In this document: positions 1 through 64,000 of the stretch, one piece after another
Layout: each line of letters starts with the position of its first letter
Position numbering within the stretch: the stretch's first letter is position 1
Source: Anaerolineae bacterium
Lineage (GTDB): Bacteria; Chloroflexota; Anaerolineae; Aggregatilineales; Ch27
Direction: 5' to 3'
Length of the DNA: 64,000 bases
Assembly (NCBI GenBank): GCA_034430555.1
Contig: DAOUEM010000362.1
Location: forward strand, 1,722-65,721
The notes under the pieces: generated by a model
Told to the model about the DNA's origin: nothing
The model's database searches: none
Seen by the model: the letters and a program-made list of their open reading frames with translations, nothing else
Position numbers and translations under genes: made by a program

Positions 1-954
1 CGCTGCGTCAAGGACGCCTTCGTCTCGCAGGGTTCCGGCCTGCTGGACTTCCTGGGCGAATTTGAGGCCTTGCAGCCGGACGTCTTCATCGTCAACGAGG
101 ACGGGCACACGCCGGATAAACAGCAGCTTTGTGCCGAGCGCGATGTCGAGTACGTCGTGCTCAAGCGGGAGCCGCACGCCGGCCTGACCCCGCGCTCCAC
201 CACCGACCTGCGCACCGTCGACCGGATGCCCTTCCGCATCGATCTGGCGGGCGGCTGGCTGGACCAGCCCTGGGTGTCCGAGCACTATCCCGGCGCGGTG
301 GTGACCATCTCCCTGGAGCCGACGCTGGAATTCAACGAACGCAGCGGCATGGCCTCCAGCACGCGGCGGGCGGCCATCGATATGTGGGGGCCGCGCCTGC
401 CCGCCGGCGACCCGGAAAAACTGGCGAAGATACTCTTTTGTTACGATAACCCGCCGGGCACTGAGGTGATTTCCGGCTCGCAGGATGCCATCGGCCTGGT
501 ATTCCCCGGCCTGGCTTATGCCTACTACGAGGGCGAATACTGGCCCAGCCGCATCGACCAGCACCAGGACGAAGCGACGATGGCCTTCGTGGAAGAATCG
601 CTGTACCTGATCACGCTGGGCCCGCGCCACGCCGACTTCGACGTGCTGGCCGACACCCGCATCGACCGCGCCGGGGCCAAAGCCCTGGCCGACGCCGCCG
701 ACGACCTGTGGCAGGCCGCCCTGGACCGGGACGTCGCCGCCTTTGGCGGGGCCATGCGCGCCTCGTTCGAAGCGCAGATCGCCATGTTCCCCCACATGGT
801 GAACCAACAGGTGCTGGCCCTGGTGGACCGCTACCGCGACCAGGCCCTGGGCTGGAAGCTGTCCGGGGCGGGCGGCGGCGGCTACCTGATCCTGGTTTCG
901 GAAACGCCTATCGAAAATGCGGTGCGCGTGATCGCCCGCCGCGCCAACGGATGA
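1..954 (+). CDS. GHMP-kinase family sugar kinase, 5-prime partial (frame open to window edge)
   Basis: Frame 1 has no stop from nt 1, so the listed TTG at 70 is probably internal. GHMP-like motifs 'SGSQDAIGLVFPG' and 'KLSGAGGGGYLILV'. Confidence 0.7.
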   Translation, partial: RCVKDAFVSQGSGLLDFLGEFEALQPDVFIVNEDGHTPDKQQLCAERDVEYVVLKREPHAGLTPRSTTDLRTVDRMPFRIDLAGGWLDQPWVSEHYPGAVVTISLEPTLEFNERSGMASSTRRAAIDMWGPRLPAGDPEKLAKILFCYDNPPGTEVISGSQDAIGLVFPGLAYAYYEGEYWPSRIDQHQDEATMAFVEESLYLITLGPRHADFDVLADTRIDRAGAKALADAADDLWQAALDRDVAAFGGAMRASFEAQIAMFPHMVNQQVLALVDRYRDQALGWKLSGAGGGGYLILVSETPIENAVRVIARRANG

Positions 955-988
955 CCGAACGAACACACATCACCCCTCAGGAGGATTT

Positions 989-1957
989 TTGATGAAAACA
1001 GCACTCGTTTGTGGCGCCGGCGGTTTTATCGGCGGGCACCTGGTGAAGAAGCTCAAGCGGGACGGCTATTGGGTGCGCGGCGTGGACATCAAAGCCCACG
1101 AGTTCGCGCCCACTCAGGCCGACGACTTCCTGCGGCTGGACCTGCGGGAGGAGGACAACTGCCGGACGGCCCTCAGCCGTGAGGGCGGCCCCTTCGACGA
1201 GGTGTACCAGCTCGCCGCCGACATGGGCGGCATGGGCTTCATCCACAGCGCCGAGTGCGAGATCATGCACAACAGCGCCCTGATCAACATCCACATGACG
1301 CACCAGGCCTCGCAGATGGGCGTGCCGCGCTACTTCTTCTCGTCCTCGGTGTGCGTTTACCGCGACATGAAACCCGGCGAGCCGGAAATGACCGAAGCCG
1401 AAGCCGTGCCCGCCAACCCGGACAACGAATACGGCTGGGAGAAGCTCTATGCGGAGCGGATGGCCATGGCTTACGGGCGCAACCGGGGCATGACGGTGCG
1501 CATCGCCCGCTTCCAGAACTGCTACGGGCCGGAGGGTACCTGGACCGGGGGCCGCGAAAAAGCCCCGGCGGCCATCTGCCGCAAAGTGGCCGAGGCCGAA
1601 GACGGCGGGACAATCGAGGTGTGGGGCGACGGCACCGCCGTGCGGTCCTACACCTACGTCGATGACATGGTGAACGGCATCTACCTGCTGATGCACTCCG
1701 ACCTGCAAGGCGCGGCCAACATCGGCTGCCCGCAGTACGTGACCGTCAATGAGCTGGTGGAGGCGGTGGCCGAAGCCTCCGGCAAGACGATCCACATTAA
1801 ACACATCGACGGCCCGGTTGGCGTGCAGTCGCGCAACTTCAGCAACGCGCGCATCTACTCGCTGGGCTGGGAAGCGAAGTTCATGCTCAAGGACGGCATC
1901 GCCCGGACCTATCCCTGGGTGGCGGCGCAGGTCAGGGCGGCGCAGGCCGTGCCATAG
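989..1957 (+). CDS. NAD-dependent epimerase/dehydratase, GDP-mannose 3,5-epimerase-like
   Basis: N-terminal Rossmann 'VCGAGGFIGGHL'; 'YGWEKL' (YxxxK region); 'YGPEGTWTGGREKAPAAICRK' resembles the GME family signature. GGAGGA RBS-like sequence upstream. Confidence 0.8.
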   Translation: MMKTALVCGAGGFIGGHLVKKLKRDGYWVRGVDIKAHEFAPTQADDFLRLDLREEDNCRTALSREGGPFDEVYQLAADMGGMGFIHSAECEIMHNSALINIHMTHQASQMGVPRYFFSSSVCVYRDMKPGEPEMTEAEAVPANPDNEYGWEKLYAERMAMAYGRNRGMTVRIARFQNCYGPEGTWTGGREKAPAAICRKVAEAEDGGTIEVWGDGTAVRSYTYVDDMVNGIYLLMHSDLQGAANIGCPQYVTVNELVEAVAEASGKTIHIKHIDGPVGVQSRNFSNARIYSLGWEAKFMLKDGIARTYPWVAAQVRAAQAVP

Positions 1958-2009
1958 AGCGGCTGGCAGCGCGGTTTCATCCGGTATCACATTTTGAACG
2001 TAGGGTTTC

Positions 2010-2043
2010 CGTAGGGGCACAGTCGTGCCCTTACGTCGTTTTT
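2010..2043 (+). terminator. Intrinsic terminator-like hairpin after the epimerase gene
   Basis: 11-bp stem cgtaggggcac/gtgcccttacg (one G-T pair), 4-nt loop, followed by tcgttttt. Confidence 0.5.
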
Positions 2044-2091
2044 GTGGCACAGTGATAAGGAAGATGTCAGGTGAGAGGGAGGGAGAACTCC

Positions 2092-3405
2092 ATGAAATCG
2101 CTGCGGATGGCATTGTTAGGGCTGTTGATCGTGCTGGTGGGGCAGGTTGGATCGGGGGTGGTTGGCGCGCAGGGCGGCGGGTCCTGGCGGGTGCTCTCGG
2201 CGGAACGACTCGAACTGCCGGAAGGCGTGTCGCTATTTTTCCCCGCGCCGGACGGGCGTCAGGTCGCTTACGAACTGCCGGACGGAGAAGGCGGCTGGCA
2301 GCTCTGCCGCTTCCAGGTGGTAACCGGCGAACGGGCCTGTTATCCGCACCCGTTCCCGGAGGCGCATATCTCAATCGATCAGCCGTGGTCACTCGCGCCG
2401 CGTCCGCTGGCCTGGTCGCCGGACGGCAGTCAATGGGCGGTAACCGGACAGCCGCTGCTGCAGCCCTTCATCGATACCGACCCGGTGGTCATCGACCTGG
2501 CGACGGGCGCGCAAACCATCCTGTTGGACGACGGGCATGCCGGTTCGATCTATGGTGCGACGGATAACCCCGTATGGATCGACATGGTGCCCACCTGGTC
2601 GCCGGACGGCACACAGCTTGCCTTCTGGCGCTGGACCGTCAACGCCGACGATACGATTGCTGTACCGGTGGTGATCGTCGCCGCAGTGGATGGCGGCGAG
2701 CCGCGTACGCTGTTCACGCTGCCGGTTGCGGTGCCGGACCCGCGCATGATCGACATGGCCTGGTCGCCCGATGGCAATACGCTGGCACTGAACCTGCCGC
2801 TGTGGGACGACGAGGGGCGAGGCGGCCTGTGGTTGATCGACATCGATAGCGGACGCCTGACGCAATCCATTGACCAGCAGGCGGCAATAGATGTGCTGCT
2901 ATACGCCCATGGCCTGCGCTACCTGGACTACAGCCATGTGACGGCTGGCCTGGCCTGGCCGCTGGCCTGGTCGCCGGCTGGGACACAGGTGTTGTTCCGG
3001 TTGGCGGAACTCGCCGAGCAGCCTTCGCTGGCCGCCTGGCCCGCCTGGAGAGACCTCGTCGATGGCTGGGTGGTATCACTCTCCGTCGAGCCGCCGCCTT
3101 ACGTCGATCCCGATGGTGGCTGGCGTTTTATGCCGCTGTGGTTCACCTGGTCCCCGGATGGCGGGACCATTCTCGTGGCCGGGCCGGAGTACCCCCAGCC
3201 GCCCGATGATGCCCTGCAACCGTTGGGCGACTCCCTCGACTTTGCTGCTGCCTGGGAGGCGCATACCGTCTTCCTGGTGGACGTGGCGAGCGGCGCGGTC
3301 ACGCTGCTGGGCCACCTGCCGGACGAAGGCTTCCACCTGCCGGTCTGGGGTCCGGCGGGCGACGTGCTGCTCTGCGGCCATCGCCTGGTCCTGGCGCGGG
3401 AATAA
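2092..3405 (+). CDS. Secreted PD40/TolB-type beta-propeller repeat protein
   Basis: Signal-peptide-like N-terminus 'MKSLRMALLGLLIVLVGQ'. Five 'WSP[DA]G' repeats. GAGGGAGGGAG RBS before the ATG at 2092. Confidence 0.7.
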   Translation: MKSLRMALLGLLIVLVGQVGSGVVGAQGGGSWRVLSAERLELPEGVSLFFPAPDGRQVAYELPDGEGGWQLCRFQVVTGERACYPHPFPEAHISIDQPWSLAPRPLAWSPDGSQWAVTGQPLLQPFIDTDPVVIDLATGAQTILLDDGHAGSIYGATDNPVWIDMVPTWSPDGTQLAFWRWTVNADDTIAVPVVIVAAVDGGEPRTLFTLPVAVPDPRMIDMAWSPDGNTLALNLPLWDDEGRGGLWLIDIDSGRLTQSIDQQAAIDVLLYAHGLRYLDYSHVTAGLAWPLAWSPAGTQVLFRLAELAEQPSLAAWPAWRDLVDGWVVSLSVEPPPYVDPDGGWRFMPLWFTWSPDGGTILVAGPEYPQPPDDALQPLGDSLDFAAAWEAHTVFLVDVASGAVTLLGHLPDEGFHLPVWGPAGDVLLCGHRLVLARE

Positions 3406-3540
3406 CGCGGTGCGGATGCGGCCCGGCGGTATAATAGGCGGTATGATAACCTGAACACGCCTCCGGCGGACGTTTGATCCGCAGGGGGACGGTTGGCCAT
3501 ACGTCCCCCGCCGCCGGTTTCACCCTGGGAGAAGACCCAT

Positions 3541-6465
3541 ATGACCGCCAAACCTGCCGCCGTATTGGATTTCGCCGCCGACCTTGCCCCCCAACTGCAA
3601 GGCGATGTCCGCACCGATACCTACAACCGCGTGCTGTACAGCACCGACGCCAGCATCTACCAGGTGATGCCGCTGGCCGTGGTGGTGCCGCGTAACGCCG
3701 ACGACGTGATCGCCGCCGTGCAGACCGCCGCCCGCTATCAACTGCCGGTCCTGCCGCGCGGCGGGGGCACCAGCCTGGCCGGCCAGACGGTGAACGAAGC
3801 TGTGATCATCGACCTCAGCCGCCTCAGCCGCATCCTGGAGATCAACGCCGCCGAGCGCTGGGTGCGCGTCGAGCCGGGCATTATCCGGGCGCGCCTGAAC
3901 GCCGCCCTGGGCCAGCGCGGCTTCAAGTTCGGCCCGGACCCGGCCACCGACAACCGCGCCCAGATCGGCGGCATCACCGGCAACAACTCCACCGGCTCGC
4001 ACAGCATCCTCTACGGCATGACCGCCGACCAAGTGATGCAGATGGACACCGTGCTGGCCGACGGCTCGCGCGTCGACTTCGGCCCGCTGAGTGACGAAGA
4101 AGTCGCGCAGAAGGCGGCGCTCGATTCGCTGGAGGGGCAGGTTTACCGGGGGCTGACGGCCATCCTGGCTGAGCACGGCAAGGCCATCCGCGACCGGCTG
4201 CCCCGCACCTGGCGGCGCTGCGGCGGCTACAACCTGGAACGGCTGATCCCCGGCGCGACCGATAACGTGTCGCCCATGCCGCCCCAGCGCTGGGCCGATG
4301 ACCGCTTCAACCTGGCCAAGCTGATGACCGGCAGCGAGGGCACGCTGGGCACGGTGCTCGGCGTGCAGTTGAACCTGGTGCCGTTGCCCCGGGCGAAGGG
4401 CCTGGCCGTCCTGCACTTCGATGACCTGTATGCCGCCCTGGAAGCCATCCCGGCGCTGCTGGAAGTCGGGCCGAGCGCCGTCGAGCTGCTCGACCAAACG
4501 CAGATGGACCTTTGCCGCCAGTCGGAGGTGTGGTCGCGGCGGCTGTATTTCGTGGAAGGCCGTCCGTCGGCGGTGCTGATCACCGAGTTTTACGGCGAAA
4601 ACGAGGCCGAGGTCGCCGCCAAGCTGGACCGGTTGGCGGCGCTCGTCAAGGGATTGCCCGTCGGGGCGATGCCGCGGCTGACCGATGCCCGGTCCCAGGC
4701 GGACGTGTGGGACATACGTAAGGCCGGGCTGGGCCTGTTGATGAGCCTGCGCGGTGATGCCAAGCCGCTGCCCTTCATCGAGGACGTGGCCGTGCCGGTG
4801 GACCACCTGGCCTCTTACATCCGCGACGTGCAGCGCGTGTGCGACGCGGTCGATACGCCGCTGGCGATGTACGCTCATGCCAGCGCCGGCTGCGTGCACC
4901 TGCGCCCCATCGTCAACCTGAAGGACGCCCAGGGCATCCGCGATATGGAGACCATCGCCCGGATGACGGTTGACCTGGTGCTGGGTTATCACGGCGTGCT
5001 GAGCAGCGAGCACGGCGACGGCCGCGTGCGCTCCTGGCTGAACCGCTACTTTTTCGGCGACGAGGTCTACGAGGCCTTCCGGCAGGTCAAGGCCGCTTTC
5101 GACCCGGAAGGGCGTTTGAACCCCGGTAACATCGTCGACGCGCTGCCCATCGACCGGCACCTGCGCTTCGGCGCGGATTACCAGACCGTGCCGCTCTACG
5201 AAAACCTGGACTGGTCGGCCGATCACGGCTTCGCCGGGGCGGTCGAGATGTGCAATGGGGCGGCCGTCTGCCGCAAGGTCGACGGCGAGACGATGTGCCC
5301 CAGCTACATGGTCACCTTCGAGGAGGAACACAGCACGCGGGGCCGGGCCAACCTGCTGCGCGCCGCCATGATGGGCCTGCTCCCGCGCGATCAGTTGTTC
5401 GGGGAGCGGATGGCCGAGGTGATGGAGCTGTGCATCTCCTGCAAGGCCTGCAAAACCGAGTGCCCCTCCCGCGTGGACATGGCCAAGATCAAGCTGGAAT
5501 GGCAGGGCCACTACTGGCGGCACCACGCACCCTCCCTGCGAACGCGCCTCTTTGCCCACATGCCGCTCTTCAGCCGGATCGGCAGCCGCTTCGCGCCGCT
5601 GGCCAACGCCGTGCTGGGCTTCCGTCTGACCCGCAACCTGCTTGACCTGGCACTGGGCATCGACCGCCGCCGCAAGCTGCCATCCTTTGAACCGGCCTTT
5701 ACCTCGCAATCGCGCCCCTTCACCCCAACCGGCAAGAAGGTCGTGCTATACGTGGACACCTGGGCCAACTACCACGAGACCGCCGTCGCCCAGGCCGCCT
5801 GGGACGTGCTGACTGCCGTCGGCTACGAGGTGATCGTGCCGGGCTACGCCTGCTGCGGGCGCACGTACCTCTCGAAGGGTTTCGTGGACCGGGCGCGCCA
5901 GGCCGCCGACCGCGTGATGAACATCCTGGCCCCCTATGCGCGCGCTGGCGTGCCCATCGTCGGGCTGGAACCGAGCTGCATCCTGACCGTGCGCGACGAG
6001 CACCAGTACCTCAGTCAACACCCCGACCGTGAAACCGTGGCCGCGTTTACCTTCACCTTCGAGGAGTTCGCCGCCCAGCACGCCGACGAATGGGCCGACC
6101 TGTTCGAAGCGGACGCGAGTCCGGTCTTGATGCACGGCCACTGTCACCAGAAGGCGATGGTTGGCACCGACCCGGCCCGGACGGCGCTCGGCCTGTGCCA
6201 TGACCACGTGCACGAAGTCGACTCTGGCTGCTGCGGCATGGCGGGCGCTTTCGGCTACGAGAAGGAGCACTACGACCTCTCCAGGCAGATGGCTTATCGT
6301 AAGCTGGTTCCGGCCATGAGCAGCGCCGCCGAGGACGTGACGCTGGTCGCGGCGGGCACTTCCTGCCGCCACCAGATCAAGGATTTTGCCGGTAAGGATG
6401 CCCTGCACCCGGCCCAGGTGTTGGCGGGCGCTTTGCGAAGAAAGGCGAGCAGTGTCCACGAATGA
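3541..6465 (+). CDS. FAD-linked oxidase fused to a 4Fe-4S / cysteine-rich (GlcD-GlcF type, YdiJ-like) dehydrogenase
   Basis: FAD-binding PCMH-type region 'PRGGGTSLAGQ'; Fe-S motif 'CISCKACKTECP'; C-terminal CCG-type 'CCG' motifs. Start taken at ATG 3541; the ORF track starts at 3493. Confidence 0.85.
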   Translation: MTAKPAAVLDFAADLAPQLQGDVRTDTYNRVLYSTDASIYQVMPLAVVVPRNADDVIAAVQTAARYQLPVLPRGGGTSLAGQTVNEAVIIDLSRLSRILEINAAERWVRVEPGIIRARLNAALGQRGFKFGPDPATDNRAQIGGITGNNSTGSHSILYGMTADQVMQMDTVLADGSRVDFGPLSDEEVAQKAALDSLEGQVYRGLTAILAEHGKAIRDRLPRTWRRCGGYNLERLIPGATDNVSPMPPQRWADDRFNLAKLMTGSEGTLGTVLGVQLNLVPLPRAKGLAVLHFDDLYAALEAIPALLEVGPSAVELLDQTQMDLCRQSEVWSRRLYFVEGRPSAVLITEFYGENEAEVAAKLDRLAALVKGLPVGAMPRLTDARSQADVWDIRKAGLGLLMSLRGDAKPLPFIEDVAVPVDHLASYIRDVQRVCDAVDTPLAMYAHASAGCVHLRPIVNLKDAQGIRDMETIARMTVDLVLGYHGVLSSEHGDGRVRSWLNRYFFGDEVYEAFRQVKAAFDPEGRLNPGNIVDALPIDRHLRFGADYQTVPLYENLDWSADHGFAGAVEMCNGAAVCRKVDGETMCPSYMVTFEEEHSTRGRANLLRAAMMGLLPRDQLFGERMAEVMELCISCKACKTECPSRVDMAKIKLEWQGHYWRHHAPSLRTRLFAHMPLFSRIGSRFAPLANAVLGFRLTRNLLDLALGIDRRRKLPSFEPAFTSQSRPFTPTGKKVVLYVDTWANYHETAVAQAAWDVLTAVGYEVIVPGYACCGRTYLSKGFVDRARQAADRVMNILAPYARAGVPIVGLEPSCILTVRDEHQYLSQHPDRETVAAFTFTFEEFAAQHADEWADLFEADASPVLMHGHCHQKAMVGTDPARTALGLCHDHVHEVDSGCCGMAGAFGYEKEHYDLSRQMAYRKLVPAMSSAAEDVTLVAAGTSCRHQIKDFAGKDALHPAQVLAGALRRKASSVHE

Positions 6466-7594
6466 TCGCAAAAACAAACCCGAAGCCCCACTCGGCGGAT
6501 ATGTGATCGCCAGCATATTTGTGCTGGGTTTGGCGATTTGGGCTTTGGTCTTTTTGCTGAGGCAGTTTGCCAACCGCGGCTCGCTTTCGCCACAACTGGT
6601 CGATGGGTTGGCTGTACTCGCCGTGCTGGTCACGTTGGGGATGATTCTGCGGCCACCGCTGGTTCAGTTCTTCGCCACTGTGCGTGAGTTGCGTCAGTTC
6701 CCGCCGCCGGGGCAAAGGATAAAGCTTAACGGGCATCGGCTGCACCTGCATGTTATGGGGCAGGGTCCGGTGACGGTCATCTTTGAGGCTGGGGCGACCG
6801 GGTGTTCGTTGGATTGGAGCCTTGTGCAGCGAGAGGTGGCGCAATTCGCGCGTGTTTGCACCTATGATCGTGCGGGATACGGGTGGAGCGATCCCGGCCC
6901 CAGGCCGCGCACCAGCGCGCAGATCGTGGCGGAATTACGTACTCTGTTGCACCGTGCGAGCGTTCCAGGGCCGTATGTGCTGGTCGGGCATTCGGATGGC
7001 GGTTATCACGTTCGGCTGTTCGCCAGTCGCTACCCGGATGAAGTGGCGGGCCTCGTATTGGTCGATCCGGCGCACGAAGACCCTGAAGGACGTCTCGTAC
7101 CGTCTATGGCTTTTCCAAACAAGCCGTTTATACAAGGCCTCAAGGCAATGGCGATCACGGCGCGTTTGGGTTTGATTCGCCTGGATAAACGGGCTGACCG
7201 TTTGCTCCTCCTGCAATCCTTTGAGCAATTGCCGGCCGATATCCAGGAGGTGCGCTGGGCGCTGATGACGCTGCCGAAAGCATTTCGCGCCGCCTATGAC
7301 GAACTCAGCGTCCTGCCAGAAAGTGCGTTACAGGTCAGTGCCGCCGACCCGCTGCCGGACGTGCCGCTGGTCGTTCTCACGGCTGACGCCCATGATCCTG
7401 CGGGGCTGCCGCCCGACTTCCCGCTTGAGGGATTCGAGACCGTTTGGCGGGAGCTGCAAGCAGAGTTGGCGGGCCGTGTCCCTCGCGGCAAACAGGTCAT
7501 CGTCGAGGAGAGCTGCAGCAGCTTTATTCACCTGAATCGGCCTGATGCCGTGATCGAGGCTATTCGGATGGTGATTCAAGAAACTCGGCAGTGA
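6452..7594 (+). CDS. Membrane-anchored alpha/beta-fold hydrolase
   Basis: N-terminal TM helix, nucleophile elbow 'GHSDGG', and HG-like 'VIFEAGATG'. In-frame GTG at 6452 follows GAAAGG; the start is uncertain. Confidence 0.75.
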   Translation: MSTNDRKNKPEAPLGGYVIASIFVLGLAIWALVFLLRQFANRGSLSPQLVDGLAVLAVLVTLGMILRPPLVQFFATVRELRQFPPPGQRIKLNGHRLHLHVMGQGPVTVIFEAGATGCSLDWSLVQREVAQFARVCTYDRAGYGWSDPGPRPRTSAQIVAELRTLLHRASVPGPYVLVGHSDGGYHVRLFASRYPDEVAGLVLVDPAHEDPEGRLVPSMAFPNKPFIQGLKAMAITARLGLIRLDKRADRLLLLQSFEQLPADIQEVRWALMTLPKAFRAAYDELSVLPESALQVSAADPLPDVPLVVLTADAHDPAGLPPDFPLEGFETVWRELQAELAGRVPRGKQVIVEESCSSFIHLNRPDAVIEAIRMVIQETRQ

Positions 7595-7601
7595 GTGGAT
7601 T

Positions 7602-7685
7602 GGCCGCCACCCGATCAAGGACTTCGCCGGTAAGGACGCCCTGCACCCGGCCCGGGTCCTGGCAAGTCGGTTGAAGGAGCGATGA
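7602..7685 (+). pseudogene. Remnant of the 3-prime end of a second FAD/Fe-S oxidase gene
   Basis: 7602-7663 matches 6364-6425 (the end of the oxidase CDS) at 54 of 62 positions by hand alignment. It translates to 'RHPIKDFAGKDALHPARVLASRLKER*' versus 'RHQIKDFAGKDALHPAQVLAGAL'. Confidence 0.6.
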
Positions 7686-7692
7686 TAGACAG

Positions 7693-7953
7693 ATGCCCTC
7701 ACGCGAACGAAACGAGCGGAAGTTTGGCAACTGGGAAGAATTACCGGATGGCGGGCGTCGCTACTGGCGCGAGCGGTCCGGCAGGCATTGGGGATTTCAG
7801 CGCATGATATTGCTCGTCGATGCGGACGAGAATACGGTATTGTTATTACAAGAAATCTACGATGATGATGGGACGTTGATGGAGCGGCATCAGAAGTATC
7901 CTGAGGATACCGGCCATGAAGTCCTGAAAGAGCGGGAGGACGAGTCGGCATGA
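7693..7953 (+). CDS. Hypothetical small protein (86 aa)
   Basis: ORF whose stop overlaps the next ORF's start in ATGA. G+C visibly lower than the flanks. No motif recognised. Confidence 0.5.
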   Translation: MPSRERNERKFGNWEELPDGGRRYWRERSGRHWGFQRMILLVDADENTVLLLQEIYDDDGTLMERHQKYPEDTGHEVLKEREDESA

Positions 7954-8204
7954 TCACACGGCAAACGGTGAGCGAACAAATACTGGCCTATCTCAACGAA
8001 GAAATCACGCTGGCCGAACTGGTGGACTGGTCAGAAAGAGCAGTGGGTTTCGCCGAAATAGAGCCAGATGATGATATCGACCTGCTAATGGATATTTTGA
8101 TGTATCTGGCGGCGGCGGACTCGGCGGCATTCCCCTTGACGTGGGGCGTGCTGTCGGGTTTTCTCAGGCAGTTGGGGGTGTCCGTCCGGGTGCTGGCGGC
8201 CTAG
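7950..8204 (+). CDS. Hypothetical small acidic protein (84 aa)
   Basis: Translationally coupled to the preceding ORF by a 4-nt overlap. No motif recognised. Confidence 0.5.
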   Translation: MITRQTVSEQILAYLNEEITLAELVDWSERAVGFAEIEPDDDIDLLMDILMYLAAADSAAFPLTWGVLSGFLRQLGVSVRVLAA

Positions 8205-8219
8205 GTTCTGAGAGGTGTT

Positions 8220-8303
8220 GTGCCTTTTCTGATTCTCTTCCTCGGCCTCGCCCTGCTGCTGATCGCCATCTGGCTGTGGCGGCGGGCTTGGCGGCGCGGT
8301 TGA
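8220..8303 (+). other. 27-codon mini-ORF duplicating the N-terminal TM helix of the 9217 gene
   Basis: 'VPFLILFLGLALLLIAIWLWRRAWRRG*' versus 'MEFLTLTAGLVLLLIAIWLWRRTRRR...'. 8241-8298 matches 9238-9295 at 52 of 58 positions, including a 34-nt perfect run. GAGAGG precedes the GTG. Confidence 0.4.
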
Positions 8304-8325
8304 AGCGTGGTTAAGGAGACTTCTG

Positions 8326-9213
8326 ATGGGTACAAGCTACGGCGCTTACATTGTCGATTCGCCGCCTTTCACGCTAGACCTGGATGACATCAGGGCGCAT
8401 TTGCCTGATGGGTGGACCATCAGCGATGGCCGTCCATCGAACCGAGAAGGACTGCAGGAGTATACCGTCAGCTTTACTTATCAAGCCACGAACCCAATAC
8501 AGGCTGAGCGTCAGTGGAAGGCAGAAGTTACGCTTCACGACGATGGCAGTGTGTTCGTTTACCGGGGGTGGTACGATTTTATCTATTTCCTGGAGTGGTA
8601 TCGCACGTACCTGTCGCCCGAATACAAGCTGATGGCGTCGCTTGGAGTACTGACGGGCCGAGGTAATTACACCATCATGCCCGGCTTCACGTGGGACACG
8701 ATAGATCGCGAGTTGGAAAATGTAGGGCTGAAAGCGGAGATTGCCCCCTCCGATTTTTGGATTGGCCCTGCTCCGGATGTCGACCAGAGTTTGCAAGGGC
8801 AAGCGCTATTGAGCGCGCTGCGCACTTCGTACCCACATGCAATCGTATTTGCTGAGGAACCTGAGGAAAAAATCGTCTGGTATTGGTATGCGATGTGGGG
8901 TGTCGTAGACGTTGACCGTAAGAATGTAACCATTGTTGACCGCGACACTTCTCGGCTGGTCAATGTCGTGGATTGGTTTCGCGACCTGCTGCCAGAGGAA
9001 AGCCGCCGGTATTTTCAATGCACTATACGTAGCAAGCGCACGTTTTACACGCCTGTTGTGGACGAACACGACCACCGGTTGACGCTAAACGAGGTCAACG
9101 AAATGAGCATGAACATGGGCGACGGTTTTGATGTGGAACGATTGGCGGAGATTTGTGAGTATCTACGGGGGTTTGGCACGGAAGGCAAAACGCTGCCGGA
9201 AAAGCAACCGTAA
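8326..9213 (+). CDS. Hypothetical protein (295 aa), compositionally atypical
   Basis: Long ORF with AAGGAG RBS. Clearly lower G+C and different codon usage than neighbours (by eye). No recognisable motif. Confidence 0.6.
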   Translation: MGTSYGAYIVDSPPFTLDLDDIRAHLPDGWTISDGRPSNREGLQEYTVSFTYQATNPIQAERQWKAEVTLHDDGSVFVYRGWYDFIYFLEWYRTYLSPEYKLMASLGVLTGRGNYTIMPGFTWDTIDRELENVGLKAEIAPSDFWIGPAPDVDQSLQGQALLSALRTSYPHAIVFAEEPEEKIVWYWYAMWGVVDVDRKNVTIVDRDTSRLVNVVDWFRDLLPEESRRYFQCTIRSKRTFYTPVVDEHDHRLTLNEVNEMSMNMGDGFDVERLAEICEYLRGFGTEGKTLPEKQP

Positions 9214-9216
9214 CCC

Positions 9217-10194
9217 ATGGAATTCCTGACGCTGACCGCCGGCCTCGTCCTGCTGCTGATCGCCATCTGGCTGTGGCGGCGGACGCGGCGGCGCGTGACC
9301 CGGTTCGCCGTTGCCGTCCCGCTGACCGTGTTGGCGGTGATCGCCATCGTGGTGGGTGGGGTGCTCGTCTGGTACACCCACCGCCCGCTGCCACCGCCCG
9401 TCGACGCGTTGCCGCTGTTCCAGGGCATCACCTACACCCGCGAAGTCCACTCTGAGCCGCGCCCGCTGGTGATCCACGTGGTCGCCATCGACCTGACCGC
9501 GCCCGGCATCGGCTTCCTGGTCACGCCCGGCGACCCGGCAGGCGACCACCAACTGGCGGCCCGCACGACCTCACATTTTTTGCAGACCTCCGGTGTGCAG
9601 GTCGCCATCAACGGCGACTTTTACCGGCCCTGGTGGTACAACGGTCCCTGGGACTACTATCCCCACGACGGCGACCCGGTCAGCGTATATGGCGCGGCGG
9701 TCTCCGAGGGCGTGCGCTATTCGACGTCCGACGAAGTGTGGCGCTGGTCGCTGGCCCTTACCGCGGACAACCGGGCCAGCTTTGAAACCGGCGAGGCGGC
9801 GGGGTACAACGTGATCTCCGGCGACGTGATGATCCTGGTGGACGGCCAGGCGGTGGACCTTTCCGCCAACGTCTACCACCTGGACCCGCACCCGCGCACC
9901 GTCGTGGCGCTGGACCGGGCGCGCGAGACGCTGCTGCTGTTCGTGGTGGATGGCCGCCAGCCCAACTACAGCGAAGGCGTCACCTCCCCGGAGTTGGCCG
10001 CCATCGCCCTGGAGTACGGGGCCTGGGATGCCATCAACCTGGACGGCGGCGGCTCGTCGACGCTGGCCGTGCAGGGGCCGGACGGTGCGCCGCGCCTGCT
10101 CAACACGCCCATCGACATCGCCATCCCCGGCCAGGAGCGTCCGGTCGCCAACCACCTGGGCGTCTACGCCCTGCCGTTACCGGGCGACTCGTAG
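9217..10194 (+). CDS. Phosphodiester glycosidase (NAGPA/DUF2233-like) family protein, membrane-anchored
   Basis: N-terminal TM segment. 'INGDFY' and 'AINLDGGGSSTL' are typical of the phosphodiester glycosidase domain. Confidence 0.8.
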   Translation: MEFLTLTAGLVLLLIAIWLWRRTRRRVTRFAVAVPLTVLAVIAIVVGGVLVWYTHRPLPPPVDALPLFQGITYTREVHSEPRPLVIHVVAIDLTAPGIGFLVTPGDPAGDHQLAARTTSHFLQTSGVQVAINGDFYRPWWYNGPWDYYPHDGDPVSVYGAAVSEGVRYSTSDEVWRWSLALTADNRASFETGEAAGYNVISGDVMILVDGQAVDLSANVYHLDPHPRTVVALDRARETLLLFVVDGRQPNYSEGVTSPELAAIALEYGAWDAINLDGGGSSTLAVQGPDGAPRLLNTPIDIAIPGQERPVANHLGVYALPLPGDS

Positions 10195-10241
10195 GGGCCG
10201 GGTGCGCGGTGCCCCAAGAGGGTATAAGGAGGGACATTCAC

Positions 10242-10826
10242 ATGACGGCTCAGGCGCCCAATACGCTGGAGATAAACGGCCACACCTACGGCATCATCGC
10301 CACCGAGGGCGAAGGGCTGCTCACGCCGTCCGATTTTGGTATTCAGCCCGTGATGATGTCGACCGCCTGCTGGCGGGGCTACATCACCCACTACGCTATA
10401 GTGGACGGCGTCCTGACCCTGGTTGGTCTGCGTATGTGCGCCGAGGAAGACCAGTACAAGCCCATCGCCGGGATCGAGCCGACCATGGAGGTGTATGAGC
10501 CGGTCGAGGGCAAGCGCTATGCCGAGGCCGTCTACAGCGACCTGGCCATCCGGACCCACTTCAGCGGGGCGATGCTGGCCGGACGTGATTTTGTCGATGT
10601 CCTGTACCGCCACATGGCTTTTCAAAAACCGTGGGGATACCGCGTCCTGCTGGAAGTGGTCGTCGCCGATGGCCGCGTGGAACGGGTGCAGGATCACTCG
10701 GATGAGGCCAGGGGCATCCGGACGGTGATCGCGCAGATGGAGAACCCGCGCGATGTGATGGACTTCGAGCGCAAAATCGGGCAGGACCGTTTTCCCTACT
10801 TCGACCGCGATCTGGGCTTCACCTGA
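10242..10826 (+). CDS. Hypothetical protein
   Basis: ORF with AGGAGG 8 nt upstream of the ATG at 10242. No motif recognised. Confidence 0.55.
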   Translation: MTAQAPNTLEINGHTYGIIATEGEGLLTPSDFGIQPVMMSTACWRGYITHYAIVDGVLTLVGLRMCAEEDQYKPIAGIEPTMEVYEPVEGKRYAEAVYSDLAIRTHFSGAMLAGRDFVDVLYRHMAFQKPWGYRVLLEVVVADGRVERVQDHSDEARGIRTVIAQMENPRDVMDFERKIGQDRFPYFDRDLGFT

Positions 10827-10860
10827 GAGGGCGAGTTGGTTGGCGGTACGTACTGAGTGG

Positions 10861-12108
10861 CTAAGCCATTCCCGCCAGCCGGAGTACGGTGTGCAGCATC
10901 ACGTCCCCCGCGTTGACTACGTCCGCGTCGCGCGTGTACTCCGCCGGGTTGTGGCTCACCCCGTCCACCGACGGCACGAAAAACATCCCGCTGGGCGTGA
11001 GCGCGCTCAAACTCATCGTATCGTGCCCGGCAAAGCTCATCAGCCGCGTGTGACTCAGGTCCAGCGACTCCGCCGCGCCCTCGATGGCGGCCATCACGCC
11101 CGCGTCCATCGGGGCCGGTGTGACGCCCCCCGCGCTCTCGATGTCCAGCGCCAGGTCGAATTCGGCAACGGTCTCCTCCGCCAGCGCGAACAGCGCCGCC
11201 CCCATCGCATCGAGCTGTTCCGACGACCCGTGCCGGAACTCCAGGGCCAGCCGGACCTGCCCCGGCACGATGTTAAACGCCCCCGGCCCGACCGCCAGCT
11301 TGCCGCAGTTGACCGTGCCCGGCAGGAAGTCGGCCAGCACCCGCTCCCTGGCCCGTCCCACGAAGGCCGCCGCGCCCCACAGCGCGTCACGCCGGCCGGG
11401 GACCGGCCTGGTGCCGGCGTGCGCCGCCTCCCCGCGGAAGGTCAGCCAGTAGTCGCGGATGCCCACGATGCCGGTCACCACGCCGATGTCGAGGCCGGCG
11501 TTTTCCAGCCGTGTGCCCTGCTCGATGTGCACCTCCACGTAGCCGGCCAGCGATGCCGGGTCGCGACGGGCGCCCAGGATGCTTTCCGGTGTCAGGCCCG
11601 CCCGGTCCAGCCCGGCCCGGAAGACGTCGGGCGGCGTGTGCGGATGGTGAATGTCCGCCTGGGTGAGCTGTCCGGCCAGGGCGCGGCTGCCCAGCAGGCT
11701 GATGTGCGTGCCCTCCTCGTCGGTGAAGCTGATGACTTCCAGGTGCACGGGTGGCGCGAAACCCGCCTCCTTGATCACGCGCAGGGCTTCCAGCGCGGCC
11801 AGCGCCCCCAGCGCCCCGTCGAAGGCTCCCCCGTCGACCACCGTGTCCAGGTGGGAGCCGAAGAGCAGGGTGGGTGCGTTCGGGTCGGCGGCGGGTAGGA
11901 CGGCGGACTGGTTGCCCGCGCCATCCACCCGGTAGATGAACCCGTCTGCCTCGACGCGCTGTTGGAACCACGTCCGCGCGGCCATGTCGGCTTCGGACAG
12001 CGCCGGGCGCGAGACCCCGCCCCCCTCCACGCCCTCCGGGGCGCCGATGGCGGCCAGGGCGGCCATATCGTCCAGCAGGCGTTGGGCGTTGACAGTCGTT
12101 GGGGGCAT
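10861..12108 (-). CDS. M20-family Zn-dependent amidohydrolase (allantoate amidohydrolase / N-carbamoyl-L-amino-acid hydrolase type)
   Basis: 'GSHLDTVVDGGAFDGALGALAALEAL', 'FTDEEG' and 'SFAGHD' motifs are characteristic of the hydantoinase/carbamoylase amidase family. Confidence 0.85.
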   Translation of the reverse strand: MPPTTVNAQRLLDDMAALAAIGAPEGVEGGGVSRPALSEADMAARTWFQQRVEADGFIYRVDGAGNQSAVLPAADPNAPTLLFGSHLDTVVDGGAFDGALGALAALEALRVIKEAGFAPPVHLEVISFTDEEGTHISLLGSRALAGQLTQADIHHPHTPPDVFRAGLDRAGLTPESILGARRDPASLAGYVEVHIEQGTRLENAGLDIGVVTGIVGIRDYWLTFRGEAAHAGTRPVPGRRDALWGAAAFVGRARERVLADFLPGTVNCGKLAVGPGAFNIVPGQVRLALEFRHGSSEQLDAMGAALFALAEETVAEFDLALDIESAGGVTPAPMDAGVMAAIEGAAESLDLSHTRLMSFAGHDTMSLSALTPSGMFFVPSVDGVSHNPAEYTRDADVVNAGDVMLHTVLRLAGMA

Positions 12109-12235
12109 CTTATTCTCGTCTTCCAGGGCAGAGTCGGCACACGATGTTGATTATGCCGTTTCCGTCTGATTCTGTCATGTGGGCAAAAAAACCTGTTCTC
12201 GCATCGCCCGGCGGGGTATACTGGCGGGTCGTACG

Positions 12236-12244
12236 TGCTATATT
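12236..12244 (+). promoter_or_regulatory. Extended -10 promoter-like element (TGcTATATT) upstream of ychF
   Basis: TG-n-TATATT lies 32 nt before the ATG at 12276, and a GAGGA RBS follows it. Confidence 0.35.
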
Positions 12245-12275
12245 AAAAACATCAACAACGAGGACTCAAATCCCC

Positions 12276-13358
12276 ATGCGATTAGGCATTATCGGTCTGC
12301 CGCAAAGCGGCAAAACCACGATCTTTAACGCGCTGACCGGGCAGAATCTACCCACCGGCTTCGGCGCTTCCGGGCAGATGGAAGTCCACACCGCCGTCGT
12401 GCCCGTGCCCGACGACCGCGTCGATTTCCTGAGCGGCATCTACCAACCCAAAAAGACCACCTACGCCACCGTGACCTTCAAGGACATCGGCGGGCTGGAC
12501 AGCGGCGTGGGCGAGGGCGGCCTGAGCGGTCCGCTGCGCAACGAGCTCACCCAGGTGGATGGTTTCGTGCACGTGACCCGTGTCTTCGCGGATGACAACG
12601 TGCCCCATCCCCTGGAAACCATCGACCCCCAGCGCGACCTCGACACCATGGAGAGCGAGTTCCTGCTGCTGGACCTGATCGCCGTCGAGAACCGGCTGGC
12701 CCGCCTCAAAGAGGAATGGACCAAGGGCAAGATGGAAAACCGCCGCTTTAACGAAATGGAAACGGCGGTGATGGAGCGGCTCCAGGCCCAGTTGGAGGCC
12801 GGCCAGCCCGTGCGCGCCCTGGACGATCTCACCCCGGACGACCTGAAGATGATGCGCGGTTACGGCCTGCTGACCCTCAAGCCCCAGTTGGTGCTGCTCA
12901 ACACCGGCGACGAGGCGGTCACGCCGGAATCGCAGGTGTCCGTCGTTGGGGCGCGGACGGCGCTGGCCGCCCTGCAAGGGGCCATCGAGGCCGAGATCGC
13001 GCAGCTTTCGCCGGCGGACCGCGCTGACTTCCTGGTCGAGTATAATATCGAGGAGCCGGGCGCGTCCCGCGTGATCCGCCTCAGCTACGACCTGCTGGGC
13101 ATCCAGTCCTTCTTCACCATCGGCGGCGACGAGGTGCGGGCCTGGAGCCTGCCGCGCGGGGGCACGGCGGTGGACGCCGCCGGGACGGTCCATACCGACC
13201 TGGCGCGGGGCTTCATCCGGGCGGAGGTGATGACCATTGATGATCTAAAGGAGCTGGGCGACGAGAAGGCGGTCAAAGCGGCGGGCCGCCAGCGCCTGGA
13301 AGGCAAAACCTACCTCGTGCAAGATGGCGACGTGATCACCATACGCTTCAACGTCTGA
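12276..13358 (+). CDS. ychF: Redox-regulated ATPase YchF (Obg-like GTPase family)
   Basis: 'GIIGLPQSGKTTIFNALT' P-loop, 'DIGGL' G3 motif, and a C-terminal TGS-like 'LVQDGDVITIRFNV'. The ORF track start at 12099 is too far upstream. Confidence 0.9.
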   Translation: MRLGIIGLPQSGKTTIFNALTGQNLPTGFGASGQMEVHTAVVPVPDDRVDFLSGIYQPKKTTYATVTFKDIGGLDSGVGEGGLSGPLRNELTQVDGFVHVTRVFADDNVPHPLETIDPQRDLDTMESEFLLLDLIAVENRLARLKEEWTKGKMENRRFNEMETAVMERLQAQLEAGQPVRALDDLTPDDLKMMRGYGLLTLKPQLVLLNTGDEAVTPESQVSVVGARTALAALQGAIEAEIAQLSPADRADFLVEYNIEEPGASRVIRLSYDLLGIQSFFTIGGDEVRAWSLPRGGTAVDAAGTVHTDLARGFIRAEVMTIDDLKELGDEKAVKAAGRQRLEGKTYLVQDGDVITIRFNV

Positions 13359-13393
13359 CGCCGCCGGAGGCTTTCCCCGAGGAGGCAGTTCCC

Positions 13394-13645
13394 ATGAGCG
13401 ACGACGACATCCGCGTGACTCCCTGGGATGGTGCCGATCCGCCGACCGAGGCCGCCCTGCTGCGCCGGTATGCGGCCGAGGGTATGAGTCCCTGTACGTG
13501 GTCCAACGGGCCGGGTGACGTGTACGCCCCGCACAGCCACGGTTATCGATTCGTGACCGTGTCGGAGCTTCTGGCCTTGAACTGAGAGCGATGGACCACT
13601 GTCGGGCCGGGGGACCTGGTTTGCCTGGAAGCCCACCGGCGCTGA
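13394..13645 (+). pseudogene. Degraded cupin-family gene (in-frame TGA plus apparent internal deletion)
   Basis: 'SNGPGDVYAPHSHGY...' and a terminal 'VGPGDLVCLEAHRR*' resemble the two ends of a roughly 110-aa cupin. The middle is missing and an in-frame TGA sits at 13583-13585. Confidence 0.5.
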
Positions 13646-13670
13646 TCGATCCCTGGAAGGTGGAGGACGC

Positions 13671-15029
13671 ATGTCTGACGAACTCAACGCCACGCTGAAC
13701 TTCCCGCCCGGCTTTTTGTGGGGCACGGCCACCGCCGCTCACCAGGTCGAGGGCGGCAACCACAACAGTTGGACCGCCTGGGAGAACCTGGGCGGCGGGC
13801 GCGTCTACGGCGACCACGTCAGCGGGGCGGCCTGCGACTGGTGGAACGGGCGCGCCGAGCAAGACTTCGACCGGGCCGCTTCCCTGAACAACAACGCCCT
13901 GCGTCTCTCCGTGGAATGGAGCCGCATCGAGCCGGAGCCGGGCCGCTGGGACCCGGACGCCCTCGACCGCTACCGCCAGATGATCCTGGCCCTGCGGGCG
14001 CGCGGCCTGGCGCCGATGGTCACGCTGCACCACTTCACCAATCCCCTCTGGTTGGAGGAGCGCGGCGGCTGGCTGGACGACGAGACGCCAGAGCGCTTTG
14101 GGCGCTACGCGGCCAGGGTGGCCGACGTCCTGGGCGAGCACGTCGACCTGTGGTGCACCATCAACGAGCCGGTCGTCTACAGCACGGTCAGTTACCTGCA
14201 GGGCAAGTGGCCGCCCGGTCAAGCGGATTTCGGCCAGGTGATGGCCCTGTTCGGCCAACTGGCGCGGGGCCATGCCGCCGCCTATCACGCCATCAAAGCG
14301 ATCCGGCCGGCGGCGCAGGTCGGGCTGGCCAAGCACCAGATCAGCTTCCGCCCCGGCACGCCGCTGCTGGGCCATGGGGGCGTTTGGCTCCTGCACCGCC
14401 TGTTTAACGAGACCTTTTTTGGCCCCATGACCCACGGCTGGCTGAAGTTCCCGTTCCAGCGCGCCGTGCCGATCCCCCAGGCGCGCGATACGCTGGACTG
14501 GGTCGGCCTGCAATACTACAATCGCTACACCGTTTGCTTCAAGCCCTCCCAGCCGAAGATGCTCTTGTTTGATACCTGCGCCCGCCCGGACGTGCCGCAC
14601 GGTCCCGGCGAGTGGGGGGAGCTGGCCCCAGAGGAGAGCCTGCCGCGGATCCGCCACCTCTATAAGCTGGTGCGCTGCCCGGTCTACGTCACCGAGATGG
14701 GCGTGCCCGACAGCGACGACAGCATCCGGCCCGGCTACCTGGCCCGCACCCTGCGCGCGGTGTGGAAGGCCTGCATGCACAGCTACCCGGTCAAGGGCTT
14801 TTTCCACTGGAGCCTGGTGGACAACTTCGAGTGGGCGGAGGGTTACGACCCGCGCTACCGCTTTGGGCTGTTCGGGGTGGATTTTGCCACGCAGGCGCGG
14901 ACCGAGCGTCGCAGCGCCCGCCTCTACCGCGCCGTGTGCGCGGCCAACGCCCTGAGCGCCGCCATCGTCCGCGAGCACGCCCCGGAAGCCCTGGCGGAGA
15001 CCTTCCCCGCGCCGCGCGCGCAGTTCTGA
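13671..15029 (+). CDS. Glycoside hydrolase family 1 beta-glucosidase
   Basis: 'FLWGTATAAHQVEGG' N-terminal signature, acid/base 'TINEP', and nucleophile region 'YVTEMG'. Confidence 0.9.
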   Translation: MSDELNATLNFPPGFLWGTATAAHQVEGGNHNSWTAWENLGGGRVYGDHVSGAACDWWNGRAEQDFDRAASLNNNALRLSVEWSRIEPEPGRWDPDALDRYRQMILALRARGLAPMVTLHHFTNPLWLEERGGWLDDETPERFGRYAARVADVLGEHVDLWCTINEPVVYSTVSYLQGKWPPGQADFGQVMALFGQLARGHAAAYHAIKAIRPAAQVGLAKHQISFRPGTPLLGHGGVWLLHRLFNETFFGPMTHGWLKFPFQRAVPIPQARDTLDWVGLQYYNRYTVCFKPSQPKMLLFDTCARPDVPHGPGEWGELAPEESLPRIRHLYKLVRCPVYVTEMGVPDSDDSIRPGYLARTLRAVWKACMHSYPVKGFFHWSLVDNFEWAEGYDPRYRFGLFGVDFATQARTERRSARLYRAVCAANALSAAIVREHAPEALAETFPAPRAQF

Positions 15030-15089
15030 TTGCCCTCGCCCCGGCGGCCTTGCTATACTGCGAGCGTACCGGAGATTGAGGGGGATTGC

Positions 15090-16886
15090 ATGAAACGGAT
15101 TGCTGCACTTATCCTGGTTTTTCTCGTGTGTGGGGCCGCGTCTGGCCCTTCGCTGGTGATGGCCCAGGGTGATGGCGAGACCTGCCCGGCCCTCGTCGAT
15201 TCAGCGCTGGCGTTGACCGCTGATTCCTGCGCGGCGGCTGGGCGCAACGAGGCCTGTTACGGGCACAGCCAGGTTGAGTGGCAGCCGCAGCCCGATGCGG
15301 AAGGCCTGGTATTCGAGCAAGCCGGGGACATCGTCGACGTGGCCGGGCTGGCCAGCTTGCGTACGTCGGCGCTGGACGTGGCGGCGGAGACCTGGGGTAT
15401 TGCCCTGCTGCGCCTGCAAGCCGACCTGCCCGACTCCCTGCCTGGGCAGAGACCGCTGCCCGGTCAGAACGTGACGATGCTGCTTTTTGGCGATGTGGCC
15501 CTGGCCGATGCCGGCGGATCGGCCCCGCTTGTCGACACGGTGGAAGCGGCGGCCACGACGGGCGTCAACATCCGCGCCCTGCCGATGACCTCGGCCCCGG
15601 TCCTGGGATCGCTGCGGGCCGGCGAAACGGTCAGCGTCGACGGCCGGCTGGCCGATTCGAGCTGGGTGCGCGTGCGCCTGGCCGGTGATGAGGTCGGGTG
15701 GGTCGCCGCGCCGTTCCTGGTCGGCGACTTCGACTTGGCAGACCTGCCGACTCTCAGCGGCGATAGTGAGTCTGGGGAACAGGCCGGCCCAATGCAAGCC
15801 TTCACCTTCACGACCGGCTTTGGGGCCGTTCCTTGCGCTGCCGCGCCGCCCGACGGCCTGCTGCTGCAGACGCCCACCGGGCAGCGGGTGACCCTGCGCG
15901 TGAACGGCATCCGGCTGACGCTTGGCTCTACGGCGTTTTTGCAGGCGGAAGCCGGCGGCGACATGGTGGTGAGTGTGGTGGAAGGCCAGGCAGCCCTGGC
16001 CGCGTTCGGCGTGGCGCAGACTGTGCCGGAAGGTGCGTATGCCACCGTGCCCTTGGACGATGATGGGCTGGCTTCCGGCCCACCCGCCGCTCCAGCGCCG
16101 TATGACGAGGCGGCCCTGTCGGCCCTGCCGGTGGGGAACCTGGATCGGACTATCGTCGTCGCCCCCGCCTGGGACGGGGAGCCGGTCGCCGCCGCCGAAG
16201 AAACGATCGCCGGGCCGGATACGGCGGAGACTCAAGAACCGGCGGTATCTGACCCGCTGGCCTCGGTTGGCGCGGACGATCCATGCATGGTGGGGGCGGG
16301 GCCCAGCAACGTCAACCTGCGCAGCGGGCCGGGCACGAACTACCCGGTGCAGGGACAGCTTGGCGCGGGGCAAACGGCCAGCCCTGATGGTCAGGCGGTG
16401 GGCGCGGATAACATGACGTGGTGGCGGTTGGCTGATGGCACCTGGATCCGCTCGGACGTGGTGGGATCGGCGGGGGCCTGCCCGGCGCTGCCGGTGGTGA
16501 CGGATGGCCTGCCGCCTCCGCCCGCGCCACCGTCCTCAGGCGGGGGGACGGAAACCGTGCGGGTGCATATAGCCCCCGACTTCTGCGAAGTTTACGGCGA
16601 GCTTCGGCCCGGCGTGCGTGTCCAGTTGGAGGCGGGGTCCGGTTGCAGCCCTACTGCTGAACGCCGGGCCGCCGTGACCGCCGCCAACATGCCCGGCTTT
16701 TACGTGGATGGCGTGCCTGTTGGTGGCGTGTTCTATGAATCTGAGGTGTACGGCTTGGTTAGCCAGTGTTACACTATGGAGACACATGCCTACTGGATCG
16801 CCACACCCGGCACGCATGGTTTTACCCAGGATGGTCGGCTGACCGATGGCGATATGACGACCTGCCTGTTCACCGTACCGGAATGA
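15090..16886 (+). CDS. Secreted Cys-motif / SH3b-like / FecR-like domain protein (paralogue 1 of 3)
   Basis: Signal peptide 'MKRIAALILVFLVCGAASGPSLVMAQ'. Shares blocks with the next two genes: 'CPALV..C...GRNEACYGH', 'TWGIALLRLQADLPDSLPGQ' and 'STAFLQAEAGGDMVVS'. SH3b-like 'VNIRALP...DGRLADSSWVRVRL'. Confidence 0.7.
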   Translation: MKRIAALILVFLVCGAASGPSLVMAQGDGETCPALVDSALALTADSCAAAGRNEACYGHSQVEWQPQPDAEGLVFEQAGDIVDVAGLASLRTSALDVAAETWGIALLRLQADLPDSLPGQRPLPGQNVTMLLFGDVALADAGGSAPLVDTVEAAATTGVNIRALPMTSAPVLGSLRAGETVSVDGRLADSSWVRVRLAGDEVGWVAAPFLVGDFDLADLPTLSGDSESGEQAGPMQAFTFTTGFGAVPCAAAPPDGLLLQTPTGQRVTLRVNGIRLTLGSTAFLQAEAGGDMVVSVVEGQAALAAFGVAQTVPEGAYATVPLDDDGLASGPPAAPAPYDEAALSALPVGNLDRTIVVAPAWDGEPVAAAEETIAGPDTAETQEPAVSDPLASVGADDPCMVGAGPSNVNLRSGPGTNYPVQGQLGAGQTASPDGQAVGADNMTWWRLADGTWIRSDVVGSAGACPALPVVTDGLPPPPAPPSSGGGTETVRVHIAPDFCEVYGELRPGVRVQLEAGSGCSPTAERRAAVTAANMPGFYVDGVPVGGVFYESEVYGLVSQCYTMETHAYWIATPGTHGFTQDGRLTDGDMTTCLFTVPE

Positions 16887-16917
16887 TGTGGCATGCTGCC
16901 GTACAATCAGGTTAGGG

Positions 16918-18357
16918 ATGGAAGAAGGCATGGTCATTCGACGGTTCCTATTGCTGGGCCTGCTGTGGACGCTGGTCGCCGGGGCGCTGCCGGCGCTGGC
17001 CCAGGGCGATCCCGATGTCTGCCCGGCCATCATGACGGCGGCGCTGGAGTCGACCGGCGATTTGTGCGCGTCGACAGTCCGCGGCGAGGTGTGTGTCGGC
17101 CATCCAACCGTCGTGGCGGACCTCTTCGCCCGGGCGGAGGATGCGGGCGCGGTCTTCGCCAGGCCGGGCGACCGGGCCTCGGCGGCGGCTTTCCAGCGCC
17201 TGCAAGCCGCGGCCCTGGACCCTGACGCCGGCACGTGGGGGGTGGTCCTGGCGCGGCTGGGGGCCGGTCTACCGGAGTCGCCCGCCGACCTCTACCTGAC
17301 CCTGCTGCTGCTGGGCGGCGTGGACCTCGTGCCGGGCGTGCCGCCGCCCCCGCTCTTCGGCCTGACGCCCGCCGGGACGGTCAACGTGCGGCGCGGCCCT
17401 TCCACCCGCGACCCGATCGTCGGGCAGTTCACGCCGGGCCAGAACATAGTCACCGATGGGCGGCTGGCCGACTCGTCCTGGCTGCGCATCCGCTGGGAAG
17501 AAAGCCACGCCTGGGTTTTTGCCGAGCTGGTGCGGCCCCAGGGCGATGTCGCCGGGCTGGACGTGATCGATCCCCATGAGCCGCCGCTGGTCTACGGGCC
17601 GCTGCAGGCTTTTTCCCTGGCGGCGGAGCCTGGTAACCCGGCCTGCCCGGGGATCCCGCCGGGCGGCCTGCTGGCGCAGACGCCGGACGGCGCGGGCGAG
17701 GTCACGCTGCTGATCAACCAGGCCTGGCTGCACATCGCCGGCACTGCCTGGCTCCGAGCCGAACCAGGGTTGATGCGCGTGTGCGCGGTGGCGGGCGGCA
17801 TCCGGCTGCAAACGCGCCCGGGGGATGCTTTTGCCCTGGCGGGGTCGTGTATCTCGCTGCCGCTCGACGATACACCCGCGCCGGCCGCTGCCCCCGACCC
17901 GGCGGAGCCGTTCGAGGCGACTCCCTTAGCGCCCGCCCTGGCCCTGCTGCCGGCAGTGGTCCCGGTCCCCCCGCCGCTGACCGACGACGCCATCGCCGCG
18001 CTGGCCGTGATCCCGCCCTCCGGCGTATGGCAGGCCGTCTATGATACGGCCGCGTTGAGCTGCCCCAGCGGCTTCGGCGGCCCGGTCGACGTGTCCGCGT
18101 CGAACGGGCCGCGTGATATCACTTTCTTGCCGGGTGGGGGACGGGCCGAGCTGACCGAGCCTGAGACCCGCCAGCCGCTGATCTTCGCCCGCACCGCGCC
18201 GGACGTTTTCAGCGCCGCCACCGCCGGGGATGACGGTACTATCGAAGTGGTGACCTGGCGCATCGCCGCCCCGGATCGCCTGGAGGGACTGTCGGTGCTC
18301 ACTTTCCCGGATGACTGCGTGGTAGAGGCGCCCTTTGTCTTGACCCTGGACCGGTAG
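16918..18357 (+). CDS. Secreted Cys-motif / SH3b-like domain protein (paralogue 2 of 3)
   Basis: Signal peptide 'RRFLLLGLLWTLVAGALPALAQ', 'CPAIM...C....GEVCVGH', and SH3b-like 'VNVRRGP...DGRLADSSWLRIRW'. Start ambiguous (16918 or 16930). Confidence 0.65.
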   Translation: MEEGMVIRRFLLLGLLWTLVAGALPALAQGDPDVCPAIMTAALESTGDLCASTVRGEVCVGHPTVVADLFARAEDAGAVFARPGDRASAAAFQRLQAAALDPDAGTWGVVLARLGAGLPESPADLYLTLLLLGGVDLVPGVPPPPLFGLTPAGTVNVRRGPSTRDPIVGQFTPGQNIVTDGRLADSSWLRIRWEESHAWVFAELVRPQGDVAGLDVIDPHEPPLVYGPLQAFSLAAEPGNPACPGIPPGGLLAQTPDGAGEVTLLINQAWLHIAGTAWLRAEPGLMRVCAVAGGIRLQTRPGDAFALAGSCISLPLDDTPAPAAAPDPAEPFEATPLAPALALLPAVVPVPPPLTDDAIAALAVIPPSGVWQAVYDTAALSCPSGFGGPVDVSASNGPRDITFLPGGGRAELTEPETRQPLIFARTAPDVFSAATAGDDGTIEVVTWRIAAPDRLEGLSVLTFPDDCVVEAPFVLTLDR

Positions 18358-18461
18358 CCCTCGACGTTTCACCGCTCAGAGCGCGTGAGTCCCACCTGCC
18401 AAAAGCGGCCAATTTGTGTACACTCCGGACAAAGACTATCTGGTTATTTTGAGGTGGGATA

Positions 18462-19700
18462 ATGGTAAAAGTAATGTCGAGATTGATGCTGATCGCAGGG
18501 CTGTGTGTGCTCGCCCTGCCGCTGGCGGCGCTGGCCCAGCAGGGCGAAGAAGCCTGCCCGGCCTTCGTCTTCGAAGCGCTGGAAGTTTCGGCGGCGGCCT
18601 GCGACGGCACCGCCCGCAACGAGGCCTGTTACGGGCATGACGATGTCAGCGCCGAGCCGGTCCCGGACGCGGCGACCTTCACCTTCGCCGCAGCCGGCGA
18701 CATCGTGCCGCTGACCGACCTGCGCCGCTTGCAGCTGGAGGGCATGGACCTGGCCGACCAGACCTGGGGGGTGGCTCTGCTGCGTCTGCAGGCCGACCTG
18801 CCCGATACGCTGCCCGGCCAGAACGTGACGCTGGTGTTGTTCGGTGATGTCGTGCTGGACAACGCGCCCCTGGCAGCCGACGCCGGCGGCGAGTCCTTCG
18901 GCCCGATGCAGGCCTTTTATTTCGCCACCGGCCTGGGCGACCCGCCCTGCGCGGAAGCGCCGGTCAGCGGCCTGCTGATCCAGACGCCGGAGGAGGCCGA
19001 ACAGGCCATCACCCTGACCATCAACGAGGCCACCGTCACCCTCGGCTCGACGGCCTTTTTGCAGGCGGAAGCCGGGGGCGATATGGTGGTCAGCCTGCTG
19101 GATGGCGCGGGCCAGATCACCGCCGCGGGCGAGACCCAGGCCGTGCCCGCCGGGTCGCAGACCCGCCTGCCGCTCGACGACGACCTGGCCGCTGCCGGGC
19201 CGCCCTCCCCGCCGGAGCCGTTCGACGAGACGCGGCTGCTGGGCCTGCCGCTGGACCTGCTGGCGGAAGAAATCGAGGTGCCGCCCCCGCTGACCGAGGA
19301 CGAGATCGCCGACTACCTGGCATCGCAGGCCCCGGTCGGCGGCGGCCTGCCCACACCCGGCATCTGGGTGGTGGAGACGACGGTGGTCAGTATCACCTGC
19401 GAGGGCTTCAGCCAGACGATGGACATGAGCGCCGAAAGCCGGGGCGAGCAGGGCGTGCTCACCGTGGAAGACGGCGGCGCGACGATAGTCGTATCGGACC
19501 TGGAGGAAGGCGTGATCTTCACCTTTGAGCGGGCCGCGGACGGCGCGTACACCGCCTCCTTGACCGTGGAGGGTATGGTGATGGCGATGACGATTACCGT
19601 GCTCGACAGCGAGACGATCGAGCTGCGCCAGGAGGGGGCTCAGGAAGGGTGCACGTTTACGACCATGACGACGATTGTCCGCGTGGGCGACGCCAAGTAG
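18462..19700 (+). CDS. Secreted Cys-motif / FecR-like domain protein (paralogue 3 of 3, no SH3b)
   Basis: Signal peptide 'MSRLMLIAGLCVLALPLAALAQ', 'CPAFV...C..TARNEACYGH', 'TWGVALLRLQADLPDTLPGQ' and 'STAFLQAEAGGDMVVS'. GAGGTGGG RBS. Confidence 0.7.
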   Translation: MVKVMSRLMLIAGLCVLALPLAALAQQGEEACPAFVFEALEVSAAACDGTARNEACYGHDDVSAEPVPDAATFTFAAAGDIVPLTDLRRLQLEGMDLADQTWGVALLRLQADLPDTLPGQNVTLVLFGDVVLDNAPLAADAGGESFGPMQAFYFATGLGDPPCAEAPVSGLLIQTPEEAEQAITLTINEATVTLGSTAFLQAEAGGDMVVSLLDGAGQITAAGETQAVPAGSQTRLPLDDDLAAAGPPSPPEPFDETRLLGLPLDLLAEEIEVPPPLTEDEIADYLASQAPVGGGLPTPGIWVVETTVVSITCEGFSQTMDMSAESRGEQGVLTVEDGGATIVVSDLEEGVIFTFERAADGAYTASLTVEGMVMAMTITVLDSETIELRQEGAQEGCTFTTMTTIVRVGDAK

Positions 19701-19797
19701 TTCGCGGCGGTCAATCGGTTTGCATCAGGGCGCGGCGCTGTCCGCGTCCTGTTGATTCCCGTTTCTCTCACCGCTGCTTTTCGCCAGCCGCTCGCTG

Positions 19798-20658
19798 TTA
19801 ATCCCCCCGGTACGACTGCGCCCGCGCCACCAACTGCTCGACGCATTCCGGCGGCACCTGCTGCTGTCCCAGCCGGATCACGCCGCCCTTTTCCCGGTGG
19901 AAGTCCGTGCCGCCCGTCTGGATCAGGTCGTACTGGCGGGCCAGCACGCGCATCCGCCGGGTGAAGGCCGAGTCGTGGTCCGGGTAGTAGACCTCCAGCC
20001 CGTCCAGGTCGTAGCCGATATATTCCGGCAGCAGCGAGTCGAGATTGGGCACGCGGATGGGGTGGGCCAGCACGATCGCGCCGCCCGCCGCGTGCAGCAG
20101 CCGGATCGCTTCCGGCGGGGAGAGGCGGTAGCGGTCCACAAAGGCCGGGCCGTCGTCGGCGATGTAACGGTCGAAGGCTTCCTGCAGCGAGGCCACGTGA
20201 CCGGCTTCGCGCAGGGCCATCGCCACGTGCGGCCGGGTGACGGCCCCCTTGCCGGCGATGGCGCGCACCCGCTCGTAGCTGATGGCCATGCCAAGTTCAT
20301 TGAGCCGGGCCACCATCTGCTCGGCGCGGGTCAGCCGCACCTCGCGGATGTGGCGCAGTTTGTCCTGCAGAGGCGCATTATCGAGATCGTAGCAGTAGCC
20401 GAGAAAATCCACGGAGAAGCCGCCGCGCGGGGTGGTGGGGTCCGGCTGGAAGGTGGCCAGTTCCAGGCCGGGCAGCACGGTCAGGCCCGTGCCTTCGGCG
20501 GCGGTCATGGCAGCCGGCAGCCCGTTGCTGGTGTCATGATCGGTCAGGGCGATGGCATCCAGTCGCCGCGCCAGGGCCAGGGAAACAACTTCCGACGGCG
20601 TGTGGTCGCCGTCGGATGCAGTGGAATGAATATGCAGATCGATTCGGTGATAAGACAT
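19798..20658 (-). CDS. PHP-domain metal-dependent phosphoesterase (TrpH/YciV-like)
   Basis: 'IDLHIHSTASDG', 'AIALTDHDT' and 'AHP' motifs of the PHP family. Confidence 0.85.
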   Translation of the reverse strand: MSYHRIDLHIHSTASDGDHTPSEVVSLALARRLDAIALTDHDTSNGLPAAMTAAEGTGLTVLPGLELATFQPDPTTPRGGFSVDFLGYCYDLDNAPLQDKLRHIREVRLTRAEQMVARLNELGMAISYERVRAIAGKGAVTRPHVAMALREAGHVASLQEAFDRYIADDGPAFVDRYRLSPPEAIRLLHAAGGAIVLAHPIRVPNLDSLLPEYIGYDLDGLEVYYPDHDSAFTRRMRVLARQYDLIQTGGTDFHREKGGVIRLGQQQVPPECVEQLVARAQSYRGD

Positions 20659-20707
20659 TAATCAGGCACTTTTTCGGCGGTGAAGACCCCGCGCGTCCGC
20701 GCCGGAT

Positions 20708-21040
20708 TTACCGAGGCTCGACGACGAAACGAAGGGCGGTGCGTTCCTGTCCATCAATGATGGTCTCGGTGAACATGACCACAAAAACGACGTCGATACC
20801 ATCTTCGGCCAGATATCCACGGGCAATAGCCATTGCTTTGACTGCCTGATTGACCGCCCCGGCGCCAATGGCCTGGACTTCGGCGCGGTTGTGTTCGCGG
20901 GTAACGCCAGCGATGGCGCCGGCCACTGCCGTCGACCGCGAGCGGGCGGAAACCTTAATGACATCTACGTGCGGGTGATCTGCTTCAGGGATCGGCGGGT
21001 GATCCACTTCAGGGATCGAAGGAGATGGAGGCGTTTGCAT
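20708..21040 (-). CDS. spoVS: SpoVS-family protein with a 26-aa Pro/His-rich N-terminal extension
   Basis: 'IKVSARSRSTAVAGAIAGV.....AEVQAIGAGAVNQAVKAMAIARGYL' is a near-textbook SpoVS core. AAGGAAAC RBS. Confidence 0.85.
   Translation of the reverse strand: MQTPPSPSIPEVDHPPIPEADHPHVDVIKVSARSRSTAVAGAIAGVTREHNRAEVQAIGAGAVNQAVKAMAIARGYLAEDGIDVVFVVMFTETIIDGQERTALRFVVEPR
20971..21018. repeat. 24-bp tandem duplication inside the SpoVS N-terminal extension
   Basis: gcgggtgatctgcttcagggatcg / gcgggtgatccacttcagggatcg (22 of 24 identical). Encodes 'IPEVDHPP/IPEADHPH'. Confidence 0.7.
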
Positions 21041-21398
21041 GGCTTGGTTTCCTTAGCTAGGTTGTTATTTTTACGTTGACTAAAAGGATTTTTAGGCACC
21101 TTAATTGTATAGGAATTCTGGGTCAAGTCTACAGCGTTTGCGAAAAACATGACAAACGGCCATAACCTTATCGTGACAATAATCATGCCTGTAACAGGAT
21201 ATTTGACAGTTGCCGTTAACAGGATGAAGGCTACCCAAAACCGCTGGATAAAGCCGCCAGCGCGGCTACAATCGGCAGCCGCACATGCCCCGCGCCGCCC
21301 CCATCAGTGGAAAACGCGCCGCTGCGGCGGGGTGGACCACCGGGCCGGGACCGGGCCAGTACCTTTGGGGGATAATCCGGCAGGGGGGCGAATCGGGC

Positions 21399-21427
21399 TT
21401 GCCATGTGGCAGGGCGGCGTCTATCAT
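21399..21427 (+). promoter_or_regulatory. Sigma70-like promoter inside the non-coding region (TTGCCA-17-TATCAT)
   Basis: -35 TTGCCA at 21399-21404, a 17-nt spacer, and -10 TATCAT at 21422-21427. Downstream hairpins with short T-runs lie at about 21462-21494 and 21529-21551. Confidence 0.35.
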
Positions 21428-21723
21428 ATCAGCCAGCCTGACGCGTCACGGCGCGGCGGGCGCGGGGTACCGGCCCCGCTCGGGCTGCTTTTACCAGGGT
21501 TAGGCCTTAGGGAGGCGTCCGCGCCGCCGGCCCGGCTGCCGGGTAAATTTTAACATAACCCGCGCGCGGCACCGGTGAACGGGCGGCCGATCCCAAGATG
21601 TTGGGGAGCAGCCGGGGGCTTCCCCTGTTGGTAGCCCTTAGCAGCCCACGGACTCGGCACACAGTGATGGTCTGACCGGCAGGGCTAACGTTAAAGATTG
21701 GTGCGAGTTTTACCGAAGCTTAA

Positions 21724-21744
21724 AACCTTAAATATTTTAAGGTT
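21724..21744. promoter_or_regulatory. Perfect AT-rich palindrome AACCTTAAA-TAT-TTTAAGGTT upstream of the dnaA promoter
   Basis: 9-bp arms with a 3-bp centre, ending 16 bp upstream of the -35 hexamer of the putative dnaA promoter. Confidence 0.4.
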
Positions 21745-21760
21745 GGGGCGGGGTTTTGGG

Positions 21761-21789
21761 TTGAGCCGTTGCCGACTCTCTGCTAGAAT
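21761..21789 (+). promoter_or_regulatory. Putative dnaA promoter (TTGAGC-17-TAGAAT)
   Basis: -35 TTGAGC at 21761-21766, exactly 17-nt spacer, -10 TAGAAT at 21784-21789. Implies a 5-prime UTR of about 160 nt. Confidence 0.5.
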
Positions 21790-21956
21790 TAGGGTAACGG
21801 TCCAGATAGGAGCAACCGTCGTTCCCCGGCGCTCCCTCGTCTCAAACATCGACACCATCTCGACAGGTCAGATTACATCGAACCTGACGGCCACGGCACG
21901 GCAGATGTGTTTGTTATTATCCGTTGTGGCTATCGCACCGCTGTTCAGGGGGCTTT

Positions 21957-23453
21957 ATGACTAGTGGGAGTACATCCACCAGTGCACGTATGAATGCGCG
22001 CGATGCCTGGCAGGCCACGCTGGGCCAGCTTGAGTTGCAGCTCAACCGGCCAACCTTTGAGACCTGGGTCAAAGGGGCCGAGCTGCTGGCCTACGAAGAT
22101 GGCTCGTTCATCGTCAGCGTGCGCAACGCCTACGTCAAAAGCTGGCTGGAACGCCGCCTGTACGGCTCGATCCGGCGCACCCTGGCCGATCTCTTTGGCC
22201 GGGTGGTGGAAGTGCGTTTCGTGGTGTACGATCCCCTTGAAGAGCAGGACAACCTGGGGCCGCTGTGGCAGGGCGATGGCCAGCCGGGTGAACAACCGCT
22301 CGACGACATGACCGCCGACGAGGCTTACGACGACTACGCCGACGAGGCCTTCGACGACCGCCAAGAAGCGCCCGTTTACCCGCCAGAGGATTATGACGAT
22401 CACCCCACCCGCGTCGAGCGCCGGCGCAGCAGCGAGGGCAACCTCAACCGCCGCTACACCTTCGATACCTTCGTCGTCGGCAGCAGCAACCAGCTGGCGC
22501 ACGCCGCGGCGATGGCCGCCGCCGAGCGCCCCGGCACCGCCTATAACCCGCTTTTTATTTACGGTGATGTCGGCCTGGGCAAGACCCACCTGCTGCACGC
22601 CATCGGCAACGCCTGCCAGGACGACGGGCTGAGCGTGCTCTATATCTCCTCGGAGCAGTTCACCAACGACCTGATCGAGGCCATCCGCGCCCAGAATACC
22701 AACACCTTCCGCAACCGCTACCGCCGCGTCGATGTGCTGCTGGTGGACGATATCCAGTTCATCGCCGGCAAGGAAAGCACGCAGGAAGAGTTCTTCCACA
22801 CCTTTAACGCCCTGCACAGCGCCAACGCCCAGATCGTGCTGGCCAGCGACCGCCGTCCCCGTTCGATGGCGACCCTGGAGGAGCGGCTGCGCTCGCGCTT
22901 TGAGTGGGGCCTGATCGCCGACATCCAGCCGCCCGACCTGGAAATGCGCATCGCCATCCTCAACGAGAAGGCCGAGCAAAGCGGCCTGGAACTGACGGAA
23001 AACCTGGCCGAGGTCATCGCCAACCAGATCCGCGGCAACATCCGCGAGATGGAAGGGGCGCTGACGCAAATCCTGGCCCAGTCCCGCCTGACCTATCAGC
23101 CGCTCTCGGAAGACCTGGTCCGGCGCGTGCTGAAGGAGTTCCGCGCTCCCCGCCGCACGCAGACGGTCGAGGCCGTGCTGGAAGCCGCCGCCGAATTCCA
23201 TAACCTGTCGGTGGACGACCTGACCGGCCCGCGCCGCACCAAAAAGATCGTCCTGGCGCGCCAGCAGGCCATGTACCTGGCGCGGGAAGCGACTGAAGCC
23301 TCCCTGCCTCAGATCGGGGCGGCATTGGGCGGGCGTGATCACACCACTGTCATGCATGGCTACAGCAAGATGGCTGAAGCCATTGAAACCGACGAAGAAC
23401 TGCGCCAGGAGATCAAGCAGATTCGCCTGCGCCTCTTCGAGGACGACTATTAG
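21957..23453 (+). CDS. dnaA: Chromosomal replication initiator DnaA
   Basis: AAA+ 'YNPLFIYGDVGLGKTHLLHAIG', 'LLVDDIQF', sensor/box VII 'LRSRFEWGL', and C-terminal DNA-binding 'GGRDHTTVMHG'. AGGGGG RBS before ATG 21957 (alternative starts at 21924 and 21990). Confidence 0.95.
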   Translation: MTSGSTSTSARMNARDAWQATLGQLELQLNRPTFETWVKGAELLAYEDGSFIVSVRNAYVKSWLERRLYGSIRRTLADLFGRVVEVRFVVYDPLEEQDNLGPLWQGDGQPGEQPLDDMTADEAYDDYADEAFDDRQEAPVYPPEDYDDHPTRVERRRSSEGNLNRRYTFDTFVVGSSNQLAHAAAMAAAERPGTAYNPLFIYGDVGLGKTHLLHAIGNACQDDGLSVLYISSEQFTNDLIEAIRAQNTNTFRNRYRRVDVLLVDDIQFIAGKESTQEEFFHTFNALHSANAQIVLASDRRPRSMATLEERLRSRFEWGLIADIQPPDLEMRIAILNEKAEQSGLELTENLAEVIANQIRGNIREMEGALTQILAQSRLTYQPLSEDLVRRVLKEFRAPRRTQTVEAVLEAAAEFHNLSVDDLTGPRRTKKIVLARQQAMYLAREATEASLPQIGAALGGRDHTTVMHGYSKMAEAIETDEELRQEIKQIRLRLFEDDY

Positions 23454-23480
23454 TCCGGACCACGCACGAATCCGGCAGGG

Positions 23481-23517
23481 ACGACGCAGCGCCAGGGGCG
23501 GGGCGTCGTTTGTGTTT
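23481..23517 (+). terminator. Possible intrinsic terminator after dnaA
   Basis: Stem acgacgc/gcgtcgt with a 15-nt loop, followed by ttgtgttt. Confidence 0.4.
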
Positions 23518-23528
23518 CAGGAGGGTGT

Positions 23529-24332
23529 ATGACACAGGAGCCGCCCATGGATGACCTGGCCCGTTTCAACCAGCAGCGCTGGGATGCGCTGGTGAAGGCT
23601 AACGTGGCCTATTCCCGCCCCCTGCTGGACCTGGACGCCGCATCGGCCCGGCGGCTGGTCGACCCGTTCGACGTAATGGGCGACGTGGCCGGTAAAAACG
23701 TGCTCTGCCTGGCCAGCGGCGGCGGCCAGCAGTCGGCGGCCTTCGGGCTGCTTGGCGCGCAGGTGACCGTGCTCGATTTTTCCGCGGCGCAGTTGGCACG
23801 GGACCGGCAGGCGCTGGATCACTACGGCCTGGCCGCGGCGCTGATGCAGGGTGATATGCGCGACCTCTCCGCTTTTGCGGATGACGCCTTCGACCTGGTG
23901 TGGCAGGCCTACTCGATCAACTTCGTGCCGGCGGCGGCCCCGGTCTTCGACGAGGTGCGGCGTGTGCTCCGCGGCGGCGGGCAGTATCGACTGGAGTGGG
24001 CCAACCCCTTCCAGATGGGAGCGGACGAAACCAGTTGGACCGGCCAGGGTTATGTGCTGTCGCGAGTGTACGGCGACGGCGAAGTCCACTTCGACGACCA
24101 GGACTGGGAAGTATGGGCCGAGGACGGCACCTGCCAGCAGGTCGCCGGCCCGCGCGAATTCAACCACTCGCTGAGCACGGTCATCAACGGGCTGCTGGCC
24201 CGCGATTTCCGTTTGCTGGGCTTGTGGGAAGAGGCCAGCGGCGATCCGGAGGCCGATCCGGGCAGTTGGGCGCACTACAAGGCCGTCGCGCCACCTTATC
24301 TCACAATCTGGGCGCGGCTCGCACCGGCCTGA
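23529..24332 (+). CDS. Class I SAM-dependent methyltransferase
   Basis: Motif I 'VLCLASGGGQQS' and motif II-like 'VTVLDFS'. AGGAGG RBS. Confidence 0.8.
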   Translation: MTQEPPMDDLARFNQQRWDALVKANVAYSRPLLDLDAASARRLVDPFDVMGDVAGKNVLCLASGGGQQSAAFGLLGAQVTVLDFSAAQLARDRQALDHYGLAAALMQGDMRDLSAFADDAFDLVWQAYSINFVPAAAPVFDEVRRVLRGGGQYRLEWANPFQMGADETSWTGQGYVLSRVYGDGEVHFDDQDWEVWAEDGTCQQVAGPREFNHSLSTVINGLLARDFRLLGLWEEASGDPEADPGSWAHYKAVAPPYLTIWARLAPA

Positions 24333-24368
24333 GCGTGCGCCAGTTTCCCGCGCGGGTACATACCGGTT

Positions 24369-24397
24369 TTGTCAAAATTCCACGTTACCAGTAAGAT
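24369..24397 (+). promoter_or_regulatory. Putative promoter of the TIR gene (TTGTCA-17-TAAGAT)
   Basis: -35 at 24369-24374, 17-nt spacer, -10 at 24392-24397, about 50 nt upstream of the ATG. Confidence 0.45.
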
Positions 24398-24447
24398 ATC
24401 AGTTAATTAGTGGGGAAACAGTTCCGGCCCAGGCCAGGAGGCGGATC

Positions 24448-26292
24448 ATGCTGCGTATCTATATCAGCTACCAGCTTCAATCCAGCGCTGCCCTTGCCAA
24501 ACAGATCGCCGACCATCTGAAAATGCAGGGCTTCTTCGTCTACGTAGACCTGCAGCGTATCGAGAAGCGCGGTTATTTCCCCGACCTGCTCAAGCACGAC
24601 ATCGCGGCCAGCGACGTCTTCATCTGTCTGGTGGCCGAAAGCACTTTTCAATCAGGGTTGGTCCGCCGCGAGATTCGACATGCGCACAGCCTGGGCAAGC
24701 CCATGATCCCCATTCTGCAGGAGGACTACTACCACCTGCCGGAAAAACCCCCGCCGCCGGACCGGTACGTCGCGGCGCTCCTGGCGGAGAAATACGTGCC
24801 TTTCCTGGACCGCAGCAAAGTCAAAAACGAGGTCAGCCTGGCGCGCCTGGGGCAGCTTTTAGCGCAGGCGGAGGCGCAGCAGGACACATCCGACTCGCTG
24901 GCCGGGTTGTGGCGGCTCGTCAGCCGGTTGGTCATGGCGACGGTAGGTCTGGCCGGTGCGGCCCTGGTACTGGTGGTGATCTTCCAGATGGTGGCCGATC
25001 TGAGGCCGGATTTCTCCGGGGGGCAGGGGCCGACGGCGGTCCCTCCCACGGTGGTCCCAGCTACGGTGGGCGTGGTGCCGGTCGCGCCGACTACGACGGA
25101 AACCGCCTCACCTGTACCGCCGCCCTCGCTGACCATGCCCGTCGGGCCGACTACGACGGAAACCGCTTCATCTGTACCGCCGCCCTCGCTGACCATGCCC
25201 GTCGGGCCGACTATCGCTCAGGCCCCGCCGACTGGTGCACTGTCTGCGACTATTCCGGCCATCGACGGGCTGCCATCAATGACGGAGCCGGTGCCGCCTG
25301 ACTCCTGGCTGGCGGAATTTGTGATCACCGCCACCGCGCTGGCCGATGCCTCCGGCGACCTGCCTACTGCGCCCTCGCTGACGGTTCAGGCGGGCTGGCG
25401 GCTGGTCTTCGCCTCGGACCGGGGCGGCGTACCCAACCTCTATATGGTCGATGCGTCCTGTTTGTTGGACGGCTGCACTGGCGCTGCCGTTGCCCCTTTA
25501 ACTGCCGCGCTGGCTGGCAGTAGTTCGCCGGCCTGGTCGCCGGACGGGGGGCGGCTGGCCTTTATCTCGGCGCGGGATGGCGCGCCCGCTGTCTGGTTGG
25601 CCGGGGCAGATGGCAGTGTTCCCACCAGGTTAACGGCTGACCTCCCGGTGGGGCAGGCCAGTGGGGATGCCTCCGCCTGGTCGCCGGACGGGACGCGCCT
25701 GGTCTACACGGCGATCCGTGACAACGGCGTGCCGGTTCTTTCCGTGATCGGGATCGATGGGACCGGCCTGCGCCGCCTGACCGGCCTGGATGGGGGCGAA
25801 GGCGGCCCTGCCTGGTCGTGGACGACGGATCGATTGGCCTTCAGCGCGGATCGCGTCGGCGACTGGGAGCTGTACACCGTCGACATGGCCTGCCTGGACG
25901 CGCCGGGCGGCTGCGACGCCAGCATCCGCCGCCTGACCGACCACCCCGGCCTGGATACCTCGCCCGCCTGGTCGTCCGATGGCAGCCGTATCGCCTTCCG
26001 TTCGGCGCGCGACGGGAACCCGGAGATATATGTCATGGCCGCCGACGGCACTGACCTGCGCCGTGTGACCACTCATCCGGCTGCCGACGATCATCCCACC
26101 TGGTCGCCGGACGGGCGCTGGCTCGTTTTCCAATCGCAGCGGGATGGCGATTGGGACCTCTACGGGGTGGCAACCACCTGCCTGGACGTCACTCCGACCG
26201 GTGACGCCTGTGAGGCCGTCCTGCGCCGCCTGACGGACAGCATCGGCTTTGACGACCAGCAGCCGGCCTGGGAGCCGTTGATCAGCCCGTAG
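24448..26292 (+). CDS. TIR-domain / single TM / Pro-Thr linker / PD40 (TolB-like) beta-propeller protein
   Basis: N-terminus 'RIYISYQ...AKQIADHL..QGFFVYVD....G....L...I..SDVFICLV...S..S.LVRREI..A...GKPMIPIL' fits the TIR_2 pattern. TM helix 'LVMATVGLAGAALVLVVIF'. Five to six 'WSPDG'-type repeats at the C-terminus. AGGAGG RBS. Confidence 0.75.
   Translation: MLRIYISYQLQSSAALAKQIADHLKMQGFFVYVDLQRIEKRGYFPDLLKHDIAASDVFICLVAESTFQSGLVRREIRHAHSLGKPMIPILQEDYYHLPEKPPPPDRYVAALLAEKYVPFLDRSKVKNEVSLARLGQLLAQAEAQQDTSDSLAGLWRLVSRLVMATVGLAGAALVLVVIFQMVADLRPDFSGGQGPTAVPPTVVPATVGVVPVAPTTTETASPVPPPSLTMPVGPTTTETASSVPPPSLTMPVGPTIAQAPPTGALSATIPAIDGLPSMTEPVPPDSWLAEFVITATALADASGDLPTAPSLTVQAGWRLVFASDRGGVPNLYMVDASCLLDGCTGAAVAPLTAALAGSSSPAWSPDGGRLAFISARDGAPAVWLAGADGSVPTRLTADLPVGQASGDASAWSPDGTRLVYTAIRDNGVPVLSVIGIDGTGLRRLTGLDGGEGGPAWSWTTDRLAFSADRVGDWELYTVDMACLDAPGGCDASIRRLTDHPGLDTSPAWSSDGSRIAFRSARDGNPEIYVMAADGTDLRRVTTHPAADDHPTWSPDGRWLVFQSQRDGDWDLYGVATTCLDVTPTGDACEAVLRRLTDSIGFDDQQPAWEPLISP
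25081..25212. repeat. 60-bp in-frame tandem repeat (about 2.2 copies) in the TIR protein linker
   Basis: 25081-25140 versus 25141-25200 is 57 of 60 identical. Encodes 'PTTTETAS[PS]VPPPSLTMPVG'. Confidence 0.9.
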
Positions 26293-26310
26293 GCCCAGCC
26301 ATAAACAGGC

Positions 26311-26351
26311 AAACGGACTCCTCGTCAACCGGGGAGTCCGTTTCATTTTTT
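26311..26351. terminator. Bidirectional intrinsic terminator between convergent genes
   Basis: Perfect 11-bp stem aaacggactcc/ggagtccgttt, an 11-nt loop, then cattttttt. An A-run on the other side serves the minus-strand gene. Confidence 0.7.
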
Positions 26352-26387
26352 ACTGTAAGCGGGCGATTATTGCGCCATCGCCGAACG

Positions 26388-27155
26388 CTAATTTGAGGGC
26401 GGCTCGGCGGAACGCAGCCGCTCCCCGACCCAGGCGCGGGCGGGATGGTTCTGCGCCTCCAGGGCGGCGATCACGGTCTCCACATCGTATTCGACGCGGT
26501 TGATGTCCACGTGGGCCATGCCGGCCTCGAACGTCACCAGTGCGTAGGAAGCCCGCCGGTCACCGTCGAAGGGCAGGCCGACGCTGCCGGGATTGATCAT
26601 GCGCCAGTGGCCCAGGTCGCGGTCCATGGGGCGGTGGGTGTGCCCGCCGAAGGCCAGCCGCCCCTGCCGGTCCAGCAGCGCGTCCAGGATTTCGTCGTCG
26701 GCCACATCCGGCAGCAGGACCAGCTCGTCGTCGCCCGGCGCGGCGTGGAACCCGACCACCCAGCCGTAACCTTCAACTTCCACATCGAGGTCCGTGCCCA
26801 GCTTGAGCAGGTATTCGGCTTCCGCCCAGCCGAGTTTTTCCGTCGTCCAGGCGAAGTTTTTGTCGCGCTCGGCCATCAGCGTGACGATGTTGCCCCACGA
26901 TTCCTCGGTAGGGGGCGGCCAGCCGGGCCGCTGCCCGCGCACCACGTAGCGGTCGGTATTGCCCTGGATGACCCTGGTGGTCTCTTCCGGCAGGGCGCGG
27001 ATCGTCTCGATGCAGGCGACGGGTTCCGGGCAAAAGGCCACCAGGTCGCCCAGAATCCAGGTCAGGTCCGCACCGCCCCTGGCTTTGAGGTCGGCCAGGA
27101 CGGCTTCCAGCGCCAGGTGATTGCCGTGGATGTCCGATAGCACCGCGAGTCGCAT
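26388..27155 (-). CDS. Calcineurin-like metallophosphoesterase
   Basis: 'LAVLSDIHGN', 'ILGDLV', 'GNTD' and 'GGHTH' motifs. Start taken at the ATG at 27155, after GGAG. Confidence 0.8.
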   Translation of the reverse strand: MRLAVLSDIHGNHLALEAVLADLKARGGADLTWILGDLVAFCPEPVACIETIRALPEETTRVIQGNTDRYVVRGQRPGWPPPTEESWGNIVTLMAERDKNFAWTTEKLGWAEAEYLLKLGTDLDVEVEGYGWVVGFHAAPGDDELVLLPDVADDEILDALLDRQGRLAFGGHTHRPMDRDLGHWRMINPGSVGLPFDGDRRASYALVTFEAGMAHVDINRVEYDVETVIAALEAQNHPARAWVGERLRSAEPPSN

Positions 27156-27319
27156 GGGGGGAGTCTCCTTCTCCGTGTGTCGTCTGCGGGCCATTATACC
27201 GCCTGTTGCCGTGGCAGGGGGAATTGGATGGGGCGTTTGGCGGGGAGGGGGCGGGCATACAAAAACACCGGGACCATGCGGCCCCGGTCAGGTGTCATGC
27301 GGATGAGTGACGCGCTAAC

Positions 27320-27715
27320 CTACGAGGATGGCTCGGCCTGGCTCATCGCTTGCAGGTCGACCAGCGCGTCTTCTTCCGTCTCGAGCCAGCGCACGATCGC
27401 GTGCCCGGTCAGGCTGACCAGCGAGCGCTCGATGGTGTAGGCCAGCCGGTTGGAGCCGATGATCAGCCAGAAGCCCATATTACGGTGCCGGAAAGGGACC
27501 AGGGCGCCGTAAATGGTATCGAGCAGGGGGAAGCGCGGGTTGCTGGTGATGTCCACCACGACGTGCACCGGCTGTTCGCTCTCTTCCATGAAGGCCACGA
27601 TCTGCTGGAAGGCGGCCCGCACATCTGTTGGCGCGATGGACCGCTGCCACGTCATTTTGACGGCGTTGTGACCCTCAATCCGGGAAACCGATACAGTGGG
27701 CTGTGCCTGGTCCAT
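27320..27715 (-). CDS. Hypothetical protein (131 aa)
   Basis: ORF with GAAGGGG RBS and an AT-rich promoter-like upstream region. No motif recognised. Confidence 0.5.
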   Translation of the reverse strand: MDQAQPTVSVSRIEGHNAVKMTWQRSIAPTDVRAAFQQIVAFMEESEQPVHVVVDITSNPRFPLLDTIYGALVPFRHRNMGFWLIIGSNRLAYTIERSLVSLTGHAIVRWLETEEDALVDLQAMSQAEPSS

Positions 27716-27858
27716 AAAATCCCCTTCGATAATCGATTGAATAAGTATTCTTATTGTATGCGGGATCGCGTCAATTTTTTGTTAATAAAATCGAAATTCC
27801 ATGAAGGGCGGGCAGTCGGGTTACCTGGCAGCGGCTGCACGACATACGACGTCCCACC

Positions 27859-28221
27859 TCACTGGCGCGAGTAGAAATAATTGCTGCTTTCCTGGTCGAC
27901 GAAGCTCGTGCCGGACGTCAACCCGAAGTGCCCTCGCGAGGGCGCGAAGCCGTCAGCCTCCACCAGCGCCTGTACGCGTGGTAAATCGCCGGTGTGGAGG
28001 ACGTAGTTTTTATTCTGCCACGGACTGCCGCGCTTACGGAGAGTCAGGTCAATTTTGCCTTCCCGACGCCAGTGGCTGAGCTCGCAGTAGTCGTATTGGG
28101 GAGGGATAGGGAAGGCTTCTTCCAGAGTGATATCGCGCTCCGGGCTCGAGAAAAGAAAGAGGATGGCCATAATCGGCCTGACGATGACGATCATGATCAG
28201 TCTTAAAACCAGCTTTAACAT
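27859..28221 (-). CDS. Hypothetical N-terminally membrane-anchored protein (120 aa)
   Basis: Hydrophobic N-terminus 'LRLIMIVIVRPIMAILFLF'. Lower G+C. No motif recognised. Confidence 0.45.
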   Translation of the reverse strand: MLKLVLRLIMIVIVRPIMAILFLFSSPERDITLEEAFPIPPQYDYCELSHWRREGKIDLTLRKRGSPWQNKNYVLHTGDLPRVQALVEADGFAPSRGHFGLTSGTSFVDQESSNYFYSRQ

Positions 28222-28440
28222 GCGTCGTTCCCCCCTGCGTACTGATGACCTTGTCCTTACGCCTGACGATTACACTTACCATAGCACAGACCTTACCCGC
28301 CGCAACCCCACAAAATGAGGGGGAGCACTGCTGCTTTGCTCCGGCGCGGAAGGTGAGAGTCGGGCGGCGCGGCGCATTTTTGGGGTTTCTTTTCTCTGGA
28401 AGCCCACGCTTACCCAACGCAATCCTAACCAACGCCGCTT

Positions 28441-28467
28441 TTGTCACATCATAGCCTGTGCTATACT
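28441..28467 (+). promoter_or_regulatory. Extended -10 promoter-like element (TGcTATACT) immediately before the 8-gene cluster
   Basis: TTGTCA at 28441-28446, 15-nt spacer, TG-c-TATACT at 28459-28467. The ATG at 28476 lies only 8 nt after the -10, which implies a leaderless or near-leaderless mRNA. Confidence 0.4.
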
Positions 28468-28475
28468 GACGCCGT

Positions 28476-28835
28476 ATGGAGAGCGATACCGAACGCGCAC
28501 AGTTGGAAGTACAATTGGCTTTGTGGCGGCAGCGCCTGCAAGCCTGGGGGTTGGAGGGTATCGTGGCGGCGCTGCTGGAGGCCGCCGAGCCGCTCAGCAT
28601 GTTGGGCGCGCAGGTGCTGTACGTGGCGCAGCCGGCCCTGGGCATCTTTCTGCCGGCGCGGCAGGTGGGCCGGTGGGCGCGCTTGCTGGAAGACCCGGCC
28701 AACGTGGCCTGGGTGCGCACCCGGCTCACTGAGCCGACGTTGACCGGGCCGCGGCTCACCGAGCCAGGACCCGCTCTTCACCAGGATGGGACGTCCCCCG
28801 ACGAGGGAGGGGCACCGGATGACTCCGGAGATTAG
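28476..28835 (+). CDS. Cluster gene 1: small protein with a hydrophobic patch (119 aa)
   Basis: First ORF of the co-directional cluster. Overlaps the next start. No motif recognised. Confidence 0.55.
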   Translation: MESDTERAQLEVQLALWRQRLQAWGLEGIVAALLEAAEPLSMLGAQVLYVAQPALGIFLPARQVGRWARLLEDPANVAWVRTRLTEPTLTGPRLTEPGPALHQDGTSPDEGGAPDDSGD

Positions 28836-29676
28836 TGTCTTCACGCTGCTGGTGCTGCTGTTGACTTTCGTGCTCACGATTCTGGGCGCGCAGGTGTTGC
28901 GGCGGCAGCGCGTCCAGCTTTCACTGCGGCGGATTCGCGCCTACCAGGCGATGCCGGTGGCCGTCAGCGAGGCGGTGGAGGGCGAGCGGCCCATTCACGT
29001 GTCCTTTGGCGGCAGCGGGCTGGGCGGGGCCTCGACCATTTCGGCCCTGGCTGTAGCGGACCTGCTTTATCCGTTGATGGAACGAGCGGCCATTGCCAGC
29101 CAGCCGCCCATCGTCTCCCTGAGCGATCCGACGGCGCTGGGATTGGCGCAGGGCACGCTCCGCCGCGCCTACGAGCGTCGCAATAACGTGGAAGCCTACC
29201 GCAGTACCGCCGCCCGCTGGTACCCCCAGGGACCGCGCTCGCTGGCCTTTGCGGCGGGCGTCGCCGGGGCGCTGGCCGACGAGGACTCGAACCTCAGCGT
29301 GGTGGCCGGGCGTTTCGGCGCGGAGATCGCCTTCATCGGCGAGATGACCATGCGCTACGACCAGCTCTTTTTCGGCCAGAGCGATCAGCTCGACGGGCAG
29401 GCGGTGGCCTACGTCATGTCGGAGCGGGCGCTGATCGGCGAGGAGTTGTACGTCGCCGGGGCCTATTTGCCGCGCCGACCGTCACCGCTGCACCTCAGCC
29501 AGCTTTTGGCGATGGAAGGATTGCGTTTCATTGTGATCGCTGCCATCCTGCTGGTAGCCGTCGGGACTTTTATTGCCGAGAACATCGTCATCATCCTGGC
29601 GGTGGTGGTGCTGCTGATCCTGATCACCGGTGGGTTGTTCGGGCTGCGGCTCTGGCGGCAGCGGGGAGGAAACTGA
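28819..29676 (+). CDS. Cluster gene 2: membrane protein with N-terminal TM and C-terminal double TM
   Basis: GAGGGAGGGG RBS 6 nt before the ATG at 28819. TM 'ISVFTLLVLLLTFVLTILGA' and C-terminal 'FIVIAAILLVAVGTFIAENIVIILAVVVLLILITGGLFGL'. Confidence 0.6.
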   Translation: MTPEISVFTLLVLLLTFVLTILGAQVLRRQRVQLSLRRIRAYQAMPVAVSEAVEGERPIHVSFGGSGLGGASTISALAVADLLYPLMERAAIASQPPIVSLSDPTALGLAQGTLRRAYERRNNVEAYRSTAARWYPQGPRSLAFAAGVAGALADEDSNLSVVAGRFGAEIAFIGEMTMRYDQLFFGQSDQLDGQAVAYVMSERALIGEELYVAGAYLPRRPSPLHLSQLLAMEGLRFIVIAAILLVAVGTFIAENIVIILAVVVLLILITGGLFGLRLWRQRGGN

Positions 29677-29680
29677 GCCG

Positions 29681-30307
29681 ATGCGCCGTTTACTCGCTGT
29701 TTTATCGTCGGCCATCGTCATCGGCCTGGGCCTGATCACGCTGTGGGGCCTGTTCCCGGACTCGCCGGTCGCGCCCGTCGCCGCCGGCCTGATCCAGCTG
29801 GTGGTGGTCATCAGCGCGGTGGCGGTGCTGGTCGGCGTGCTGAACCTGCTGTGGGTGCACCTGCAGCGCGTGCTCAACGGCGAGCCAGGCTGGCCTTACA
29901 GTATCGCGCTGTTCCTGGCCGCGCTGGCCGTGATCGCGATCACCCTGCTGGAGCGCCTGGGCGTGCTGAGCGGCCCCTCCTTGAGCGGCTTCCTGTTCAA
30001 CGCGGTGCAGGTCTCGGTGGAGAGCGCGCTGGCCAGTCTGCTGGTGTTTTTCCTGGTATATGCCGCGGCGCGGATGTTACGCCGCCGCTTGACGTGGGGC
30101 GGCCTGCTGTTTGTCGTCACGCTGTTGATCGTATTGGTCGGTTGGATGCAGGTGCCGGCGCTGGGCGCCTTTAACGGCCTCAGCGAGTGGATCCGTACGG
30201 TGCCGGCCTCGGCCGGGGTGCGGGGCCTGCTGATCGGGGTGGCGCTCGGCGCGACCACGGCAGGCGTCCGCGTGCTGCTGGGGCAGGACCCCAGTTATCG
30301 GGAGTAG
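29681..30307 (+). CDS. Cluster gene 3: polytopic membrane protein
   Basis: GGAGGA RBS. The ATG is 4 nt after the previous stop. At least 5 hydrophobic helices. Confidence 0.65.
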   Translation: MRRLLAVLSSAIVIGLGLITLWGLFPDSPVAPVAAGLIQLVVVISAVAVLVGVLNLLWVHLQRVLNGEPGWPYSIALFLAALAVIAITLLERLGVLSGPSLSGFLFNAVQVSVESALASLLVFFLVYAAARMLRRRLTWGGLLFVVTLLIVLVGWMQVPALGAFNGLSEWIRTVPASAGVRGLLIGVALGATTAGVRVLLGQDPSYRE

Positions 30308-30314
30308 TCGCATC

Positions 30315-33300
30315 ATGTCGGACGAACGTCCGTTACCCCAGGATGAAGGACTGCCCGCCTGGTTACGGGGGCGCATTCACCCCTATCCCGGCGAGCCTGC
30401 CCAGCCGTTACCGCCCGCTGGCGCTGGTGCGCCGGGTGATGCGGGTCAGCCCAGTGAGGGCGATGCCATCGACCTGCTGGCCATCTTTGACGCCGCCGGC
30501 GAACCGGGCGCCCCCGAGATTCCCGTTTCCGATGCGGGCGAGGTGCTGCCCTGGGACGCGGATGCCGGCGCGGACCAGGCGCTGCCCTCCGCCGGGGAAT
30601 TAAAGGGCCTGACCGGCGAGCTGCCCTGGATGTCCGACGTGGTGGCCGATGCCTCACCGGATGCGCTGGCCGGACCTCCCGCCGCTGAGTCGCCTGTCCA
30701 GGACGCTGCGCTGCCCTGGCTGGAGGACGAAACGCCGTCCTCGGTCGCCGAAGACGACGTGCCGATGGCCGACTGGTTCGACCAGGCCCCGCCGCCGCCC
30801 GCCATCCCCGCGGAAGAAGGCCCCGGTTTCCTGGAGGATGACGCGACCCTGGCTGGCGCTTTTGACGAGCCGTCGGCCGCCCCGGAGCAGGGCGAGGAGA
30901 CCCCGGATTGGCTGGTCGTGGCTGATGCCCTGGCCGGCGATGAAGCGCCGCCTGATGCCCCGGCGGAGGATGCCGTGCCCGACTGGCTGTCGACCGGCGA
31001 TCTCACGCCGGAAGCAGCCGCGGGAATTCCCGCGGAGGCCCTCGCTCCCGCCGACGCGCCCGACTGGCTGGCCGCCGTCGACGACTTCGGCGGCGACGAG
31101 GATGAGGACGACGAATACCAGCCCGCCGCCTCCGCCGAACCGGTCGGCGATCCGGAGTGGTTGATCACCGATACCGGCGAAGGTCCGGTCGATTTGCTGC
31201 CGGACGACAGCGGCCTGACCTACGAGGAGTGGGAGCAGACGCAGGACGAGGAAGAAGCGGCGCCTTCCCCGGAAGAACTGCTGGCCCAGGAGGTTCCCGA
31301 CTGGTTCGCCGCCATCGACGAGGACGAGGAAGGGGCGGCTCCGCCGCTCGATGCCGCTGCGCCCGCCGCCGAAGGCGCGGATTTCGTGCCGGACTGGTAC
31401 CTCGGCCTGGAAGAGCAGGATACCTCGGAAGCGCCGGAGTGGTTCAATGGCCTGGATTTCTCCGCCGACGCGCTGACTGCCGAGCCGGTCCTGCCGGAAG
31501 CCCCGGAACCGCCGACACCGGAGTCGGCGCCTGCTGCCCCGGCAACGCCCACCGCGGGTGAGGCGCCCGACTGGCTCCAGGACCTGGGCGAAGACATGCC
31601 TGCCGCCGAACAGGCCAAGCCGCCCACCGGGGAACTGGACGAGCTGTTCGGGGATATGGATTTTTCGGCGGATGCCGGGCCGGTGGAGGAAGTGCCGGAC
31701 TGGTTCACGGGTATTGGCGACGACGCACCCGCCCCGCCGCCCGCCGCGCCGCGCCCGCCCACCGCGCCGCTGGACGACGTGGGCGATCTGTTTGGCGACC
31801 TGGACTTCACGCCCGATGATGCCGCCGCGCTGGCCGAGGCCGCCGTCGGGGACGAGGGCGAAAAGATATCGCCGGATTGGTTGAGCGCTATCGGCCAAGA
31901 GACGGGACTGGTTTCCGACCTGCCCGAATTGGACGCCGAGCCTGACTTTGATTTCCTGGCGGACTTACCGTCCGAAGGGGCCGACGCCGACCTAGACGAC
32001 CTGTTTGGCGAGCTGGACGAGTCCGTGGACGAGTCCGTGGACGCAGCTGATTTTGAGGAAGCGGCTGCGCCCCCGCCGCCGTCCCCGGAGCCGTCAGTCC
32101 TGGAGCCGGGCCAAGCCCCTGACTGGCTGGCCGACATCCAGCCGGAAGATATGCCGTTGACCACCGACGGTCTGCTGGCCGGCGGCGGCGATTTTATGGC
32201 CGTTATCGAAGACGAGTTGGGCGAATTCGACCCGTTTGCCGAGGCCGGTGTCAGCCCGGATTCACAGCTGGTGGCCCCCGCCGATGGCACCCTGGACCTG
32301 GAGGCGCTGCTGTCCGAAGGTGACCTGTCGCCTACGTCCGGCGTGGACCGCCCGCCGCCTGCCGCTCCTGGCCCGGCGCCCACCGGCGATGATGCCGAGA
32401 TGCCCGGCTGGCTGCTGGACGCCCGTCCGGACGAGAGCCGTGGCGGCTTCTCCGTGGTGGACGCGGCTATGCGCCAGGCGGAGGAAGCGCCGGTCGAGGA
32501 GCTGACCGATCGCCTCCAGCACCTGCGCGAGGCCACCCGCCGCGCCGCCGAAGCCGCCGAGGATGCGCCGCCAGCGCCATCTGATGCGGCCAGCCAGGTC
32601 CTGGCCGGGGTCACCGACGGCCTTATGCCGACTCACCTGTTCGAGGAGCCGACCGGGCCGGAAGTCATGCTCACCGTGGAGCTGGACGAGGCCCAGGAAG
32701 CCCGCGTCGCCACCCTGGAGGCGCTGCTCGGCCTGGACGCGCTGCACGAGGGCGAGCCCGCCTACGACGAAGACGGCGAGCCGATCCCCGTCGACTACGA
32801 GCAGGAAGCCCTCCGCGTGCGGGAGGCCGCGCGCCGCGCCCGGGCCCGCAGCCGGTTCAAGCCGGGCCGCGTGGTGATCAGCCTGCTGCTGGTGGTGGCG
32901 GCTGTGATCCCCTTCCTGGTGGACCTGTCCTCATTCTTGCAGTTGCCGGTCGCCGCGCTGGACACGGCGCGCCACGGCGAACTGGACGCCCAGATCGAGC
33001 GGCTGGAGCGGGGCGACCTGGTGCTGGTCGGCTTTGAGTACGGCCCCACCAGCGCCGGCGAGATGGACGTGCTGGCCGAGACTCTACTCAGCCATATCCT
33101 GATCAAAGGCGCGGTGCCCGTGATCGTCAGTACCAACCCGGCGGGCACGCTGCACTCGCGCGACGTGCTGGGTGCCCTGGCCGGCGACGAGTGGCTGCTG
33201 GCCCACATGGGCCGTCCGGCCAATCGCCCGCTGGAGACCCCGGACGACTACGTGATCCTGGCCTACCAGCCCGGCGAGTCGGTCGGGCTGCGTTACCTGG

Positions 33301-34214
33301 CCGAGTGTTTCACCGGCACCGGCGCGCTGGATTGCAGCGCCGTCGTGGCCGATTACCAGGGGAACCCGACCGGCCTGGTCGACGTCTCCTTCGCCCTGAT
33401 GATCACGCTGGCCGAGCGCGGCGAAGACGTCCGCCTGTGGGTGGAGCAGGTCGGCGCTGTTGTGCCGGCGCCGCTGGCCGCCGCCGTGACGGTCGGGGCG
33501 GAGCCGATTGCGCGTCCCTATTTCGCCTCCGGGCAGCTGATCGGTCTGCTGGCCGGGTACCGCGACGCCTACATCTACGACACCGTGCTGCTGGCGGCGC
33601 TGCCGCCGGTGCAGGCTCTGCCGCCGTCCGTCGAGGATACGCCCGCCGGGGACGAAACGCCGGTCGAAGCTGCGGCGCTGCCCACCGTTACCCCGACCGA
33701 AGATTCGCTGACCTTCCTGGCCACGCCGACGGCCGGCGAGGTGCTGCCCACCGCGACGCTCCAGGGCCTGGTGACGCGCACGCCGACCCCGTCCCTGACG
33801 CCTTCCATCACCCTGACGCCCTCGCTGACCTTCACGCCCTCGGCGACAGCCACCGCCACGCGCACGCCCACTTTCACCCACACGCCGCGTCCGCAGGACC
33901 TGACCCAGGCGGCCATTGCCATCGGGTCCGGCACGCCGCTGACGGCCACGCCTACCCCGGTGCCGAGCCACACGCCGACCATCGCCCTGGTGACGGAGAC
34001 GCCCGCGCCGGAAGGCACCGTCGTCGATGAAGCGGCGGACGGCACGGTCGTGGCCGACGCCGCCCTGGCAGAGCAGGTCGTGCAGCCGGAGCGCGTCTAC
34101 CGTGAAGAGCGCTGGTACAGCCTCACGCTGAGCGCCATCGCGGCGACCATCGTGATCGGGTTGGGCGCGATGGTGAACATCTTCCGAGGCATTCGCCGGA
34201 GGCGGGAACAGTGA
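30315..34214 (+). CDS. Cluster gene 4: 1299-aa protein (acidic PDW-repeat disordered region / TM / globular domain / Thr-Pro linker / C-terminal TM)
   Basis: About 800 aa are highly acidic, with 12 strict and 4 degenerate P-[DEG]-W-[LFY] motifs. TM 'VVISLLLVVAAVIPFLV', 'TPTPSLTPSITLTPSLTFTPSATATATRTPTFTHTP', and a terminal TM plus 'RRRREQ'. Confidence 0.75.
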   Translation: MSDERPLPQDEGLPAWLRGRIHPYPGEPAQPLPPAGAGAPGDAGQPSEGDAIDLLAIFDAAGEPGAPEIPVSDAGEVLPWDADAGADQALPSAGELKGLTGELPWMSDVVADASPDALAGPPAAESPVQDAALPWLEDETPSSVAEDDVPMADWFDQAPPPPAIPAEEGPGFLEDDATLAGAFDEPSAAPEQGEETPDWLVVADALAGDEAPPDAPAEDAVPDWLSTGDLTPEAAAGIPAEALAPADAPDWLAAVDDFGGDEDEDDEYQPAASAEPVGDPEWLITDTGEGPVDLLPDDSGLTYEEWEQTQDEEEAAPSPEELLAQEVPDWFAAIDEDEEGAAPPLDAAAPAAEGADFVPDWYLGLEEQDTSEAPEWFNGLDFSADALTAEPVLPEAPEPPTPESAPAAPATPTAGEAPDWLQDLGEDMPAAEQAKPPTGELDELFGDMDFSADAGPVEEVPDWFTGIGDDAPAPPPAAPRPPTAPLDDVGDLFGDLDFTPDDAAALAEAAVGDEGEKISPDWLSAIGQETGLVSDLPELDAEPDFDFLADLPSEGADADLDDLFGELDESVDESVDAADFEEAAAPPPPSPEPSVLEPGQAPDWLADIQPEDMPLTTDGLLAGGGDFMAVIEDELGEFDPFAEAGVSPDSQLVAPADGTLDLEALLSEGDLSPTSGVDRPPPAAPGPAPTGDDAEMPGWLLDARPDESRGGFSVVDAAMRQAEEAPVEELTDRLQHLREATRRAAEAAEDAPPAPSDAASQVLAGVTDGLMPTHLFEEPTGPEVMLTVELDEAQEARVATLEALLGLDALHEGEPAYDEDGEPIPVDYEQEALRVREAARRARARSRFKPGRVVISLLLVVAAVIPFLVDLSSFLQLPVAALDTARHGELDAQIERLERGDLVLVGFEYGPTSAGEMDVLAETLLSHILIKGAVPVIVSTNPAGTLHSRDVLGALAGDEWLLAHMGRPANRPLETPDDYVILAYQPGESVGLRYLAECFTGTGALDCSAVVADYQGNPTGLVDVSFALMITLAERGEDVRLWVEQVGAVVPAPLAAAVTVGAEPIARPYFASGQLIGLLAGYRDAYIYDTVLLAALPPVQALPPSVEDTPAGDETPVEAAALPTVTPTEDSLTFLATPTAGEVLPTATLQGLVTRTPTPSLTPSITLTPSLTFTPSATATATRTPTFTHTPRPQDLTQAAIAIGSGTPLTATPTPVPSHTPTIALVTETPAPEGTVVDEAADGTVVADAALAEQVVQPERVYREERWYSLTLSAIAATIVIGLGAMVNIFRGIRRRREQ

Positions 34215-34861
34215 CGCCAGATACGTTAAACACGCTCGCCGGGTGGGTTGGCTTCGTGCTGACCCTGCTGATCTTCAGCTATTTGCTGGCCGATAACTTT
34301 CTGTACCGGCTGGCGGTGTATGTCTTTGTCGGCGTGGCTGCCGGGTTCACCGCCGTCGTGGCGGTGGAAGGCGTGCTGTTGCCCTGGCTGGAAGGCACCG
34401 TGTTTTCCGCGCAAGCCTCCACCGGCGGGATCGTGCTGGGCGTGGTGCCGCTGATCGTCGGGTTTTTGCTGCTGCTGAAGGCCTCGCCACGGCTGGCCCC
34501 GCTGGGCAACCTGGCCCTGGCCGTCCTGATCGGCATCGGCACGGCGGTGGCGCTGGTCGGCGCGGTGAGCGGCACGCTGCTGCCGCTAGTCGGCTCGACC
34601 GGGGGCGCGGTCACCGCCAGCGTGGACGGCCTGGTGATCATCCTGGGCACCATCACCACGCTGTTATACTTCCAGTACCTGGCGGTCCGGCGGCCCGACG
34701 GCGAAATCTCGCGGCCCCTGGCCCTGCGCGCCGCCGGCACCATCGGCCAGGTATTTTTGATTATTGCTTTCGCCTCGCTCTATGCGGGCGCTATTCTGAC
34801 CAGCCTTACCATTTTCAGTGAACGGATCGCCTTCTTGTTGACGCAGGTCGCGGGCGGGTAG
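34211..34861 (+). CDS. Cluster gene 5: polytopic membrane protein
   Basis: GTG start overlaps the previous TGA (GTGA). About 6 hydrophobic helices. Confidence 0.65.
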   Translation: MTPDTLNTLAGWVGFVLTLLIFSYLLADNFLYRLAVYVFVGVAAGFTAVVAVEGVLLPWLEGTVFSAQASTGGIVLGVVPLIVGFLLLLKASPRLAPLGNLALAVLIGIGTAVALVGAVSGTLLPLVGSTGGAVTASVDGLVIILGTITTLLYFQYLAVRRPDGEISRPLALRAAGTIGQVFLIIAFASLYAGAILTSLTIFSERIAFLLTQVAGG

Positions 34862-34880
34862 CTAAACCGGGCGAATAACT

Positions 34881-37103
34881 ATGGCTGAATCGGGCGACAT
34901 CAATTCCATACTGGCGGCGGATTTTGGCAGCGTCAATACGCGCGTCGTGCTGATCGATCTGGTGGACGGCGCCTACCGCCTGGTCGCGCGCAGCGTCACC
35001 CGCACTACGGTGGATGACCCGCTGCGCGACGTGGCCGTCGGCCTGTACCGGGGCGCTTCCCAGATGGCCGAACAGATCGGGCGGCCCCTGGTAGCCGCCA
35101 ACAACGACTCCATCCTCACGCCGGAGGAATCCGATGGCAGCGGCGTGGACGCCGTGCTGGCCACGGCCAGCGTGGGCCGTCCGCTGCGCGTGGTGCTGGT
35201 CGGCCTGATGCCCGATGTCAGCGTGAGCAGCGGCCTGAACGTGCTGGCCGGCTCTTACGTGCAGGTGATCGACAAGCTCTCCCTGGCCGACATCCGCAGC
35301 GAAGAGCAGCAGATTAACGACCTGCTGTCCCGCCAGCCGGACCTGATCTTCATCGTCGGCGGCACGGACGCCGGGGCGGAAGCGTCCATTCTGCGGCTGG
35401 TCGACGTGGTCGGGCAGGCCGTGCAGATGGCCCCCCAGCCGCCGATGGTGCTTTACGCCGGCAATCGCGCCGCGCAGGTGGGCGTCCGCGAGCGGCTGGA
35501 AGGGATATGCACGCTGTTTGTGGCGGATAACGTGCGCCCCAGCCTGATGGACGAGCAGCTCGGCTCTGCCCAGCAAGAATTGGCCGCCGTTTACGACCGG
35601 TTTAAGGTGAACAACCGCTTCGGTTTTGACGAGATCAGCGAGATCAGCGCGATGGGCGTGCTGCCCACCGCCCAGAGTTACACCAACATCGTGCGTTACC
35701 TGGGCGAGATCACGGCGCGCGATCCCAGGGATAAAGGCGCGGCGGCCGTGGGCGTGCTGGCGGTTGACGTGGGCAGCGCCACGACCACCGTGGCCGCTTC
35801 CATCCGCAAGCGCAACACGATCAACATCCGCGCCGACGTGGGGGTGGGGCACAGCGCCGCCGGGGCGCTGGCCGCGACCACGCCCGCCAACGTGCGCCGC
35901 TGGCTCACCTGGGACGCCACCAACGCCGAGATCGCCGATTACGCCTACAACAAAATGCTGCACCCGGCCACCGTCCCCCAGACCGCGCAGGAGCTGGAGC
36001 TGGAATACGCCCTGGCCCGCGAGGCCATCCGGGTGGTGGTCGAGCAGGCGTCGAAGTCCTGGCGGCTGCGCGGCAAGGAGCGTATCCCGGTCCTCAGCCC
36101 ACTGATCGGCGCGGGCACGGTGCTGGCCGGGGCCGCGCACTCCGGCATCGCCGCCCTGATCCTGCTGGATGCCATCCAGCCGGTCGGCGTGACCGAGTTG
36201 TGGCTGGACCCGGCGGGCCTGATCCCGGCGCTGGGCGCGCTGGCTTACCTCAAGCCTTCCTCGGTGGTGCAGATGCTGGACGCGGGCGATCTGGTCATGA
36301 TCGGCTCGGTGGTCTGCGCGGATGGGGGCGTGCGCATCGGGCGCGGCGGCATGAAGGTCACCATCGAGCTGGCCAACGGCGAGGTGATCAAGCGCGGCGT
36401 GGTGGGCGGCTCCCTGTGGACCTACCCGCTGCCGCCGGGGCAGACGGCTAAGGTCGACGTCAGGGTCTCGCGCGGGCTGAGCATCAACGGCCGCTCGCGG
36501 ATCAAGCGGACGCTCAAAGGCGGCGCGGCGGGCCTCATCTTTGATGCACGTGGCCGCCCCCTGGCGCTGCCTCGCCGGGCGGAGGCGCGCGCCGAGTTGT
36601 ACCCGCGCTGGGTGGCCGGCACCAGGGGCCACATTCAACTGCGGGTCTCCGAGGTGGACGAGTCGGCCGTCGACGCCCAGGCGCTGGTCGAAGCGGAAAA
36701 GGCGCCCGAGCCGGACCTGGAAGCCCTCGGCGAGACGGCGGCGGCCCCGGCCCCTAAGCGGCGCGGCTTGTTCGGGCGGCGGCGCGGTACGGTCGAAGCC
36801 GGCCCTGGCGATGGCGACAGTGCCGAACCGGACCTCGATCTCTTTGGCGACCTGGCGGAAGCACCCGCCGAGGACGAAACGCCCGCGCACGCCGCGCCGC
36901 CAGCCGGGGCGAAAGAAAAACCCCGCCGGAGTCGTTTTGGGCGGCGTGGCCGGGCCGAAACAGCCGAGTCAGCCGCCGACGAGCCGGACAGGGACGCGGA
37001 CGAGGAACCGGCGGCGGAACAGCCTTCCGAGATGGATTTGCTGGTGGACGACCTGCGCCTGGACGACGAGCCGAAGAAGCGGCGCGGTCCCTTCCGGAGA
37101 TAA
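34881..37103 (+). CDS. Cluster gene 6: ASKHA-superfamily (GlmL/MutL-like, actin-fold) ATPase with a long charged C-terminal tail
   Basis: Phosphate-1-like 'LAADFGSVNTRVVLIDL' and second-lobe 'VLAVDVGSATTTVA'. The last approximately 170 aa are low-complexity, Arg/Glu/Asp/Pro-rich. Confidence 0.7.
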   Translation: MAESGDINSILAADFGSVNTRVVLIDLVDGAYRLVARSVTRTTVDDPLRDVAVGLYRGASQMAEQIGRPLVAANNDSILTPEESDGSGVDAVLATASVGRPLRVVLVGLMPDVSVSSGLNVLAGSYVQVIDKLSLADIRSEEQQINDLLSRQPDLIFIVGGTDAGAEASILRLVDVVGQAVQMAPQPPMVLYAGNRAAQVGVRERLEGICTLFVADNVRPSLMDEQLGSAQQELAAVYDRFKVNNRFGFDEISEISAMGVLPTAQSYTNIVRYLGEITARDPRDKGAAAVGVLAVDVGSATTTVAASIRKRNTINIRADVGVGHSAAGALAATTPANVRRWLTWDATNAEIADYAYNKMLHPATVPQTAQELELEYALAREAIRVVVEQASKSWRLRGKERIPVLSPLIGAGTVLAGAAHSGIAALILLDAIQPVGVTELWLDPAGLIPALGALAYLKPSSVVQMLDAGDLVMIGSVVCADGGVRIGRGGMKVTIELANGEVIKRGVVGGSLWTYPLPPGQTAKVDVRVSRGLSINGRSRIKRTLKGGAAGLIFDARGRPLALPRRAEARAELYPRWVAGTRGHIQLRVSEVDESAVDAQALVEAEKAPEPDLEALGETAAAPAPKRRGLFGRRRGTVEAGPGDGDSAEPDLDLFGDLAEAPAEDETPAHAAPPAGAKEKPRRSRFGRRGRAETAESAADEPDRDADEEPAAEQPSEMDLLVDDLRLDDEPKKRRGPFRR

Positions 37104-37156
37104 GCGGGCGAGTTTTAGCGCAGCGGCGGCGGGTGGCCGGCTGCTGAGGGTGAGCC

Positions 37157-38236
37157 ATGGCGAATTATTATCCAGACCAATCGACCATCCTGCCGATGTG
37201 CACCATCCGGCGCGAGCGCCTGCTGCCGGAGGACGTGTTCGGCACCGTCACCGTGCGCGAAGGCGAGCACGTCAACGCCATGAATGTCGTGGCGCGCGGC
37301 GTCCGTGCCAACCGCTACGTGATCCTCAACCTGCGCCACCTGCTCGACATGGACGACCCGGACGACATTGAATCCCTGGTGCACGTCGCGCCGGGCGAGG
37401 CCTTCAAGGAAGGGCAGGTCATCGCCGGGGACCAGGAGCACAGCCGCAAATTGGTCCGCGCGCCCGTGAGCGGCATGATGTTGCGCCTGCTGGAAGGCCG
37501 CCTGGTCCTGCAAACCGGCCTCACCGAGGTGTCCGTGCGGGCCGGCTTCAACGGCCAGGTCACGTCGATCCGGGCCAACCGCGGCGTGCTGCTGGAAACG
37601 ACCGGCGCGCTGGTCCAGGGAGTGTGGGGCAACGGCTGCGATCACTTTGGCGTGGTGCAAAAGGAGCCGGAAGGTGGCCTGGCCGCGCTGGAGGTGGACG
37701 AGTTCACCACGGAATGGCGCGGGGCGATCGTGATCACCGGGCGGCCCCTGGTCAAGCTGGCGCTGCACAAGGCGGAGGCCCAGACTATCGGCGGAATCAT
37801 CGCCCCCAGCATGAATGCCGACTTGCGCGAAGTTGCATTACGCCTCAAAATGCCCATAATGCTGACTGAGGGCTTTGGCGATATGCAGATGGGCAGGCTG
37901 GTGTCCGACGTCCTGGAGCAGTATGTCGGGCGTCAGGCCGCCCTCAGCGCCGTCAAGCCGGAACGCGGGCAGGCCAGTCGCCCGGAGGTGATCGTGCCCC
38001 TGCACACCGACGACCGGGTGGCCGCCCCGGCGCGCGACGAGCCGCTGCGGCTGGGATCGGAAGTCCGCCTGACACGGGCTCCTTACCAGGGTATCGTCGG
38101 CAAGGTGGCGAGCCTGCCCAGGACGCCCCAGGTGATCGAGAATGGGCTGCGCCTGCCGGTGGCGATGGTCAACCTGCCCAGCGGGCGTACGGTGACGGTC
38201 CCGCTGGTGAACCTGGAGATGTTTGGACGGGGTTAG
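37157..38236 (+). CDS. Cluster gene 7: hypothetical protein with a barrel-sandwich (lipoyl/HlyD-like) N-domain and a KOW/SH3-like C-terminus
   Basis: 'VREGEHVNAMNVVARG...VAPGEAFKEGQVIAG...VRAPVSGMM' resembles barrel-sandwich hybrids. C-terminal 'YQGIVGKVASL'. Assignment by eye only. Confidence 0.6.
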   Translation: MANYYPDQSTILPMCTIRRERLLPEDVFGTVTVREGEHVNAMNVVARGVRANRYVILNLRHLLDMDDPDDIESLVHVAPGEAFKEGQVIAGDQEHSRKLVRAPVSGMMLRLLEGRLVLQTGLTEVSVRAGFNGQVTSIRANRGVLLETTGALVQGVWGNGCDHFGVVQKEPEGGLAALEVDEFTTEWRGAIVITGRPLVKLALHKAEAQTIGGIIAPSMNADLREVALRLKMPIMLTEGFGDMQMGRLVSDVLEQYVGRQAALSAVKPERGQASRPEVIVPLHTDDRVAAPARDEPLRLGSEVRLTRAPYQGIVGKVASLPRTPQVIENGLRLPVAMVNLPSGRTVTVPLVNLEMFGRG

Positions 38237-38311
38237 CCGCCCCGGTTGGTCGAGGGGGAGATCCCCTCAGTAGTTCGGGGGCTGTTCCCCCACACGGTGA
38301 AGGAGATAGCG

Positions 38312-39127
38312 ATGAGCGACGACGATCTGTTTGGCGACAGCAGAGACGACTTTTTTGGGGATGACGATGATTTTGGGGGAGATACCTTCGACGAATTCGA
38401 GAGTTTTGACGACTTCGATCTCGGCGACGAGGAGGTCGACGCCCCGGACTTCGGCGAGGACTTCACCGCGGAGGAAGGTGGTCCTGCCGGTGCGACGCTC
38501 TTCGGCCTGAACCGCACCTTCGTGCTGATCGCCGGCGCGGCGGCCCTGGTGATCTGCGTGGCGGTCGTCGTGCTGGTACTCGTGATCGGGACGGGCGGCC
38601 CGTCCGACGTGGACCTGACCATCACCGCGGTCTACGCGACCAACACCCAGGTGGCCCTCTTCCTGGAGGAAACCGCGACGCAAAACGCGTTGAGCCTGGA
38701 TATGACGGCCACCGCCGATGCCTGGACCGATACGCCCACGCCGGTGCCGTCCGATACGCCCACCATCGCGCCTACCGAAGTGCCGGCCACCAGCACGCCG
38801 CTCTTCGTGACGCCCACCGTAGACCCCAACCAGTCGGGCGGCGGCGGCCTGGAACCCAATGCCGTGGCGCTGACGGCGACCGCGCTGGCCGGCATCCTGG
38901 CCGGGGCGACCGAAGCCGCGCCTCCCGGTGAGTTCCTCACGCCGACGATCGACACCGGCGCCGGCCCGGGGACCGGCGGCCTTACCCCGATCGCCACGCG
39001 GCTGCCCACTACCGGCCTGTTCGACGACATCGGCACGGGCAACGGCGTCAACGGCCTCCTGACGGCGGGGCTGGCCCTGGTCGGGCTGGCGGCGGTGATC
39101 GTGGTGGCGCGGCGCTTGCGGGCTTAA
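38312..39127 (+). CDS. Cluster gene 8: acidic N-tail / TM / Thr-Pro-rich ectodomain / LPXTG-type C-terminal sorting signal
   Basis: GAAGGAG RBS. 'DDLFGDSRDDFFGDDDDFGGD', TM 'FVLIAGAAALVICVAVVVLVLVI', and a C-terminal 'LPTTG' followed by a hydrophobic stretch and 'RRLRA*'. Confidence 0.7.
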   Translation: MSDDDLFGDSRDDFFGDDDDFGGDTFDEFESFDDFDLGDEEVDAPDFGEDFTAEEGGPAGATLFGLNRTFVLIAGAAALVICVAVVVLVLVIGTGGPSDVDLTITAVYATNTQVALFLEETATQNALSLDMTATADAWTDTPTPVPSDTPTIAPTEVPATSTPLFVTPTVDPNQSGGGGLEPNAVALTATALAGILAGATEAAPPGEFLTPTIDTGAGPGTGGLTPIATRLPTTGLFDDIGTGNGVNGLLTAGLALVGLAAVIVVARRLRA

Positions 39128-39221
39128 CCCGGCGGTTCCTGCCGGACGACCCGGCTTCGCCTGCCCGGCCGTCCGTAGACCGTCGCCTCCTGAGCCGTGC
39201 TGCCGTCTAAAAGTGCTTAAC

Positions 39222-39256
39222 AATCGGCCGGATCGATCTGGCATCCGGCCGATTTT
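39222..39256 (+). terminator. Strong intrinsic terminator closing the 8-gene cluster
   Basis: Perfect 12-bp stem aatcggccggat/atccggccgatt, a 9-nt loop, and a T-run (gatttt). Confidence 0.7.
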
Positions 39257-39367
39257 GGCGTATTATTAGGAGAGTGGCTGCACCCAATCTGCTATTCGTT
39301 TTTACCTGGCGGACGCCTGCTGCCGGCCTGGCCAGACGCGCGGCGGCCGCCCTGATCAGACGGAACT

Positions 39368-40753
39368 ATGTCCACTCAAACTGTCAACCTCTACCGTGAG
39401 CATGATCGCCGGTTCGTCCTCGAAATGCTGGCCAGCGGCCAGTGCGTGGCCGTCATCGGTCTGAGCAACTTCGGCAAGTCCGAGCTGCTGCGCGCCCTGG
39501 AAAGCCCTGAGTCCACCCGCGAATACCAGACCATGACCGGCGCCAACGCGCTCTTCGTCTATGTGGACTGCAACCGGATGCTGGAGCTGTCGCCGCGCGG
39601 CTTTTTTGAGGCCACGCTGCGCGCCATCCTGGAAGTCCTGCCGGCGGAAGAAGTCGAGATGCGGGCCGTGGTCGAGGAGCAGTACCAGATCGTCGTGCAG
39701 CCCCCCAATGATTTCGCCGCGCCCCTGGCCTTCAACAATGCCCTGGTGGCGCTGGTCGAAGACGACTCGCGCGCGCCGGGCCGCCGCGTGATCCTGCTGT
39801 TGGACGAGTTCGACGAGGTGCTGACAGGCATCGAGCCGCGCATCCTGTTGAACCTGCGCGCCCTGCGCGATAAATACGACGTCGACCTGAACTACGTGAT
39901 CGCCTCCGTGATCCCGCCCTCCCAGGGACCGCAAAACGAGCACGTGGCCGAGTTCGCGGAGCTGTTCGCCGTGGGTAAGTGTCTCCTCGGCCCGCTGACT
40001 CCGGCGGATACGCGCCTGATGGCCGCCGAGATCTTTACCGCCGCCGATGACGCTGTCGACGAGCCGGAGGCCGCGTATGTGCTGGCCCAGGCAGGCGGCC
40101 ATCCCGGCCTGATCCGGGCGGTGTGCCGCGTGTTACTCCAGGTGGAAAGCGGCGCGCCCCAGTTATACCAGCAGAAAGCCTTCGAGCTGGCCAACGCCGT
40201 CCTCGAGTCCGACCGCCTGACCCTGATCGAGCTATCCCGCCTGTGGGAGCAGCTTGCCCCCCCGCTGCAGCAGGCCGTGGTAGAACTCGCCGCTTCCGGC
40301 CGCGTCTCGGAGGAGGGGCAACGTCAGTTGGCCCAGCGGGGCATCCTGCTCGAGGGTGGGGGCGATGGGTCGCCGCGTCTTTTTGGGGAACTGTTCGCCC
40401 GCTTCGCCCGCCGTAAAGCGCTGGCCCGGCACGGCATCCCGCAGGGCGTGTGGGTGGATACCGACGCCGGCGAAGTCTGGGTGGACGGCGTGTCCGTTTC
40501 CACCCTCACCGAGCTGGAATACCGCCTGCTGCTGCTGCTGTACGGCCGGCTGGAAAAGATTTGCGACAAGTACCAGCTGGTGGAAGCGGTGTGGGGCCAG
40601 GAGTACATCGACGAAGTGGACGACGCACGGGTGGAAAAGCTGGTCAGCCGGCTGCGCGCCAAGCTGGAGGAGCACGAGGATGCTGCGCGTTACCTGGTGA
40701 CCGTGCGTGGACGCGGCTACAAGCTCTCCAGCGCCCCGGAGCCGGTGACTTGA
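39368..40753 (+). CDS. P-loop NTPase (AAA/STAND-like) fused to a C-terminal OmpR/PhoB-type winged-helix DNA-binding domain
   Basis: Walker A 'GLSNFGKS' and Walker B 'ILLLDEFD'. C-terminal 'LTELEYRLLLLLYG.....C....LVEAVWG.......D.ARVEKLVSRLRAKLE......YLVTVRGRGYKL'. Confidence 0.8.
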   Translation: MSTQTVNLYREHDRRFVLEMLASGQCVAVIGLSNFGKSELLRALESPESTREYQTMTGANALFVYVDCNRMLELSPRGFFEATLRAILEVLPAEEVEMRAVVEEQYQIVVQPPNDFAAPLAFNNALVALVEDDSRAPGRRVILLLDEFDEVLTGIEPRILLNLRALRDKYDVDLNYVIASVIPPSQGPQNEHVAEFAELFAVGKCLLGPLTPADTRLMAAEIFTAADDAVDEPEAAYVLAQAGGHPGLIRAVCRVLLQVESGAPQLYQQKAFELANAVLESDRLTLIELSRLWEQLAPPLQQAVVELAASGRVSEEGQRQLAQRGILLEGGGDGSPRLFGELFARFARRKALARHGIPQGVWVDTDAGEVWVDGVSVSTLTELEYRLLLLLYGRLEKICDKYQLVEAVWGQEYIDEVDDARVEKLVSRLRAKLEEHEDAARYLVTVRGRGYKLSSAPEPVT

Positions 40754-40956
40754 GTCTGGTCGGCGGTGCTCGCTCCCAAGCACATAAATTGTGACATACT
40801 TGATGAAGTGTCTGGGCCTGATGCTGGCCTGATAAACGACTGTTCGGGCGGTTCTGCCGCCGCTGCCCGGTCCGCCGGGACCGTGACCCACCAGCCCGAA
40901 TCGGCGGCTGCCGCGCTGGTGTCCGCCGGTTAAGCCGTTTGAACTCGAGACCATCC

Positions 40957-43900
40957 ATGACCCTGCGCAAACGAACGCTGCTCTACGCCGCCGTCATCCT
41001 GGCCAGCCTGACCCTGGTCCTGGGGCTGATCGCGTACGGGCTGATCTGGGACCTGCTTGGCCGTTGGGAGCAGGAATCGGTCCGCCGCTACCTAGAGAGC
41101 GCCGAGGCGGCGTTGGCGGTTCGGTTGACCGCCCTCAGCACGATCGCCCTCGATTGGGCGCACTGGGATGACACCTACGCCTTTATCGTCGACGGCGACC
41201 AGGCCTATATCGATTCCAATTATTACGACAGCACTTTCACCGACCTGGGAATAAGCCTGGCGGCGCTGTACGATGAGCGGGGCGGGCTGGTGTATGGCAA
41301 GGTCGTGGACCTGGCGACCGGTCATGAAGTGCCGCTGCCGGGGCCGCTGGCGGTCGATCTGCCACCGGACAGTCCCCTGCTGGACCACCCGGACTCGGTC
41401 GGCGGCGTTTCCGGCTTTTTCGTCCTGCCGGAGGGGCCGGTGCTGGTATCTTCCCAGGTGATTCTGCCCAGCACCGAGGATGATGTGCCGCGCGGCACGC
41501 TGGTCATGGGGTTGGAACCGGAGGCCGTCGATTGGGCGGGCCTGCCGGAAACGGCCCGGCTGTCGCTGCTGGCCGCCGAAACAGTCGCGCCGGACGTGCT
41601 GCGCGCGGCAGAACAGGCCCTGACGGGGGGCGATCCGGCCGTCGTGCGCCCCCTCAATGAGCAAGCTATCGCCGGGTACCGGCTGCTGGCGGACGTGAGC
41701 GGCGACCCTGCCGTGCTGCTTTACATCGAGCTGCCGCGTGAGATCGGCGCCCAGGCGCTGGTCGGCTTCGCGCTGGTTTTCCTCTGGCTGCTGCTGATCG
41801 ACCTGTTGCTGGGTGGGGCGCTGTTCTTTATGGTGGAACGGCTGGTGTTGGGCCGGGTGACCGCGCTGGACCGCGACCTGGCCCGGATTGCCGCCGGCGG
41901 AGAGCGCGCCGGGCGCGTGACGGCGACGGGCGGCGACGAGCTGGCCCGCCTGGCCGCCATGATCAATCACACCCTGGACTCGCTGGCCCGGTCGCACGAG
42001 GCCGTTCGCGCCAATGAAAACCGGCTCACCTCGGTCCTTGGCTCGGCCATCAATGCCATCATCATCACCGATGAGGCCCTGACCATCCTTATGTTTAACC
42101 GGGCGGCGGAGCGGATGTTCGGCTGCCCGGCGGCGGAGGCGGTGGGCCGCCCGCTGGGTGATTTGATGCCGGAGCGCCTGCGCGACTTGCAGTTGGCTTA
42201 CATCCGCGAGGCGGGCGCTTCTCCGCCAGAAGCCGACGCCATGGTCCGCGGGGTGATGGTGCAGGGGCAGCGCCGGGGAGGCGCCATCTTCCCGATGGAG
42301 GCGTCCGTGTCGCGCAGCAGCGTCGACGACCAGGTGATTTACTCCGCCATCATTCGCGATGTCAGCGGCCGGGAGCGGACGCTGGCGGCACTGCAGGAGA
42401 GCGAGGAGCGGTTTCGCATCCTGGTCGAACATGCGCCGGACGCCATCGTGGTGCTGGATGAACACTTGCGGTTCGTGAACGCCAATGAGAATGCGGAACG
42501 CCTCTTCGGCCTGAGCCGGGATGAACTGCTGCACCTGGGGCTGGTGGCGGTCAGCCCACCGGTGCAGGAGGATGGACGATCGTCCGCCGAGGTTGCTGCT
42601 GAGTATTTCCACCTGGCGCTGGCCGGAGAAGCCCCGGTGTTTGAGTGGCTGCATCGGGATGCGGCGGGCCGCGTTATCCGCTGCGAGATTCGCTTGGCCC
42701 GGCTGCCGGCGACCGGGCAGTTGCTGGTGCGGGGCAGCATCATGGATATCTCCGCGCCTAAGCAGTCGGAGCGGCTGCTGCGGGGGCAGCGTGCTTTGCT
42801 GGAGCAGTTGGCCGCCGGCGCCTCGCTGACCGAGGTGCTGACCCGGTTGATCGAGCTGCTCGAGTCGTTTATGGAGGGCGCGAGTGGGGCCGTTTTCCTG
42901 TGTGATAAGCGGACCACCACGTGGGAGGAGGCGATCGCGCCCCGCTTGCCTGCCGCCTTCGTCCAGGCGCTGGCCGCGCTGCCCCGGGCGGCGCTGCCGG
43001 GCGGCGCCGATCCGGAGGAGCCGGTGATCGTGCCGGACCTCGCCGCCGATTCCCGCTGCGATGAGCGGTTCCGCGACCTGGCCGTCGCCAGCGGCCTGCG
43101 CGCCAGCCTGTCCTGTGCCATTAAATCGACGGCGGGCGAGGTGCTGGGCTGGCTCAGCCTGTACTATCTGGAGCCGCATGACCCCGGCGAGCAGGACCTG
43201 AGCCTGGCGGAGATGGCGACCCATATCGCCGGCATCGCCATCGAAAATCGCCGCGCCCAGCAGGCCCTGGCCGAAGAACGGAACCTGCTGCGCACGGTGA
43301 TCGACACCATCCCCGACCTGGTCTACGCCAAGGACCGGGAGAGCCGCTTCATCTTCCACAATGACGCACTCTCGACCATTACCGCCGACGCGCTGGCCGA
43401 GCGCGGCGTGTCGTCCTGGGTCGGCCTGTCCGACTTTGACTTCTCTGCGTCGGAGATGGCCAGGGCGTTATATGAGGAAGAACGGCGGCTGATGGAAACC
43501 GGCGAGCCGGTGCTCGATGCCCAGTCGTCGTACGTCGGCGCGGATGGACAGCTCCATTGGCTGTCGACGACCAAAGTTCCCCTGCGCGATGGCGACGGCC
43601 ATATCATCGGTCTGGTCGGGATTGGCCGGGATGTTACCGACATCCAGGTCGCCCAGCGGGACCTGGCCGCGGAGCGGAACCTGCTGCGCACGGTGATCGA
43701 CGCCATCCCGGACCCGGTGTTCGCCAAGGACCGGGAGAGTCGCTTTATCCTCTACAATCGCATGGTGGGGCGCAATGCCGAAAAACGGCTCATGGAGTTG
43801 GGGTTATCCGGGACGTGGATCGGGCACACCGACTTTGACTTTTATCCCCCGGAAATCGCCCAGCGCTATTACGATGAAGAGCAGCGGGTGATGGCGACGG

Positions 43901-45567
43901 GTGAGCCGCTGGTCGACGACGAAGACCTGACGACCTCCCCGGAGGGCAAGCCTCGCTGGCTGTTGACGACCAAGGTTCCGCTGCGGGATGTCGACGGCGA
44001 TATCGTGGGGATGGTGGGCATCGGCCGCGATATCACCACGCGGGTGCTGATGGAGCAGGCCCTCCGTGAAAACGAGCAGATGTATCGCTCGCTGATCGAG
44101 CAGTCCAGCGACATGATCTATCTCATCCGCAACAACCGGTTTGAGATCGTCAACAGCGCCTTCGAGCAGGCCTTTGGTTATACGCTGGACGAACTGCAGG
44201 CGCTGGAGGAAGGGCCGCTGGCCCTGGTCGCTCCCGCCAGCCGCCGGGTGTCCCAGCGCCGCGGGCATGAAGTTCGCGATGGCCGGTACGATACGCTCCC
44301 CCCCCGCTATGAATTCACCGCCCTGCGCCGCGATGGCACGCAGTTTGAAGTCGAAGCGTCGATGACCTACGTGCCGCACCATGATGGTGTGGCCACCCAG
44401 GGTATTTTGCGTGACGTTACCGAGCGTAAGGCGGCGGAGGCAGCCATGCGCCGCCTGAATGAGGAGCTGGAGCAGCGGGTCGCCGACCGCACCGCCGAGA
44501 TTCAGGAGCAGCACCAGCGGATCGCCGCCATTCTCGATTCGGTGGCCGATGCCGTGATCGTGACCGACCTGAGCGGCGCCGTGGTGCTCACCAACCCGGT
44601 CGCCCGCCGGCTGATGGGGGAAACGGCCGTCGAAATCGAGGTCGACGTCAGCCGCCGCATCATGGAGGTGGTGGCGCGGTTAGCGGTTCAGGGCGCTGCG
44701 ACCGATACCGAGGTGATCGAGATCACCGGCAGGACCTTCGAGGCCAAGGCCGCCAAGGTGCTGGCCGACGGCCAGGCACTGGGCGCGGTCATCGTGCTGC
44801 GCGACATCACGCGCCTGCAGGAGCTGGACCGGCTCAAGACCCAGTTTGTGGATACCGTCTCCCACGAGTTGCGCACCCCGCTGTCGAATATTCGCCTGTA
44901 CCTGTCGCTGCTCAGGCGCGGCCGGACGGAGCGGCAGGGCGATTACATCGGCGTGATGGAGCGCGAATCGACCCGCCTGGAACGCCTGATCGGCGACCTG
45001 CTGGACATCTCCCGCCTGGAGTCGGCGGGCGGCGGGCGCCGGCGGGAAGTGGTCGACATGCAGGCGCTGGTGACTCAGGTGGTGGAGAACAACACCGCCC
45101 AGGCCGAAGATAAACAACTGACGCTGACCTACCATCCGGCCCCAGGCCTGCCCCTGCCGCCGCTCTGGGCCGATCGGGACCAGATGGTCCAGATGCTGAC
45201 CAACCTGGTGGCCAACGCCATCTTTTATACCCCGGAGGGCGGCGCCATTGAGTTGCAGAGCCGCCAGGGCGTGATGGGAGATTCTTCCGGCATCGCTGAA
45301 GACGATGAAACGCCGGCCATCATCCTGGAAGTCCGCGACTCGGGGATTGGCATCGCGGCGGAAGACCTGACCCACATCTTCGACCGGTTTTTCCGGGGGC
45401 AGAATGCGCTCGCCGAACAGGTGCCGGGCACCGGCCTGGGCCTGTCGATCACCAGGGAGATCGTGGAGCGACACTATGGTAAAATTGAGGTAGAAAGCCA
45501 TCTCAACGAGGGAAGTGTTTTTCGCGTATACTTACCGTTGATGGCCTCAGAACATCCATCAACTTGA
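40957..45567 (+). CDS. Giant sensor histidine kinase (CHASE4-like / HAMP / multiple PAS / GAF / PAS / HisKA / HATPase_c)
   Basis: Periplasmic 'DWAHWDDTYAF' (CHASE4-like); several 'GRD[IV]T' PAS ends; 'SHELRTPL' H-box; N, G1 and G2 boxes 'NLVANAIFYT', 'DSGIGI' and 'GTGLGLSI'. Confidence 0.85.
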   Translation: MTLRKRTLLYAAVILASLTLVLGLIAYGLIWDLLGRWEQESVRRYLESAEAALAVRLTALSTIALDWAHWDDTYAFIVDGDQAYIDSNYYDSTFTDLGISLAALYDERGGLVYGKVVDLATGHEVPLPGPLAVDLPPDSPLLDHPDSVGGVSGFFVLPEGPVLVSSQVILPSTEDDVPRGTLVMGLEPEAVDWAGLPETARLSLLAAETVAPDVLRAAEQALTGGDPAVVRPLNEQAIAGYRLLADVSGDPAVLLYIELPREIGAQALVGFALVFLWLLLIDLLLGGALFFMVERLVLGRVTALDRDLARIAAGGERAGRVTATGGDELARLAAMINHTLDSLARSHEAVRANENRLTSVLGSAINAIIITDEALTILMFNRAAERMFGCPAAEAVGRPLGDLMPERLRDLQLAYIREAGASPPEADAMVRGVMVQGQRRGGAIFPMEASVSRSSVDDQVIYSAIIRDVSGRERTLAALQESEERFRILVEHAPDAIVVLDEHLRFVNANENAERLFGLSRDELLHLGLVAVSPPVQEDGRSSAEVAAEYFHLALAGEAPVFEWLHRDAAGRVIRCEIRLARLPATGQLLVRGSIMDISAPKQSERLLRGQRALLEQLAAGASLTEVLTRLIELLESFMEGASGAVFLCDKRTTTWEEAIAPRLPAAFVQALAALPRAALPGGADPEEPVIVPDLAADSRCDERFRDLAVASGLRASLSCAIKSTAGEVLGWLSLYYLEPHDPGEQDLSLAEMATHIAGIAIENRRAQQALAEERNLLRTVIDTIPDLVYAKDRESRFIFHNDALSTITADALAERGVSSWVGLSDFDFSASEMARALYEEERRLMETGEPVLDAQSSYVGADGQLHWLSTTKVPLRDGDGHIIGLVGIGRDVTDIQVAQRDLAAERNLLRTVIDAIPDPVFAKDRESRFILYNRMVGRNAEKRLMELGLSGTWIGHTDFDFYPPEIAQRYYDEEQRVMATGEPLVDDEDLTTSPEGKPRWLLTTKVPLRDVDGDIVGMVGIGRDITTRVLMEQALRENEQMYRSLIEQSSDMIYLIRNNRFEIVNSAFEQAFGYTLDELQALEEGPLALVAPASRRVSQRRGHEVRDGRYDTLPPRYEFTALRRDGTQFEVEASMTYVPHHDGVATQGILRDVTERKAAEAAMRRLNEELEQRVADRTAEIQEQHQRIAAILDSVADAVIVTDLSGAVVLTNPVARRLMGETAVEIEVDVSRRIMEVVARLAVQGAATDTEVIEITGRTFEAKAAKVLADGQALGAVIVLRDITRLQELDRLKTQFVDTVSHELRTPLSNIRLYLSLLRRGRTERQGDYIGVMERESTRLERLIGDLLDISRLESAGGGRRREVVDMQALVTQVVENNTAQAEDKQLTLTYHPAPGLPLPPLWADRDQMVQMLTNLVANAIFYTPEGGAIELQSRQGVMGDSSGIAEDDETPAIILEVRDSGIGIAAEDLTHIFDRFFRGQNALAEQVPGTGLGLSITREIVERHYGKIEVESHLNEGSVFRVYLPLMASEHPST

Positions 45568-45590
45568 GGTTTTTTTTGAAGGAGGCGCCA

Positions 45591-46712
45591 ATGGCCGGAA
45601 AAGCGAAGCTCCTGGTGGTGGAAGATGACATCCACCTCTTGCAGGGGATTCGGGACATCCTCGAAATTGAAGGATATCATGTGTTGACGGCCGCCAGTGG
45701 TGTGGAAGGGCTGGACGTGCTCAATGACCAGCCTGTGCCGCCGGACCTGATCATCTCCGACATCATGATGCCCCGTATGGATGGTTATCAGTTCTTCGAG
45801 GCTGTGCAGGCATCCAAAACTTGGCTGGATATCCCGTTTATCTTTTTGACGGCCAAGGGCGAGAAGCACGACGTGCGGTTGGGCAAACAACTCGGCGCGG
45901 ACGACTACATCGTCAAACCGATGGACCCCGAAGACCTGCTGGTGATCGTGGAGGCCAAGCTGCGCAAACACTGGCAGCGTAAGCAGTTCTATGAAGGCCA
46001 GGTGTCGGACATCAAGCGGAGCATCCTCACCATCCTCAACCACGAATTCCGCACGCCGTTGACCTACATGGTCGCCTATTCCGACATGCTCAACAGCGAC
46101 GCCGAGAACCTCACTGCCGACGAACTGCGCACGTTTTTGCACGGCGTGGACAGCGGCGCGGATCGGTTCCGCAGCCTGGTGGAGAACTTCATCGCGCTGG
46201 TGGAGCTGGAAACCGGCGAGGCCAAGCAGAATTACGCCTGGCGCAGCGCGACCATCACCAACGTGCAGCCCATCATCGCCGAAGTGATCGACATGACCCG
46301 GCTCTTCGCCGAGGATCGCGGCGTCCAGGTCGTGACGGACGTGGTGGATACGGTGCCGGCCTTCGTCGGCGACCGCGAATACCTGCGCGCGGCCATCGCC
46401 CAACTGCTGGAAAACGCCATCAAGTTCTCGGACAAACCGGAGGCGCGGGTCGAACTGCGCGTGGCGTACGATGATCGCTGGGTGCACTTCGTGGTCCAGG
46501 ACTGGGGGCGCGGCATCAAACCGGGAGCGTTAGAAAGCATCTGGGACCCCTTTTACCAGGTGAACCGCTCCGAGCACGAAGACCAGGGGGCCGGGTCCGG
46601 GCTGGCGATTGTCAGCGGCATCACCAAATTACACGGCGGTGACGTCGACGTGCAGACGGCGGTCGGCGAAGGCAGCACCTTTACCATCCGGGTTCCACTC
46701 GCCTCGGCCTGA
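45591..46712 (+). CDS. Hybrid response-regulator receiver / histidine kinase
   Basis: GAAGGAGG RBS. REC 'LLVVEDD...DLIISDIMMPRMDG...KP', then 'NHEFRTPL' H-box and 'GSGLAIV' G2 box. Confidence 0.85.
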   Translation: MAGKAKLLVVEDDIHLLQGIRDILEIEGYHVLTAASGVEGLDVLNDQPVPPDLIISDIMMPRMDGYQFFEAVQASKTWLDIPFIFLTAKGEKHDVRLGKQLGADDYIVKPMDPEDLLVIVEAKLRKHWQRKQFYEGQVSDIKRSILTILNHEFRTPLTYMVAYSDMLNSDAENLTADELRTFLHGVDSGADRFRSLVENFIALVELETGEAKQNYAWRSATITNVQPIIAEVIDMTRLFAEDRGVQVVTDVVDTVPAFVGDREYLRAAIAQLLENAIKFSDKPEARVELRVAYDDRWVHFVVQDWGRGIKPGALESIWDPFYQVNRSEHEDQGAGSGLAIVSGITKLHGGDVDVQTAVGEGSTFTIRVPLASA

Positions 46713-46946
46713 CGGGCTGCCCGGTCTCGCCGCCGGGGCGACCACGGGCCGCCGGGAGACGATTGCCCATTGCCGCCGGTGCGTCTATAGTATCCCTGGG
46801 CCTGGACGCCGTCCGGGCCGGCAGCCGGTCGTCAGTCTGGCGGGAAGCGTCAGCTTGGCGTCTGACTGGTGTCAGTGTCATATCCTGCTGGCTGTGTTAC
46901 CATAAAGATCAGGATTGAGAACCAACTTTAAGGAGGACCTTCGCTC

Positions 46947-47636
46947 ATGGCTCAATCGTTCTTGGAAAAAGTTAACACCCTGATCTCCGCTAATATGCAT
47001 GGCATGGTTGATCGGGCGCTGGAAGCGAATTCCGTCAAGGTGATGGACGAGTACATTCGCCAGGCCGAGCGTAACCTGGATTCGCTGGAAGATTCGGCCG
47101 CCACCGTCGGCGGCACCGTTCGCACCCTGAAGCGTAAGTACGAGGAGTTTGCCGCCTCCGCCGAAAAGCTGGACCGCGACATCGATACGCTGCTGATCAA
47201 GGGTAAAGATGAGCTGGCCGCTGCCGCCCAGGCCGACCTCAATACCAAGCAGCAGCTCGCCCAGGAATATTACGAGCAGTGGCATGCGCAGGAAGACCAG
47301 TACCGCAAGATGATGGACATGAAGCTGAAGCTGGAAGCCAAGCTCACCACCATCAAGCAGGAGCGCGAGCAGGTCAAGGCCCTCCTGGAACTGGCCGAGG
47401 CCAAAGCCATCACCACCAAGACCATCAAGAGCCTGGACGACCTGGCCGGCGTGGGCGACGAGGATGTCACCCGCGTGGTGGACGCCATCCGGTCCCGACT
47501 GGATCGCGAGGACGCCAAGCTCGACATGGCGACCGGCCGCCTGTCCGAACAGATCGAGGAGGCCGTCGGCTACAGCGAGATCGACATGCAGCTTTCCGAG
47601 CGGCGCAAGCGCCTGAATCTGGACGAAGGGGAATAA
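46947..47636 (+). CDS. pspA: PspA/IM30 (Vipp1) family membrane-stress protein
   Basis: N-terminus 'FLEKVNTLISANMHGMVDRALE....MDEYIRQAERNL' and an all-coiled-coil composition typical of PspA. AGGAGG RBS. Confidence 0.8.
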   Translation: MAQSFLEKVNTLISANMHGMVDRALEANSVKVMDEYIRQAERNLDSLEDSAATVGGTVRTLKRKYEEFAASAEKLDRDIDTLLIKGKDELAAAAQADLNTKQQLAQEYYEQWHAQEDQYRKMMDMKLKLEAKLTTIKQEREQVKALLELAEAKAITTKTIKSLDDLAGVGDEDVTRVVDAIRSRLDREDAKLDMATGRLSEQIEEAVGYSEIDMQLSERRKRLNLDEGE

Positions 47637-47814
47637 TCCGCCCGGAGACTGGCAACAGGGCGGCGTACGCAGCATATTCGGGATAAAACGGGGCTGCCAG
47701 GGATGGTCCAGGTGCGGCTGGTGAGGCAACAGACCGGCCCGCGCTTGCCAGTGAGTCCCCGGTAGCCTCGTCTTGTTTGACTCATCGCAGCCGGCTGGTG
47801 CAAGGGAGCAGCTT

Positions 47815-50127
47815 ATGCCAGGCGAGTTAGTCGGCACGACCCTGGGGCCGTATCACATCCAGAAGGACCTGAACCGGGGCGGCATGGCCACCGTGTACCA
47901 GGGCGTGCATACCGCGCGCCAGGTCCCCGTCGCCATCAAAGTGCTGCCGGTTTATTTCGCCCACGACCCGCAGTTCCTCAAGCGCTTCCGGCGGGAAGCC
48001 CGCGCCGCTGTCACGCTCAAGCACCCGCACATCGTGCGCGTCTACGATTCTGGCGAGGCGCAGGGCGTGCCCTACATCGTGATGGAGTATGTGCCCGGCG
48101 GCACGCTCAAGGACCTGCTGGAGCGCGAATCGCTGCCCCTGGCCCGGATCGCGCTGGTCATCCGGCAGGTGGCGGATGCCCTGGATTACGCCCACCGGCA
48201 GGGCATCGTGCACCGTGACGTCAAACCCTCCAACGTGCTGGTGGCCGCGCCGGATATATTTAAGCTCTCCGATTTTGGGATCGCCAAAACCGCGGACGAT
48301 GACAGCGGCCTCACCGCCCTGACCGGCACCGGCGTCAGCGTGGGCACGGCGGCTTACATGGCCCCGGAGCAGGCCCTGGAAGCGGCCAGCGCCGACCAGC
48401 GGGCCGACATTTATTCGCTGGGCGTGATGCTCTACCTGATGGTGTCCGGTAAGCTGCCCTACAATGCCGACACGCCGATGGGCCTGCTGGCCCAGCACAT
48501 CTACGAGCCGGTGCCCGCCGTGCGCCGCGACCGGCCCGGCCTGCCGGAAGCCCTCGAGCACATCCTGCTCAAGGCGATGGCCAAAGACCCGGACGCCCGC
48601 TTCCAGTCCGCGCCGGAGTTGGCCGCTCGCCTGGACGATGTCCTCGCCCGGCGGCCGGTGTCTATCGACGTGGAGCTGCCGCCGCCGCTGCCCGACGAGC
48701 CGACCGGCCTGATCGAGGAGACCGCCGGCGTCGGGTTGAGCGCCCCGCCGCCGCCGACCGTGGTCGAGCCGGCCATGGCCATCGTGCCGGACGATACCGC
48801 CTCCGAGATTTCCGACCTGCTCAGCGGTATGAAGCGCCAGCACCGGACGCTCTTCCGCGCCGCGCTGGCCGCCTACGACCTGGGCAATCTGGACTCCTCC
48901 CGCCGGCTGCTGATGCAGATTCTGCGCCTGGACGACCGGGTGGCTCCCGCCTGGCTGCTGCTCAGCTACCTGGAGGAAAACTGGTACGATCAGAAGCAGT
49001 GCGCCGACAACGCACTGGCCGTCGCGCCGGAGATGGAAGACGCCCGGCTGCGCGTCGAACAACTGGAAGCCGAGCGGCTGCCGGCCACCTTTGGCCGCAT
49101 GCACAGCGTCATCCCGGCGGTGAAGGAAGCCCATGACGCGGCCATGGACGCCTACTTCCAGCAGAGCGAATTGGAGACGCCCTTCGGCGATCCGCTGGAC
49201 GACCCCAACCAGTGCCCTTACTGCGGGGTGGTCAACGACGCCGGCCGTAATACCTGCGCCCATTGCAAAAACAACATGATGCGCCAGCAAAAGCTCAAGC
49301 GCGAGGCGATCCCGGCCCTGCGCCTGGCCTTCGCCCTCAACCTGGGCGCGGTGGTGCTGGTGCTGCTGCAATTGTTCCCGCCGCTGCTGTGGACGTGGTA
49401 CATCGGCATCCCGGATAATACCCGGATGCAGATGTTCATCGGCGACGTGTTCGCCACGCGCATGGCGAAGCTGGTGGCCGGCGACTTCACCGCCATCCTG
49501 ACGCCGACGCTGTTTCTGTTCCTGGTGGGTGCCGGTATCGTCCGGATTATCCTGCTGCTGGCCGTCCAGGTGGGATTGCGCTGGCGGTCGTCGTGGGCTT
49601 ATTATGGCGGGCTGTTCGCCTTCGCCCTGGAGCTGGTGTGGGGCGCGCTGGCGCTGGCGCTCGGCTGGACCGGTATCTTCGTCGGCGTCATCGCTGCCTT
49701 GATCGCCGTCGGCGGCCTGTTCTCGCTGGGCGCGGCTTCCGTCAATTTTGGCGTCAACACCGAGCGGATTCGGGTCCTGCCGGAGGGCAAACTCAAAAGT
49801 GGTAAGGCTTTTTGGGAACTTGGCAAGCAGTATCAACGTAATGGTTTATGGGCGATGGCGGTGGCGCAGTACCGGGCGGCGGTCGCGGCAGCGCCGAACC
49901 GTGCCGAGCATTATAAGTCGCTGGGCATCGGGTATAATAAGCTGGGCCGGACGGATCGCGCCTTGCCTGCCCTGGAGCAGGCCGCCCGCCTGGACCCCAC
50001 CGACCTGGAGACGATGGTCCTGCTGAAGCGGCTGCGCCAGGAGCGCGAGGCCGGCGCCGCGGGTCAGACCGTCGACCGCGCCGGCGCGCCCCCATCACAA
50101 CCGTTGTCAGAGCAGACTCCTTCTTAG
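47815..50127 (+). CDS. Ser/Thr protein kinase with multi-TM region and C-terminal TPR
   Basis: Hanks motifs 'VAIK', 'HRDVKPSNVL', 'DFGIA' and 'YMAPE'. A zinc-ribbon-like 'CPYCG...CAHC', four hydrophobic helices, and TPR-like 'AEHYKSLGIGYNKLGRTDRALPALEQAARLDP'. Confidence 0.85.
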   Translation: MPGELVGTTLGPYHIQKDLNRGGMATVYQGVHTARQVPVAIKVLPVYFAHDPQFLKRFRREARAAVTLKHPHIVRVYDSGEAQGVPYIVMEYVPGGTLKDLLERESLPLARIALVIRQVADALDYAHRQGIVHRDVKPSNVLVAAPDIFKLSDFGIAKTADDDSGLTALTGTGVSVGTAAYMAPEQALEAASADQRADIYSLGVMLYLMVSGKLPYNADTPMGLLAQHIYEPVPAVRRDRPGLPEALEHILLKAMAKDPDARFQSAPELAARLDDVLARRPVSIDVELPPPLPDEPTGLIEETAGVGLSAPPPPTVVEPAMAIVPDDTASEISDLLSGMKRQHRTLFRAALAAYDLGNLDSSRRLLMQILRLDDRVAPAWLLLSYLEENWYDQKQCADNALAVAPEMEDARLRVEQLEAERLPATFGRMHSVIPAVKEAHDAAMDAYFQQSELETPFGDPLDDPNQCPYCGVVNDAGRNTCAHCKNNMMRQQKLKREAIPALRLAFALNLGAVVLVLLQLFPPLLWTWYIGIPDNTRMQMFIGDVFATRMAKLVAGDFTAILTPTLFLFLVGAGIVRIILLLAVQVGLRWRSSWAYYGGLFAFALELVWGALALALGWTGIFVGVIAALIAVGGLFSLGAASVNFGVNTERIRVLPEGKLKSGKAFWELGKQYQRNGLWAMAVAQYRAAVAAAPNRAEHYKSLGIGYNKLGRTDRALPALEQAARLDPTDLETMVLLKRLRQEREAGAAGQTVDRAGAPPSQPLSEQTPS

Positions 50128-50145
50128 GGAGCGGGATAGTTTTCG

Positions 50146-50979
50146 ATGAGCGAAGAGATTAGTGCACGGGAAGAAATGCGCAACCGGGCGACGCGCGCCA
50201 TCATCGCCGACGCCTTTTTCCGCTGGGAAAGCGCCGCGACCATCGCCCTGACGATGCTGCTGGCCTTTTTCCTGCCGACGCTGCCGGCCCCCTTCGAGTG
50301 GTGGCAGTGGTGGTTCTGGATCATCGGCGGCCTGGCGGCGGAAGCGGCCTTGATCGTGGCCCACGTCACCGACCCGCGGGCTGCCGATGCTGCCGTGGCC
50401 CGCATGTTCCACGAAGAGTACAACCCGCAGGACATCCAGAACCGGGTCACGCGCCAGCGGATGCTCAAGGCGCTGGAATACCGCGCCGGCATCGTCGGTA
50501 TGATCGGGACCAAGACCGGCGTCATGAAGTTGAGCTTCGAGGAAACGCTGGGCGAGATCGACGACTGGATCGGCCAGATTCATCGGCTGGCCCGCAAGAT
50601 GGACAACTTCGAGGAGAACTCCATCCTGGATCGCGATCGGAAGGCCGTGCCCAACGAATTACGCAACCTGCGCCGCCGCCTGGAGATCGAAAGGTCGGAG
50701 ACCGTGCGCCAGGAGCTGCTGGAAGCCATTCACCTCAAAGAGCAGCAGATGGAGAACCTCAACGCCGTGGCCGATAACATGAAGCGCGCCGACATCCAGC
50801 TGGAGAATACGCTGGCCGCCCTGGGCACGCTCTACGCGCAGATGCAGGTCATCGATACCAAGGACCTGGACAGCGCCCGCGCGCGCCGCCTGCGTGACGA
50901 GATCCATGACGAGGTGGCCGAATTACAGGATACCATCACGGCGATGGACGAGGTTTACGCCGTCAACCTGCGGGAGTAA
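50146..50979 (+). CDS. Membrane-anchored coiled-coil protein (hypothetical)
   Basis: The start is 19 nt after the kinase stop. Two TM helices (Trp-rich 'FEWWQWWFWIIGG') are followed by about 190 aa of heptad-like sequence. Confidence 0.55.
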   Translation: MSEEISAREEMRNRATRAIIADAFFRWESAATIALTMLLAFFLPTLPAPFEWWQWWFWIIGGLAAEAALIVAHVTDPRAADAAVARMFHEEYNPQDIQNRVTRQRMLKALEYRAGIVGMIGTKTGVMKLSFEETLGEIDDWIGQIHRLARKMDNFEENSILDRDRKAVPNELRNLRRRLEIERSETVRQELLEAIHLKEQQMENLNAVADNMKRADIQLENTLAALGTLYAQMQVIDTKDLDSARARRLRDEIHDEVAELQDTITAMDEVYAVNLRE

Positions 50980-51083
50980 GCGGCCTTTTGCCGGCGGCAT
51001 TCTACCGGCGGCCTTTTGCCAGCGGCTTTACGCCGGTTGACCAATCGCTATCTGAGGGCATTGGTGGAGGGTGGTGGGAAACA

Positions 51084-51734
51084 ATGGACGATATTCTGCT
51101 GTCACTCTTTTCCGAACCGAATCTGTTGTATATCGTTTTGATCACCGCGGCCTGGGTCGGGGTGCTGGCCCTGTTCGTGCCCGGCACCGGCGTGATCGAG
51201 CTGGCGGCGGCGGTGGGTCTGCTGGTGGGAATCGGGGGGCTGGCCGCTGCCGGGGGCAGCGTGATCGGCCTGATCCTGTTCGGGGTTTCGTTTGGCCTGG
51301 TGGCCCTGGCGATCCTGCGCCTGTTTTCCCAGGTGGGGCCTGCCGGGCGGATGAGGGTGTCCGATTGGCCGGCTTCCATATGGGCCCTGGTGCTGGGCGC
51401 GACGCTGGTGCAGTTTTTCGGCGGGGTTGCGCTGGCGGTCAGCCTGCCCGATCTCTCGCTGGCGACCGTCGGGCTGCTGGCGCTGGGGTCGCTGGCCATC
51501 TTCCGCTGGATGCTGATGCCCACGGTGAACGCGCTGCGCCCGCCGCCGCAGTCCGGGGCCGAATCGCTGATCGGCGAGCGGGCCGAGGTCCGCTTCGCGT
51601 CGGAAGCGCCCGGCAAACCAGGCACGGTCTTCCTCAACGGCGAGCTGTGGCAGGCCGTGGCCGACAGGCCGCTGGTCGTCGGTGAAACCGTCGAGGTGAC
51701 GAGCCGCGACGGGATGCGGCTGCACGTGCGGTGA
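51084..51734 (+). CDS. NfeD-family membrane protein
   Basis: Polytopic N-terminal part plus a C-terminal OB-like 'GERAEV....G.PGTVFLNGELWQAV....LVVGETVEVTSRDGMRLHV'. Confidence 0.75.
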   Translation: MDDILLSLFSEPNLLYIVLITAAWVGVLALFVPGTGVIELAAAVGLLVGIGGLAAAGGSVIGLILFGVSFGLVALAILRLFSQVGPAGRMRVSDWPASIWALVLGATLVQFFGGVALAVSLPDLSLATVGLLALGSLAIFRWMLMPTVNALRPPPQSGAESLIGERAEVRFASEAPGKPGTVFLNGELWQAVADRPLVVGETVEVTSRDGMRLHVR

Positions 51735-51842
51735 CTCGAGTCGCCCGGCGGCGAGACCTGATCCGGCCTGGTGGTTTATTGGGGGCGGCCCGCGGGTGAT
51801 GTGATCCGGCGGGCTGCCCGTGTTGTTTGGTAACCCTGGTAC

Positions 51843-52313
51843 ATGACGACAGACACAAATTCCCTTGCTGACCACTACCGTCTCGCGCGGACCTCCTGGC
51901 GTGATGTCGGCGCCATTTATCGCCTGCAAAAAGCCGTCTTCCCCCAGGATGCGCTGTCCTGGCCGGAGGTGCTGTTCCTGCTGCTGTGGCCCGGCTTCCA
52001 TAACCTGAAGGCGCTCTCGCCCGGCGGGGAGGTGGCGGGATATGTCTGCGGGGGGCGGCTGCCCGTCGGCAGCAAAATCTGGATCATGATGATCGGCGTG
52101 CACCCGGCCCACCAGCGGCGCGGCCTGGGACGCCGCCTGCTGACCGCCTCGGAGGAAACGCTGGACGGCAGCGCCATCTACCTCACCGTACGCGCCAGTA
52201 ATACGCCCGCCAGCATGCTTTATCAGCAGGCCGGCTATCGGCAGGTCCGGGTGAAACGGCGCTGGTATCCCGGCGGCGAAGACGGCATCGAGATGCGCAA
52301 GGACCGGCTGTAA
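51843..52313 (+). CDS. GNAT N-acetyltransferase (RimI-like)
   Basis: 'IGVHPAHQRRGLGRRLL' acetyl-CoA binding motif A. Confidence 0.8.
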   Translation: MTTDTNSLADHYRLARTSWRDVGAIYRLQKAVFPQDALSWPEVLFLLLWPGFHNLKALSPGGEVAGYVCGGRLPVGSKIWIMMIGVHPAHQRRGLGRRLLTASEETLDGSAIYLTVRASNTPASMLYQQAGYRQVRVKRRWYPGGEDGIEMRKDRL

Positions 52314-52334
52314 GCCGCGGCTGCTCGCTCCGTA

Positions 52335-52832
52335 TCACGTTTCCTCGATCTCAGCAAATCGCAGATGGTCGCCGGCCAGGTCCAGCACGGCCACCGAGCG
52401 CGGTCCGCGCCGGGTGCTGCCCAGCGCGCCGGGGTTGATCACGCGCGTCTGGCCGATCCGGTCGTCGCGCCGGGCGTGGGTGTGCCCGTGCAGCACGTAA
52501 CGATAGGTCTGCGCTTCGATCAGGTTTTGCAGCACCTCGTCGTGATGGCCGTGCATCATGGCGATGGGGTGGCCGTCCAGCGTCAGGCTGACCTGCTCGC
52601 GCGGCGGCGTGGCCCCGATGGCGCGCGCGGCGTCGGCCAGTTCGGCCAGCTGCCGGTCCATGTTGCCGCTCACAAAGGTGATCGTCCAGCCCGCGAACAC
52701 GCCCACGAAGCCCGGCGTGGTTATGTCGCCGCAGTGCAGGAGCTGGCTCACTCCCTCGGCGCGAAAGATGGCCAGCGCGGCCAGGGTGTTGGCCTGGTGG
52801 TCGTGTGTATCGGAGAGAATGCCGATTTTCAT
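52335..52832 (-). CDS. YfcE/MJ0936-family metallophosphoesterase
   Basis: 'IGILSDTHD', 'HCGD', 'GNMD', 'HGH' and 'GHTH' motifs in about 165 aa. Confidence 0.85.
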   Translation of the reverse strand: MKIGILSDTHDHQANTLAALAIFRAEGVSQLLHCGDITTPGFVGVFAGWTITFVSGNMDRQLAELADAARAIGATPPREQVSLTLDGHPIAMMHGHHDEVLQNLIEAQTYRYVLHGHTHARRDDRIGQTRVINPGALGSTRRGPRSVAVLDLAGDHLRFAEIEET

Positions 52833-52863
52833 CAGGGCGACTCCTCGTCGGCTGCGATTAGAA

Positions 52864-53457
52864 TTACGGCTGCGGCAGGCCGGAGTAGGGCGCGGGCAGG
52901 AATTCCGTCAGCGGGCGTTGAGTGGCGCGGTCCACGGCGGCCACGGTGCAGAAGCCCAGTCCCCGCCACCACGTCGGCGACGGGGCTTCGCCGCGTCGGT
53001 GGGCGACGTACAGGGTGAGCACCAGCCCGTGCGTGATCACCGCCGCCGACTCGGGTTCGTCGTGCCGGGCCAGCACGTCGGCGATGCCCGCCTGGAAGCG
53101 TGCCAGGGCGGCGGCGGCCGTCTCCCATCCACGATAGCGCTCTTCCCGATGGGCGAAAAATGCCTCGACTGCCGCCACGTAAGCCGCCTGGTCCGGGGCG
53201 CTGTAGGCGCTGCGATCGACTTCGTTGAGCGCGCTCAGCGGCCGGACCGGCTGCCCGCCGTAGGCGGCCACGCGCTCGGCGGGTTGGATGGCTTTGCGCT
53301 CCGCGCTGGGATAGAGGGCCGCCACGTGCCGCCAGAACGGCGCGGCGATCAGCGCTTCCACCTGGGCGCGGCCTTCCGGGCTGAGGTCCCATTCAGCCAC
53401 GGGTGTATTGAGGTCGACCTGGGTGTGCGGGTGTCGGATCAGGTAAAGCAGGGGCAT
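52864..53457 (-). CDS. Histidine phosphatase (phosphoglycerate-mutase-like) family protein
   Basis: N-terminal 'LYLIRHPHT' (RH catalytic motif) and a downstream 'ITHG'. Confidence 0.65.
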   Translation of the reverse strand: MPLLYLIRHPHTQVDLNTPVAEWDLSPEGRAQVEALIAAPFWRHVAALYPSAERKAIQPAERVAAYGGQPVRPLSALNEVDRSAYSAPDQAAYVAAVEAFFAHREERYRGWETAAAALARFQAGIADVLARHDEPESAAVITHGLVLTLYVAHRRGEAPSPTWWRGLGFCTVAAVDRATQRPLTEFLPAPYSGLPQP

Positions 53458-53514
53458 ACGGTCCTCCCGGCCGGGTGATGGGCCTATCCGGGGCTTATTG
53501 TACCGCTAATGGCG

Positions 53515-53561
53515 GATGACGCGTCATCGACAGATGACGATAGCCGCGTTTCTGGTATAAT
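53515..53561 (+). promoter_or_regulatory. 14-bp perfect palindrome GATGACGCGTCATC overlapping an extended -10 promoter (TGgTATAAT)
   Basis: Palindrome at 53515-53528 with an extra GATGAC half-site at 53533-53538. TG-g-TATAAT at 53553-53561. The ATG of the next gene is at 53604. Confidence 0.45.
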
Positions 53562-53603
53562 GAGTCTGACCTGACCCTGTGGCGTGACACGGAGGCACAT
53601 CCC

Positions 53604-53834
53604 ATGCGGCGCTTATTCCTGTTTTTCCTGGGCGTGATGCTCGGCGCGGCGGTTGGCGTGGCGCTGGCCATGCTGCTGGCTCCGGCTTCCGGCAACCGGA
53701 TGCGCGAGGAAGCGAAAGAGTACTACGATCAACTGCTGGCGGAAGCCCGCAAAGCCGCCGAAGCGCGCCGCCAGGAGCTGCAAATGGAATTGAACACCAT
53801 GACCGGCGCGGCGGAGGCTGACGCCGGGTCGTGA
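53604..53834 (+). CDS. YtxH-like small membrane-anchored protein
   Basis: 'FLGVMLGAAVGVALAMLLAPASG...R' followed by a charged helix. GGAGG RBS. Confidence 0.7.
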   Translation: MRRLFLFFLGVMLGAAVGVALAMLLAPASGNRMREEAKEYYDQLLAEARKAAEARRQELQMELNTMTGAAEADAGS

Positions 53835-53995
53835 GCCAGCGCGACACATCCGATTGGCACCATACCGTGATATCATCCTAAGCTTTTGCGGACGGAATCA
53901 CGGTTTTTTTTGTAGGCAACAGTGCCCATCACCGCCTGTAATAGCTTTCAACTGATCGCTGGAACCTGTTGACTGACGACCCAAGGACCTGACCG

Positions 53996-55276
53996 ATGCG
54001 TATCACCATTCTGACCTACGGCACGCGCGGTGACGTGCAGCCCTACGTGGCTTTGGGCGTGGGCTTGCAGCGGGCCGGCTTCCGCGTGCGCCTGGCCGCC
54101 CCGGAGCCGTTCAAGGCGTTTGTGACGGGGCAAGAGCTGGACTTCGCGCCGCTGGCCGGCGACATCACCGAACTCTCGCGCGGGCTGGTCGATGAGGCCG
54201 GCCACAACCTGCTGCGCACCATCCCCGTGCTGATGGAGTACATTCTGCCGCTGGCTCTGCAGGTGCTGGCCGGCGTTGAGGACGCCTGCCGCGATGCCGA
54301 TGCCATCATCTATACTTTCCTGCTGGCCGTGCCCGGCCACGAAAACGCCCGCGAGCGCGGCGTGCCGGACTTTTTCGCCCAGGTTTATCCGCTCTTTGTG
54401 CCGACGGCGGGTTACCCGGCGCTGATGTTCCCCCGGCTGCCCCCGACCGATCCTCGGCTGACCGGCGCCTACAACCGCCTGACGCACGCCATTTTCACCG
54501 GCGTCTACTGGGGATTCGGCCGCCTGTCTTACAACTGGCTGCGCCGTTCCCACCCCGAGCTGACGCCGCTCTCCGGTTGGCCCTTTGCCGTGCAGGACCG
54601 TCCCCCGCCGCCGGCGCTGTTCGGCTTCAGTCCGCTCGTGGTCCCGCCCCCTGCCGATTGGTCCTCGGACGAGGGTCGCCAGCGCGTGCACGTGACCGGC
54701 TACTGGCACCTGCCGCCCGCCGACGATTGGGTGCCGCCGCCCGACCTGCTGGCCTTCCTGGAGGATGGGCCGCCGCCGGTGTACGTCGGTTTTGGTAGCA
54801 TGATCACGCGGGATGCCGCCCAAATCACCGCCGTGATCCTGGAAGCGCTGGCGAAGGCCGGTCAGCGCGGCGTGCTGCTGGGCGGCTGGGGCGACTTCGG
54901 CGGGGCGGACCTGCCCGCTTCGGTGTTTCGTATCGATTCGGCCCCGCACGAGTGGTTGTTCCCCCGCATGACGGCGGTGGTGCATCACGGCGGGGCGGGG
55001 ACCACGGCCGTCGGGCTGCGGGCCGGGGTGCCCTCGATCCTGCTGCCGCTGACGGCGGATCAACCCTTCTGGGGGCAGCGGGTGGTTGCCCTCGGCGTCG
55101 GGCCGGACCCGATCCCGCGCGGGCGGCTCACGGCGGAGAAGCTGGCCTACGCCATCCGGGTAGCCGTGACGCACGAACCGATGCGCCGGCGGGCCGCGGC
55201 AGTCGGCGCGCAAATCCGGGCGGAAGACGGGGTGGGGGAAGCGGTGCGGATTATTCAACGGGCTTTGGAGGGATAA
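53996..55276 (+). CDS. GT1-family (MGT / UDP-glycosyltransferase, sterol-glucosyltransferase-like) glycosyltransferase, copy 1
   Basis: 'GTRGDVQPYVALG', 'VHHGGAGTTA' and 'DQPFWG' motifs. Confidence 0.85.
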   Translation: MRITILTYGTRGDVQPYVALGVGLQRAGFRVRLAAPEPFKAFVTGQELDFAPLAGDITELSRGLVDEAGHNLLRTIPVLMEYILPLALQVLAGVEDACRDADAIIYTFLLAVPGHENARERGVPDFFAQVYPLFVPTAGYPALMFPRLPPTDPRLTGAYNRLTHAIFTGVYWGFGRLSYNWLRRSHPELTPLSGWPFAVQDRPPPPALFGFSPLVVPPPADWSSDEGRQRVHVTGYWHLPPADDWVPPPDLLAFLEDGPPPVYVGFGSMITRDAAQITAVILEALAKAGQRGVLLGGWGDFGGADLPASVFRIDSAPHEWLFPRMTAVVHHGGAGTTAVGLRAGVPSILLPLTADQPFWGQRVVALGVGPDPIPRGRLTAEKLAYAIRVAVTHEPMRRRAAAVGAQIRAEDGVGEAVRIIQRALEG

Positions 55277-55280
55277 CGAT

Positions 55281-56552
55281 ATGCGGCTTTCGATGTTGGC
55301 GGTGGGTTCGCGGGGCGACGTGCAGCCTTACGTGGCGCTGGCGTTGGGCCTCAAAAATGCCGGGCACGAGGTGCGCCTGTGCGCCGGCAGCGACTTCGAG
55401 GCCTTCATCACCGGCTACGGGCTGGAGTTCGTTTCGTTGGGCGTGGACATGCGCGCCTTCGTCGACGAATACATGCAGGATGCGCTTCGTTCCGGCCGCA
55501 ATGCGCCGCGCGCCATCCGCGATGTGGTGCGCCAGGGTTTGCAGTTCGGCGACGCCATGATGCGGGGGGTGGCAGCGGCCTTCGACGGGGCCGACGCCGT
55601 GATCGCCTCGCTGGTGGGAATGAACATGAGCTACCACGTCGCCGAAAAGCGGGGTGTGCCGCTGCTCCTGGCGCTGACCCTGCCGCTGCCGGGCCGCACG
55701 TCGGCTTTCCCCAGCCCGATCTTCCCACCCCTGCCGCTGGACGGCGGGCGCTTCAACCGGCTGACCCACGACCTGGCGGAGACCATGCTGTGGCTGATGC
55801 TGCGCTGGCCGGTCAACTTCTGGCGGCGTCGGGAGGGCCTGCCGCCGCAAAGCACCTTCCGCTGGCCGTTCCGCGCCATGAACGGTCGACCGCTGCCCGC
55901 GCTGCACGCCGTCAGCCCGTCGGTGCTGCCGCCGCCGCCCGACTGGGGCGATCACGAGCGCCTGACCGGTTACTGGTTCCTGCCCGCCCCGGACGAGTGG
56001 CAGCCGCCCGCCGACCTGCTCGCTTTCCTGGAGGGTGGCCCGCCGCCGGTGGTCGTCGGCTTTGGCAGCATGGCCTCCCGCGATCCGGAGGAAACCGCGC
56101 TCATCGTGCGGGAGGCGGTGCGACGCAGCGGCCAGCGCGCCGTTTACCTGACCGGCTGGGGCGCGCAGGGGGACATCGACTGGCCGGACGCGATGTACGT
56201 GACCGCGGCCATCCCCCACGACTGGCTGTTCCCCCGTGTGGCGGCGGTGGTGCATCACGGCGGGGCCGGGACCGTCGCTGCCGGGCTGCGGGCCGGGCGT
56301 CCCACCGTGGTCGTGCCCTTTTTTGGCGATCAGCCGTTCTGGGGGCAGCGGGTGGTTGCCCTGGGCGTCGGGCCGGAACCGATCCCGCGCGGGCGGCTCA
56401 CGGCGGAGTCGCTGGCTTATGCCCTGCGCGTGGCCGCGACGCACCAACCGATCCGGCAGCGGGCCGCGGCGCTGGGCGAACGCATCCGGGCGGAAGACGG
56501 GGTAGGGGAAGCGGTGCGTTTGATCGAGGCACAATTGGCCCATTTGGCCTGA
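55281..56552 (+). CDS. GT1-family glycosyltransferase, copy 2 (tandem paralogue)
   Basis: 'GSRGDVQPYVALA', 'VHHGGAGTVA' and 'DQPFWG'. Starts 4 nt after the copy 1 stop, with a GGAGGG RBS. Confidence 0.85.
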   Translation: MRLSMLAVGSRGDVQPYVALALGLKNAGHEVRLCAGSDFEAFITGYGLEFVSLGVDMRAFVDEYMQDALRSGRNAPRAIRDVVRQGLQFGDAMMRGVAAAFDGADAVIASLVGMNMSYHVAEKRGVPLLLALTLPLPGRTSAFPSPIFPPLPLDGGRFNRLTHDLAETMLWLMLRWPVNFWRRREGLPPQSTFRWPFRAMNGRPLPALHAVSPSVLPPPPDWGDHERLTGYWFLPAPDEWQPPADLLAFLEGGPPPVVVGFGSMASRDPEETALIVREAVRRSGQRAVYLTGWGAQGDIDWPDAMYVTAAIPHDWLFPRVAAVVHHGGAGTVAAGLRAGRPTVVVPFFGDQPFWGQRVVALGVGPEPIPRGRLTAESLAYALRVAATHQPIRQRAAALGERIRAEDGVGEAVRLIEAQLAHLA

Positions 56553-56641
56553 TTCTGGCGCGCAAATGTTCGATTTTGCTTAAAAACTTGGGTTATCTTT
56601 GGGATAACTTGGGAAAAACCAACCGCCTTGGGGGGCATACC

Positions 56642-57097
56642 ATGGCTGATCGCCTGCGCCTGCGCTTCATCCGGCGCGATGAACTGCCCGCGCTGCTCGA
56701 CCTGTACAACCACCTGCACGCCAGCGACGATCCGCGCCCGTCACCGGATGAGCTGGATCGCCTGTGGGAGACCATCCACGCCGACCCGCGCCTGCTGTAC
56801 TTCGGCGGGGAGGTGGACGGGCGGCTGGTGGCGTCCTGCACGCTGTCCATCATCCCCAACCTGACTCGCGGCTGCCGTCCTTACGGCCTGGTCGAAAACG
56901 TGGTTTGCCATCCCGACTATCGACGGCGCGGCATTGGGAAGCGGTTGCTGCGGTATACGCTGGCCTACGCCTGGGATCAGGGCTGCTACAAGGTCATGCT
57001 GCTGACCGGCCGCCAGGACCCCGGCACCCTGCAATTTTACGAGGAGGCCGGGTTCCTGGCCGGGGTGAAGACCGGCTTCATCGCCTATCCGGCCTGA
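56642..57097 (+). CDS. GNAT N-acetyltransferase
   Basis: 'VCHPDYRRRGIGKRLL' motif A. This is the terminal part of the long artefactual ORF 55379-57097. Confidence 0.8.
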   Translation: MADRLRLRFIRRDELPALLDLYNHLHASDDPRPSPDELDRLWETIHADPRLLYFGGEVDGRLVASCTLSIIPNLTRGCRPYGLVENVVCHPDYRRRGIGKRLLRYTLAYAWDQGCYKVMLLTGRQDPGTLQFYEEAGFLAGVKTGFIAYPA

Positions 57098-57909
57098 GGC
57101 TGCTGCCCTTCCAGGAAGCTGGGCAGGTAGAAGCTCAGGTAGTGCAGGGGGGTCTCCGGACCGGCGCTGATGCTCGTCGCGGCCATGTTCGGGCTTGCCA
57201 CGATCACATCGTACTGGCCCAGGGCCGGCGCGCTGCCGTTGTGCCCGGCCTGCCCGATTCCGTCTGTAATAGCGTGACCACTTCCATCTGTAACGTACAG
57301 GAACAAATCTTCGCCCTCGCGCGGCGCTTCGATGGCCGTCGAGCCGCCGGCGGCGACCATGGTGGCCGTCAGCCGTCCGTGCATGTGCTGCGTCATCGGC
57401 GAGTCGTCCCCGATCAGGCTGGTGATCGTGCCGTCCCCGCTCTGCCGGACCGGCAGTTCGCCGCGCCCCACCTGCTGGTAGTGCGGCTCCTGGTCGCGGT
57501 ACTGCGGGTCGGCGATGTACCATATCTGGATCACGCGGGCCGGTTCGTCGCTGTGATTCAATTCCTGGTGTTCGATCCACTGGCCGGAGAACATGCGCTG
57601 TAATTCCCCCGCCTGGATGTCTCCCTTACCGCCGGTAGTGTCCTCGTGGCTGAGCGTGCCCTCCAGCACCCAGGTGTAAATCTCCAGGCCCCGGTGCGGG
57701 TGCCAGGTGAAGCCGTTGCGCGGCGCGATGCGCGTCATGTGCGCGGTGAGCATCCCGCTCAGCCGCTGCAGGGGACTCCAGCCGCCCACCGCGAAGTGCG
57801 AGTGCAGCCAGTGCACCGGGTGGATGGTAGGGAAGGCGTCCGCCGGGAAGTGCTGGAACGGCTCGGCGCGCACGAAATTGGGGGCGATGGCGGTCTCCAA
57901 TAAATACAT
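57085..57909 (-). CDS. Pirin-family (bicupin) protein
   Basis: 'HPHRGLEIYTWVLEG' pirin N-terminal signature. The 3-prime end overlaps the convergent GNAT gene by 13 bp. Confidence 0.85.
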   Translation of the reverse strand: MYLLETAIAPNFVRAEPFQHFPADAFPTIHPVHWLHSHFAVGGWSPLQRLSGMLTAHMTRIAPRNGFTWHPHRGLEIYTWVLEGTLSHEDTTGGKGDIQAGELQRMFSGQWIEHQELNHSDEPARVIQIWYIADPQYRDQEPHYQQVGRGELPVRQSGDGTITSLIGDDSPMTQHMHGRLTATMVAAGGSTAIEAPREGEDLFLYVTDGSGHAITDGIGQAGHNGSAPALGQYDVIVASPNMAATSISAGPETPLHYLSFYLPSFLEGQQPQAG

Positions 57910-57975
57910 CAGTTACGGCCTTTCCTTACCTATACCAACAAGGATTTTGATCGGTTGACTAGGCGGGTCGTGTAG

Positions 57976-57995
57976 GGGCGACCGGCTGGTCGCCC
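57976..57995. repeat. GC-rich palindromic hairpin of the 'GTAGGGGC' type
   Basis: gggcgacc-ggct-ggtcgccc (perfect 8-bp stem), preceded by tgtag. The 5-prime context resembles the hairpin at 2010-2035 (cgtaggggcac...). Confidence 0.4.
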
Positions 57996-58107
57996 ATGAT
58001 AGGCCGCCTGTAATTCTATTCCATCATGCTGAAATTATGCTGATATAGATATATAATATCCATAAAAACCTGCCGCCGATGCCCATTCGAGCGCTGTCCG
58101 TGGGTGG

Positions 58108-58270
58108 TCAGTCGTCTACCTGACGGGTGTAGAGATAGGCGCTGCCGCCGGCGTCTGATCGTGAGAAGCTATTTATCCGTGTTCTGTGTATACAGATAAG
58201 CGCTGCCGCCGGCGTCTTTTCGGGAGAGGTTATTTATCCGTGTTCTGTGTATACAGATAAGCGCTGCCGC
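58108..58270. repeat. 61-bp tandem triplication spanning the 3-prime end of the 58230-58943 gene
   Basis: 58170-58209 equals 58231-58270 (40 nt perfect, offset 61). A third, diverged copy 61 nt further left (58133-58169) is 31 of 37 identical to the middle copy. Confidence 0.8.
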
Positions 58271-58943
58271 GTTTGCCTACCTGTGTGATCACACCCATCG
58301 CCCGCAGGCAGTAGGCCATCTGCTGGGCCAGGCGGCGCGGACAGCGCAGCGCTTTCGACAGGTCGCCGGTAGTAAAGGGATCGGCCAACTCGTCCGGCAG
58401 CAGGGCCGCCATGTCGCCCGGCCCTTCGAACAACCGCCGTTCCACCACGTCGAGCAGCCGCCGCCCCTCGGTGACCCAGCCCTTGCGCCGCCAGCCGCGC
58501 CGGCCATCGAAGCGCCGCACCTCCTCCTCCTGGATCAGCAGCACCTCCAGCGAGAAGTTGGGGTGGGCCAGCAGATGCGGGAAGCTCACCAGTTCGCGGA
58601 AGACGTCCACCACCGCGCCGCGTTTGGGCGATTTGCGGCGGCTGCTCGGATCACCATCAACCAGCGGCAGCTTGACGATCCATTTTTCGCGGGCGACAGG
58701 ATGCACCAGCCGTACGGCGTGTTCCGCCGTCAGCGCCGCCAGCTTGCGCTTCATCTGGCTGAAGCCGCGCGTCTGGATTTCCACCAGCAGGTTGCCCTGC
58801 ACGATGTCGATCACGTAGCCGTCCACCCGGACCTCGGTGGCGGCCTCCGGCCCGGCATACCACGTCTTGAGAGCGGCATGGAGCAGGTTTTCGTTCAGCG
58901 TGCCGATGTGATTGGGCGGTGGCTGCGGTTGTGGGTCGGGCAT
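58230..58943 (-). CDS. Hypothetical protein, possible PD-(D/E)xK-like nuclease fold with C-terminal winged-helix
   Basis: 'VDGYVIDIV.GNLLVEIQT' resembles a D...E-x-[KQ] nuclease core. The C-terminal 'LAQQMAYCLRAMGVI' is wHTH-like. Weak call, by eye only. Confidence 0.45.
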   Translation of the reverse strand: MPDPQPQPPPNHIGTLNENLLHAALKTWYAGPEAATEVRVDGYVIDIVQGNLLVEIQTRGFSQMKRKLAALTAEHAVRLVHPVAREKWIVKLPLVDGDPSSRRKSPKRGAVVDVFRELVSFPHLLAHPNFSLEVLLIQEEEVRRFDGRRGWRRKGWVTEGRRLLDVVERRLFEGPGDMAALLPDELADPFTTGDLSKALRCPRRLAQQMAYCLRAMGVITQVGKRGSAYLYTQNTDK

Positions 58944-59128
58944 AGCGGCTCCGGGCGATCGGTGGATAGCTGTCCCCAGTATAACGCAGCCCCGGCCAGG
59001 GTGTCATCTGGCAGGTTTCTACCTGGAAAATTGCCAAATGCAGCACCGCTAAGAGCACCACTCACCGGAAGGATGTATAATCAGAACGCGTGTATGTAAC
59101 ATTTTTGTTATCCCGAGGGAGAATACCC

Positions 59129-60190
59129 GTGACCGAACTGGCGATCAATGTCGATGCCGTCGTCGATTTCCTGCTGGGCCTGCTGAATACGCCCAGCCCA
59201 ACCGGTTATCACGACGAGGCCGTGGCTTACGTGCGGGATGTTTTTGCCGGCCTGGGCCTGCCGGACCTGGCGATCGATATCCTGCCTAAAGGCGCCCTCC
59301 GGCTGACCTGGCCTGGCCAGGCCGCCGACGCGCCGCGCGGCCTGACGGCTCACCTCGACACGCTCGGCTTGATGGTCAGGGCGATCAAAAGCAGCGGCCG
59401 CCTCAAGGCCACCAACCTGGGCGGCGTGATGTGGGGCGGCATCGAGTTTGAAGGAGTCACGATCCGAACTTTTGATGATCGCCGCTACCGGGGCACGGTC
59501 GTGCCGGTCAATCCCAGCGTGCACGTCAACCGGGACATCCACAAGGCCGAACGCAACGCCGAGACCATGGAGATCCGCCTGGACGAGCGGGTGGACAACG
59601 CCGCCGACGTGCGCGCCCTGGGCATCGGGGTGGGGGATTTTGTCTTCCTCGATCCGCGGGTGGAAGTCGTCGCTTCCGGCTTCATCCGCGCCCGGTTCCT
59701 GGATGACAAGGCCGGCGTGGCCGCCATTTTCGGCGCGGTGCTGGCCCTCCAGGCTGCCGGGCAACGCCCCGCCCAGGATACGACCATCCTCATTGCCAAC
59801 TATGAGGAAGTCGGGCACGGCGGCGCGACCGGTTTCCCGCCGGACCTGGCGGAACTGGTGGCGGTGGACATGGCCGCCATGGGCGATGACCAGGCCTCGG
59901 ACGAGTTTTCGGTGACCGTCTGCGTGAAGGACAGCGGCGGCCCCTACCACTTCGCCATGAACAACAAGCTGCGCCACCTGGCGGACGCCTTTGCCATCCC
60001 CTGCCAGGTGGATATTTATCCCTACTACGGCTCGGACGGCACTGCCTACTGGCGGGCGGGTGGGGATGCGCGGGTCGGGCTGGTGGGGCCGGGTGTGGAC
60101 GCCTCCCATTCCTACGAGCGCACCCACCGCGACGCGCTGGAGCACAGCGCCCACCTCCTGGCGCGGTACCTGCTGGATACGGAATCGTAG
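59129..60190 (+). CDS. M42-family (glutamyl aminopeptidase / FrvX-like) metallopeptidase
   Basis: 'AHLDTLG', 'FLDDKAGV' and 'YEEVGHGGA' metal-ligand motifs. GTG at 59129 after GAGGGAG. Confidence 0.8.
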   Translation: MTELAINVDAVVDFLLGLLNTPSPTGYHDEAVAYVRDVFAGLGLPDLAIDILPKGALRLTWPGQAADAPRGLTAHLDTLGLMVRAIKSSGRLKATNLGGVMWGGIEFEGVTIRTFDDRRYRGTVVPVNPSVHVNRDIHKAERNAETMEIRLDERVDNAADVRALGIGVGDFVFLDPRVEVVASGFIRARFLDDKAGVAAIFGAVLALQAAGQRPAQDTTILIANYEEVGHGGATGFPPDLAELVAVDMAAMGDDQASDEFSVTVCVKDSGGPYHFAMNNKLRHLADAFAIPCQVDIYPYYGSDGTAYWRAGGDARVGLVGPGVDASHSYERTHRDALEHSAHLLARYLLDTES

Positions 60191-60243
60191 GAGCGACGCG
60201 GACGCTTCCGAGTCCGGGCGGTCGTCCGAAGCAAGCCGTCTGC

Positions 60244-61548
60244 TTATCCCGCCGCCGGGGCCTCCGGCGACGCTTCTGCCGGGGCCTTGATATAGCGCAG
60301 GACCACGAACAGCGCGCCCACTACCATCACCAGCGCCGTGACGAACAGGACCTCGTACCCGGCCACTTCGGCGATGGTGCCGCCGATCAAGGGGGCGCTC
60401 AGCAGCGAGATGGCCGATACGGTGTTGAAAAGGCCGGTATACACCGGGCGTTGGTCGGGTGTGGTATGCATGATCACCCAGTTCAGGTAACTGCTGAACA
60501 GGTTGCTCAGGGCGATGCCCGAGGCGAAAAATCCCAGGTACAGCGGCAGCGGGCCGACCGCGCCGGCCACCAGCGCCGAAACCGGCAGCAGCGCCGCCGC
60601 CACCAGCGCCAGCCGGATAAACTGCAAGTTGTGGCGATTGCCCATCCAGGAGTACACAAAGGCCCCGAGTAACGCACCCAGCGTCTGCATGGCCAGCAGG
60701 TTGCGGACGGCGACCCCGCTGACGACGCCCAGCTGCACCGTCGCAAACCCGATGTAAAAAGGACCGGCCATCATGTACAGGCTGGACAGCGCCCGCGTGA
60801 TGATCATGGCCCGGAAGGCCCGGTCCTGGCGCAGGACCCGGCCCAGCGCCGGGAGGTACTCCCGGAAGCGGGGCGCTTTGACGGTGGTCGGCCGGTTGGG
60901 CAGCTCGCGGATGAACAGGCAGGGGATGATGGACCCCACGAACAGCAGGCCGGCGATGGCGAACAGCAGCCCGTAGTTGTTGGGGAAGCCGGGGCCGTCC
61001 TCCCCCAGGATAACCCCGACCAGCGGCGTGACTCCCAGCGTGATCAGGCCGCCGATGCCCATCATCAGCCCGAACATGCGCGCCCGCCAGCGGTTGTCCA
61101 GGCTGCTACCGATCAGCTCCACCCAGGGCACGCCGACGATCCCGTCGCCCACCGCCGCGATGCCGTAACAGACCAGAAACGCTACCAGCACCGGGCCGGG
61201 CTGCTCCTCCCCCAGCACGATCAAAATCCCGCTGAAGGCCAGTATGGCGAAGCGCACCGGGATATTGGGGCCGGCAAACCACCACTTCTTCCGGCTGAAC
61301 TGGAGCAGGTACCGCGCCATAAACAACTGCGGCATCATCCAGCCGACCTCAAACAGGCTGCTCGACAGGCCGATCAGCACCTCGGAGTCGGTGAGCTGGC
61401 GGATGAAATCGGGGATGACGGTGGTCGTCCCGATGATGCCCATCGCTATCGTGAACAGGATTCCATCGACTAAAAAGAGCAAGAAGTTGCTGCGGTAGGT
61501 GCTTTCCAGCTGGGCAGGGGAGAGCGTCTGCGCGGTCGAATCGGTCAT
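60244..61548 (-). CDS. MFS transporter
   Basis: About 12 hydrophobic helices and MFS-like loop motifs. Start taken at the ATG at 61548. Confidence 0.8.
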   Translation of the reverse strand: MTDSTAQTLSPAQLESTYRSNFLLFLVDGILFTIAMGIIGTTTVIPDFIRQLTDSEVLIGLSSSLFEVGWMMPQLFMARYLLQFSRKKWWFAGPNIPVRFAILAFSGILIVLGEEQPGPVLVAFLVCYGIAAVGDGIVGVPWVELIGSSLDNRWRARMFGLMMGIGGLITLGVTPLVGVILGEDGPGFPNNYGLLFAIAGLLFVGSIIPCLFIRELPNRPTTVKAPRFREYLPALGRVLRQDRAFRAMIITRALSSLYMMAGPFYIGFATVQLGVVSGVAVRNLLAMQTLGALLGAFVYSWMGNRHNLQFIRLALVAAALLPVSALVAGAVGPLPLYLGFFASGIALSNLFSSYLNWVIMHTTPDQRPVYTGLFNTVSAISLLSAPLIGGTIAEVAGYEVLFVTALVMVVGALFVVLRYIKAPAEASPEAPAAG

Positions 61549-61681
61549 GCTGCGCCTGTGCTTTCGTACGGCGGATGATATTCGTGGCGGCGTGTCCGCC
61601 GGAATCATCCACGGGAAGGGTCAGGATGGCTTCACGCGGCTTCAAGATCAAGTCGGGTGCCGCCCACCAGCAGTGCGTATT

Positions 61682-62197
61682 TTACCACGGCAGTCCCGAC
61701 AGCTCGATCCGCCCCTCTGGCCAGGGACGATTGCGCAGCGGCAGCACCATGATCGCCAGGTCGGTCTGGACGTATTCACCGCGCCAATCGGTGAAAAACA
61801 TCGGCGCGGTGGTTTCCTGCCAGCCCAGCCCTGCGTAAAGGGAGACCCGATCCCGGATGCACAGCAGCAGCCCAAAGTCGGCAGTCGTAGCCCGGCGCAT
61901 GTGATCGCCCGCACGACGCATCGCCTCGGAAGCCAACCCGCGTCCGCGCCACTCAGGCTCGGTGATCACCCCGGAAATGCCACCTAACGACACCGGCTGC
62001 CCGTCGACGGTCGACGCCTGTGCCACGATGCCCACGTGGCAGACCAGAATCTCGCCGGCCCAAGCCAGCACCCGCCAGCTTGCTGGGGCCAGTTGATCCA
62101 GCATAATGCCGAATTCGATGTCGAACCACTCGTTGATTAAGGCCGTGATGGACGGCGGCAGGTCGTCTGCTCGCCTGACCTCGAAGCGGATTTCCAT
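61682..62197 (-). CDS. GNAT acetyltransferase (aminoglycoside 2-prime-N-acetyltransferase-like)
   Basis: 'VITEPEWRGRGLASEAM' motif A. The ATG at 62197 has a GAGGA RBS. The upstream part of ORF 61682-62563 looks non-coding. Confidence 0.7.
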   Translation of the reverse strand: MEIRFEVRRADDLPPSITALINEWFDIEFGIMLDQLAPASWRVLAWAGEILVCHVGIVAQASTVDGQPVSLGGISGVITEPEWRGRGLASEAMRRAGDHMRRATTADFGLLLCIRDRVSLYAGLGWQETTAPMFFTDWRGEYVQTDLAIMVLPLRNRPWPEGRIELSGLPW

Positions 62198-62686
62198 GCC
62201 GGGAGTCCTCTGCAAGCGCGCCTTACCAGGGTAGGCCGGAAAACCATTCGTCTTTCCGGCGCTGAGAGTAATTGGCCCGGAGCGCCCAAACACCCTTCCC
62301 ACGTAAATAGAAACAGCGCGGGACGGATGTCTCTCGGCCAAGAGTGCAGTCCGTCCCCACCACTTCGCTCTCAGGCGAACCCGAGAGTTATTGGTCGACC
62401 GCGGCGACGCGGGTGACGCATTTTTTACGATCACCTCAATCCTAACATGGGTGATGCCGGCGGGCAAGACCAGTGTGCAGTAGGGAGAGCTTGGACGAGG
62501 CAGGGGGGGATAAGTCCTATCAACGCAAATCATGTTGCGCGGCCCAAGGAGAACCGCAAGCACCGGAAGGTAGGCGGAGACGAGGGCGACAACGCGCTAG
62601 CGGATTAGCTCTCCGCCCGGTGCTGCGTGCGACGTCACCGGCCCGCAGCTCTGGCGGGTAGCCCTACATACTCAGCTTGAAGAAAC

Positions 62687-62749
62687 TGGCGTGCCGCAGC
62701 GGAGCTTGTGACCGAAAGTCGCAAGCCGGGTGCAAATCCCGACACGCCA
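62687..62749 (+). ncRNA. Candidate riboswitch-like / tRNA-like three-way junction (unclassified)
   Basis: 7-bp closing helix tggcgtg/cacgcca; 9-bp hairpin 62704-62712/62718-62726; 4-bp hairpin with a 7-nt T-loop-like loop (cggg-TGCAAAT-cccg). An intrinsic terminator lies about 50 nt downstream. Confidence 0.3.
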
Positions 62750-62801
62750 ACTCGCAGGACAGCCCCTGGCCCATGGTGCCAGACCGGTGTTCTGCCGAAA
62801 G

Positions 62802-62836
62802 CCCGACCGTCTCCCCCTCGGTCGGGTTTCTTTTTT
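62802..62836 (+). terminator. Intrinsic terminator
   Basis: Stem cccgacc/ggtcggg, an 11-nt loop, then tttctttttt. Confidence 0.7.
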
Positions 62837-62903
62837 GATTCTGACGTCACGCGCCCGCCTGTAAACCCAGGCGGGGTCGTTGTTCCCAAAAAGGAAATAG
62901 GAA

Positions 62904-63308
62904 ATGCATACCCAGAATACCACAACCCGTAAGCGCCAATAACCCCTGTCCGTCGGCACGTTCCTGGACGACGACGACCGCTACCGGGCGGCCATCACCA
63001 TCAGCCCGCCCAACACGATACCGGTCTTCGTCGTGGTCCGGCGCGGCGTGGTGGCCGAGATTTACGCCGAGCTGCTCGAGGCAGGCCGTAAGCCGGTCGA
63101 GGCGACCGGGCTGGCCTCGGCAAGACGTGGCTCCTCAATAACCTGGCGCTGAACGCCGCGCGAAAAGGGGCGCAACGAGAGCCTTCACCGGGAGCGCGAG
63201 ATGCTGGCCCGCCACAACGCCCTCAAGCGCCAGTTCTGGCTGGCGGTGATGTGGGGGGGGGGGTGTATCGGGTTCGGCGTAGGGCTGGTAGTGGGGTTGA
63301 TGTTTTAG
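62904..63308 (+). pseudogene. 134-codon reading frame interrupted by two in-frame stops, ending in a TM helix and containing a G11 tract
   Basis: Strong RBS (aaggaaataggaaATG). TAA at 62940 and TGA at 63150 are both in frame. The last segment, 63201-63308, encodes 'MLARHNALKRQFWLAVMWGGGCIGFGVGLVVGLMF*'. G11 run at 63253-63263. Confidence 0.35.
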
Positions 63309-63389
63309 GGGGACGTATGACCGAACCCTACCGGCGAACGAGTGCGAGTCCACCTCCATCACCATGCGTCTCCGCGATCCGAACAACTT

Positions 63390-64000
63390 CTACTCCGTTT
63401 CAAAGGCAATGGATTGTATCAACGTATCTAGCGTATTCAGGCTCGGGTTAAACGCTTCATCGGGCAGGCTGTTAATTTGCGCGAAAGCCTGCGGCAGATA
63501 GTGGTCCGAGTAATTCGCTGCGAATTCATTCCAGTCAATGTCGCTGGTATCGACTTCTTCCGGCAGCACACCGGTTTTCACCGGGAAGATGGCTGAGACA
63601 TAGTACGCGCCGTCAGCCATGATACCTTGAAAGGTATAGAAAATTTGTCTATCGGTGAGATGGTCGGCCTCTTGTGAATGCCGGGTCACATAACGTATGC
63701 CGCTGCCGACCCCGGCAATCTCTACATATTGTGGATGCGAGCGCAGCATCTGACCGGAGTTTACCCAGGGCAAAAAGGGGAGACGTATCTCAGGCGGGCG
63801 AGCCGATGTCCCGACATAAGCAGATAGATCGGGACGTTCCCGCAGCAGCGACTCCAGGGCATTGGGTTGATCGACAAAATCGTAGCCAAATTCGCGCATG
63901 GAATCGGTCGAATAGACCAAAATCTGTGGCCCTGCAATGAGATAAGGCAGTCGAAACTCACTTCCGTCCAGGTAGTTAAGAAAGCTGAAGCGGATGTGCT
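63390..64000 (-). CDS. Hypothetical protein, 5-prime partial (frame open to window edge)
   Basis: The listed TTG at 63920 is probably internal, because the minus-strand frame stays open to nt 63998. Lower G+C. No motif recognised. Confidence 0.6.
   Translation of the reverse strand, partial: HIRFSFLNYLDGSEFRLPYLIAGPQILVYSTDSMREFGYDFVDQPNALESLLRERPDLSAYVGTSARPPEIRLPFLPWVNSGQMLRSHPQYVEIAGVGSGIRYVTRHSQEADHLTDRQIFYTFQGIMADGAYYVSAIFPVKTGVLPEEVDTSDIDWNEFAANYSDHYLPQAFAQINSLPDEAFNPSLNTLDTLIQSIAFETE

Follow-up and report, generated by a model that had tools for sequence, protein, structure and literature searches.

How can single genes build up between two housekeeping genes, and why is each bracketed by diverged copies of a neighbouring gene's end? 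This question is raised by the oxidase-glycosidase interval of the window (the whole 64,000-nucleotide stretch of DNA analysed), which a sequence-only reading had described as an accessory patch without a recombinase. In agreement with that description, no recombinase, integrase or transposase was called within 10 kb of the locus on either side. Comparison of the window with itself by BLASTN, one of the checks that the same reading had proposed, recovered both repeat pairs where it had placed them; these pairs (A/A' and B'/B) are the sole repeats within 6-10 kb, rank within the top nine by strength across the 64 kb, and bear no relation to one another. That reading noted low G+C for orf86/orf84 and orf295; GC3 is 0.61-0.68 in the four inner genes and 0.88-0.91 in the flanking genes. 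The observed anatomy of the locus is as follows.

3493..6465, + strand: FAD/Fe-S (CCG-domain) oxidase, conserved left flank; Pfam FAD_binding_4, FAD-oxidase_C, Fer4_8, CCG
6365..6425, + strand: copy A, 3'-end core of the working oxidase gene (RHQIKDFAGKDALHPAQVLA), in register with the rest of that gene
6426..6465, + strand: tail A (GALRRKASSVHE, then stop), genuine oxidase C-terminal tail, within which the hydrolase start region lies
6452..7594, + strand: cassette 1, membrane-anchored alpha/beta hydrolase; Pfam Abhydrolase_6, Abhydrolase_1
7595..7602, no strand: junction 1, non-homologous join of the hydrolase stop and the resident oxidase fragment
7603..7688, + strand: fossil A', last 26 codons of the resident oxidase and a double stop (RHPIKDFAGKDALHPARVLASRLKER, then two stops), start codon absent
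7693-7953, + strand: orf86, translationally coupled with orf84; 7693..8204 is the ancestral core
7950-8204, + strand: orf84, 4-nt overlap with orf86; no Pfam match
8220..8285, + strand: fossil B', 22 initial codons of the resident glycosidase (VPFLILFLGLALLLIAIWLWRR); GTG start and Shine-Dalgarno sequence of its own
8285..8314, + strand: fossil A'', oxidase C-terminal tail 'GLAARLKRG' and stop, fused to B' in a different frame
8326..9213, + strand: cassette 2, orf295; no Pfam match
9217..9295, + strand: copy B, working glycosidase start (MEFLTLTAGLVLLLIAIWLWRRTRRR)
9217..10194, + strand: NAGPA-family phosphodiester glycosidase, conserved right flank; Pfam PF09992

For annotation, we note that 7603-7688 and 8220-8314 are better flagged as gene fragments than as small ORFs, that the public annotation starts the oxidase at 3541 and not at 3493, and that the hydrolase has an alternative start at 6503.

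The resident locus and the variable slot

The orf86-orf84 pair is found in synteny after the oxidase in three related loci (L001, L171 and L168), at 70-77% identity. The order is oxidase-orf86-orf84-glycosidase in L001 and L171 and oxidase-orf86-orf84 in L168, while L002 has orf84 without orf86 in the order oxidase-orf84-glycosidase. Neither the hydrolase nor orf295 is present in these four loci, whose oxidase orthologues are 78% (L001), 68% (L002) and 65% (L168) identical to that of the window and whose glycosidase orthologues are 57% (L001 and L171) and 48% (L002) identical. Judged from this synteny, oxidase-orf86-orf84-glycosidase is the ancestral order, and its presence in relatives implies that 7603-8285, the pair with its flanking fragments, is the old resident locus. 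The two small ORFs had earlier been taken as an accessory piece; they are instead the ancestral core, with a low G+C that is seen in every lineage. The orf84 family has approximately 135 members, and the AF2 model of orf84 is a four-helix fold (pLDDT 96.6) whose similarity to the colicin D immunity protein is non-significant (TM 0.45, E = 3.7). In L169 and L170 the orf86-orf84 pair lies in a different context.

Other genes occupy the position after the oxidase elsewhere, including an S15 peptidase with a methyltransferase in L083 and HSP90 in L082, and L001 has a GH78 rhamnosidase in place of orf205 of the window. The contents vary among the window, L001/L171, L002, L168, L082 and L083, and by this comparison the oxidase-glycosidase interval is a strain-variable slot. 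The hydrolase was not found after the oxidase in any of the 160 related loci, and its nearest homologues, 46-48% identical, lie in contexts unrelated to this locus; an allele of the locus without the hydrolase was not found in the searched collections. For orf295 there was no match in Pfam, NCBIfam, PADLOC or PHROGs, its sole distant homologues (31-33% identical) are located in other contexts, and its single-sequence AF2 model is poor (pLDDT 41). No collection searched held a close homologue of either gene.

Gene-end fossils and junctions

Copies A (6365-6425) and A' (7603-7663) are identical at 54 of 61 positions, or 54/62 with the ends used in the sequence-only reading, which had also correctly placed the in-frame stop of A' at 7685 (TGA, 7683-7685); a TAG follows. 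Similarity to the oxidase begins abruptly at 7603, at junction 1. A' lies 4 nt upstream of orf86, where the oxidase stop is found in L001, L171 and L168, and this shared position directly before orf86 identifies A' as the displaced resident end, a fossil as had been proposed. Its tail resembles those of L002 ('VLAARLKKKG', then stop) and L168 ('VLAAALKEK...'). A' carries two amino-acid changes (Q to P and Q to R) at positions where most close relatives have Q (L082 has E at one of them). Tail A ('GALRRK...') is, on comparison with other oxidases, also a genuine oxidase tail: A-L occurs at its positions in 75 of 98 oxidase tails (background 0.7% for AL and 0.1% for AL[RK]), and the oxidases of L014, L015 and L096 end in 'VLAGALR...'. 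Beyond the core, the next 24 nt of the two copies match at only 4 positions, compared with 54/61 within it (Fisher p = 4e-10). As both tails are real, this pattern indicates that A and A' are diverged alleles and not a duplicated target, in line with the earlier view that the duplicate ends are not fresh target-site duplications.

That view had been argued from a bias towards synonymous differences. The bias exists in the 20-codon A core, where six of eight differences, and not five, are synonymous and two are non-synonymous (pN/pS = 0.044/0.40, from these eight differences), but as an argument it is weak, the synonymous excess reaching p of about 0.05 against a model of duplication followed by decay. 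It fails for B and B', which differ by 5 synonymous and 13 non-synonymous changes. The similarity of this second pair was reported accurately (8241-8298 against 9238-9295, 52/58 identical, with a perfect run of 34 nt at 8252-8285 and 9249-9282) and amounts to 84% over 73 nt. Divergence within the pair is uneven, with 10 differences in the first 21 nt and 5 in the next 48 nt (p = 0.001), which requires gene conversion or a recombination break at the core. B' sits after orf84, in the ancestral position of the glycosidase start, and the start of B resembles that of L001 ('MEYLPLAIGLV').

A third gene-end fossil, A'', had been overlooked. It ranks top of the 1,890 stop-terminated 9-mers in the window, with 7/9 matches to the oxidase tails of L002, L083 and L082, and among 99,252 stop-terminated 9-mers of related loci only true oxidase tails reach 7/9. 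A'' is fused to B' at junction 2 (about 8285/8286), where the only microhomology is GG. Its position directly upstream of orf295 implies that orf295 formerly lay directly behind an oxidase gene, and so that the donor of the orf295 piece was another version of the same locus.

Independent metagenome contigs repeat this stacked layout. L173 (JGI 3300031537) equals window positions 7153-8609 at 100%, and L162 (JGI 3300031585) has B'-orf295-B, its orf295 being frameshifted by a 49-bp deletion. These two contigs, which come from different samples and a separate assembler run, carry the right side of junction 1 and junction 2 at 100%, and a second contig of 68,835 bp encodes the same proteins. A further contig, L172, is identical to the window except that exactly the 997-bp orf295 unit is missing. 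Its change from B' to B falls within the 34-nt run, and in this contig the B' sequence of the window is the start of an intact, full-length glycosidase of 325 aa. L172 may have arisen by recent deletion, may preserve the original allele or may reflect collapse of the 34-nt repeat by the assembler.

Origin of the stacked layout

We consider it probable, though well short of certain, that three alternative contents of the slot (the hydrolase, orf86-orf84 and orf295) were stacked in tandem by homology-facilitated illegitimate recombination. Each addition would have begun with DNA from a related strain in which this locus existed in a different version. At one end, that DNA would have paired in register with a conserved flanking gene, which would have been the oxidase in the case of the hydrolase and the glycosidase in the case of orf295; its other end would have been joined without homology just inside the terminus of the resident copy of that gene. 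The incoming pieces would thereby have supplied the new working gene ends, A with tail A, and B, and the resident ends would have been severed and displaced inward as A' and B'; the orf295 piece would also have brought the last 9 oxidase codons of its donor as A''. An equivalent route would be a circularised fragment and a single crossover at a short shared core. Afterwards, the identical 34-nt run could permit loss of the 997-bp orf295 unit by simple recombination.

An in-register end within a flanking gene and a non-homologous end, for each piece, are the signature of this process. At the homologous anchors, A and tail A extend the oxidase reading frame and B leads into the glycosidase; the non-homologous joins are junction 2, with GG only, and junction 1, with its abrupt start, where microhomology can be judged only against a donor sequence; and truncated resident ends are retained beside the resident genes, A' before orf86 and B' after orf84. 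The sequence-only reading had proposed cassette capture by recombination between gene ends. Alone, this would replace genes and not add them, and recombination purely between gene ends does not fit the one non-homologous junction of each cassette. We infer that the functional oxidase end arrived together with the hydrolase; identity between the oxidase and that of L001 is maintained towards the 3' end, and so offers no independent evidence that oxidase sequence was imported. The donors, the order of the two additions and the route by which DNA entered are likewise inferred, and no genome or contig in the searched collections has the proposed donor arrangements (oxidase-hydrolase-..., or oxidase-orf295-glycosidase).

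An assembly chimera, in which co-occurring strain variants were strung together, is hardly credible. The sequence is a MAG contig and strain variants of the locus do co-occur (L162, L172), but the junctions and their supposed partners have no k-mer-length sequence in common, and L173, L162 and the 68,835-bp contig speak against it; on this evidence the stacked layout is not an assembly artefact. It is unlikely that the genes were inserted with long target duplication, a staggered break leaving copies of a target of about 60 bp on both sides that then diverged in place. Direct repeats of more than 30 bp (here 61 and 58-73 nt) around single-gene inserts without a mobility gene fit the class known for restriction-modification genes (PMC2853133), and the orf295 site of L172 has only one copy, a hybrid. 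However, flanking-gene homology persists in register beyond the repeats, as tail A is an oxidase tail; the 21 nt that precede the core of copy B encode a glycosidase start like that of L001; and the insert carried an oxidase end, A''. These relations between insert ends and target led us to disfavour this explanation, as do the abrupt change in divergence at the core edges, the usual identity of published repeats (>93%) and the synonymous excess in the A core.

Somewhat less likely still is a history in which the middle block, A'-orf86-orf84-B', is the newcomer, inserted illegitimately into an oxidase-hydrolase-orf295-glycosidase ancestor. A single event would then explain both outer fossils, and the different context of the pair in L169 and L170 implies that it moves over evolutionary time. 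Yet the sequence directly upstream of orf295 is oxidase tail A'' and not hydrolase sequence, parsimony over L001, L171, L168 and L002 favours ancestral oxidase-orf86-orf84, a prior loss and exact regain of the pair would be required, and L172, if genuine, also points against it. Elements whose integration site is the 3' end of a gene often bring a replacement for that end and leave direct repeats behind. Such replacement ends and repeats, together with the identical 34-nt core at B/B', would suit remnants of site-specific integration, either integron-like units or decayed gene-end-targeting elements whose integrase has since been lost. We regard this as very improbable given the absence of integrase or transposase genes within 10 kb, of attC-like folds at the boundary regions and fossils (folding z-scores -0.5 to +0.3) and of terminal inverted repeats at the cassette ends, two mutually unrelated repeat pairs, units that are single genes of 1.0-1.2 kb, and an A'' junction that is out of frame with 2-nt microhomology only. 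An integron gene cassette was rejected for lack of an integrase within 10 kb and of an attC-like fold, the repeats being coding ends conserved in orthologues; an integrative element at a gene end, since the hydrolase and orf295 units have no recombinase domain; and an IS or transposon, for want of a transposase within 10 kb and of inverted repeats at the cassette ends.

Relation to known systems

Homology-facilitated illegitimate recombination is well established in the laboratory, and natural cases have mostly been inferred from toxin-immunity arrays. With its three gene-end fossils and a co-occurring variant that lacks one unit, the locus is an unusually legible natural record of this process in an uncultured Chloroflexota lineage. 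The chimeric junction of a glycosidase start and an oxidase end reveals the donor gene order. Lost alleles can be reconstructed from short out-of-frame fragments, and accessory genes can build up between housekeeping genes without mobile-element machinery.

Chromosomal addiction modules (RM, TA) resist allelic replacement, and the rearrangements that result preserve the module (Handa et al. 2001, as cited in PMC3874152). In a similar manner, the resident two-gene module here is intact, with foreign alleles added on both sides. We offer only as a speculation, with the odds well against it, that orf86-orf84 may be such a toxin-antitoxin-like module, whose loss by allelic replacement would be lethal so that only rare illegitimate recombinants, which add a foreign allele and keep the pair, survive; the pair is a candidate, and the one hint is the non-significant likeness of the orf84 fold to the colicin D immunity protein. 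If true, this would explain the additions on both sides, and the locus would document in nature how resistance to replacement can shape a genomic islet.

Insertion with long target duplication (Nobusato et al. 2000; Furuta et al. 2010, PMC2853133) also places a short gene between direct repeats of >30 bp that overlap gene ends, without a mobility gene and with a single-copy allele in existence. In contrast, the copies here are diverged alleles with flanking-gene homology continuing outside the repeat, the insert bears fossil ends from the same locus, and restriction-modification genes are absent. In the minimal mobile elements of Neisseria and in replacement-type flexible genomic islets, as here, a conserved gene pair brackets strain-specific whole-gene cassettes, mobility genes are absent and exchange occurs via the flanks; there, however, double homologous crossover leaves no fossils, whereas here alleles were added together. 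The closest likeness is to the arrays of orphan or displaced ends at Rhs, CDI and T6SS effector-immunity loci, which have been attributed to homology-facilitated illegitimate recombination (Kirchberger et al. 2017, PMC5361080, citing de Vries & Wackernagel 2002 and Prudhomme et al. 2002 for the process). In those arrays, too, incoming allelic modules have one end anchored by a conserved flank and the other attached by an illegitimate join, resident pieces are retained and pushed along into stacks with truncated gene ends, and no dedicated recombinase is involved. The present locus differs in that its flanks are ordinary metabolic genes and not toxin genes, its additions lie on both sides of the resident block, its cassettes have no assigned toxin or immunity role, and its host is an uncultured member of the Anaerolineae. 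It is thus a clear natural example of a known process, and not a new kind of element.

Gene order and the duplicated gene ends

The sequence is a MAG contig whose closest relatives are Anaerolineae MAGs, and the genes around the patch are ordered as follows.

Genes of the neighbourhood (window coordinates)
2071-3405, plus strand, PD40 protein
3493/3541-6465, plus strand, FAD/Fe-S oxidase
6452-7594, plus strand, alpha/beta hydrolase
7693-7953, plus strand, orf86
7950-8204, plus strand, orf84
8326-9213, plus strand, orf295
9217-10194, plus strand, NAGPA glycosidase
10209-10826, plus strand, orf205
10861-12108, minus strand, M28 peptidase

Self-comparison of the window recovered both pairs of duplicated gene ends that had been noticed from the sequence alone: the working and displaced oxidase 3' ends (A, 6365-6425, and A', 7603-7663; 54/61 nt identical) and the displaced and working glycosidase starts (B', 8241-8298, and B, 9238-9295; 52/58 nt identical, including a 34-nt perfect run). 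These are the sole repeats of the neighbourhood. GC3 is 0.61-0.68 in the four inner genes and 0.88-0.91 in the oxidase and glycosidase. No tRNA or Rfam family was found anywhere in the window, nor any promoter or terminator enrichment, and loose tblastn with gene ends gave only noise besides A' and a further oxidase tail, A''. The 7 nt 3' of the hydrolase stop (GTGGATT against ATGGAAT) are a possible third glycosidase-start remnant, the match being very short. Elsewhere in the window lie two tandem arrays, each of 2.3 copies, one of a 61-nt unit that is AT-richer than its surroundings (58133-58270, 92% matches) and one of a 60-nt unit (25076-25213, 94% matches) that probably codes for a Pro/Thr-rich peptide repeat. 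Two diverged direct repeat pairs, 54693-55248/55963-56518 (77% identity over 568 nt) and 43254-43362/43650-43758 (87% identity over 109 nt), resemble paralogous genes or domains in tandem.

Past the A core the working oxidase reads 'GALRRKASSVHE' and then a stop; A-L stands at exactly those tail positions in 75/98 oxidase orthologues, against a background frequency of 0.7%, and several orthologues terminate in 'VLAGALR...'. The tail of A', SRLKER followed by two stops, is similar to those of the related loci L002, L168 and L083. As each matches orthologue tails, both are genuine oxidase tails, and they share 4/24 nt where the core shares 54/61 (p = 4e-10). On this comparison A and A' are diverged alleles rather than duplicated targets, which bears out the sequence-only reading that the duplicate ends are not fresh target-site duplications. 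The synonymous bias noticed earlier holds for the A core. Of the differences in its 20 codons, 6 are synonymous (pS 0.40) and 2 non-synonymous (pN 0.044), both amino-acid changes lying in A', where most close relatives have Q (L082 has E at one of the two positions), and the excess has p of about 0.05 against a model of duplication followed by decay of the dead copy and p = 0.004 against fully neutral change; with such small counts it is suggestive of protein-level selection. For B and B', with 5 synonymous and 13 non-synonymous differences, the bias is absent, and divergence is very uneven, with 10/21 of the first nucleotides differing versus 5/48 of the next (p = 0.001). A sliding comparison against L001, L002 and L083 gave no identity step near the oxidase 3' end that would mark an imported segment.

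The resident locus in relatives

Genes following the orthologous oxidase in related loci
L001 and L171, oxidase identity 78%: orf86-orf84-glycosidase
L168, oxidase identity 65%: orf86-orf84
L002, oxidase identity 68%: orf84-glycosidase

Hydrolase and orf295 are absent from these four loci, and a hydrolase homologue adjoins the oxidase in 0/160 fetched oxidase loci. The oxidase stop is the start point of orf86 in L001, L171 and L168 (of orf84 in L002), and in the window 4 nt separate the end of A' from orf86. Since A' precedes orf86 as the oxidase stop does in relatives, A'-orf86-orf84-B' is read as the old resident locus, still bearing its own original ends, so that hydrolase and orf295 would have been added outside this stretch. 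The lower G+C of the two small ORFs, pointed out in the sequence-only reading, proved to be a property of the orf86-orf84 pair in every lineage, and recent import on that ground is ruled out.

The oxidase-to-peptidase interval is itself variable, holding an S15 peptidase and a methyltransferase in L083 and HSP90 in L082. A GH78 rhamnosidase occupies the position of orf205 in L001, and orf205 (10209-10826), which matches no family, is missing from every relative; the variable region thus spans oxidase to M28 peptidase. At L001 4036-4081 the oxidase lacks the stop found at the matching place in A' and runs on for ~10 extra codons, overlapping the start of orf86. The orf86-orf84 pair, two translationally coupled genes conserved as a module in Anaerolineae and lacking a Pfam family, also occurs in L169 (5755-6270) and L170 (3312-3827) between thioredoxin and methyltransferase genes rather than after an oxidase, and there orf86 appears split between frames.

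A third fossil and the population variants of orf295

Immediately past the B' core, 8285-8314 (A'') reads, in a different frame, GLAARLKRG-stop, and the oxidases of close relatives end in VLAARLKKKG-stop (L002) and VLAAALKRG-stop (L083). Of the window's 1,890 stop-terminated 9-mers, counted over six frames, it alone matches those tails at 7/9, A' being second (5/9); among 99,252 stop-terminated peptides of related loci, 7/9 is reached by true tails only. With the best-matching oxidase tail placed directly after B' in another frame, 8220-8314 is, on sequence, a chimera in which the first 22 glycosidase codons run out of frame into the last 9 oxidase codons, with only GG shared at the join. Downstream come a Shine-Dalgarno sequence and then orf295, which ends 3 nt before the glycosidase start. 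An orf295 that formerly lay immediately after an oxidase gene and before a glycosidase start would account for both A'' upstream and the glycosidase 3 nt downstream, and would thus have come from another version of the same locus.

Three JGI metagenome contigs cover parts of the patch. L173 (3300031537) equals window 7153-8609 at 100% identity. L162 (3300031585) carries B'-orf295-B and is identical to the window except for a 49-bp frameshifting deletion in orf295, which suggests that orf295 is dispensable or decaying in the population; the deletion, window 8734-8782 (L162 position 623), is bounded by short similar motifs. L172 (3300031652) equals the window minus 997 bp: it follows B' to 8251 and B from 9283, switching inside the 34-nt identical run (8252-8285 = 9249-9282); its 325-aa glycosidase is intact and begins 'VPFLILFLGLA'. 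It may be a pre-insertion allele or a recent pop-out through B'-B recombination, assembler collapse being less likely; as no further differences occur over 1.8 kb, recent deletion is the simplest reading. Exact look-up of hypothetical recombinant oxidases returned no hydrolase-less allele.

Proposed allele addition by recombination at gene ends

The hydrolase combines an N-terminal membrane helix with a generic alpha/beta fold; it has no close homologue, only 46-48% identical relatives in unrelated contexts. For orf295 the homologue search gave no word-index matches and a full HMMER scan only 31-33% identical relatives, elsewhere. It is a member of a very rare family. Its sole distant homologues, in L163 (8001-9820) and L164 (6523-8342), come as a tandem pair of 298-aa paralogues with a methyltransferase gene on one side and an RNase H/tubulin-like gene pair on the other. 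Neither orf86, orf84, orf295 nor orf205 has a match in Pfam, NCBIfam, PADLOC or PHROGs, or anything significant in a PDB sequence search. The orf84 family, which has no Pfam match, comprises about 135 small proteins of Anaerolineae, and the confident AF2 model of orf84 (pLDDT 96.6) has four helices and no significant structural neighbour in Foldseek against PDB, the top match being a colicin D immunity protein (TM 0.45, non-significant at E = 3.7). The single-sequence AF2 model of orf295 was too poor for structure search. Addiction modules confer resistance to allelic replacement (PMC3874152), and were orf86-orf84 such a module, this would explain why alleles were added and not swapped.

Each added piece has one junction in register within a conserved flanking gene (the oxidase where the hydrolase came in, the glycosidase where orf295 did) and another, non-homologous junction just inside the resident copy of the same gene end, leaving the orf86-orf84 pair intact. 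Homology-facilitated illegitimate recombination (HFIR) would yield such geometry, and a circularised fragment entering by one crossover at a short shared core would give an equivalent product. The predicted donor alleles are an oxidase body running to '...GCTTGGCGGCGCGGTTGAAGCGTGGTTAAGGAG' and then orf295, and a glycosidase start placed behind a hydrolase stop. The nearest alternative, insertion with long target duplication (PMC2853133), is disfavoured by flanking-gene homology that runs on outside the repeats and by the presence of A'' within the supposed insert. Were the middle block A'-orf86-orf84-B' the newcomer instead, both A'' and the synteny in relatives would conflict with it. Against site-specific elements as the source of the cassettes, there are no inverted repeats, no attC-like folding and, as the sequence-only reading had it, no recombinase within 10 kb.

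The proposal that foreign ends replaced resident ends kept as fossils is largely right, with several corrections; no donor came to light in genomes and metagenomes scanned with the oxidase C-terminus, where no match exceeded 80% identity, and for that reason the replacement is something that we infer. HFIR, the explanation proposed here, has also been put forward for the orphan immunity and toxin-tip arrays of T6SS and Rhs loci (PMC5361080), and the locus is a clear example from nature of an already known outcome of recombination rather than a new element.

What the first reader, a model, noticed from the sequence alone, without database searches (positions are those of the whole stretch)
24369..26351. 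Toll-like-receptor-style architecture: cytoplasmic TIR domain, one TM helix, extracytoplasmic PD40 beta-propeller
Seen in sequence: residues 1 to about 100 match the TIR_2 pattern ('IYISY', 'G.FVYVD', 'SDVFICLV', 'S.LVRREI..A', 'MIPIL'), including a Glu in the position of the NADase catalytic residue. One hydrophobic helix follows, then a Pro/Thr linker containing a 60-bp tandem repeat, then five to six 'WSPDG' TolB-type blades. The gene has its own promoter-like element and a strong terminator. Established knowledge: bacterial TIR domains act as NAD+-consuming or signal-generating effectors in anti-phage systems (Thoeris, some CBASS, Avs and Argonaute systems), and those proteins are usually cytosolic. 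Inference: an outside-sensing beta-propeller wired through the membrane to a TIR effector would be a receptor-type layout analogous to eukaryotic TLRs. I cannot match it to a described defence-system layout, and no partner gene (ThsA-like or cyclase) is adjacent.
Basis: partly seen in the sequence, partly recalled or inferred. Interest (0 to 1): 0.7.

Follow-up and report, generated by a model that had tools for sequence, protein, structure and literature searches.

The report
Membrane-anchored bacterial TIR receptor with propeller
A filamentous-bacterium (Anaerolineae) gene encodes a single-pass membrane protein with a SARM1-like TIR domain inside the cell and a TolB-like six-bladed propeller outside, one member of an apparently undescribed family of bacterial transmembrane TIR receptors; two NAD-pocket residues are mutated in this copy.

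Summary
ORF 24448-26292 (+, 614 aa) encodes an N-terminal TIR_2 domain, one TM helix, a disordered Pro/Thr stalk holding a 60-bp x2.3 repeat, and a six-bladed TolB-like PD40 propeller. A promoter-like site, an AGGAGG RBS and a 14-bp-stem terminator flank it.

TIR-in / propeller-out topology is supported by the positive-inside rule across 41 relatives, three invariant Cys pairs in the propeller, and reuse of the same propeller type behind wHTH-TM and kinase-TM modules.

New findings:
1. It belongs to a sizeable TIR clade in which 61 of the 150 best representatives carry a TM helix. Forty-one are TIR-TM-ectodomain (SH3b, FGE-sulfatase, PD40, WD40), 14 have a TM helix just before a C-terminal TIR (some in TLR order), and 6 have a distal TM, including the TIR-kinase-TM type.
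2. The catalytic Glu (E75 = SARM1 E642) is kept. Two pocket residues near-invariant in the clade (Arg10 = R570, Trp71 = W638) are Leu only here and in its one close ortholog, so NADase competence is doubtful.
3. The gene sits next to dnaA in three diverged Anaerolineae genomes, with no defence partner, which argues against a mobile defence gene.

It most likely signals by ligand-driven TIR clustering; the output is unknown.

The parts
24369..24397 (+). Sigma-70-like promoter candidate (TTGTCA, 17 nt, TAAGAT)
   Evidence: 9 of 12 matches; 1 site found against 0.3 expected in shuffles. Not conserved in the two orthologous loci, so it is only a candidate.
24438..24443 (+). Ribosome-binding site AGGAGG, 5 nt before the ATG
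   Evidence: Read directly from the sequence.
24448..26292 (+). CDS of the 614-aa TIR-TM-PD40 protein (stop codon included)
   Evidence: The identical protein is called on GCA_964477285.1 and on a JGI metagenome contig.
24448..24891 (+). Cytoplasmic TIR domain: residues 1-122 form the core and the alphaE helix runs to about residue 148
   Evidence: TIR_2 at 42 bits against a cutoff of 28. SARM1 TIR phmmer E 5.6e-7. AF2 pLDDT 84, pTM 0.82. Foldseek SARM1 TM 0.72-0.77. It is the best-conserved part between orthologs at 64%.
24475..24477 (+). Codon Leu10, at the position of SARM1 R570. It is Arg in 136 of 150 clade members and Leu only here and in P0002
   Evidence: PMC9381744 lists the F565-R570 region among residues known or predicted to act in catalysis or substrate binding, and reports that R570Q loses basal NADase activity.
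24658..24660 (+). Codon Leu71, at the position of SARM1 W638. It is Trp in 131 of 150 clade members and Leu only here and in P0002
   Evidence: PMC8266388 (W638 mutant has impaired kinetics). PMC7075850 (W71 and E75 bind ligand).
24670..24672 (+). Codon Glu75, aligned with the catalytic Glu642 of SARM1
   Evidence: alignment. Conserved in 149 of 150 clade members and invariant in all 41 TM-anchored relatives.
24928..24984 (+). Single transmembrane helix (residues 161-179), continuous with a long juxtamembrane helix at 124-183 in the model
   Evidence: Kyte-Doolittle maximum of 2.69 and the only peak above 1.6. AF2 helix 124-183. K+R is 2 on the N side and 1 on the C side; the family average is 3.6 against 0.85.
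25000..25389 (+). Disordered Pro/Thr/Ala/Val-rich stalk (residues about 185-314)
   Evidence: 27 Pro and 21 Thr in 135 residues. pLDDT below 50. Only 37% identity to the ortholog, which also differs in length.
25076..25213 (+). 60-bp tandem repeat, 2.3 copies, encoding a duplicated PVGPTTTETAS(P/S)VPPPSLTM unit within the stalk
   Evidence: TRF score 248 with 94% matches. Absent from ortholog P0002.
25399..26277 (+). Extracytoplasmic six-bladed PD40 (TolB-like) beta-propeller, residues 318-610, with three Cys-clamped loops (C338/C343, C482/C489, C578/C588)
   Evidence: PD40 157.6 bits. AF2 pLDDT above 90. Foldseek TolB E 5e-20, rmsd 2.7 A. Cys pairs invariant in the ortholog. Loops of this type were found only in the query and P0002 among the top 120 propeller homologs.
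26311..26353 (+). Intrinsic-terminator-like hairpin (14-pair stem, 8 GC pairs, 5-nt loop) followed by a T-run

Best explanation
The gene encodes a type II (N-in/C-out) single-pass membrane receptor of an Anaerolineae (Chloroflexota) bacterium.

Shown: a SARM1-type TIR domain lies at the cytoplasmic N-terminus. Its last helix runs almost directly into the only TM helix. A flexible Pro/Thr stalk follows, and then a TolB-like six-bladed PD40 propeller with three conserved Cys-clamped loops outside the membrane. The same propeller type serves as the external module of wHTH-TM-PD40 and Ser/Thr-kinase-TM-PD40 proteins. The same TIR clade is joined through a TM helix to many other ectodomains. The TIR therefore occupies the output slot of a modular one-component transmembrane sensor.

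Inferred mechanism: binding of an extracytoplasmic, probably multivalent envelope- or surface-associated ligand to the propeller clusters the receptors in the membrane plane. That clustering drives assembly of the membrane-proximal TIR domains, which is the general way TIR domains are switched on. Assembly produces the cytoplasmic output.

In this orthologous pair the catalytic Glu and the BB-loop Asp and Gly are kept, but two substrate-pocket residues (Arg10, Trp71) are both replaced by Leu on a long branch. The output is therefore probably a remodelled or attenuated NAD-type reaction, or a purely assembly-based signal, and not the fast NAD+ depletion of canonical defence TIRs.

The gene is vertically inherited at the replication origin and has no partner gene. 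It is therefore more likely a resident envelope or cell-surface sensing function of a filamentous bacterium than a mobile anti-phage module.
For: Domains.

Topology: there is no TM or signal sequence before the TIR; the positive-inside rule holds in 39 of 41 relatives with p = 4e-8; the Cys pairs are invariant; the ectodomain Cys count is even in 25 relatives and odd in 5.

Modularity: of the 150 best TIR representatives, 41 are TIR-TM-ectodomain, 14 have a TM helix just before a C-terminal TIR, and 6 have a TM further from the TIR or several TM helices. The loci L007-L011 are TIR-kinase-TM proteins. Ectodomains include SH3_3 (10), FGE-sulfatase (8), PD40 (6), WD40-type propellers and CARDB. 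The mirror class includes signal/anchor-VWA-TM-TIR. The closest propellers sit behind a TM in 14 of 17 wHTH proteins and 7 of 7 kinase proteins. The nearest TIR neighbours of the PD40-type proteins mostly carry other ectodomains.

Pocket: E75 in 149 of 150, D34 in 145 of 150, G42 in 106 of 150; R10 and W71 are Leu only in the query and P0002. The third positional ortholog, P0123, keeps RR and W. Importance of these residues: PMC9381744, PMC8266388, PMC7075850.

The TIR is the best-conserved segment at 64%.

Core-genome position: PHP, SpoVS, dnaA, then the TIR-TM-PD40 gene in three genomes, with DnaA at 76% and 68% identity.

There are no defence hits among the neighbours.
Against: Nothing here is experimental. 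The ligand, oligomerisation and any enzymatic activity are all untested.

TM and topology calls rest on hydropathy and charge bias, not on a dedicated predictor or experiment. For the query alone the charge bias is weak (2 against 1).

Only two close orthologs exist in about 1.8 billion representatives, so the Leu10/Leu71 state rests on two sequences.

A conserved position beside dnaA does not exclude a defence role.

The retained Glu, BB loop and SARM1-like fold could still support full NADase activity.

The NJ tree used for the ectodomain-shuffling inference is crude.
Confidence: 0.55

Rival explanations
1. It is an anti-phage abortive-infection sensor. The external propeller detects phage adsorption or envelope damage, the TIR domains assemble, and NAD+ is depleted or a cADPR-type signal is made, which stops growth of the infected cell in the filament.
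For: The TIR is of the NADase/defence branch: Foldseek hits are SARM1, Cat1, SPARTA, ThsB and plant TNL TIRs, with weak ThsB-family PADLOC hits at 7.9e-8. The catalytic Glu and the BB loop are kept. The gene evolves much faster than its neighbours, 46-49% identity against 76-81%, as surface and conflict genes do. The FGE-sulfatase and SH3b ectodomains in relatives recall the putative antigen sensors of multicellular bacteria (PMC10907252).
Against: Two pocket residues that matter for NADase activity are lost. The gene is a positional ortholog next to dnaA in three diverged genomes, not an island gene. There is no ThsA-like, cyclase or other defence protein nearby. It does not reach any curated defence-family cutoff: ThcB4 scores 42 against 220, and ThsB_TIR 18.5 against 21.2.
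Confidence: 0.2
2. The TIR is catalytically dead. It acts only as a homotypic assembly, adaptor or decoy module that pairs with canonical (Arg/Trp-containing) TIR-TM or TIR-kinase-TM paralogs of the same cell, modulating their signalling as non-enzymatic TIR adaptors do in animals.
For: Arg10 and Trp71 are jointly replaced by Leu on a long TIR branch, at distance 0.56 to the nearest other TIR against about 0.35-0.41 for the other PD40-type proteins. The Glu alone does not predict activity (PMC7075850). The MAG that carries ortholog P0002 also encodes a canonical paralog on another contig (L012). TIR-kinase fusions in the clade show the TIR working beside another output domain. The TIR is nevertheless under strong constraint at 64% identity.
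Against: The Glu is invariant and the BB-loop Asp and Gly are kept, which is not expected for long-term loss of catalysis, although n = 2. No partner is encoded nearby. The paralog content of the window's own genome could not be examined.
Confidence: 0.2
3. It is mainly a structural or housekeeping envelope protein, a TolB-like propeller tethered to the membrane and working in cell-wall or sheath maintenance. The TIR would be only a cytoplasmic anchor or a vestige.
For: The propeller is structurally closest to TolB. The gene has a conserved core-genome position. Secreted SH3_3 proteins, typical cell-wall binders, are conserved upstream in the same block.
Against: The TIR is the most conserved part of the protein, not a decaying remnant. 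The protein lacks TolB's N-terminal domain and falls far below the TolB equivalog cutoff, 164 against 343. No tol-pal genes are nearby. The propeller diverges fast and is swapped for unrelated ectodomains in relatives.
Confidence: 0.05

Closest known systems
SARM1 / TIR-1 TIR domain (NAD+ hydrolase branch of the TIR superfamily)
   Same: It is the best match by sequence (E 5.6e-7) and by structure (TM 0.72-0.77). It shares the 5-strand/5-helix fold. Y8, D34, G42 and E75 align with Y568, D594, G601 and the catalytic E642.
   Different: Identity is about 23%. R569/R570 are Gln-Leu and W638 is Leu. There are no ARM or SAM domains. The query is membrane-anchored through a C-terminal TM helix instead of forming a soluble octamer.
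Thoeris ThsB and other bacterial defence TIR proteins (TIR-SAVED, TIR-STING, SPARTA TIR-APAZ, Cat1)
   Same: It has a TIR domain with the catalytic Glu, and weak profile hits to ThsB-family models. Activation by induced assembly is the expected shared logic (inference).
   Different: All of those are cytosolic and sense intracellular cues, and they have partner or fused intracellular sensor domains. Here the sensor is extracytoplasmic, no ThsA or other partner is adjacent, the scores fall below curated cutoffs, and the gene is a syntenic core gene.
Animal Toll-like receptors
   Same: It is a single-pass membrane protein with a repeat-built external ligand-binding domain and a cytoplasmic TIR next to the membrane. 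Clade relatives such as P0131 even have the ectodomain-TM-TIR order.
   Different: The order is reversed, with the TIR N-terminal (type II). The ectodomain is a PD40 propeller, not LRR. The TIR belongs to the SARM1-like branch, and no TLR or MyD88 TIR appears in the top 50 structural hits. The likeness is one of layout, not homology of the whole protein.
One-component transmembrane sensors with PD40 ectodomains (ToxR/CadC-like wHTH-TM-PD40 proteins; Hanks-type Ser/Thr kinase-TM-PD40 proteins)
   Same: The layout is identical: a cytoplasmic output module, one TM helix, then an external PD40 propeller. Their propellers are the closest sequence relatives of this one at 30-44% identity.
   Different: The output module is a TIR domain instead of a DNA-binding domain or a kinase.
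TolB (Tol-Pal system)
   Same: It has a six-bladed PD40 propeller with rmsd about 2.7 A over about 300 columns.
   Different: Identity is about 21%. It lacks the TolB N-terminal domain and signal peptide, scores below the TIGR02800 cutoff (164 against 343), and has no tol-pal context.

Membership tests
TIR domain superfamily (Pfam TIR_2, PF13676) | Profile match above the curated gathering score | tested here: met
   42.0 bits against a cutoff of 28, residues 4-98.
TIR domain superfamily (Pfam TIR_2, PF13676) | Flavodoxin-like fold of five parallel strands alternating with five helices | tested here: met
   AF2 elements E3-7, H10-26, E30-33, H46-54, E57-62, H70-81, E86-91, H106-112, E117-119, H124-148. 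Foldseek SARM1 TM 0.72-0.77.
NADase-competent TIR domains (SARM1-like / bacterial defence TIRs) | Catalytic Glu in the alphaC region | tested here: met
   E75 aligns with SARM1 E642 and is conserved in 149 of 150 clade members.
NADase-competent TIR domains (SARM1-like / bacterial defence TIRs) | Substrate-pocket Trp four residues before the Glu, and Arg after the betaA 'SY' motif (SARM1 W638, R570) | tested here: not met
   Both are Leu (L71, L10), whereas 131 of 150 and 136 of 150 clade members have Trp and Arg. Functional importance: PMC8266388, PMC9381744, PMC7075850.
NADase-competent TIR domains (SARM1-like / bacterial defence TIRs) | Measured NAD+ cleavage or cADPR-isomer production | not testable with these tools
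   This needs a biochemical assay of residues 1-150.
Thoeris (ThsB + ThsA) | ThsB-type TIR above the curated cutoff | tested here: not met
   Pfam ThsB_TIR 18.5 against 21.2. NCBIfam ThcB4 42.4 against 220. The PADLOC ThsB hit is only 29.8 bits.
Thoeris (ThsB + ThsA) | Adjacent ThsA-type effector (SIR2 or Macro/SLOG, or TM-Macro) | tested here: not met
   The neighbours are a methyltransferase, a metallophosphoesterase, DnaA, SpoVS and unknowns. None gives a defence hit beyond a generic methyltransferase match.
TolB (Tol-Pal system) | Equivalog score, N-terminal TolA-binding domain, signal peptide and tol-pal operon | tested here: not met
   TIGR02800 164 against 343, matching the propeller only. 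The N-terminus is a TIR domain. There are no tol-pal genes.
TolB (Tol-Pal system) | Six-bladed PD40 beta-propeller | tested here: met
Toll-like receptors | LRR ectodomain and type I order (ectodomain-TM-C-terminal TIR) | tested here: not met
   The ectodomain is PD40 and the order is TIR-TM-ectodomain.
Toll-like receptors | One TM helix separating an external sensor from a cytoplasmic TIR | tested here: met
   This is bioinformatic evidence only; there is no experimental topology.
Transmembrane TIR receptor clade of Anaerolineae (defined here) | Clade-specific TIR (FISYRR...DVF[VI]CL...S.WV..EI.HA...K.[ML]IPVFQE) followed within 70 residues or fewer by a single TM helix and a variable ectodomain | tested here: met
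   The query is one of 41 such proteins among the 150 best representatives. It is a divergent member, with QL in place of RR and L in place of W.

The most novel reading that the evidence does not exclude
Anaerolineae, and possibly other filamentous bacteria, possess a diversified and so far uncharacterised repertoire of true outside-in transmembrane TIR receptors. The formats include type II (TIR-TM-ectodomain), type I (ectodomain-TM-TIR) and TIR-kinase-TM. In these, interchangeable external binding domains (PD40, SH3b, FGE-sulfatase/C-lectin-like, VWA, WD40) switch on a cytoplasmic SARM1-type TIR by clustering. This would be a prokaryotic counterpart of TLR-style surface immunity or cell-cell surveillance. 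The origin-linked copy studied here would be a neofunctionalised member with a remodelled pocket.
Probability: 0.35. Interest if true: 0.85.

Novelty: new variant of a known kind. Interest (0 to 1): 0.62.

Why it matters
All characterised bacterial TIR systems (Thoeris, TIR-STING and TIR-SAVED CBASS effectors, SPARTA, TIR-NLR/Avs, Cat1) are cytosolic and respond to intracellular cues.

A family that couples a SARM1-type TIR through one membrane helix to exchangeable extracellular binding domains would show that bacteria also use TIR domains for outside-in signalling. That is the logic thought to be characteristic of animal TLR and IL-1R receptors.

It would give a tractable system for asking how membrane-plane clustering activates a TIR domain. 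It would also widen the set of candidate surface-surveillance or kin-recognition systems in multicellular bacteria.

The specific Arg/Trp-to-Leu remodelling, with the catalytic Glu retained, is a natural experiment on what the pocket residues contribute.

Public annotation misses all this. The one named relative is labelled 'DPP IV N-terminal domain-containing protein'.

Tried and rejected
1. The word-index homolog search with the TIR+TM part alone returned nothing. The exhaustive HMMER search replaced it.
2. A metagenome-contig scan for more orthologs found only the query's own contig, so the Leu10/Leu71 state rests on two sequences.
3. The last homolog search, with a TIR profile, returned mostly short fragments. 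It added only an 'Aggregatilineales' source name.
4. I considered the downstream convergent metallophosphoesterase as a functional partner, for example a hydrolase of ADPR or cyclic nucleotides. It is conserved next to the gene in two genomes at 81% identity. In the third positional ortholog it is replaced by an acetyltransferase and a rhomboid, it is convergently transcribed, and it has no defence-library hit. I rejected it as an obligate partner.
5. A regulatory link to dnaA or oriC found no support. The upstream regions of the three orthologs share no conserved element. DnaA-box matches are at chance level and none lies near the gene. Repeats in the SpoVS-dnaA spacer are unremarkable.
6. 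The PADLOC 'mad2' hit of the upstream methyltransferase is a generic SAM-methyltransferase match, and that gene is absent from both other loci. I rejected it.
7. Literature searches for TIR+PD40, TIR-TM, membrane-bound bacterial TIR, and TIR with Chloroflexi found no description of this architecture. The library is incomplete, so this is absence of evidence only.
8. I did not attempt dN/dS between orthologs, because synonymous sites are certainly saturated at 46-49% protein identity.
Full report
**1. Observation**

The window holds an ORF at 24448..26292 on the + strand (614 aa). No in-frame start is available upstream.
- **Domains.** Pfam gives TIR_2 over residues 4-98 (42.0 bits, cutoff 28) and PD40 repeats (157.6 bits, six stretches).
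- **TM helix.** The protein has one hydrophobic peak (residues 157-187, core 161-179, Kyte-Doolittle 2.69) and no other window above 1.6.
- **Linker.** The segment after the helix is rich in Pro, Thr, Ala and Val (27 Pro and 21 Thr in 135 residues). It contains a 60-bp tandem repeat at 25076-25213 (2.3 copies, 94% matches).
- **Expression signals.** A promoter-like TTGTCA-17-TAAGAT lies at 24369-24397, and a 14-pair hairpin with a T-run lies at 26311-26343. AGGAGG sits 5 nt before the ATG.

**2. The TIR domain**
- **Closest structures.** The best solved-structure match by sequence is the SARM1 TIR domain (E 5.6e-7).
- **Aligned residues.** In that alignment, query Y8, D34, G42 and E75 fall on SARM1 Y568, D594, G601 and E642. 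Because these numbers match the residue names used in the literature, the alignment register is cross-checked.
- **Models.** An AlphaFold model of residues 1-150 (pLDDT 84, pTM 0.82) has the five-strand/five-helix TIR topology.
- **Structural neighbours.** Foldseek ranks SARM1 and C. elegans TIR-1 first (TM 0.72-0.77). Plant RPS4, Cat1, SPARTA TIR-APAZ and ThsB follow. No TLR or MyD88 TIR is among the top 50.

The domain therefore belongs to the NAD-cleaving branch of the superfamily.

**3. The catalytic pocket is not canonical**

An exhaustive phmmer search of 1.84 billion representatives with residues 1-152 gave 1039 hits at E <= 1e-3 and 245 at E <= 1e-10. Only the query and one ortholog (P0002) scored at E <= 1e-30.

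In an alignment of the 150 best hits:
- E75 is conserved in 149 of 150, D34 in 145 and G42 in 106.
- Position 10 is Arg in 136 of 150, and position 71 is Trp in 131 of 150.
- Leu occurs at both of these positions only in the query and P0002.

These two positions correspond to SARM1 R570 and W638. What the literature says about them:
- PMC9381744 lists F565-R570, D594 and E642 as residues known or predicted to act in catalysis or substrate binding. It finds R570Q devoid of basal NADase activity.
- PMC8266388 reports roughly 100- to 400-fold lower kcat for all the TIR mutants it examined. It names W638 among those with a more than 4-fold rise in Km.
- PMC7075850 states that W71 and E75 (its consensus numbering) bind ligand. 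[quoted passage not shown] PMC9153377 adds that NADase activity was not found in mammalian TLR2.

This lineage has remodelled the pocket. The query and P0002 also sit on a long branch: their distance to the nearest other TIR is about 0.56, whereas the other PD40-type proteins lie about 0.35-0.41 from their nearest neighbours. Even so, the TIR is the best-conserved segment between the two orthologs, at 64% identity. The propeller is at 50%, the stalk at 37% and the juxtamembrane/TM segment at 30%.

**4. The ectodomain**
- **Model.** The full-length AlphaFold model (pLDDT 80) gives a confident propeller over residues 318-610 with six blades. Strand 603-608 closes the ring. Segment 185-314 is disordered, and one long helix (124-183) runs from the end of the TIR through the membrane segment.
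- **Structural match.** Foldseek's best hits are TolB structures (for example 1crz: E 5e-20, rmsd 2.7 A over 302 columns, about 22% identity). S9 peptidase propellers follow.
- **Not TolB.** TIGR02800 scores 164 against a cutoff of 343 and matches only the propeller. There is no TolB N-terminal domain, and no tol-pal gene is nearby.
- **Cys-clamped loops.** Three short loops (C338/C343, C482/C489, C578/C588), each following the third strand of a blade, are invariant in the ortholog. Among the 120 closest propeller proteins they occur only in these two.

**5. Topology**
- The TIR is at the extreme N-terminus with nothing hydrophobic before it, so it should remain cytoplasmic.
- Across the 41 relatives with the same layout, the 15 residues on the TIR side of the helix carry 3.56 Lys+Arg on average, against 0.85 on the far side. 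The TIR side is higher in 39 of the 41 and never lower (Wilcoxon p = 4e-8). The query itself has 2 against 1.
- Ectodomain Cys counts are even in 25 relatives and odd in 5, and the stalks are Pro/Thr/Ser-rich.
- The closest propeller homologs sit behind a TM helix in wHTH-TM-PD40 proteins (14 of 17) and kinase-TM-PD40 proteins (7 of 7). The N-terminal domains of those proteins must be cytoplasmic to act.

All of this is bioinformatic evidence, but it is consistent: TIR in, propeller out.

**6. A family, not a one-off**

The 150 best TIR representatives fall into these classes:

| Class | Count |
|---|---|
| N-terminal TIR, one TM within 70 residues, variable C-terminal region | 41 |
| TM followed within 70 residues by a C-terminal TIR | 14 |
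| N-terminal TIR with a TM further away or several TM helices | 6 |
| Several TIR domains | 17 |
| TM far upstream of the TIR | 7 |
| No TM detected | 65 |

- **Ectodomains of the 41.** They include SH3_3 (10), FGE-sulfatase (8), PD40 (6), WD40-type propellers, CARDB and Golvesin_C.
- **Mirror class.** It includes true TLR-order proteins such as P0131 (signal/anchor, VWA, TM, TIR) and P0148 (PPC domain, TM, TIR).
- **Genome loci.** A scan of GTDB species representatives with TIR-derived patterns found nine confirmed loci, all Chloroflexota/Anaerolineae. Six are TIR-kinase proteins; five of them (1122-1176 aa) have a TM helix near residue 500 followed by SH3b and a lectin-like ectodomain, and the sixth (L006) is cut off by the contig end. 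One is TIR-TM-SH3b-PD40x5-FGE-sulfatase.
- **Ectodomain exchange.** PD40-type members do not cluster by TIR sequence, so ectodomains appear to have been exchanged (the NJ tree is crude).
- **Public annotation.** The one named PD40-type relative (Aggregatilineaceae) is annotated 'DPP IV N-terminal domain-containing protein'.

**7. Genomic context**

The window is a contig of assembly GCA_964477285.1. The gene lies downstream of dnaA (21924..23453), separated only by a SAM-methyltransferase gene. SpoVS and a PHP-domain gene lie upstream of dnaA. A metallophosphoesterase gene converges on it from downstream.

The same order (PHP, SpoVS, dnaA, TIR-TM-PD40) occurs in two other Anaerolineae MAGs:

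| Protein | Identity to the window, H21_247 (GCA_034435395.1) | Identity to the window, GCA_964529715.1 |
|---|---|---|
| DnaA | 76% | 68% |
| SpoVS | 87% | 83% |
| TIR receptor | 46% | about 38% |

- The phosphoesterase is 81% identical where it is present.
- The third genome's protein (P0123, 1139 aa) has extra SH3b and FGE-sulfatase domains and keeps the canonical Arg-Arg and Trp. The Leu/Leu state is therefore derived.
- No neighbour matches a defence-system model beyond a generic methyltransferase hit. The protein itself reaches no curated defence cutoff.

The gene is thus a vertically inherited, origin-proximal, fast-evolving core gene without a partner. That profile is unlike a typical mobile defence module.

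**8. Mechanism**

*Shown:* the domain identities, their order, the single helix, and the modular reuse of both the TIR clade and the propeller type in transmembrane proteins.

*Inferred from established knowledge:* TIR domains (SARM1, plant TNLs, TIR-SAVED, TIR-STING, SPARTA) are switched on by self-association, and their active sites form across subunits.

*Proposed mechanism:* ligand binding to the external propeller clusters the receptors in the membrane. Clustering brings together the TIR domains, which are held close to the membrane by the alphaE/juxtamembrane helix. The assembled TIRs generate the cytoplasmic output.

Because Arg10 and Trp71 are lost while Glu75, Asp34 and Gly42 are kept, I consider a remodelled or attenuated N-glycosidase, or a purely assembly-based signal, more likely than fast NAD+ depletion. 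I put confidence in the receptor model as a whole at about 0.55.

The rivals are:
- a classical abortive-infection sensor (0.2);
- a catalytically dead adaptor or decoy for canonical paralogs (0.2), given that the MAG carrying P0002 also encodes a canonical paralog, L012;
- a mainly structural envelope protein (0.05).

**9. Comparison with known systems, and novelty**

It works like a one-component transmembrane sensor (ToxR-like, or Hanks kinases with PD40 ectodomains) with a TIR as the output. In layout it resembles a TLR, but the order is reversed, the ectodomain differs, and the TIR is SARM1-type.
- It is a member of the TIR_2 family.
- It is not a member of ThsB/Thoeris, TolB or the TLRs, because defining features were tested and not met.

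Full-text searches found no description of bacterial TIR-TM-ectodomain receptors. Reviews mention only generically that TIRs can be fused to repeat or sensor domains, or to short TM regions (PMC9153377).

I rate it a new variant of a known kind. Interest is 0.62, mainly for the family-level finding and for the natural pocket remodelling.

**10. Limits**
- There is no experimental evidence of any kind.
- TM and topology calls come from hydropathy and charge bias only.
- The orthologous group has two close members and one distant positional ortholog.
- The class counts come from the best 150 of 1039 representatives.
- The taxonomic range was sampled by pattern-limited scans.
- The rest of the query genome could not be searched for paralogs.

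Noticed in passing
window 21924-23453 (+), with 20708-21040 (-) and 19798-20658 (-): dnaA is followed not by dnaN but by a methyltransferase gene and then the TIR receptor gene. The block PHP, SpoVS, dnaA, TIR-TM-PD40 is conserved in three Anaerolineae genomes. The 880-bp SpoVS-dnaA spacer (21040-21924, lower GC) may hold oriC, but canonical DnaA boxes are at chance level and repeats there are unremarkable.
   Followed up: partly
window 23529-24332 (+): A SAM-dependent methyltransferase gene sits between dnaA and the TIR gene only in this genome. It is absent at that position in the two other syntenic loci, which suggests a lineage-specific insertion. It gives a generic PADLOC 'mad2' hit.
   Followed up: partly
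window 26388-27194 (-): A convergent calcineurin-like metallophosphoesterase is 81% identical in the H21_247 MAG at the same position, but it is replaced by an acetyltransferase and a rhomboid in the third syntenic genome. Enzymes of this superfamily can hydrolyse ADP-ribose or cyclic nucleotides, so a link to a TIR product is conceivable but unsupported.
   Followed up: partly
window 16888-18357 (+) and 18462-19700 (+): Two paralogous secreted proteins, each with a signal-like N-terminus. A bacterial SH3 domain scores just under the Pfam cutoff in the first copy (26.1 against 27 bits); the second has no Pfam hit. Their counterparts are conserved upstream in the same syntenic block of the third genome. 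They may be cell-wall-binding proteins.
   Followed up: no
window 30315-34214 (+): A 1299-aa, extremely acidic, Pro/Ala/Asp/Glu-rich protein with many 'PDW(L/F)'-type short repeats, a central hydrophobic segment, a Thr/Pro-rich C-terminal region and a C-terminal TM helix. It has no Pfam family on record.
   Followed up: no
L005/L016 8001-11420 (P0123): The positional ortholog in GCA_964529715.1 ends in an FGE-sulfatase (C-type-lectin-like) domain, the fold that diversity-generating retroelements commonly diversify in putative antigen sensors of multicellular bacteria (PMC10907252). I did not look for a DGR.
   Followed up: no
L008 11434-12621 (+): In the Phototrophicaceae genome a second gene of the same TIR clade lies immediately downstream of the TIR-kinase-TM gene, giving tandem TIR genes.
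   Followed up: no
L015 (P0159 locus, Aggregatilineaceae): The non-origin-linked TIR-TM-PD40 gene is flanked by a GAF-rich histidine kinase and by response-regulator-GAF-guanylate-cyclase genes. This is a signalling-rich neighbourhood and not a defence island.
   Followed up: no
representatives P0121, P0125, P0158, P0166, P0187, P0192, P0204, P0223, P0235: Very large proteins (1400-2300 aa) carry three to seven tandem TIR domains of this clade, and most have one or more TM helices after the TIR array. Many have Tyr in place of the pocket Trp.
   Followed up: no

Follow-up and report, generated by a model that had tools for sequence, protein, structure and literature searches.

What kind of system do eight co-directional, tightly packed genes (g1-g8, 28476-39127, all on the forward strand) encode in a 64,000-nucleotide stretch of DNA, hereafter the window, from an Anaerolineae bacterium? 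The initial annotation, made from the letters of the window, had proposed an undescribed envelope or cytoskeletal system built as an ATPase-driven scaffold across the envelope, perhaps under the control of an adjacent regulator. Our analysis upheld the envelope-spanning scaffold, its undescribed status and the link to the regulator, and spoke against the cytoskeletal label. Based on Pfam, NCBIfam, PADLOC and the literature, the cluster maps onto no known pilus, divisome, secretion or defence module, and we found no published description, PADLOC model or solved structure covering it. Since no described system was matched, g1-g8 are probably a new component of envelope building or organization, and the cluster likely marks an unrecognized part of these processes in Anaerolineae.

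A vertically inherited operon of Anaerolineae

All eight open reading frames were recovered with the boundaries initially given for them and with exactly the same junctions: g1 and g2 overlap by 17 nt (28819-28835), gaps of 4 and 7 nt separate g2 from g3 and g3 from g4, g4 and g5 overlap in a GTGA (34211-34214), and 19, 53 and 75 nt follow g5, g6 and g7, respectively. The 4-nt g4/g5 overlap is found in three lineages, represented by the window and loci L001 and L002. GC3 ranges from 0.82 to 0.88 across the eight genes, and the conserved homologs found for every product indicate genuine genes rather than chance ORFs.

The extended -10 element reported earlier, TGcTATACT (28459-28467), is present and ends only 8 nt 5' of the g1 ATG (28476), so that a leaderless or near-leaderless mRNA is possible. 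Together with TTGTCA (28441-28446), 15 nt upstream, it forms a promoter-like element on the forward strand (28441-28467), read directly from the letters, which a consensus promoter scan did not return because of the 15-nt spacer. Downstream of g8 lies a forward-strand hairpin (39222-39254) with a 9-nt loop, in which 39222-39233 pair with 39243-39254. The perfect 12-bp stem is as first described, but an intrinsic terminator proper could not be retained: only TTTT follows, in a run lying partly within the stem, and the terminator scan of the window did not list the site, which may be terminator-like without being a textbook intrinsic terminator.

Conservation was assessed in a comparison set of 83 loci, with subsets of 52 having enough upstream flank, 68 for the g6-g7 pair and 53 with at least 6 kb of downstream flank for counts of downstream neighbors. 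Genes g1-g6 keep the same order and strand in 52/52 loci, g2 being present in all 52 and g1 itself lying upstream of g2 in 50 of them; g5 was found in 83/83 loci (alignment A5), and g7 directly follows g6 in 67 of the 68 related loci. This synteny, whose absence had been named as grounds for dismissing the system, persists in loci where g6 identity is as low as 35%. A g6 relative is encoded by at least 574 species-level genomes, the best 80 of which all belong to Anaerolineae-type Chloroflexota. The eight genes are a single operon passed on by vertical inheritance, a hallmark of Anaerolineae-type Chloroflexota and class-wide in Anaerolineae, which are filamentous bacteria.

It is barely credible that such a cluster is a mobile defense island. 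A ThsB-like TIR domain is encoded upstream (24448-26292), and a STAND-type NTPase (AAA_16/nSTAND1) fused to a Trans_reg_C winged helix (Pfam; 39368-40753, forward strand) is encoded downstream, as might suit such an island. However, the TIR gene occurs in only one other locus, PADLOC returned no match for g1-g8, and the operon is class-wide and colinear, shows a divergence that looks vertical, and has dnaA, ychF and other housekeeping genes around it; neither a patchy, strain-variable distribution nor flanking integrases were seen.

Membrane proteins and the surface candidates g4 and g8

Five of the eight products (g1, g3, g4, g5 and g8) received no family assignment. The first gene, g1 (28476-28835, forward strand), encodes a protein of 119 amino acids whose conserved core spans about residues 11-90 and in which P39, A45 and P53 are invariant (alignment A8); it has no Pfam or NCBIfam match and no transmembrane segment at the threshold used. 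The g2 product (28819-29676, forward strand) is a DUF6754 membrane protein (PF20539; 3.2e-20, 72.8 bits against a cut-off of 27) without a sequence relative in the PDB. Its hydropathy indicates a transmembrane segment at residues 5-23, a domain of about 200 residues that the positive-inside rule assigns to the cytoplasm and, at about 236-277, a C-terminal transmembrane hairpin. Both g3 (29681-30307, forward strand, 208 amino acids) and g5 (34211-34861, forward strand, 216 amino acids) encode polytopic proteins with about six transmembrane segments; g3 belongs to no known family and has invariant residues G52, N55, L56, H60, S74 and F144, while g5 has no Pfam match. The two are not paralogs, being unrelated by profile-profile comparison.

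The largest product, g4 (30315-34214, forward strand, 1299 amino acids), begins with an acidic, disordered cytoplasmic region of about 850 residues, in which motifs of the P[DE]W[LF] type occur at least 17 times. Transmembrane segments lie at approximately 853-871 and 1272-1290, the second followed by a basic tail, and enclose an alpha/beta domain (about 875-1095) and a Thr/Pro linker. The acidic region, the first transmembrane segment, the linker and the C-terminal transmembrane segment had all been recognized initially, whereas the globular domain, put at roughly 350 residues, shrank to a conserved ectodomain of about 230; the conserved core also takes in some 150 cytoplasmic juxtamembrane residues, and has no match in Pfam or the PDB. 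The P[DE]W[LF] motif occurs at least three times in 51/60 g4 orthologs, with a maximum of 36. The 'LFGD' motifs common to g4, g6 and g8 in the window are not kept in orthologs. N-terminal zinc ribbons in some orthologs place the N-terminal end of g4 in the cytoplasm, and a wall-binding SH3b domain (SH3_3), located C-terminal to the ectodomain and ahead of the last transmembrane segment in 16/33 orthologs, places that part outside.

The last gene, g8 (38312-39127, forward strand), encodes an acidic, Phe-rich N-terminal tail, an NRTF motif leading into a transmembrane segment (about 71-89), a Thr/Pro ectodomain and, as initially proposed, a sortase-type sorting signal, in which LPTTG-LFDD precedes a second transmembrane segment (about 248-266) and RRLRA. 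NCBIfam includes an LPXTG-anchor model, and NCBIfam models gave no match on g8. A signal of this type (LPxTG, transmembrane segment, RRLR) is kept in 56 of the 71 ORFs at the g8 position, and g8 is the only such ORF in the window. Orthologs retain the acidic tail (13-108 residues), the NRTF motif and a hydrophobic span that, at about 23 residues, seems longer than would suit a cleavable signal peptide; the ectodomain remains Thr/Pro-rich and variable. A sortase gene was found neither in the window nor within 10 kb in the 83 loci, by a test of limited sensitivity.

Together, the eight genes specify a predicted membrane-embedded complex that extends to either side of the cytoplasmic membrane. 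The trans-envelope architecture put forward at the outset gains strength from the SH3b domains outside many g4 orthologs and from the conserved g8 signal. Chloroflexota are considered monoderms whose envelopes are multilayered (PMC13319060).

The g4 and g8 proteins could alternatively be cargo: g2, g3, g5, g6 and g7 would insert, export or anchor them as a dedicated biogenesis or sorting machine, without a lasting complex. Each of the 54 LPxTG-signal ORFs detected across the 83 loci occupies the slot downstream of g7 (two adjacent copies in L069), g4 and g8 have variable ectodomains whereas the five other products are constant, and an Hsp70-like ASKHA fold in g6 would suit long disordered chains. 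A model exists in the accessory Sec system, which is devoted to one LPXTG adhesin. We nevertheless find this explanation improbable: no SecA/SecY-, sortase- or signal-peptidase-like components were found, the conserved features of g4 and g8 are cytoplasmic tails that export would not require, and we know of no ASKHA-driven translocon.

The ASKHA protein g6 and its constant partner g7

The initial assignment of g6 (34881-37103, forward strand) to the ASKHA ATPases was borne out at both the sequence and the structure level. The protein matches Pfam MutL (PF13941) over its full length (1e-59, model positions 1-447 of 450) and no other Pfam family. Both motifs are in place, AADFGSVNTRVVLID at residues 12-26 and VDVGSATTTV at 295-304; the key residues of phosphate-1 and phosphate-2 are kept across the family, with D14, G16, T20, R21, D296 and G298 invariant or nearly so. 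The AlphaFold2 model (pLDDT mostly above 85 for residues 1-584) confirmed a predicted ASKHA fold: Foldseek returned 182 matches with E<=1e-3, and the 50 listed are all ASKHA proteins, led by acetophenone carboxylase beta (5e-10) and PilM (5e-7), then glycerol kinase, Hsp70 and FtsA, with ParM also present. After the ASKHA domain (residues 1-468) come a conserved beta domain and helix (about 470-582); the disordered, charged tail (585-740) is variable. From the conserved phosphate motifs, we infer that g6 may act in an ATPase-driven manner.

Relatives of g6 are annotated at NCBI as 'glutamate mutase L'. These names and the Pfam match would fit a reactivase of the GlmL type, acting on a B12-dependent mutase whose gene lies elsewhere and having unrelated neighbors, a proposal we regard as very unlikely. 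The g6 scores miss the GlmL cut-offs by a wide margin (96.7 against 475 bits for equivalog GlmL; 68.2 against 204 bits for the glmL family), the protein carries the additional conserved beta domain and tail, and in 80-plus loci its neighbors are invariably g5 and g7, with no mutase subunit ever beside it. Glutamate mutase, PilNOPQ and divisome genes are missing from the cluster, as had been remarked initially.

Could g6 instead polymerize on the membrane, or serve as a PilM/FtsA-like assembly platform that recruits bitopic partners for septation, filament integrity, cell-cell junctions or a surface appendage? PilM, FtsA and ParM are among its structural matches, many g6 tails combine a basic RRGLFGRR-type patch with a short terminal helix reminiscent of the FtsA membrane-targeting tail, and g4 and g8 each present, PilN-like, an N-terminal cytoplasmic peptide followed by one transmembrane segment. 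Against this stand the exclusive Pfam match to MutL, the lack of detectable pilin, PilB/C/T, FtsZ and Mre genes in the cluster, and a top structural match and sequence family made up of enzymes and chaperones; to our knowledge, neither GlmL/MutL nor acetophenone carboxylase beta forms filaments. We therefore dropped the 'cytoskeletal' label and consider such a role doubtful.

The neighboring g7 (37157-38236, forward strand, 359 amino acids) is cytoplasmic and represents a new family. Its AlphaFold2 model (pLDDT 86.8) comprises three predicted domains, starting with a barrel-sandwich hybrid, continuing with an alpha/beta domain and ending in a KOW/SH3-like barrel. Foldseek matches are at the domain level only (NqrA, T. 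maritima NusG, LdcA/MccF, Spt5 KOW and PsaE), with whole-chain TM-scores of at most 0.25, and a profile search of the PDB gave NqrA at 0.008 and uL24/Spt5 at 0.03-0.1. The family comprises 2369 clusters at 50% identity, and nearly all members of the best 150 of these clusters are about 355 amino acids long and free of fusions.

Likely regulatory neighbors, proposed mechanism and likeness to known systems

The STAND-wHTH gene lies immediately 3' of g8 in 19/53 loci, distant lineages included, which agrees with the regulator link first suggested, and its product is likely a regulator of the cluster. It is followed in the window by forward-strand genes for a CHASE4/PAS/GAF histidine kinase (40939-45567), a hybrid receiver-histidine kinase (45564-46712) and a PspA/IM30 family protein (46947-47636), all assigned by Pfam. 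A PAS histidine kinase lies downstream in 13/53 loci and a receiver-kinase in 15/53; PspA, more loosely linked to the cluster, does so in 6/53, distant ones included (L070, L075 and L080).

The recurrence of these four genes in distant lineages, and the combination of a wall-binding part outside with multivalent tails inside, would suit an envelope-stress or mechanosensing module in which g4 and g8 report wall or membrane strain to g6/g7 and onward to the STAND-wHTH protein, the histidine kinases and PspA. We judge this unlikely, since over half of the loci are without these neighbors within 6-9 kb, eight structural genes are many for a sensor, and no signaling domain was found in g1-g8.

We tentatively favor an ATPase-regulated complex linking the cytoplasm with the cell wall, acting as a membrane-wall tether or organizer of the monoderm filament envelope. 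In this scheme, g2, g3 and g5 would form a membrane platform, on whose cytoplasmic face g6 and g7 would dock; g6 would be an ATP-dependent switch or clamp, like PilM, Hsp70 or the B12-mutase reactivases, rather than a filament, and would engage the multivalent acidic tails of the wall-reaching g4 and g8. As tethers, g4 would expose its P[DE]W[LF] repeats inside and its alpha/beta domain with SH3b domains or a Thr/Pro spacer outside, while g8 would keep its Phe-rich acidic tail inside and its N-terminal transmembrane segment in the membrane, a sortase linking its LPxTG covalently to peptidoglycan. Overall, cytoplasm, membrane and wall or surface layer would be physically coupled in a regulated manner, with control in many lineages exerted by the adjacent STAND-wHTH regulator and histidine kinases. 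Naming any one component as the binder of the P[DE]W[LF] repeats or acidic tails would be a guess, and roles in gliding, at the septum or at cell junctions are speculation. Weighing against the tether, five of the products belong to no family, no sortase gene was found by the limited search above, g8 drew no NCBIfam match, the regulators adjoin the cluster in under half of the loci, and characterized MutL-family members serve soluble B12 enzymes, not membrane complexes.

Several known systems resemble parts of this operon. With the LPXTG sortase substrates of monoderms, g8 shares the LPxTG, acidic residues, hydrophobic span and basic tail, but instead of a normal signal peptide it has an acidic tail and a long transmembrane anchor, and sorted g8 would be both membrane-embedded and wall-linked, with no sortase gene found nearby. 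The N-terminal module of NqrA/RnfC weakly matches the g7 barrel-sandwich (0.008-0.012 by sequence, 6.6e-4 by structure), and the order of barrel, alpha/beta and small beta domain is the same; however, the whole-chain TM-score is about 0.15, cofactor motifs were not detected in g7, and neither g3 nor g5 matches the Rnf-Nqr membrane subunit family. FtsA, and MreB with MreC/MreD, have in common with g6 the ASKHA fold and an operon with bitopic and polytopic proteins, and the g6 tail could likewise mediate membrane association, but they bear no sequence-family relation to g6, and FtsZ and PBP/RodA genes were not detected in the cluster. PilM-PilN(-PilO) of type IV pili also sets a cytoplasmic ASKHA protein beside bitopic proteins whose N-terminal peptides are candidate ligands; here, in contrast, pilin, PilB/T, PilC, PilO/P/Q and prepilin peptidase were not detected in the cluster, and the partners of the MutL-type g6 are a giant wall-binding protein and an LPxTG protein. 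With GlmL/MutL and the B12-enzyme reactivases (Or-4, and by analogy DdrA and EutA), finally, g6 shares its Pfam family and phosphate motifs, and it is presumably an ATP-dependent conformational switch as well, although it scores below both the equivalog and the subfamily cut-offs, has no mutase subunits nearby in any locus, and is distinguished by its extra beta domain, a charged tail of up to about 155 amino acids in the window and its membrane-protein neighbors.

Gene layout, conservation and neighbourhood of the cluster

The eight co-directional plus-strand genes at 28476-39127 (g1 to g8) were all recovered from the ORF table and translations, together with every junction claimed in the initial annotation: a 17-nt overlap for g1/g2, gaps of 4 nt for g2/g3 and 7 nt for g3/g4, a GTGA stop/start overlap for g4/g5, and gaps of 19, 53 and 75 nt for g5/g6, g6/g7 and g7/g8, respectively. 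The reading frames are genuine, since GC3 lies between 0.82 and 0.88 in each of them (the genome has about 66% GC), and the membrane topologies described earlier agree with hydropathy. The extended -10 element reported before g1 is present (TGcTATACT, ending 8 nt 5' of the ATG) and TTGTCA occurs 15 nt upstream of it, a short spacer which explains why a consensus promoter scan missed the site. The perfect terminator reported after g8 held only in part: a perfect 12-bp hairpin exists at 39222-39254, but only four T residues follow the stem, so the element is hairpin-like rather than a textbook terminator. A promoter-like site (39238-39266; CTGGCA, 17 nt, TATTAT) overlaps the 3' arm of this hairpin about 100 nt upstream of the next gene, encoding a STAND-type NTPase fused to a winged helix, and suggests a putative promoter proper to that gene. 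Rfam gave no match anywhere in the 64-kb window.

A homologue search with g6, a MutL/GlmL-type ASKHA protein, returned 654 relatives, every named one from Anaerolineae/Chloroflexota metagenome-assembled genomes, and a scan of one genome per species found that at least 574 species-level genomes encode such a relative. The best 80 of these, labelled Aggregatilineales, Anaerolineales, Thermoflexus, Ardenticatenia, Candidatus Leptofilum, Phototrophicaceae and similar, were taken with 10-kb flanks, and the six-frame ORFs of the fetched loci were searched with the eight window proteins by single-sequence phmmer. The homologues proved syntenic: in each of the 52 loci whose sequence extends 9 kb or more upstream of g6, the detected genes share one strand and are colinear, g7 lay directly 3' of g6 in 67 of 68 loci, and gene order was kept down to 35% g6 identity. 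With single-sequence phmmer, g1-g5 were complete in 43 of the 52 loci, the misses including g4 in seven and g1 in two; a giant, more divergent ORF fills the g4 slot in the two g4-miss loci examined, for example that of a 2382-aa protein in locus L057. Independent gene calls in two lineages gave the identical order and the identical 4-nt g4/g5 overlap, so that the cluster is an operon-like unit kept across a class and not a local accident. Three loci carry about 1-1.7 kb of extra DNA between g5 and g6 or g6 and g7 (L052:7213-8201, L054:6505-7351 and L004:8195-9946, L004 seemingly having no intact g4), which could represent insertions or assembly errors in an otherwise rigid gene order.

Downstream neighbours were counted in those 53 loci whose downstream flank reaches 6 kb or more. 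The gene for the STAND-winged-helix protein, which directly follows g8 in the window, occupies the same place in 19 of them; also found downstream are a CHASE4/PAS/GAF histidine kinase (13 loci), a hybrid receiver-kinase (15) and a PspA/IM30 protein (six), and the loci with these recurring neighbours include distant lineages. These neighbours link the operon with signal transduction and perhaps with membrane stress, though not in every locus. Such neighbours are what a wall-strain sensor feeding adjacent regulators would call for; the patchiness of their occurrence fits it less well, and we regard this explanation as improbable. Beyond the kinases of the window, on their downstream side, PspA/IM30, a 784-aa Ser/Thr kinase with TPR, a 277-aa protein of no family and an NfeD-like protein (46947-51734) look like a run of membrane-stress and signalling genes.

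Upstream, the Metallophos, TIR-PD40 and dnaA genes are common only to close relatives. Roughly 5 kb separate the dnaA gene (21924-23453) from the cluster, a linkage found again only in the closest relatives (loci L005 and L006); the gene is preceded by 1.26 kb with no called gene (20659-21923; GC 0.61 in the 20001-22000 bin). The chromosomal origin may lie near dnaA in this interval; DnaA boxes of the E. coli-type consensus show no enrichment in the window (4 against an expected 3.9). The 614-aa protein at 24448-26292 combines an N-terminal TIR domain (ThsB-like, PADLOC 8e-8) with PD40/WD40-like beta-propeller repeats; it stands beside the cluster in one other locus only and may have a defence or signalling role. 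Finally, the interval 6386-9213 (GC about 0.60, no ORF with high GC3) may be foreign DNA; it contains an alpha/beta-hydrolase-like ORF with an HSDGG motif (6386-7594) and a 295-aa ORF with no assigned family (8326-9213).

The ASKHA protein and its constant partners

The proposal that g6 is an ASKHA protein was borne out by its two-lobe fold, its structural matches and both phosphate motifs. The protein scores 203 bits (cut-off 27, E=1e-59) against Pfam MutL (PF13941, ASKHA superfamily), residues 10-467 aligning with positions 1-447 of the 450-position model. In the g6 family alignment, where conservation reaches about residue 580, the phosphate-1 residues D14, G16, T20 and R21 and the phosphate-2 residues D296, G298 and S299 are invariant or near-invariant. 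The AlphaFold2 model (mean pLDDT 79.9, confident over residues 1-584) adds to the ASKHA core a seven-stranded beta domain (about 470-555) with a helix, and ends in a disordered tail. Foldseek retrieved 182 PDB matches at E<=1e-3, and among the 50 listed all were ASKHA proteins, with acetophenone carboxylase beta (5e-10) and PilM (5e-7) as top matches and glycerol kinases, Hsp70s, FtsA and ParM further on. PDB sequence searches with g6 and its profile yielded no solved structure as a sequence relative. The disordered tail (36630-37103) varies in length among orthologues; many orthologue tails contain a basic RRGLFGRR-like patch, present in three copies in the window protein, and many end in a short (D/E)ELRNLLS-like helix, and these elements may be membrane- or partner-binding peptides.

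The constant soluble partner, g7, belongs to an unnamed family in which 2369 clusters were counted (50% identity, E<=1e-3); the 150 best-scoring ones listed are nearly all about 355 aa long besides shorter fragments, with no fusions. Its model (pLDDT 86.8) matched known structures domain by domain only in Foldseek: the N-terminal barrel-sandwich hybrid resembles NqrA, T. maritima NusG domain II and RNA polymerase SI3, the central alpha/beta domain resembles LdcA/MccF, PA-like domains and UPF0107, and the C-terminal KOW/SH3 barrel resembles Spt5 KOW5 and PsaE. Weak sequence matches are consistent with these domain-level resemblances.

Among the membrane proteins, g2 belongs to DUF6754 (PF20539; 72.8 bits, gathering threshold 27), a family with no assigned function, and its domain of about 200 aa is predicted to be cytoplasmic by the positive-inside rule; a PDB search with the g2 profile found nothing meaningful. 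The six-helix proteins g3 and g5 have no family and are mutually unrelated, paralogy having been rejected by BLASTP and hhalign (probability 0.2%), and g1 is a small conserved protein, likewise of no family. Lenient-E Pfam scans of 33-58 members each of the g3, g5 and g4 families gave as recurring domains only SH3_3 and zinc ribbons, both in g4. A likeness between g2 residues 52-180, in the cytoplasmic DUF6754 domain, and the g4 ectodomain at about 895-1035 (hhalign E=0.01, probability 4%) is probably noise.

Inside tails and wall-directed features of g4 and g8

The conserved core of g4 runs from the juxtamembrane segment in the cytoplasm through the first transmembrane helix to an alpha/beta domain outside. 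The globular domain of about 350 aa initially ascribed to this protein was overestimated, the conserved outside domain spanning only about 230 aa. This core has no Pfam or PDB relative, and a homologue search with its profile retrieved only five proteins. The long acidic N-terminal region is variable in sequence and carries repeats of a short motif, P[DE]W[LF], of which at least 12 strict copies, or 17 and more loose ones, can be counted in the window protein. The motif occurs at least three times in 51 of the 60 full-length orthologues, and 36 times in one of 2675 aa, the chance expectation being well under one per protein by a rough estimate from amino-acid frequencies. As a candidate bacterial short linear motif, it probably binds a product of the same operon. 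Another motif, 'LFGD', common to window g4, g6 and g8, was discarded as functional since it is not conserved in orthologues. Some orthologues bear zinc ribbons at the N-terminus, which fits its predicted cytoplasmic location.

On the outside, SH3_3 domains follow the alpha/beta ectodomain and precede the last transmembrane helix in 16 of 33 g4 orthologues, at the place where the window protein has a Thr/Pro spacer. Bacterial SH3 domains commonly bind peptidoglycan, and their presence in these orthologues points to a probable contact of g4 with the wall. The same wall-binding domain type is found at 15030-19700 of the window in two adjacent SH3_3 proteins (618 and 489 aa), followed by a 412-aa protein of no family.

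The window g8 ends in LPTTG-LFDD, a transmembrane segment and RRLRA, and a C-terminal signal of this kind (LPxTG-[LF][FA][DE][DE], a hydrophobic helix and RRLR) was found in 56 of 71 position-8 ORFs. A pattern scan of all ORFs of the 83 loci detected 54 LPxTG signals, all in the slot downstream of g7, and g8 is the sole ORF with such a signal in the 64-kb window. At L069 (13341-14380), two tandem LPxTG-signal genes follow g7 instead of one. The ectodomain varies among orthologues and sometimes contains a PPC or CarboxypepD_reg fold. The N-terminus comprises an acidic, Phe-rich tail of 13-108 residues, a conserved NRTF and a hydrophobic span of about 23 residues, an anatomy from which we judge that it is not a cleavable Sec signal peptide; the basic C-tail is necessarily cytoplasmic, which places the N-tail in the cytoplasm as well. 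By these features g8 fits the definition of a sortase substrate at its C-terminus, not at its N-terminus. A test of limited sensitivity (phmmer with an approximate S. aureus SrtA query and an active-site regex, plus Pfam on most window ORFs) detected no sortase-like ORF in the window or within about ±10 kb in the 83 loci. If g8 is sortase-processed, its N-terminal helix would stay in the membrane while its C-terminal threonine would be wall-bound; we know of no described sortase substrate with such a membrane-anchored and wall-linked topology, and g8 would then predict a new class of sortase substrates. A machine dedicated to the biogenesis of g4 and g8 is an alternative to which we assign a small likelihood.

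Proposed function and comparison with known systems

The cluster described in the initial annotation is confirmed as an observation, and its interpretation as an ATPase-driven trans-envelope scaffold finds partial support. The operon encodes an envelope-spanning system that is undescribed but widely conserved, and its proposed function is a prediction. Its conserved set comprises an ASKHA ATPase-fold protein with intact nucleotide motifs and its constant soluble partner g7, the membrane proteins g2, g3 and g5, all three likewise constant, the small conserved g1, and two proteins, g4 and g8, that cross the membrane twice and have multivalent acidic tails inside and wall-directed features outside. 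We infer that g2, g3 and g5 would form a platform on which g6 and g7 dock, and that g6 would use ATP as a switch to bind and release the g4 and g8 tails, by analogy with the grip of PilM on the PilN N-terminus or of Hsp70 on linear motifs, so as to organise or regulate membrane-to-wall attachment. We put this model forward tentatively, its chances being slightly below even.

In a bolder version, which we consider doubtful, the operon would encode an unrecognised, class-defining Anaerolineae nanomachine, in which an ASKHA protein of B12-chaperone type has been repurposed as a membrane-docked switch that, with g7, grips the tails of two peptidoglycan-fixed transmembrane proteins. That one of these is fixed non-covalently via SH3b and the other covalently via sortase while still membrane-embedded is, in our opinion, similarly rather unlikely. 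If true, this would represent a new mechanical coupling of cytoplasm, membrane and wall in monoderm filaments, possibly underlying filament integrity, septal connections or surface movement, and would show that the GlmL/MutL branch of the actin/Hsp70 superfamily serves membrane complexes as well as the repair of soluble enzymes. Wastewater sludge, sediments and hot springs are rich in Anaerolineae, and few filamentous bacteria are so poorly understood; to our knowledge, little has been reported on how they build their cell envelope. An operon present in hundreds of species and made almost entirely of uncharacterised proteins offers a concrete and testable entry into this biology.

Full-text literature searches found no paper on this cluster, DUF6754, the MutL subfamily of g6 or P[DE]W[LF]. 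Like GlmL, g6 belongs to the Pfam MutL family, but it is not GlmL proper, scoring below cut-off against both GlmL (NF040745; 96.7 bits, cut-off 475) and glmL_fam (TIGR01319; 68.2 bits, cut-off 204). Whereas GlmL is accompanied by mutase subunits (glmS/mutS, glmE/mutE), g6 has g5 and g7 as its neighbours in the window and in essentially every one of the 81 distinct loci, and the scanned window ORFs yielded no B12-binding or mutase domain. These scores and neighbours essentially exclude a role as B12-mutase reactivase. A defence-island role is essentially excluded as well by PADLOC, which matched none of g1-g8 and recognised only the unrelated upstream TIR protein, as ThsB. An Rnf/Nqr identity was prompted by the NqrA-like start of g7 and the two six-helix proteins; g7 scores 15 bits against RnfC_N and NQRA_N (threshold about 25), and the idea fails on the membrane subunits, since none of the 48 g3 and 47 g5 sequences hit the Rnf-Nqr family at E<=1.

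Among actin-like proteins, g6 has no Pfam or NCBIfam match to FtsA/MreB at E<=0.1, so membership fails by sequence, and the new cyanobacterial actin FcmB, a ParM derivative, was set aside as unrelated. For septa or appendages, a polymerising platform in the manner of FtsA/PilM would accord with the structural matches of g6 to both proteins; its likeness to PilM is at fold level only, Pfam recognises it only as MutL, the cluster showed no pilus gene, and we find such a platform unlikely. With its defining pilus partners absent, the cluster is not a member of the PilM-PilN system. It maps onto none of the GlmL-mutase, PilM pilus, FtsA/MreB, Rnf/Nqr or PADLOC systems, and by architecture its nearest analogy is PilM-PilN.
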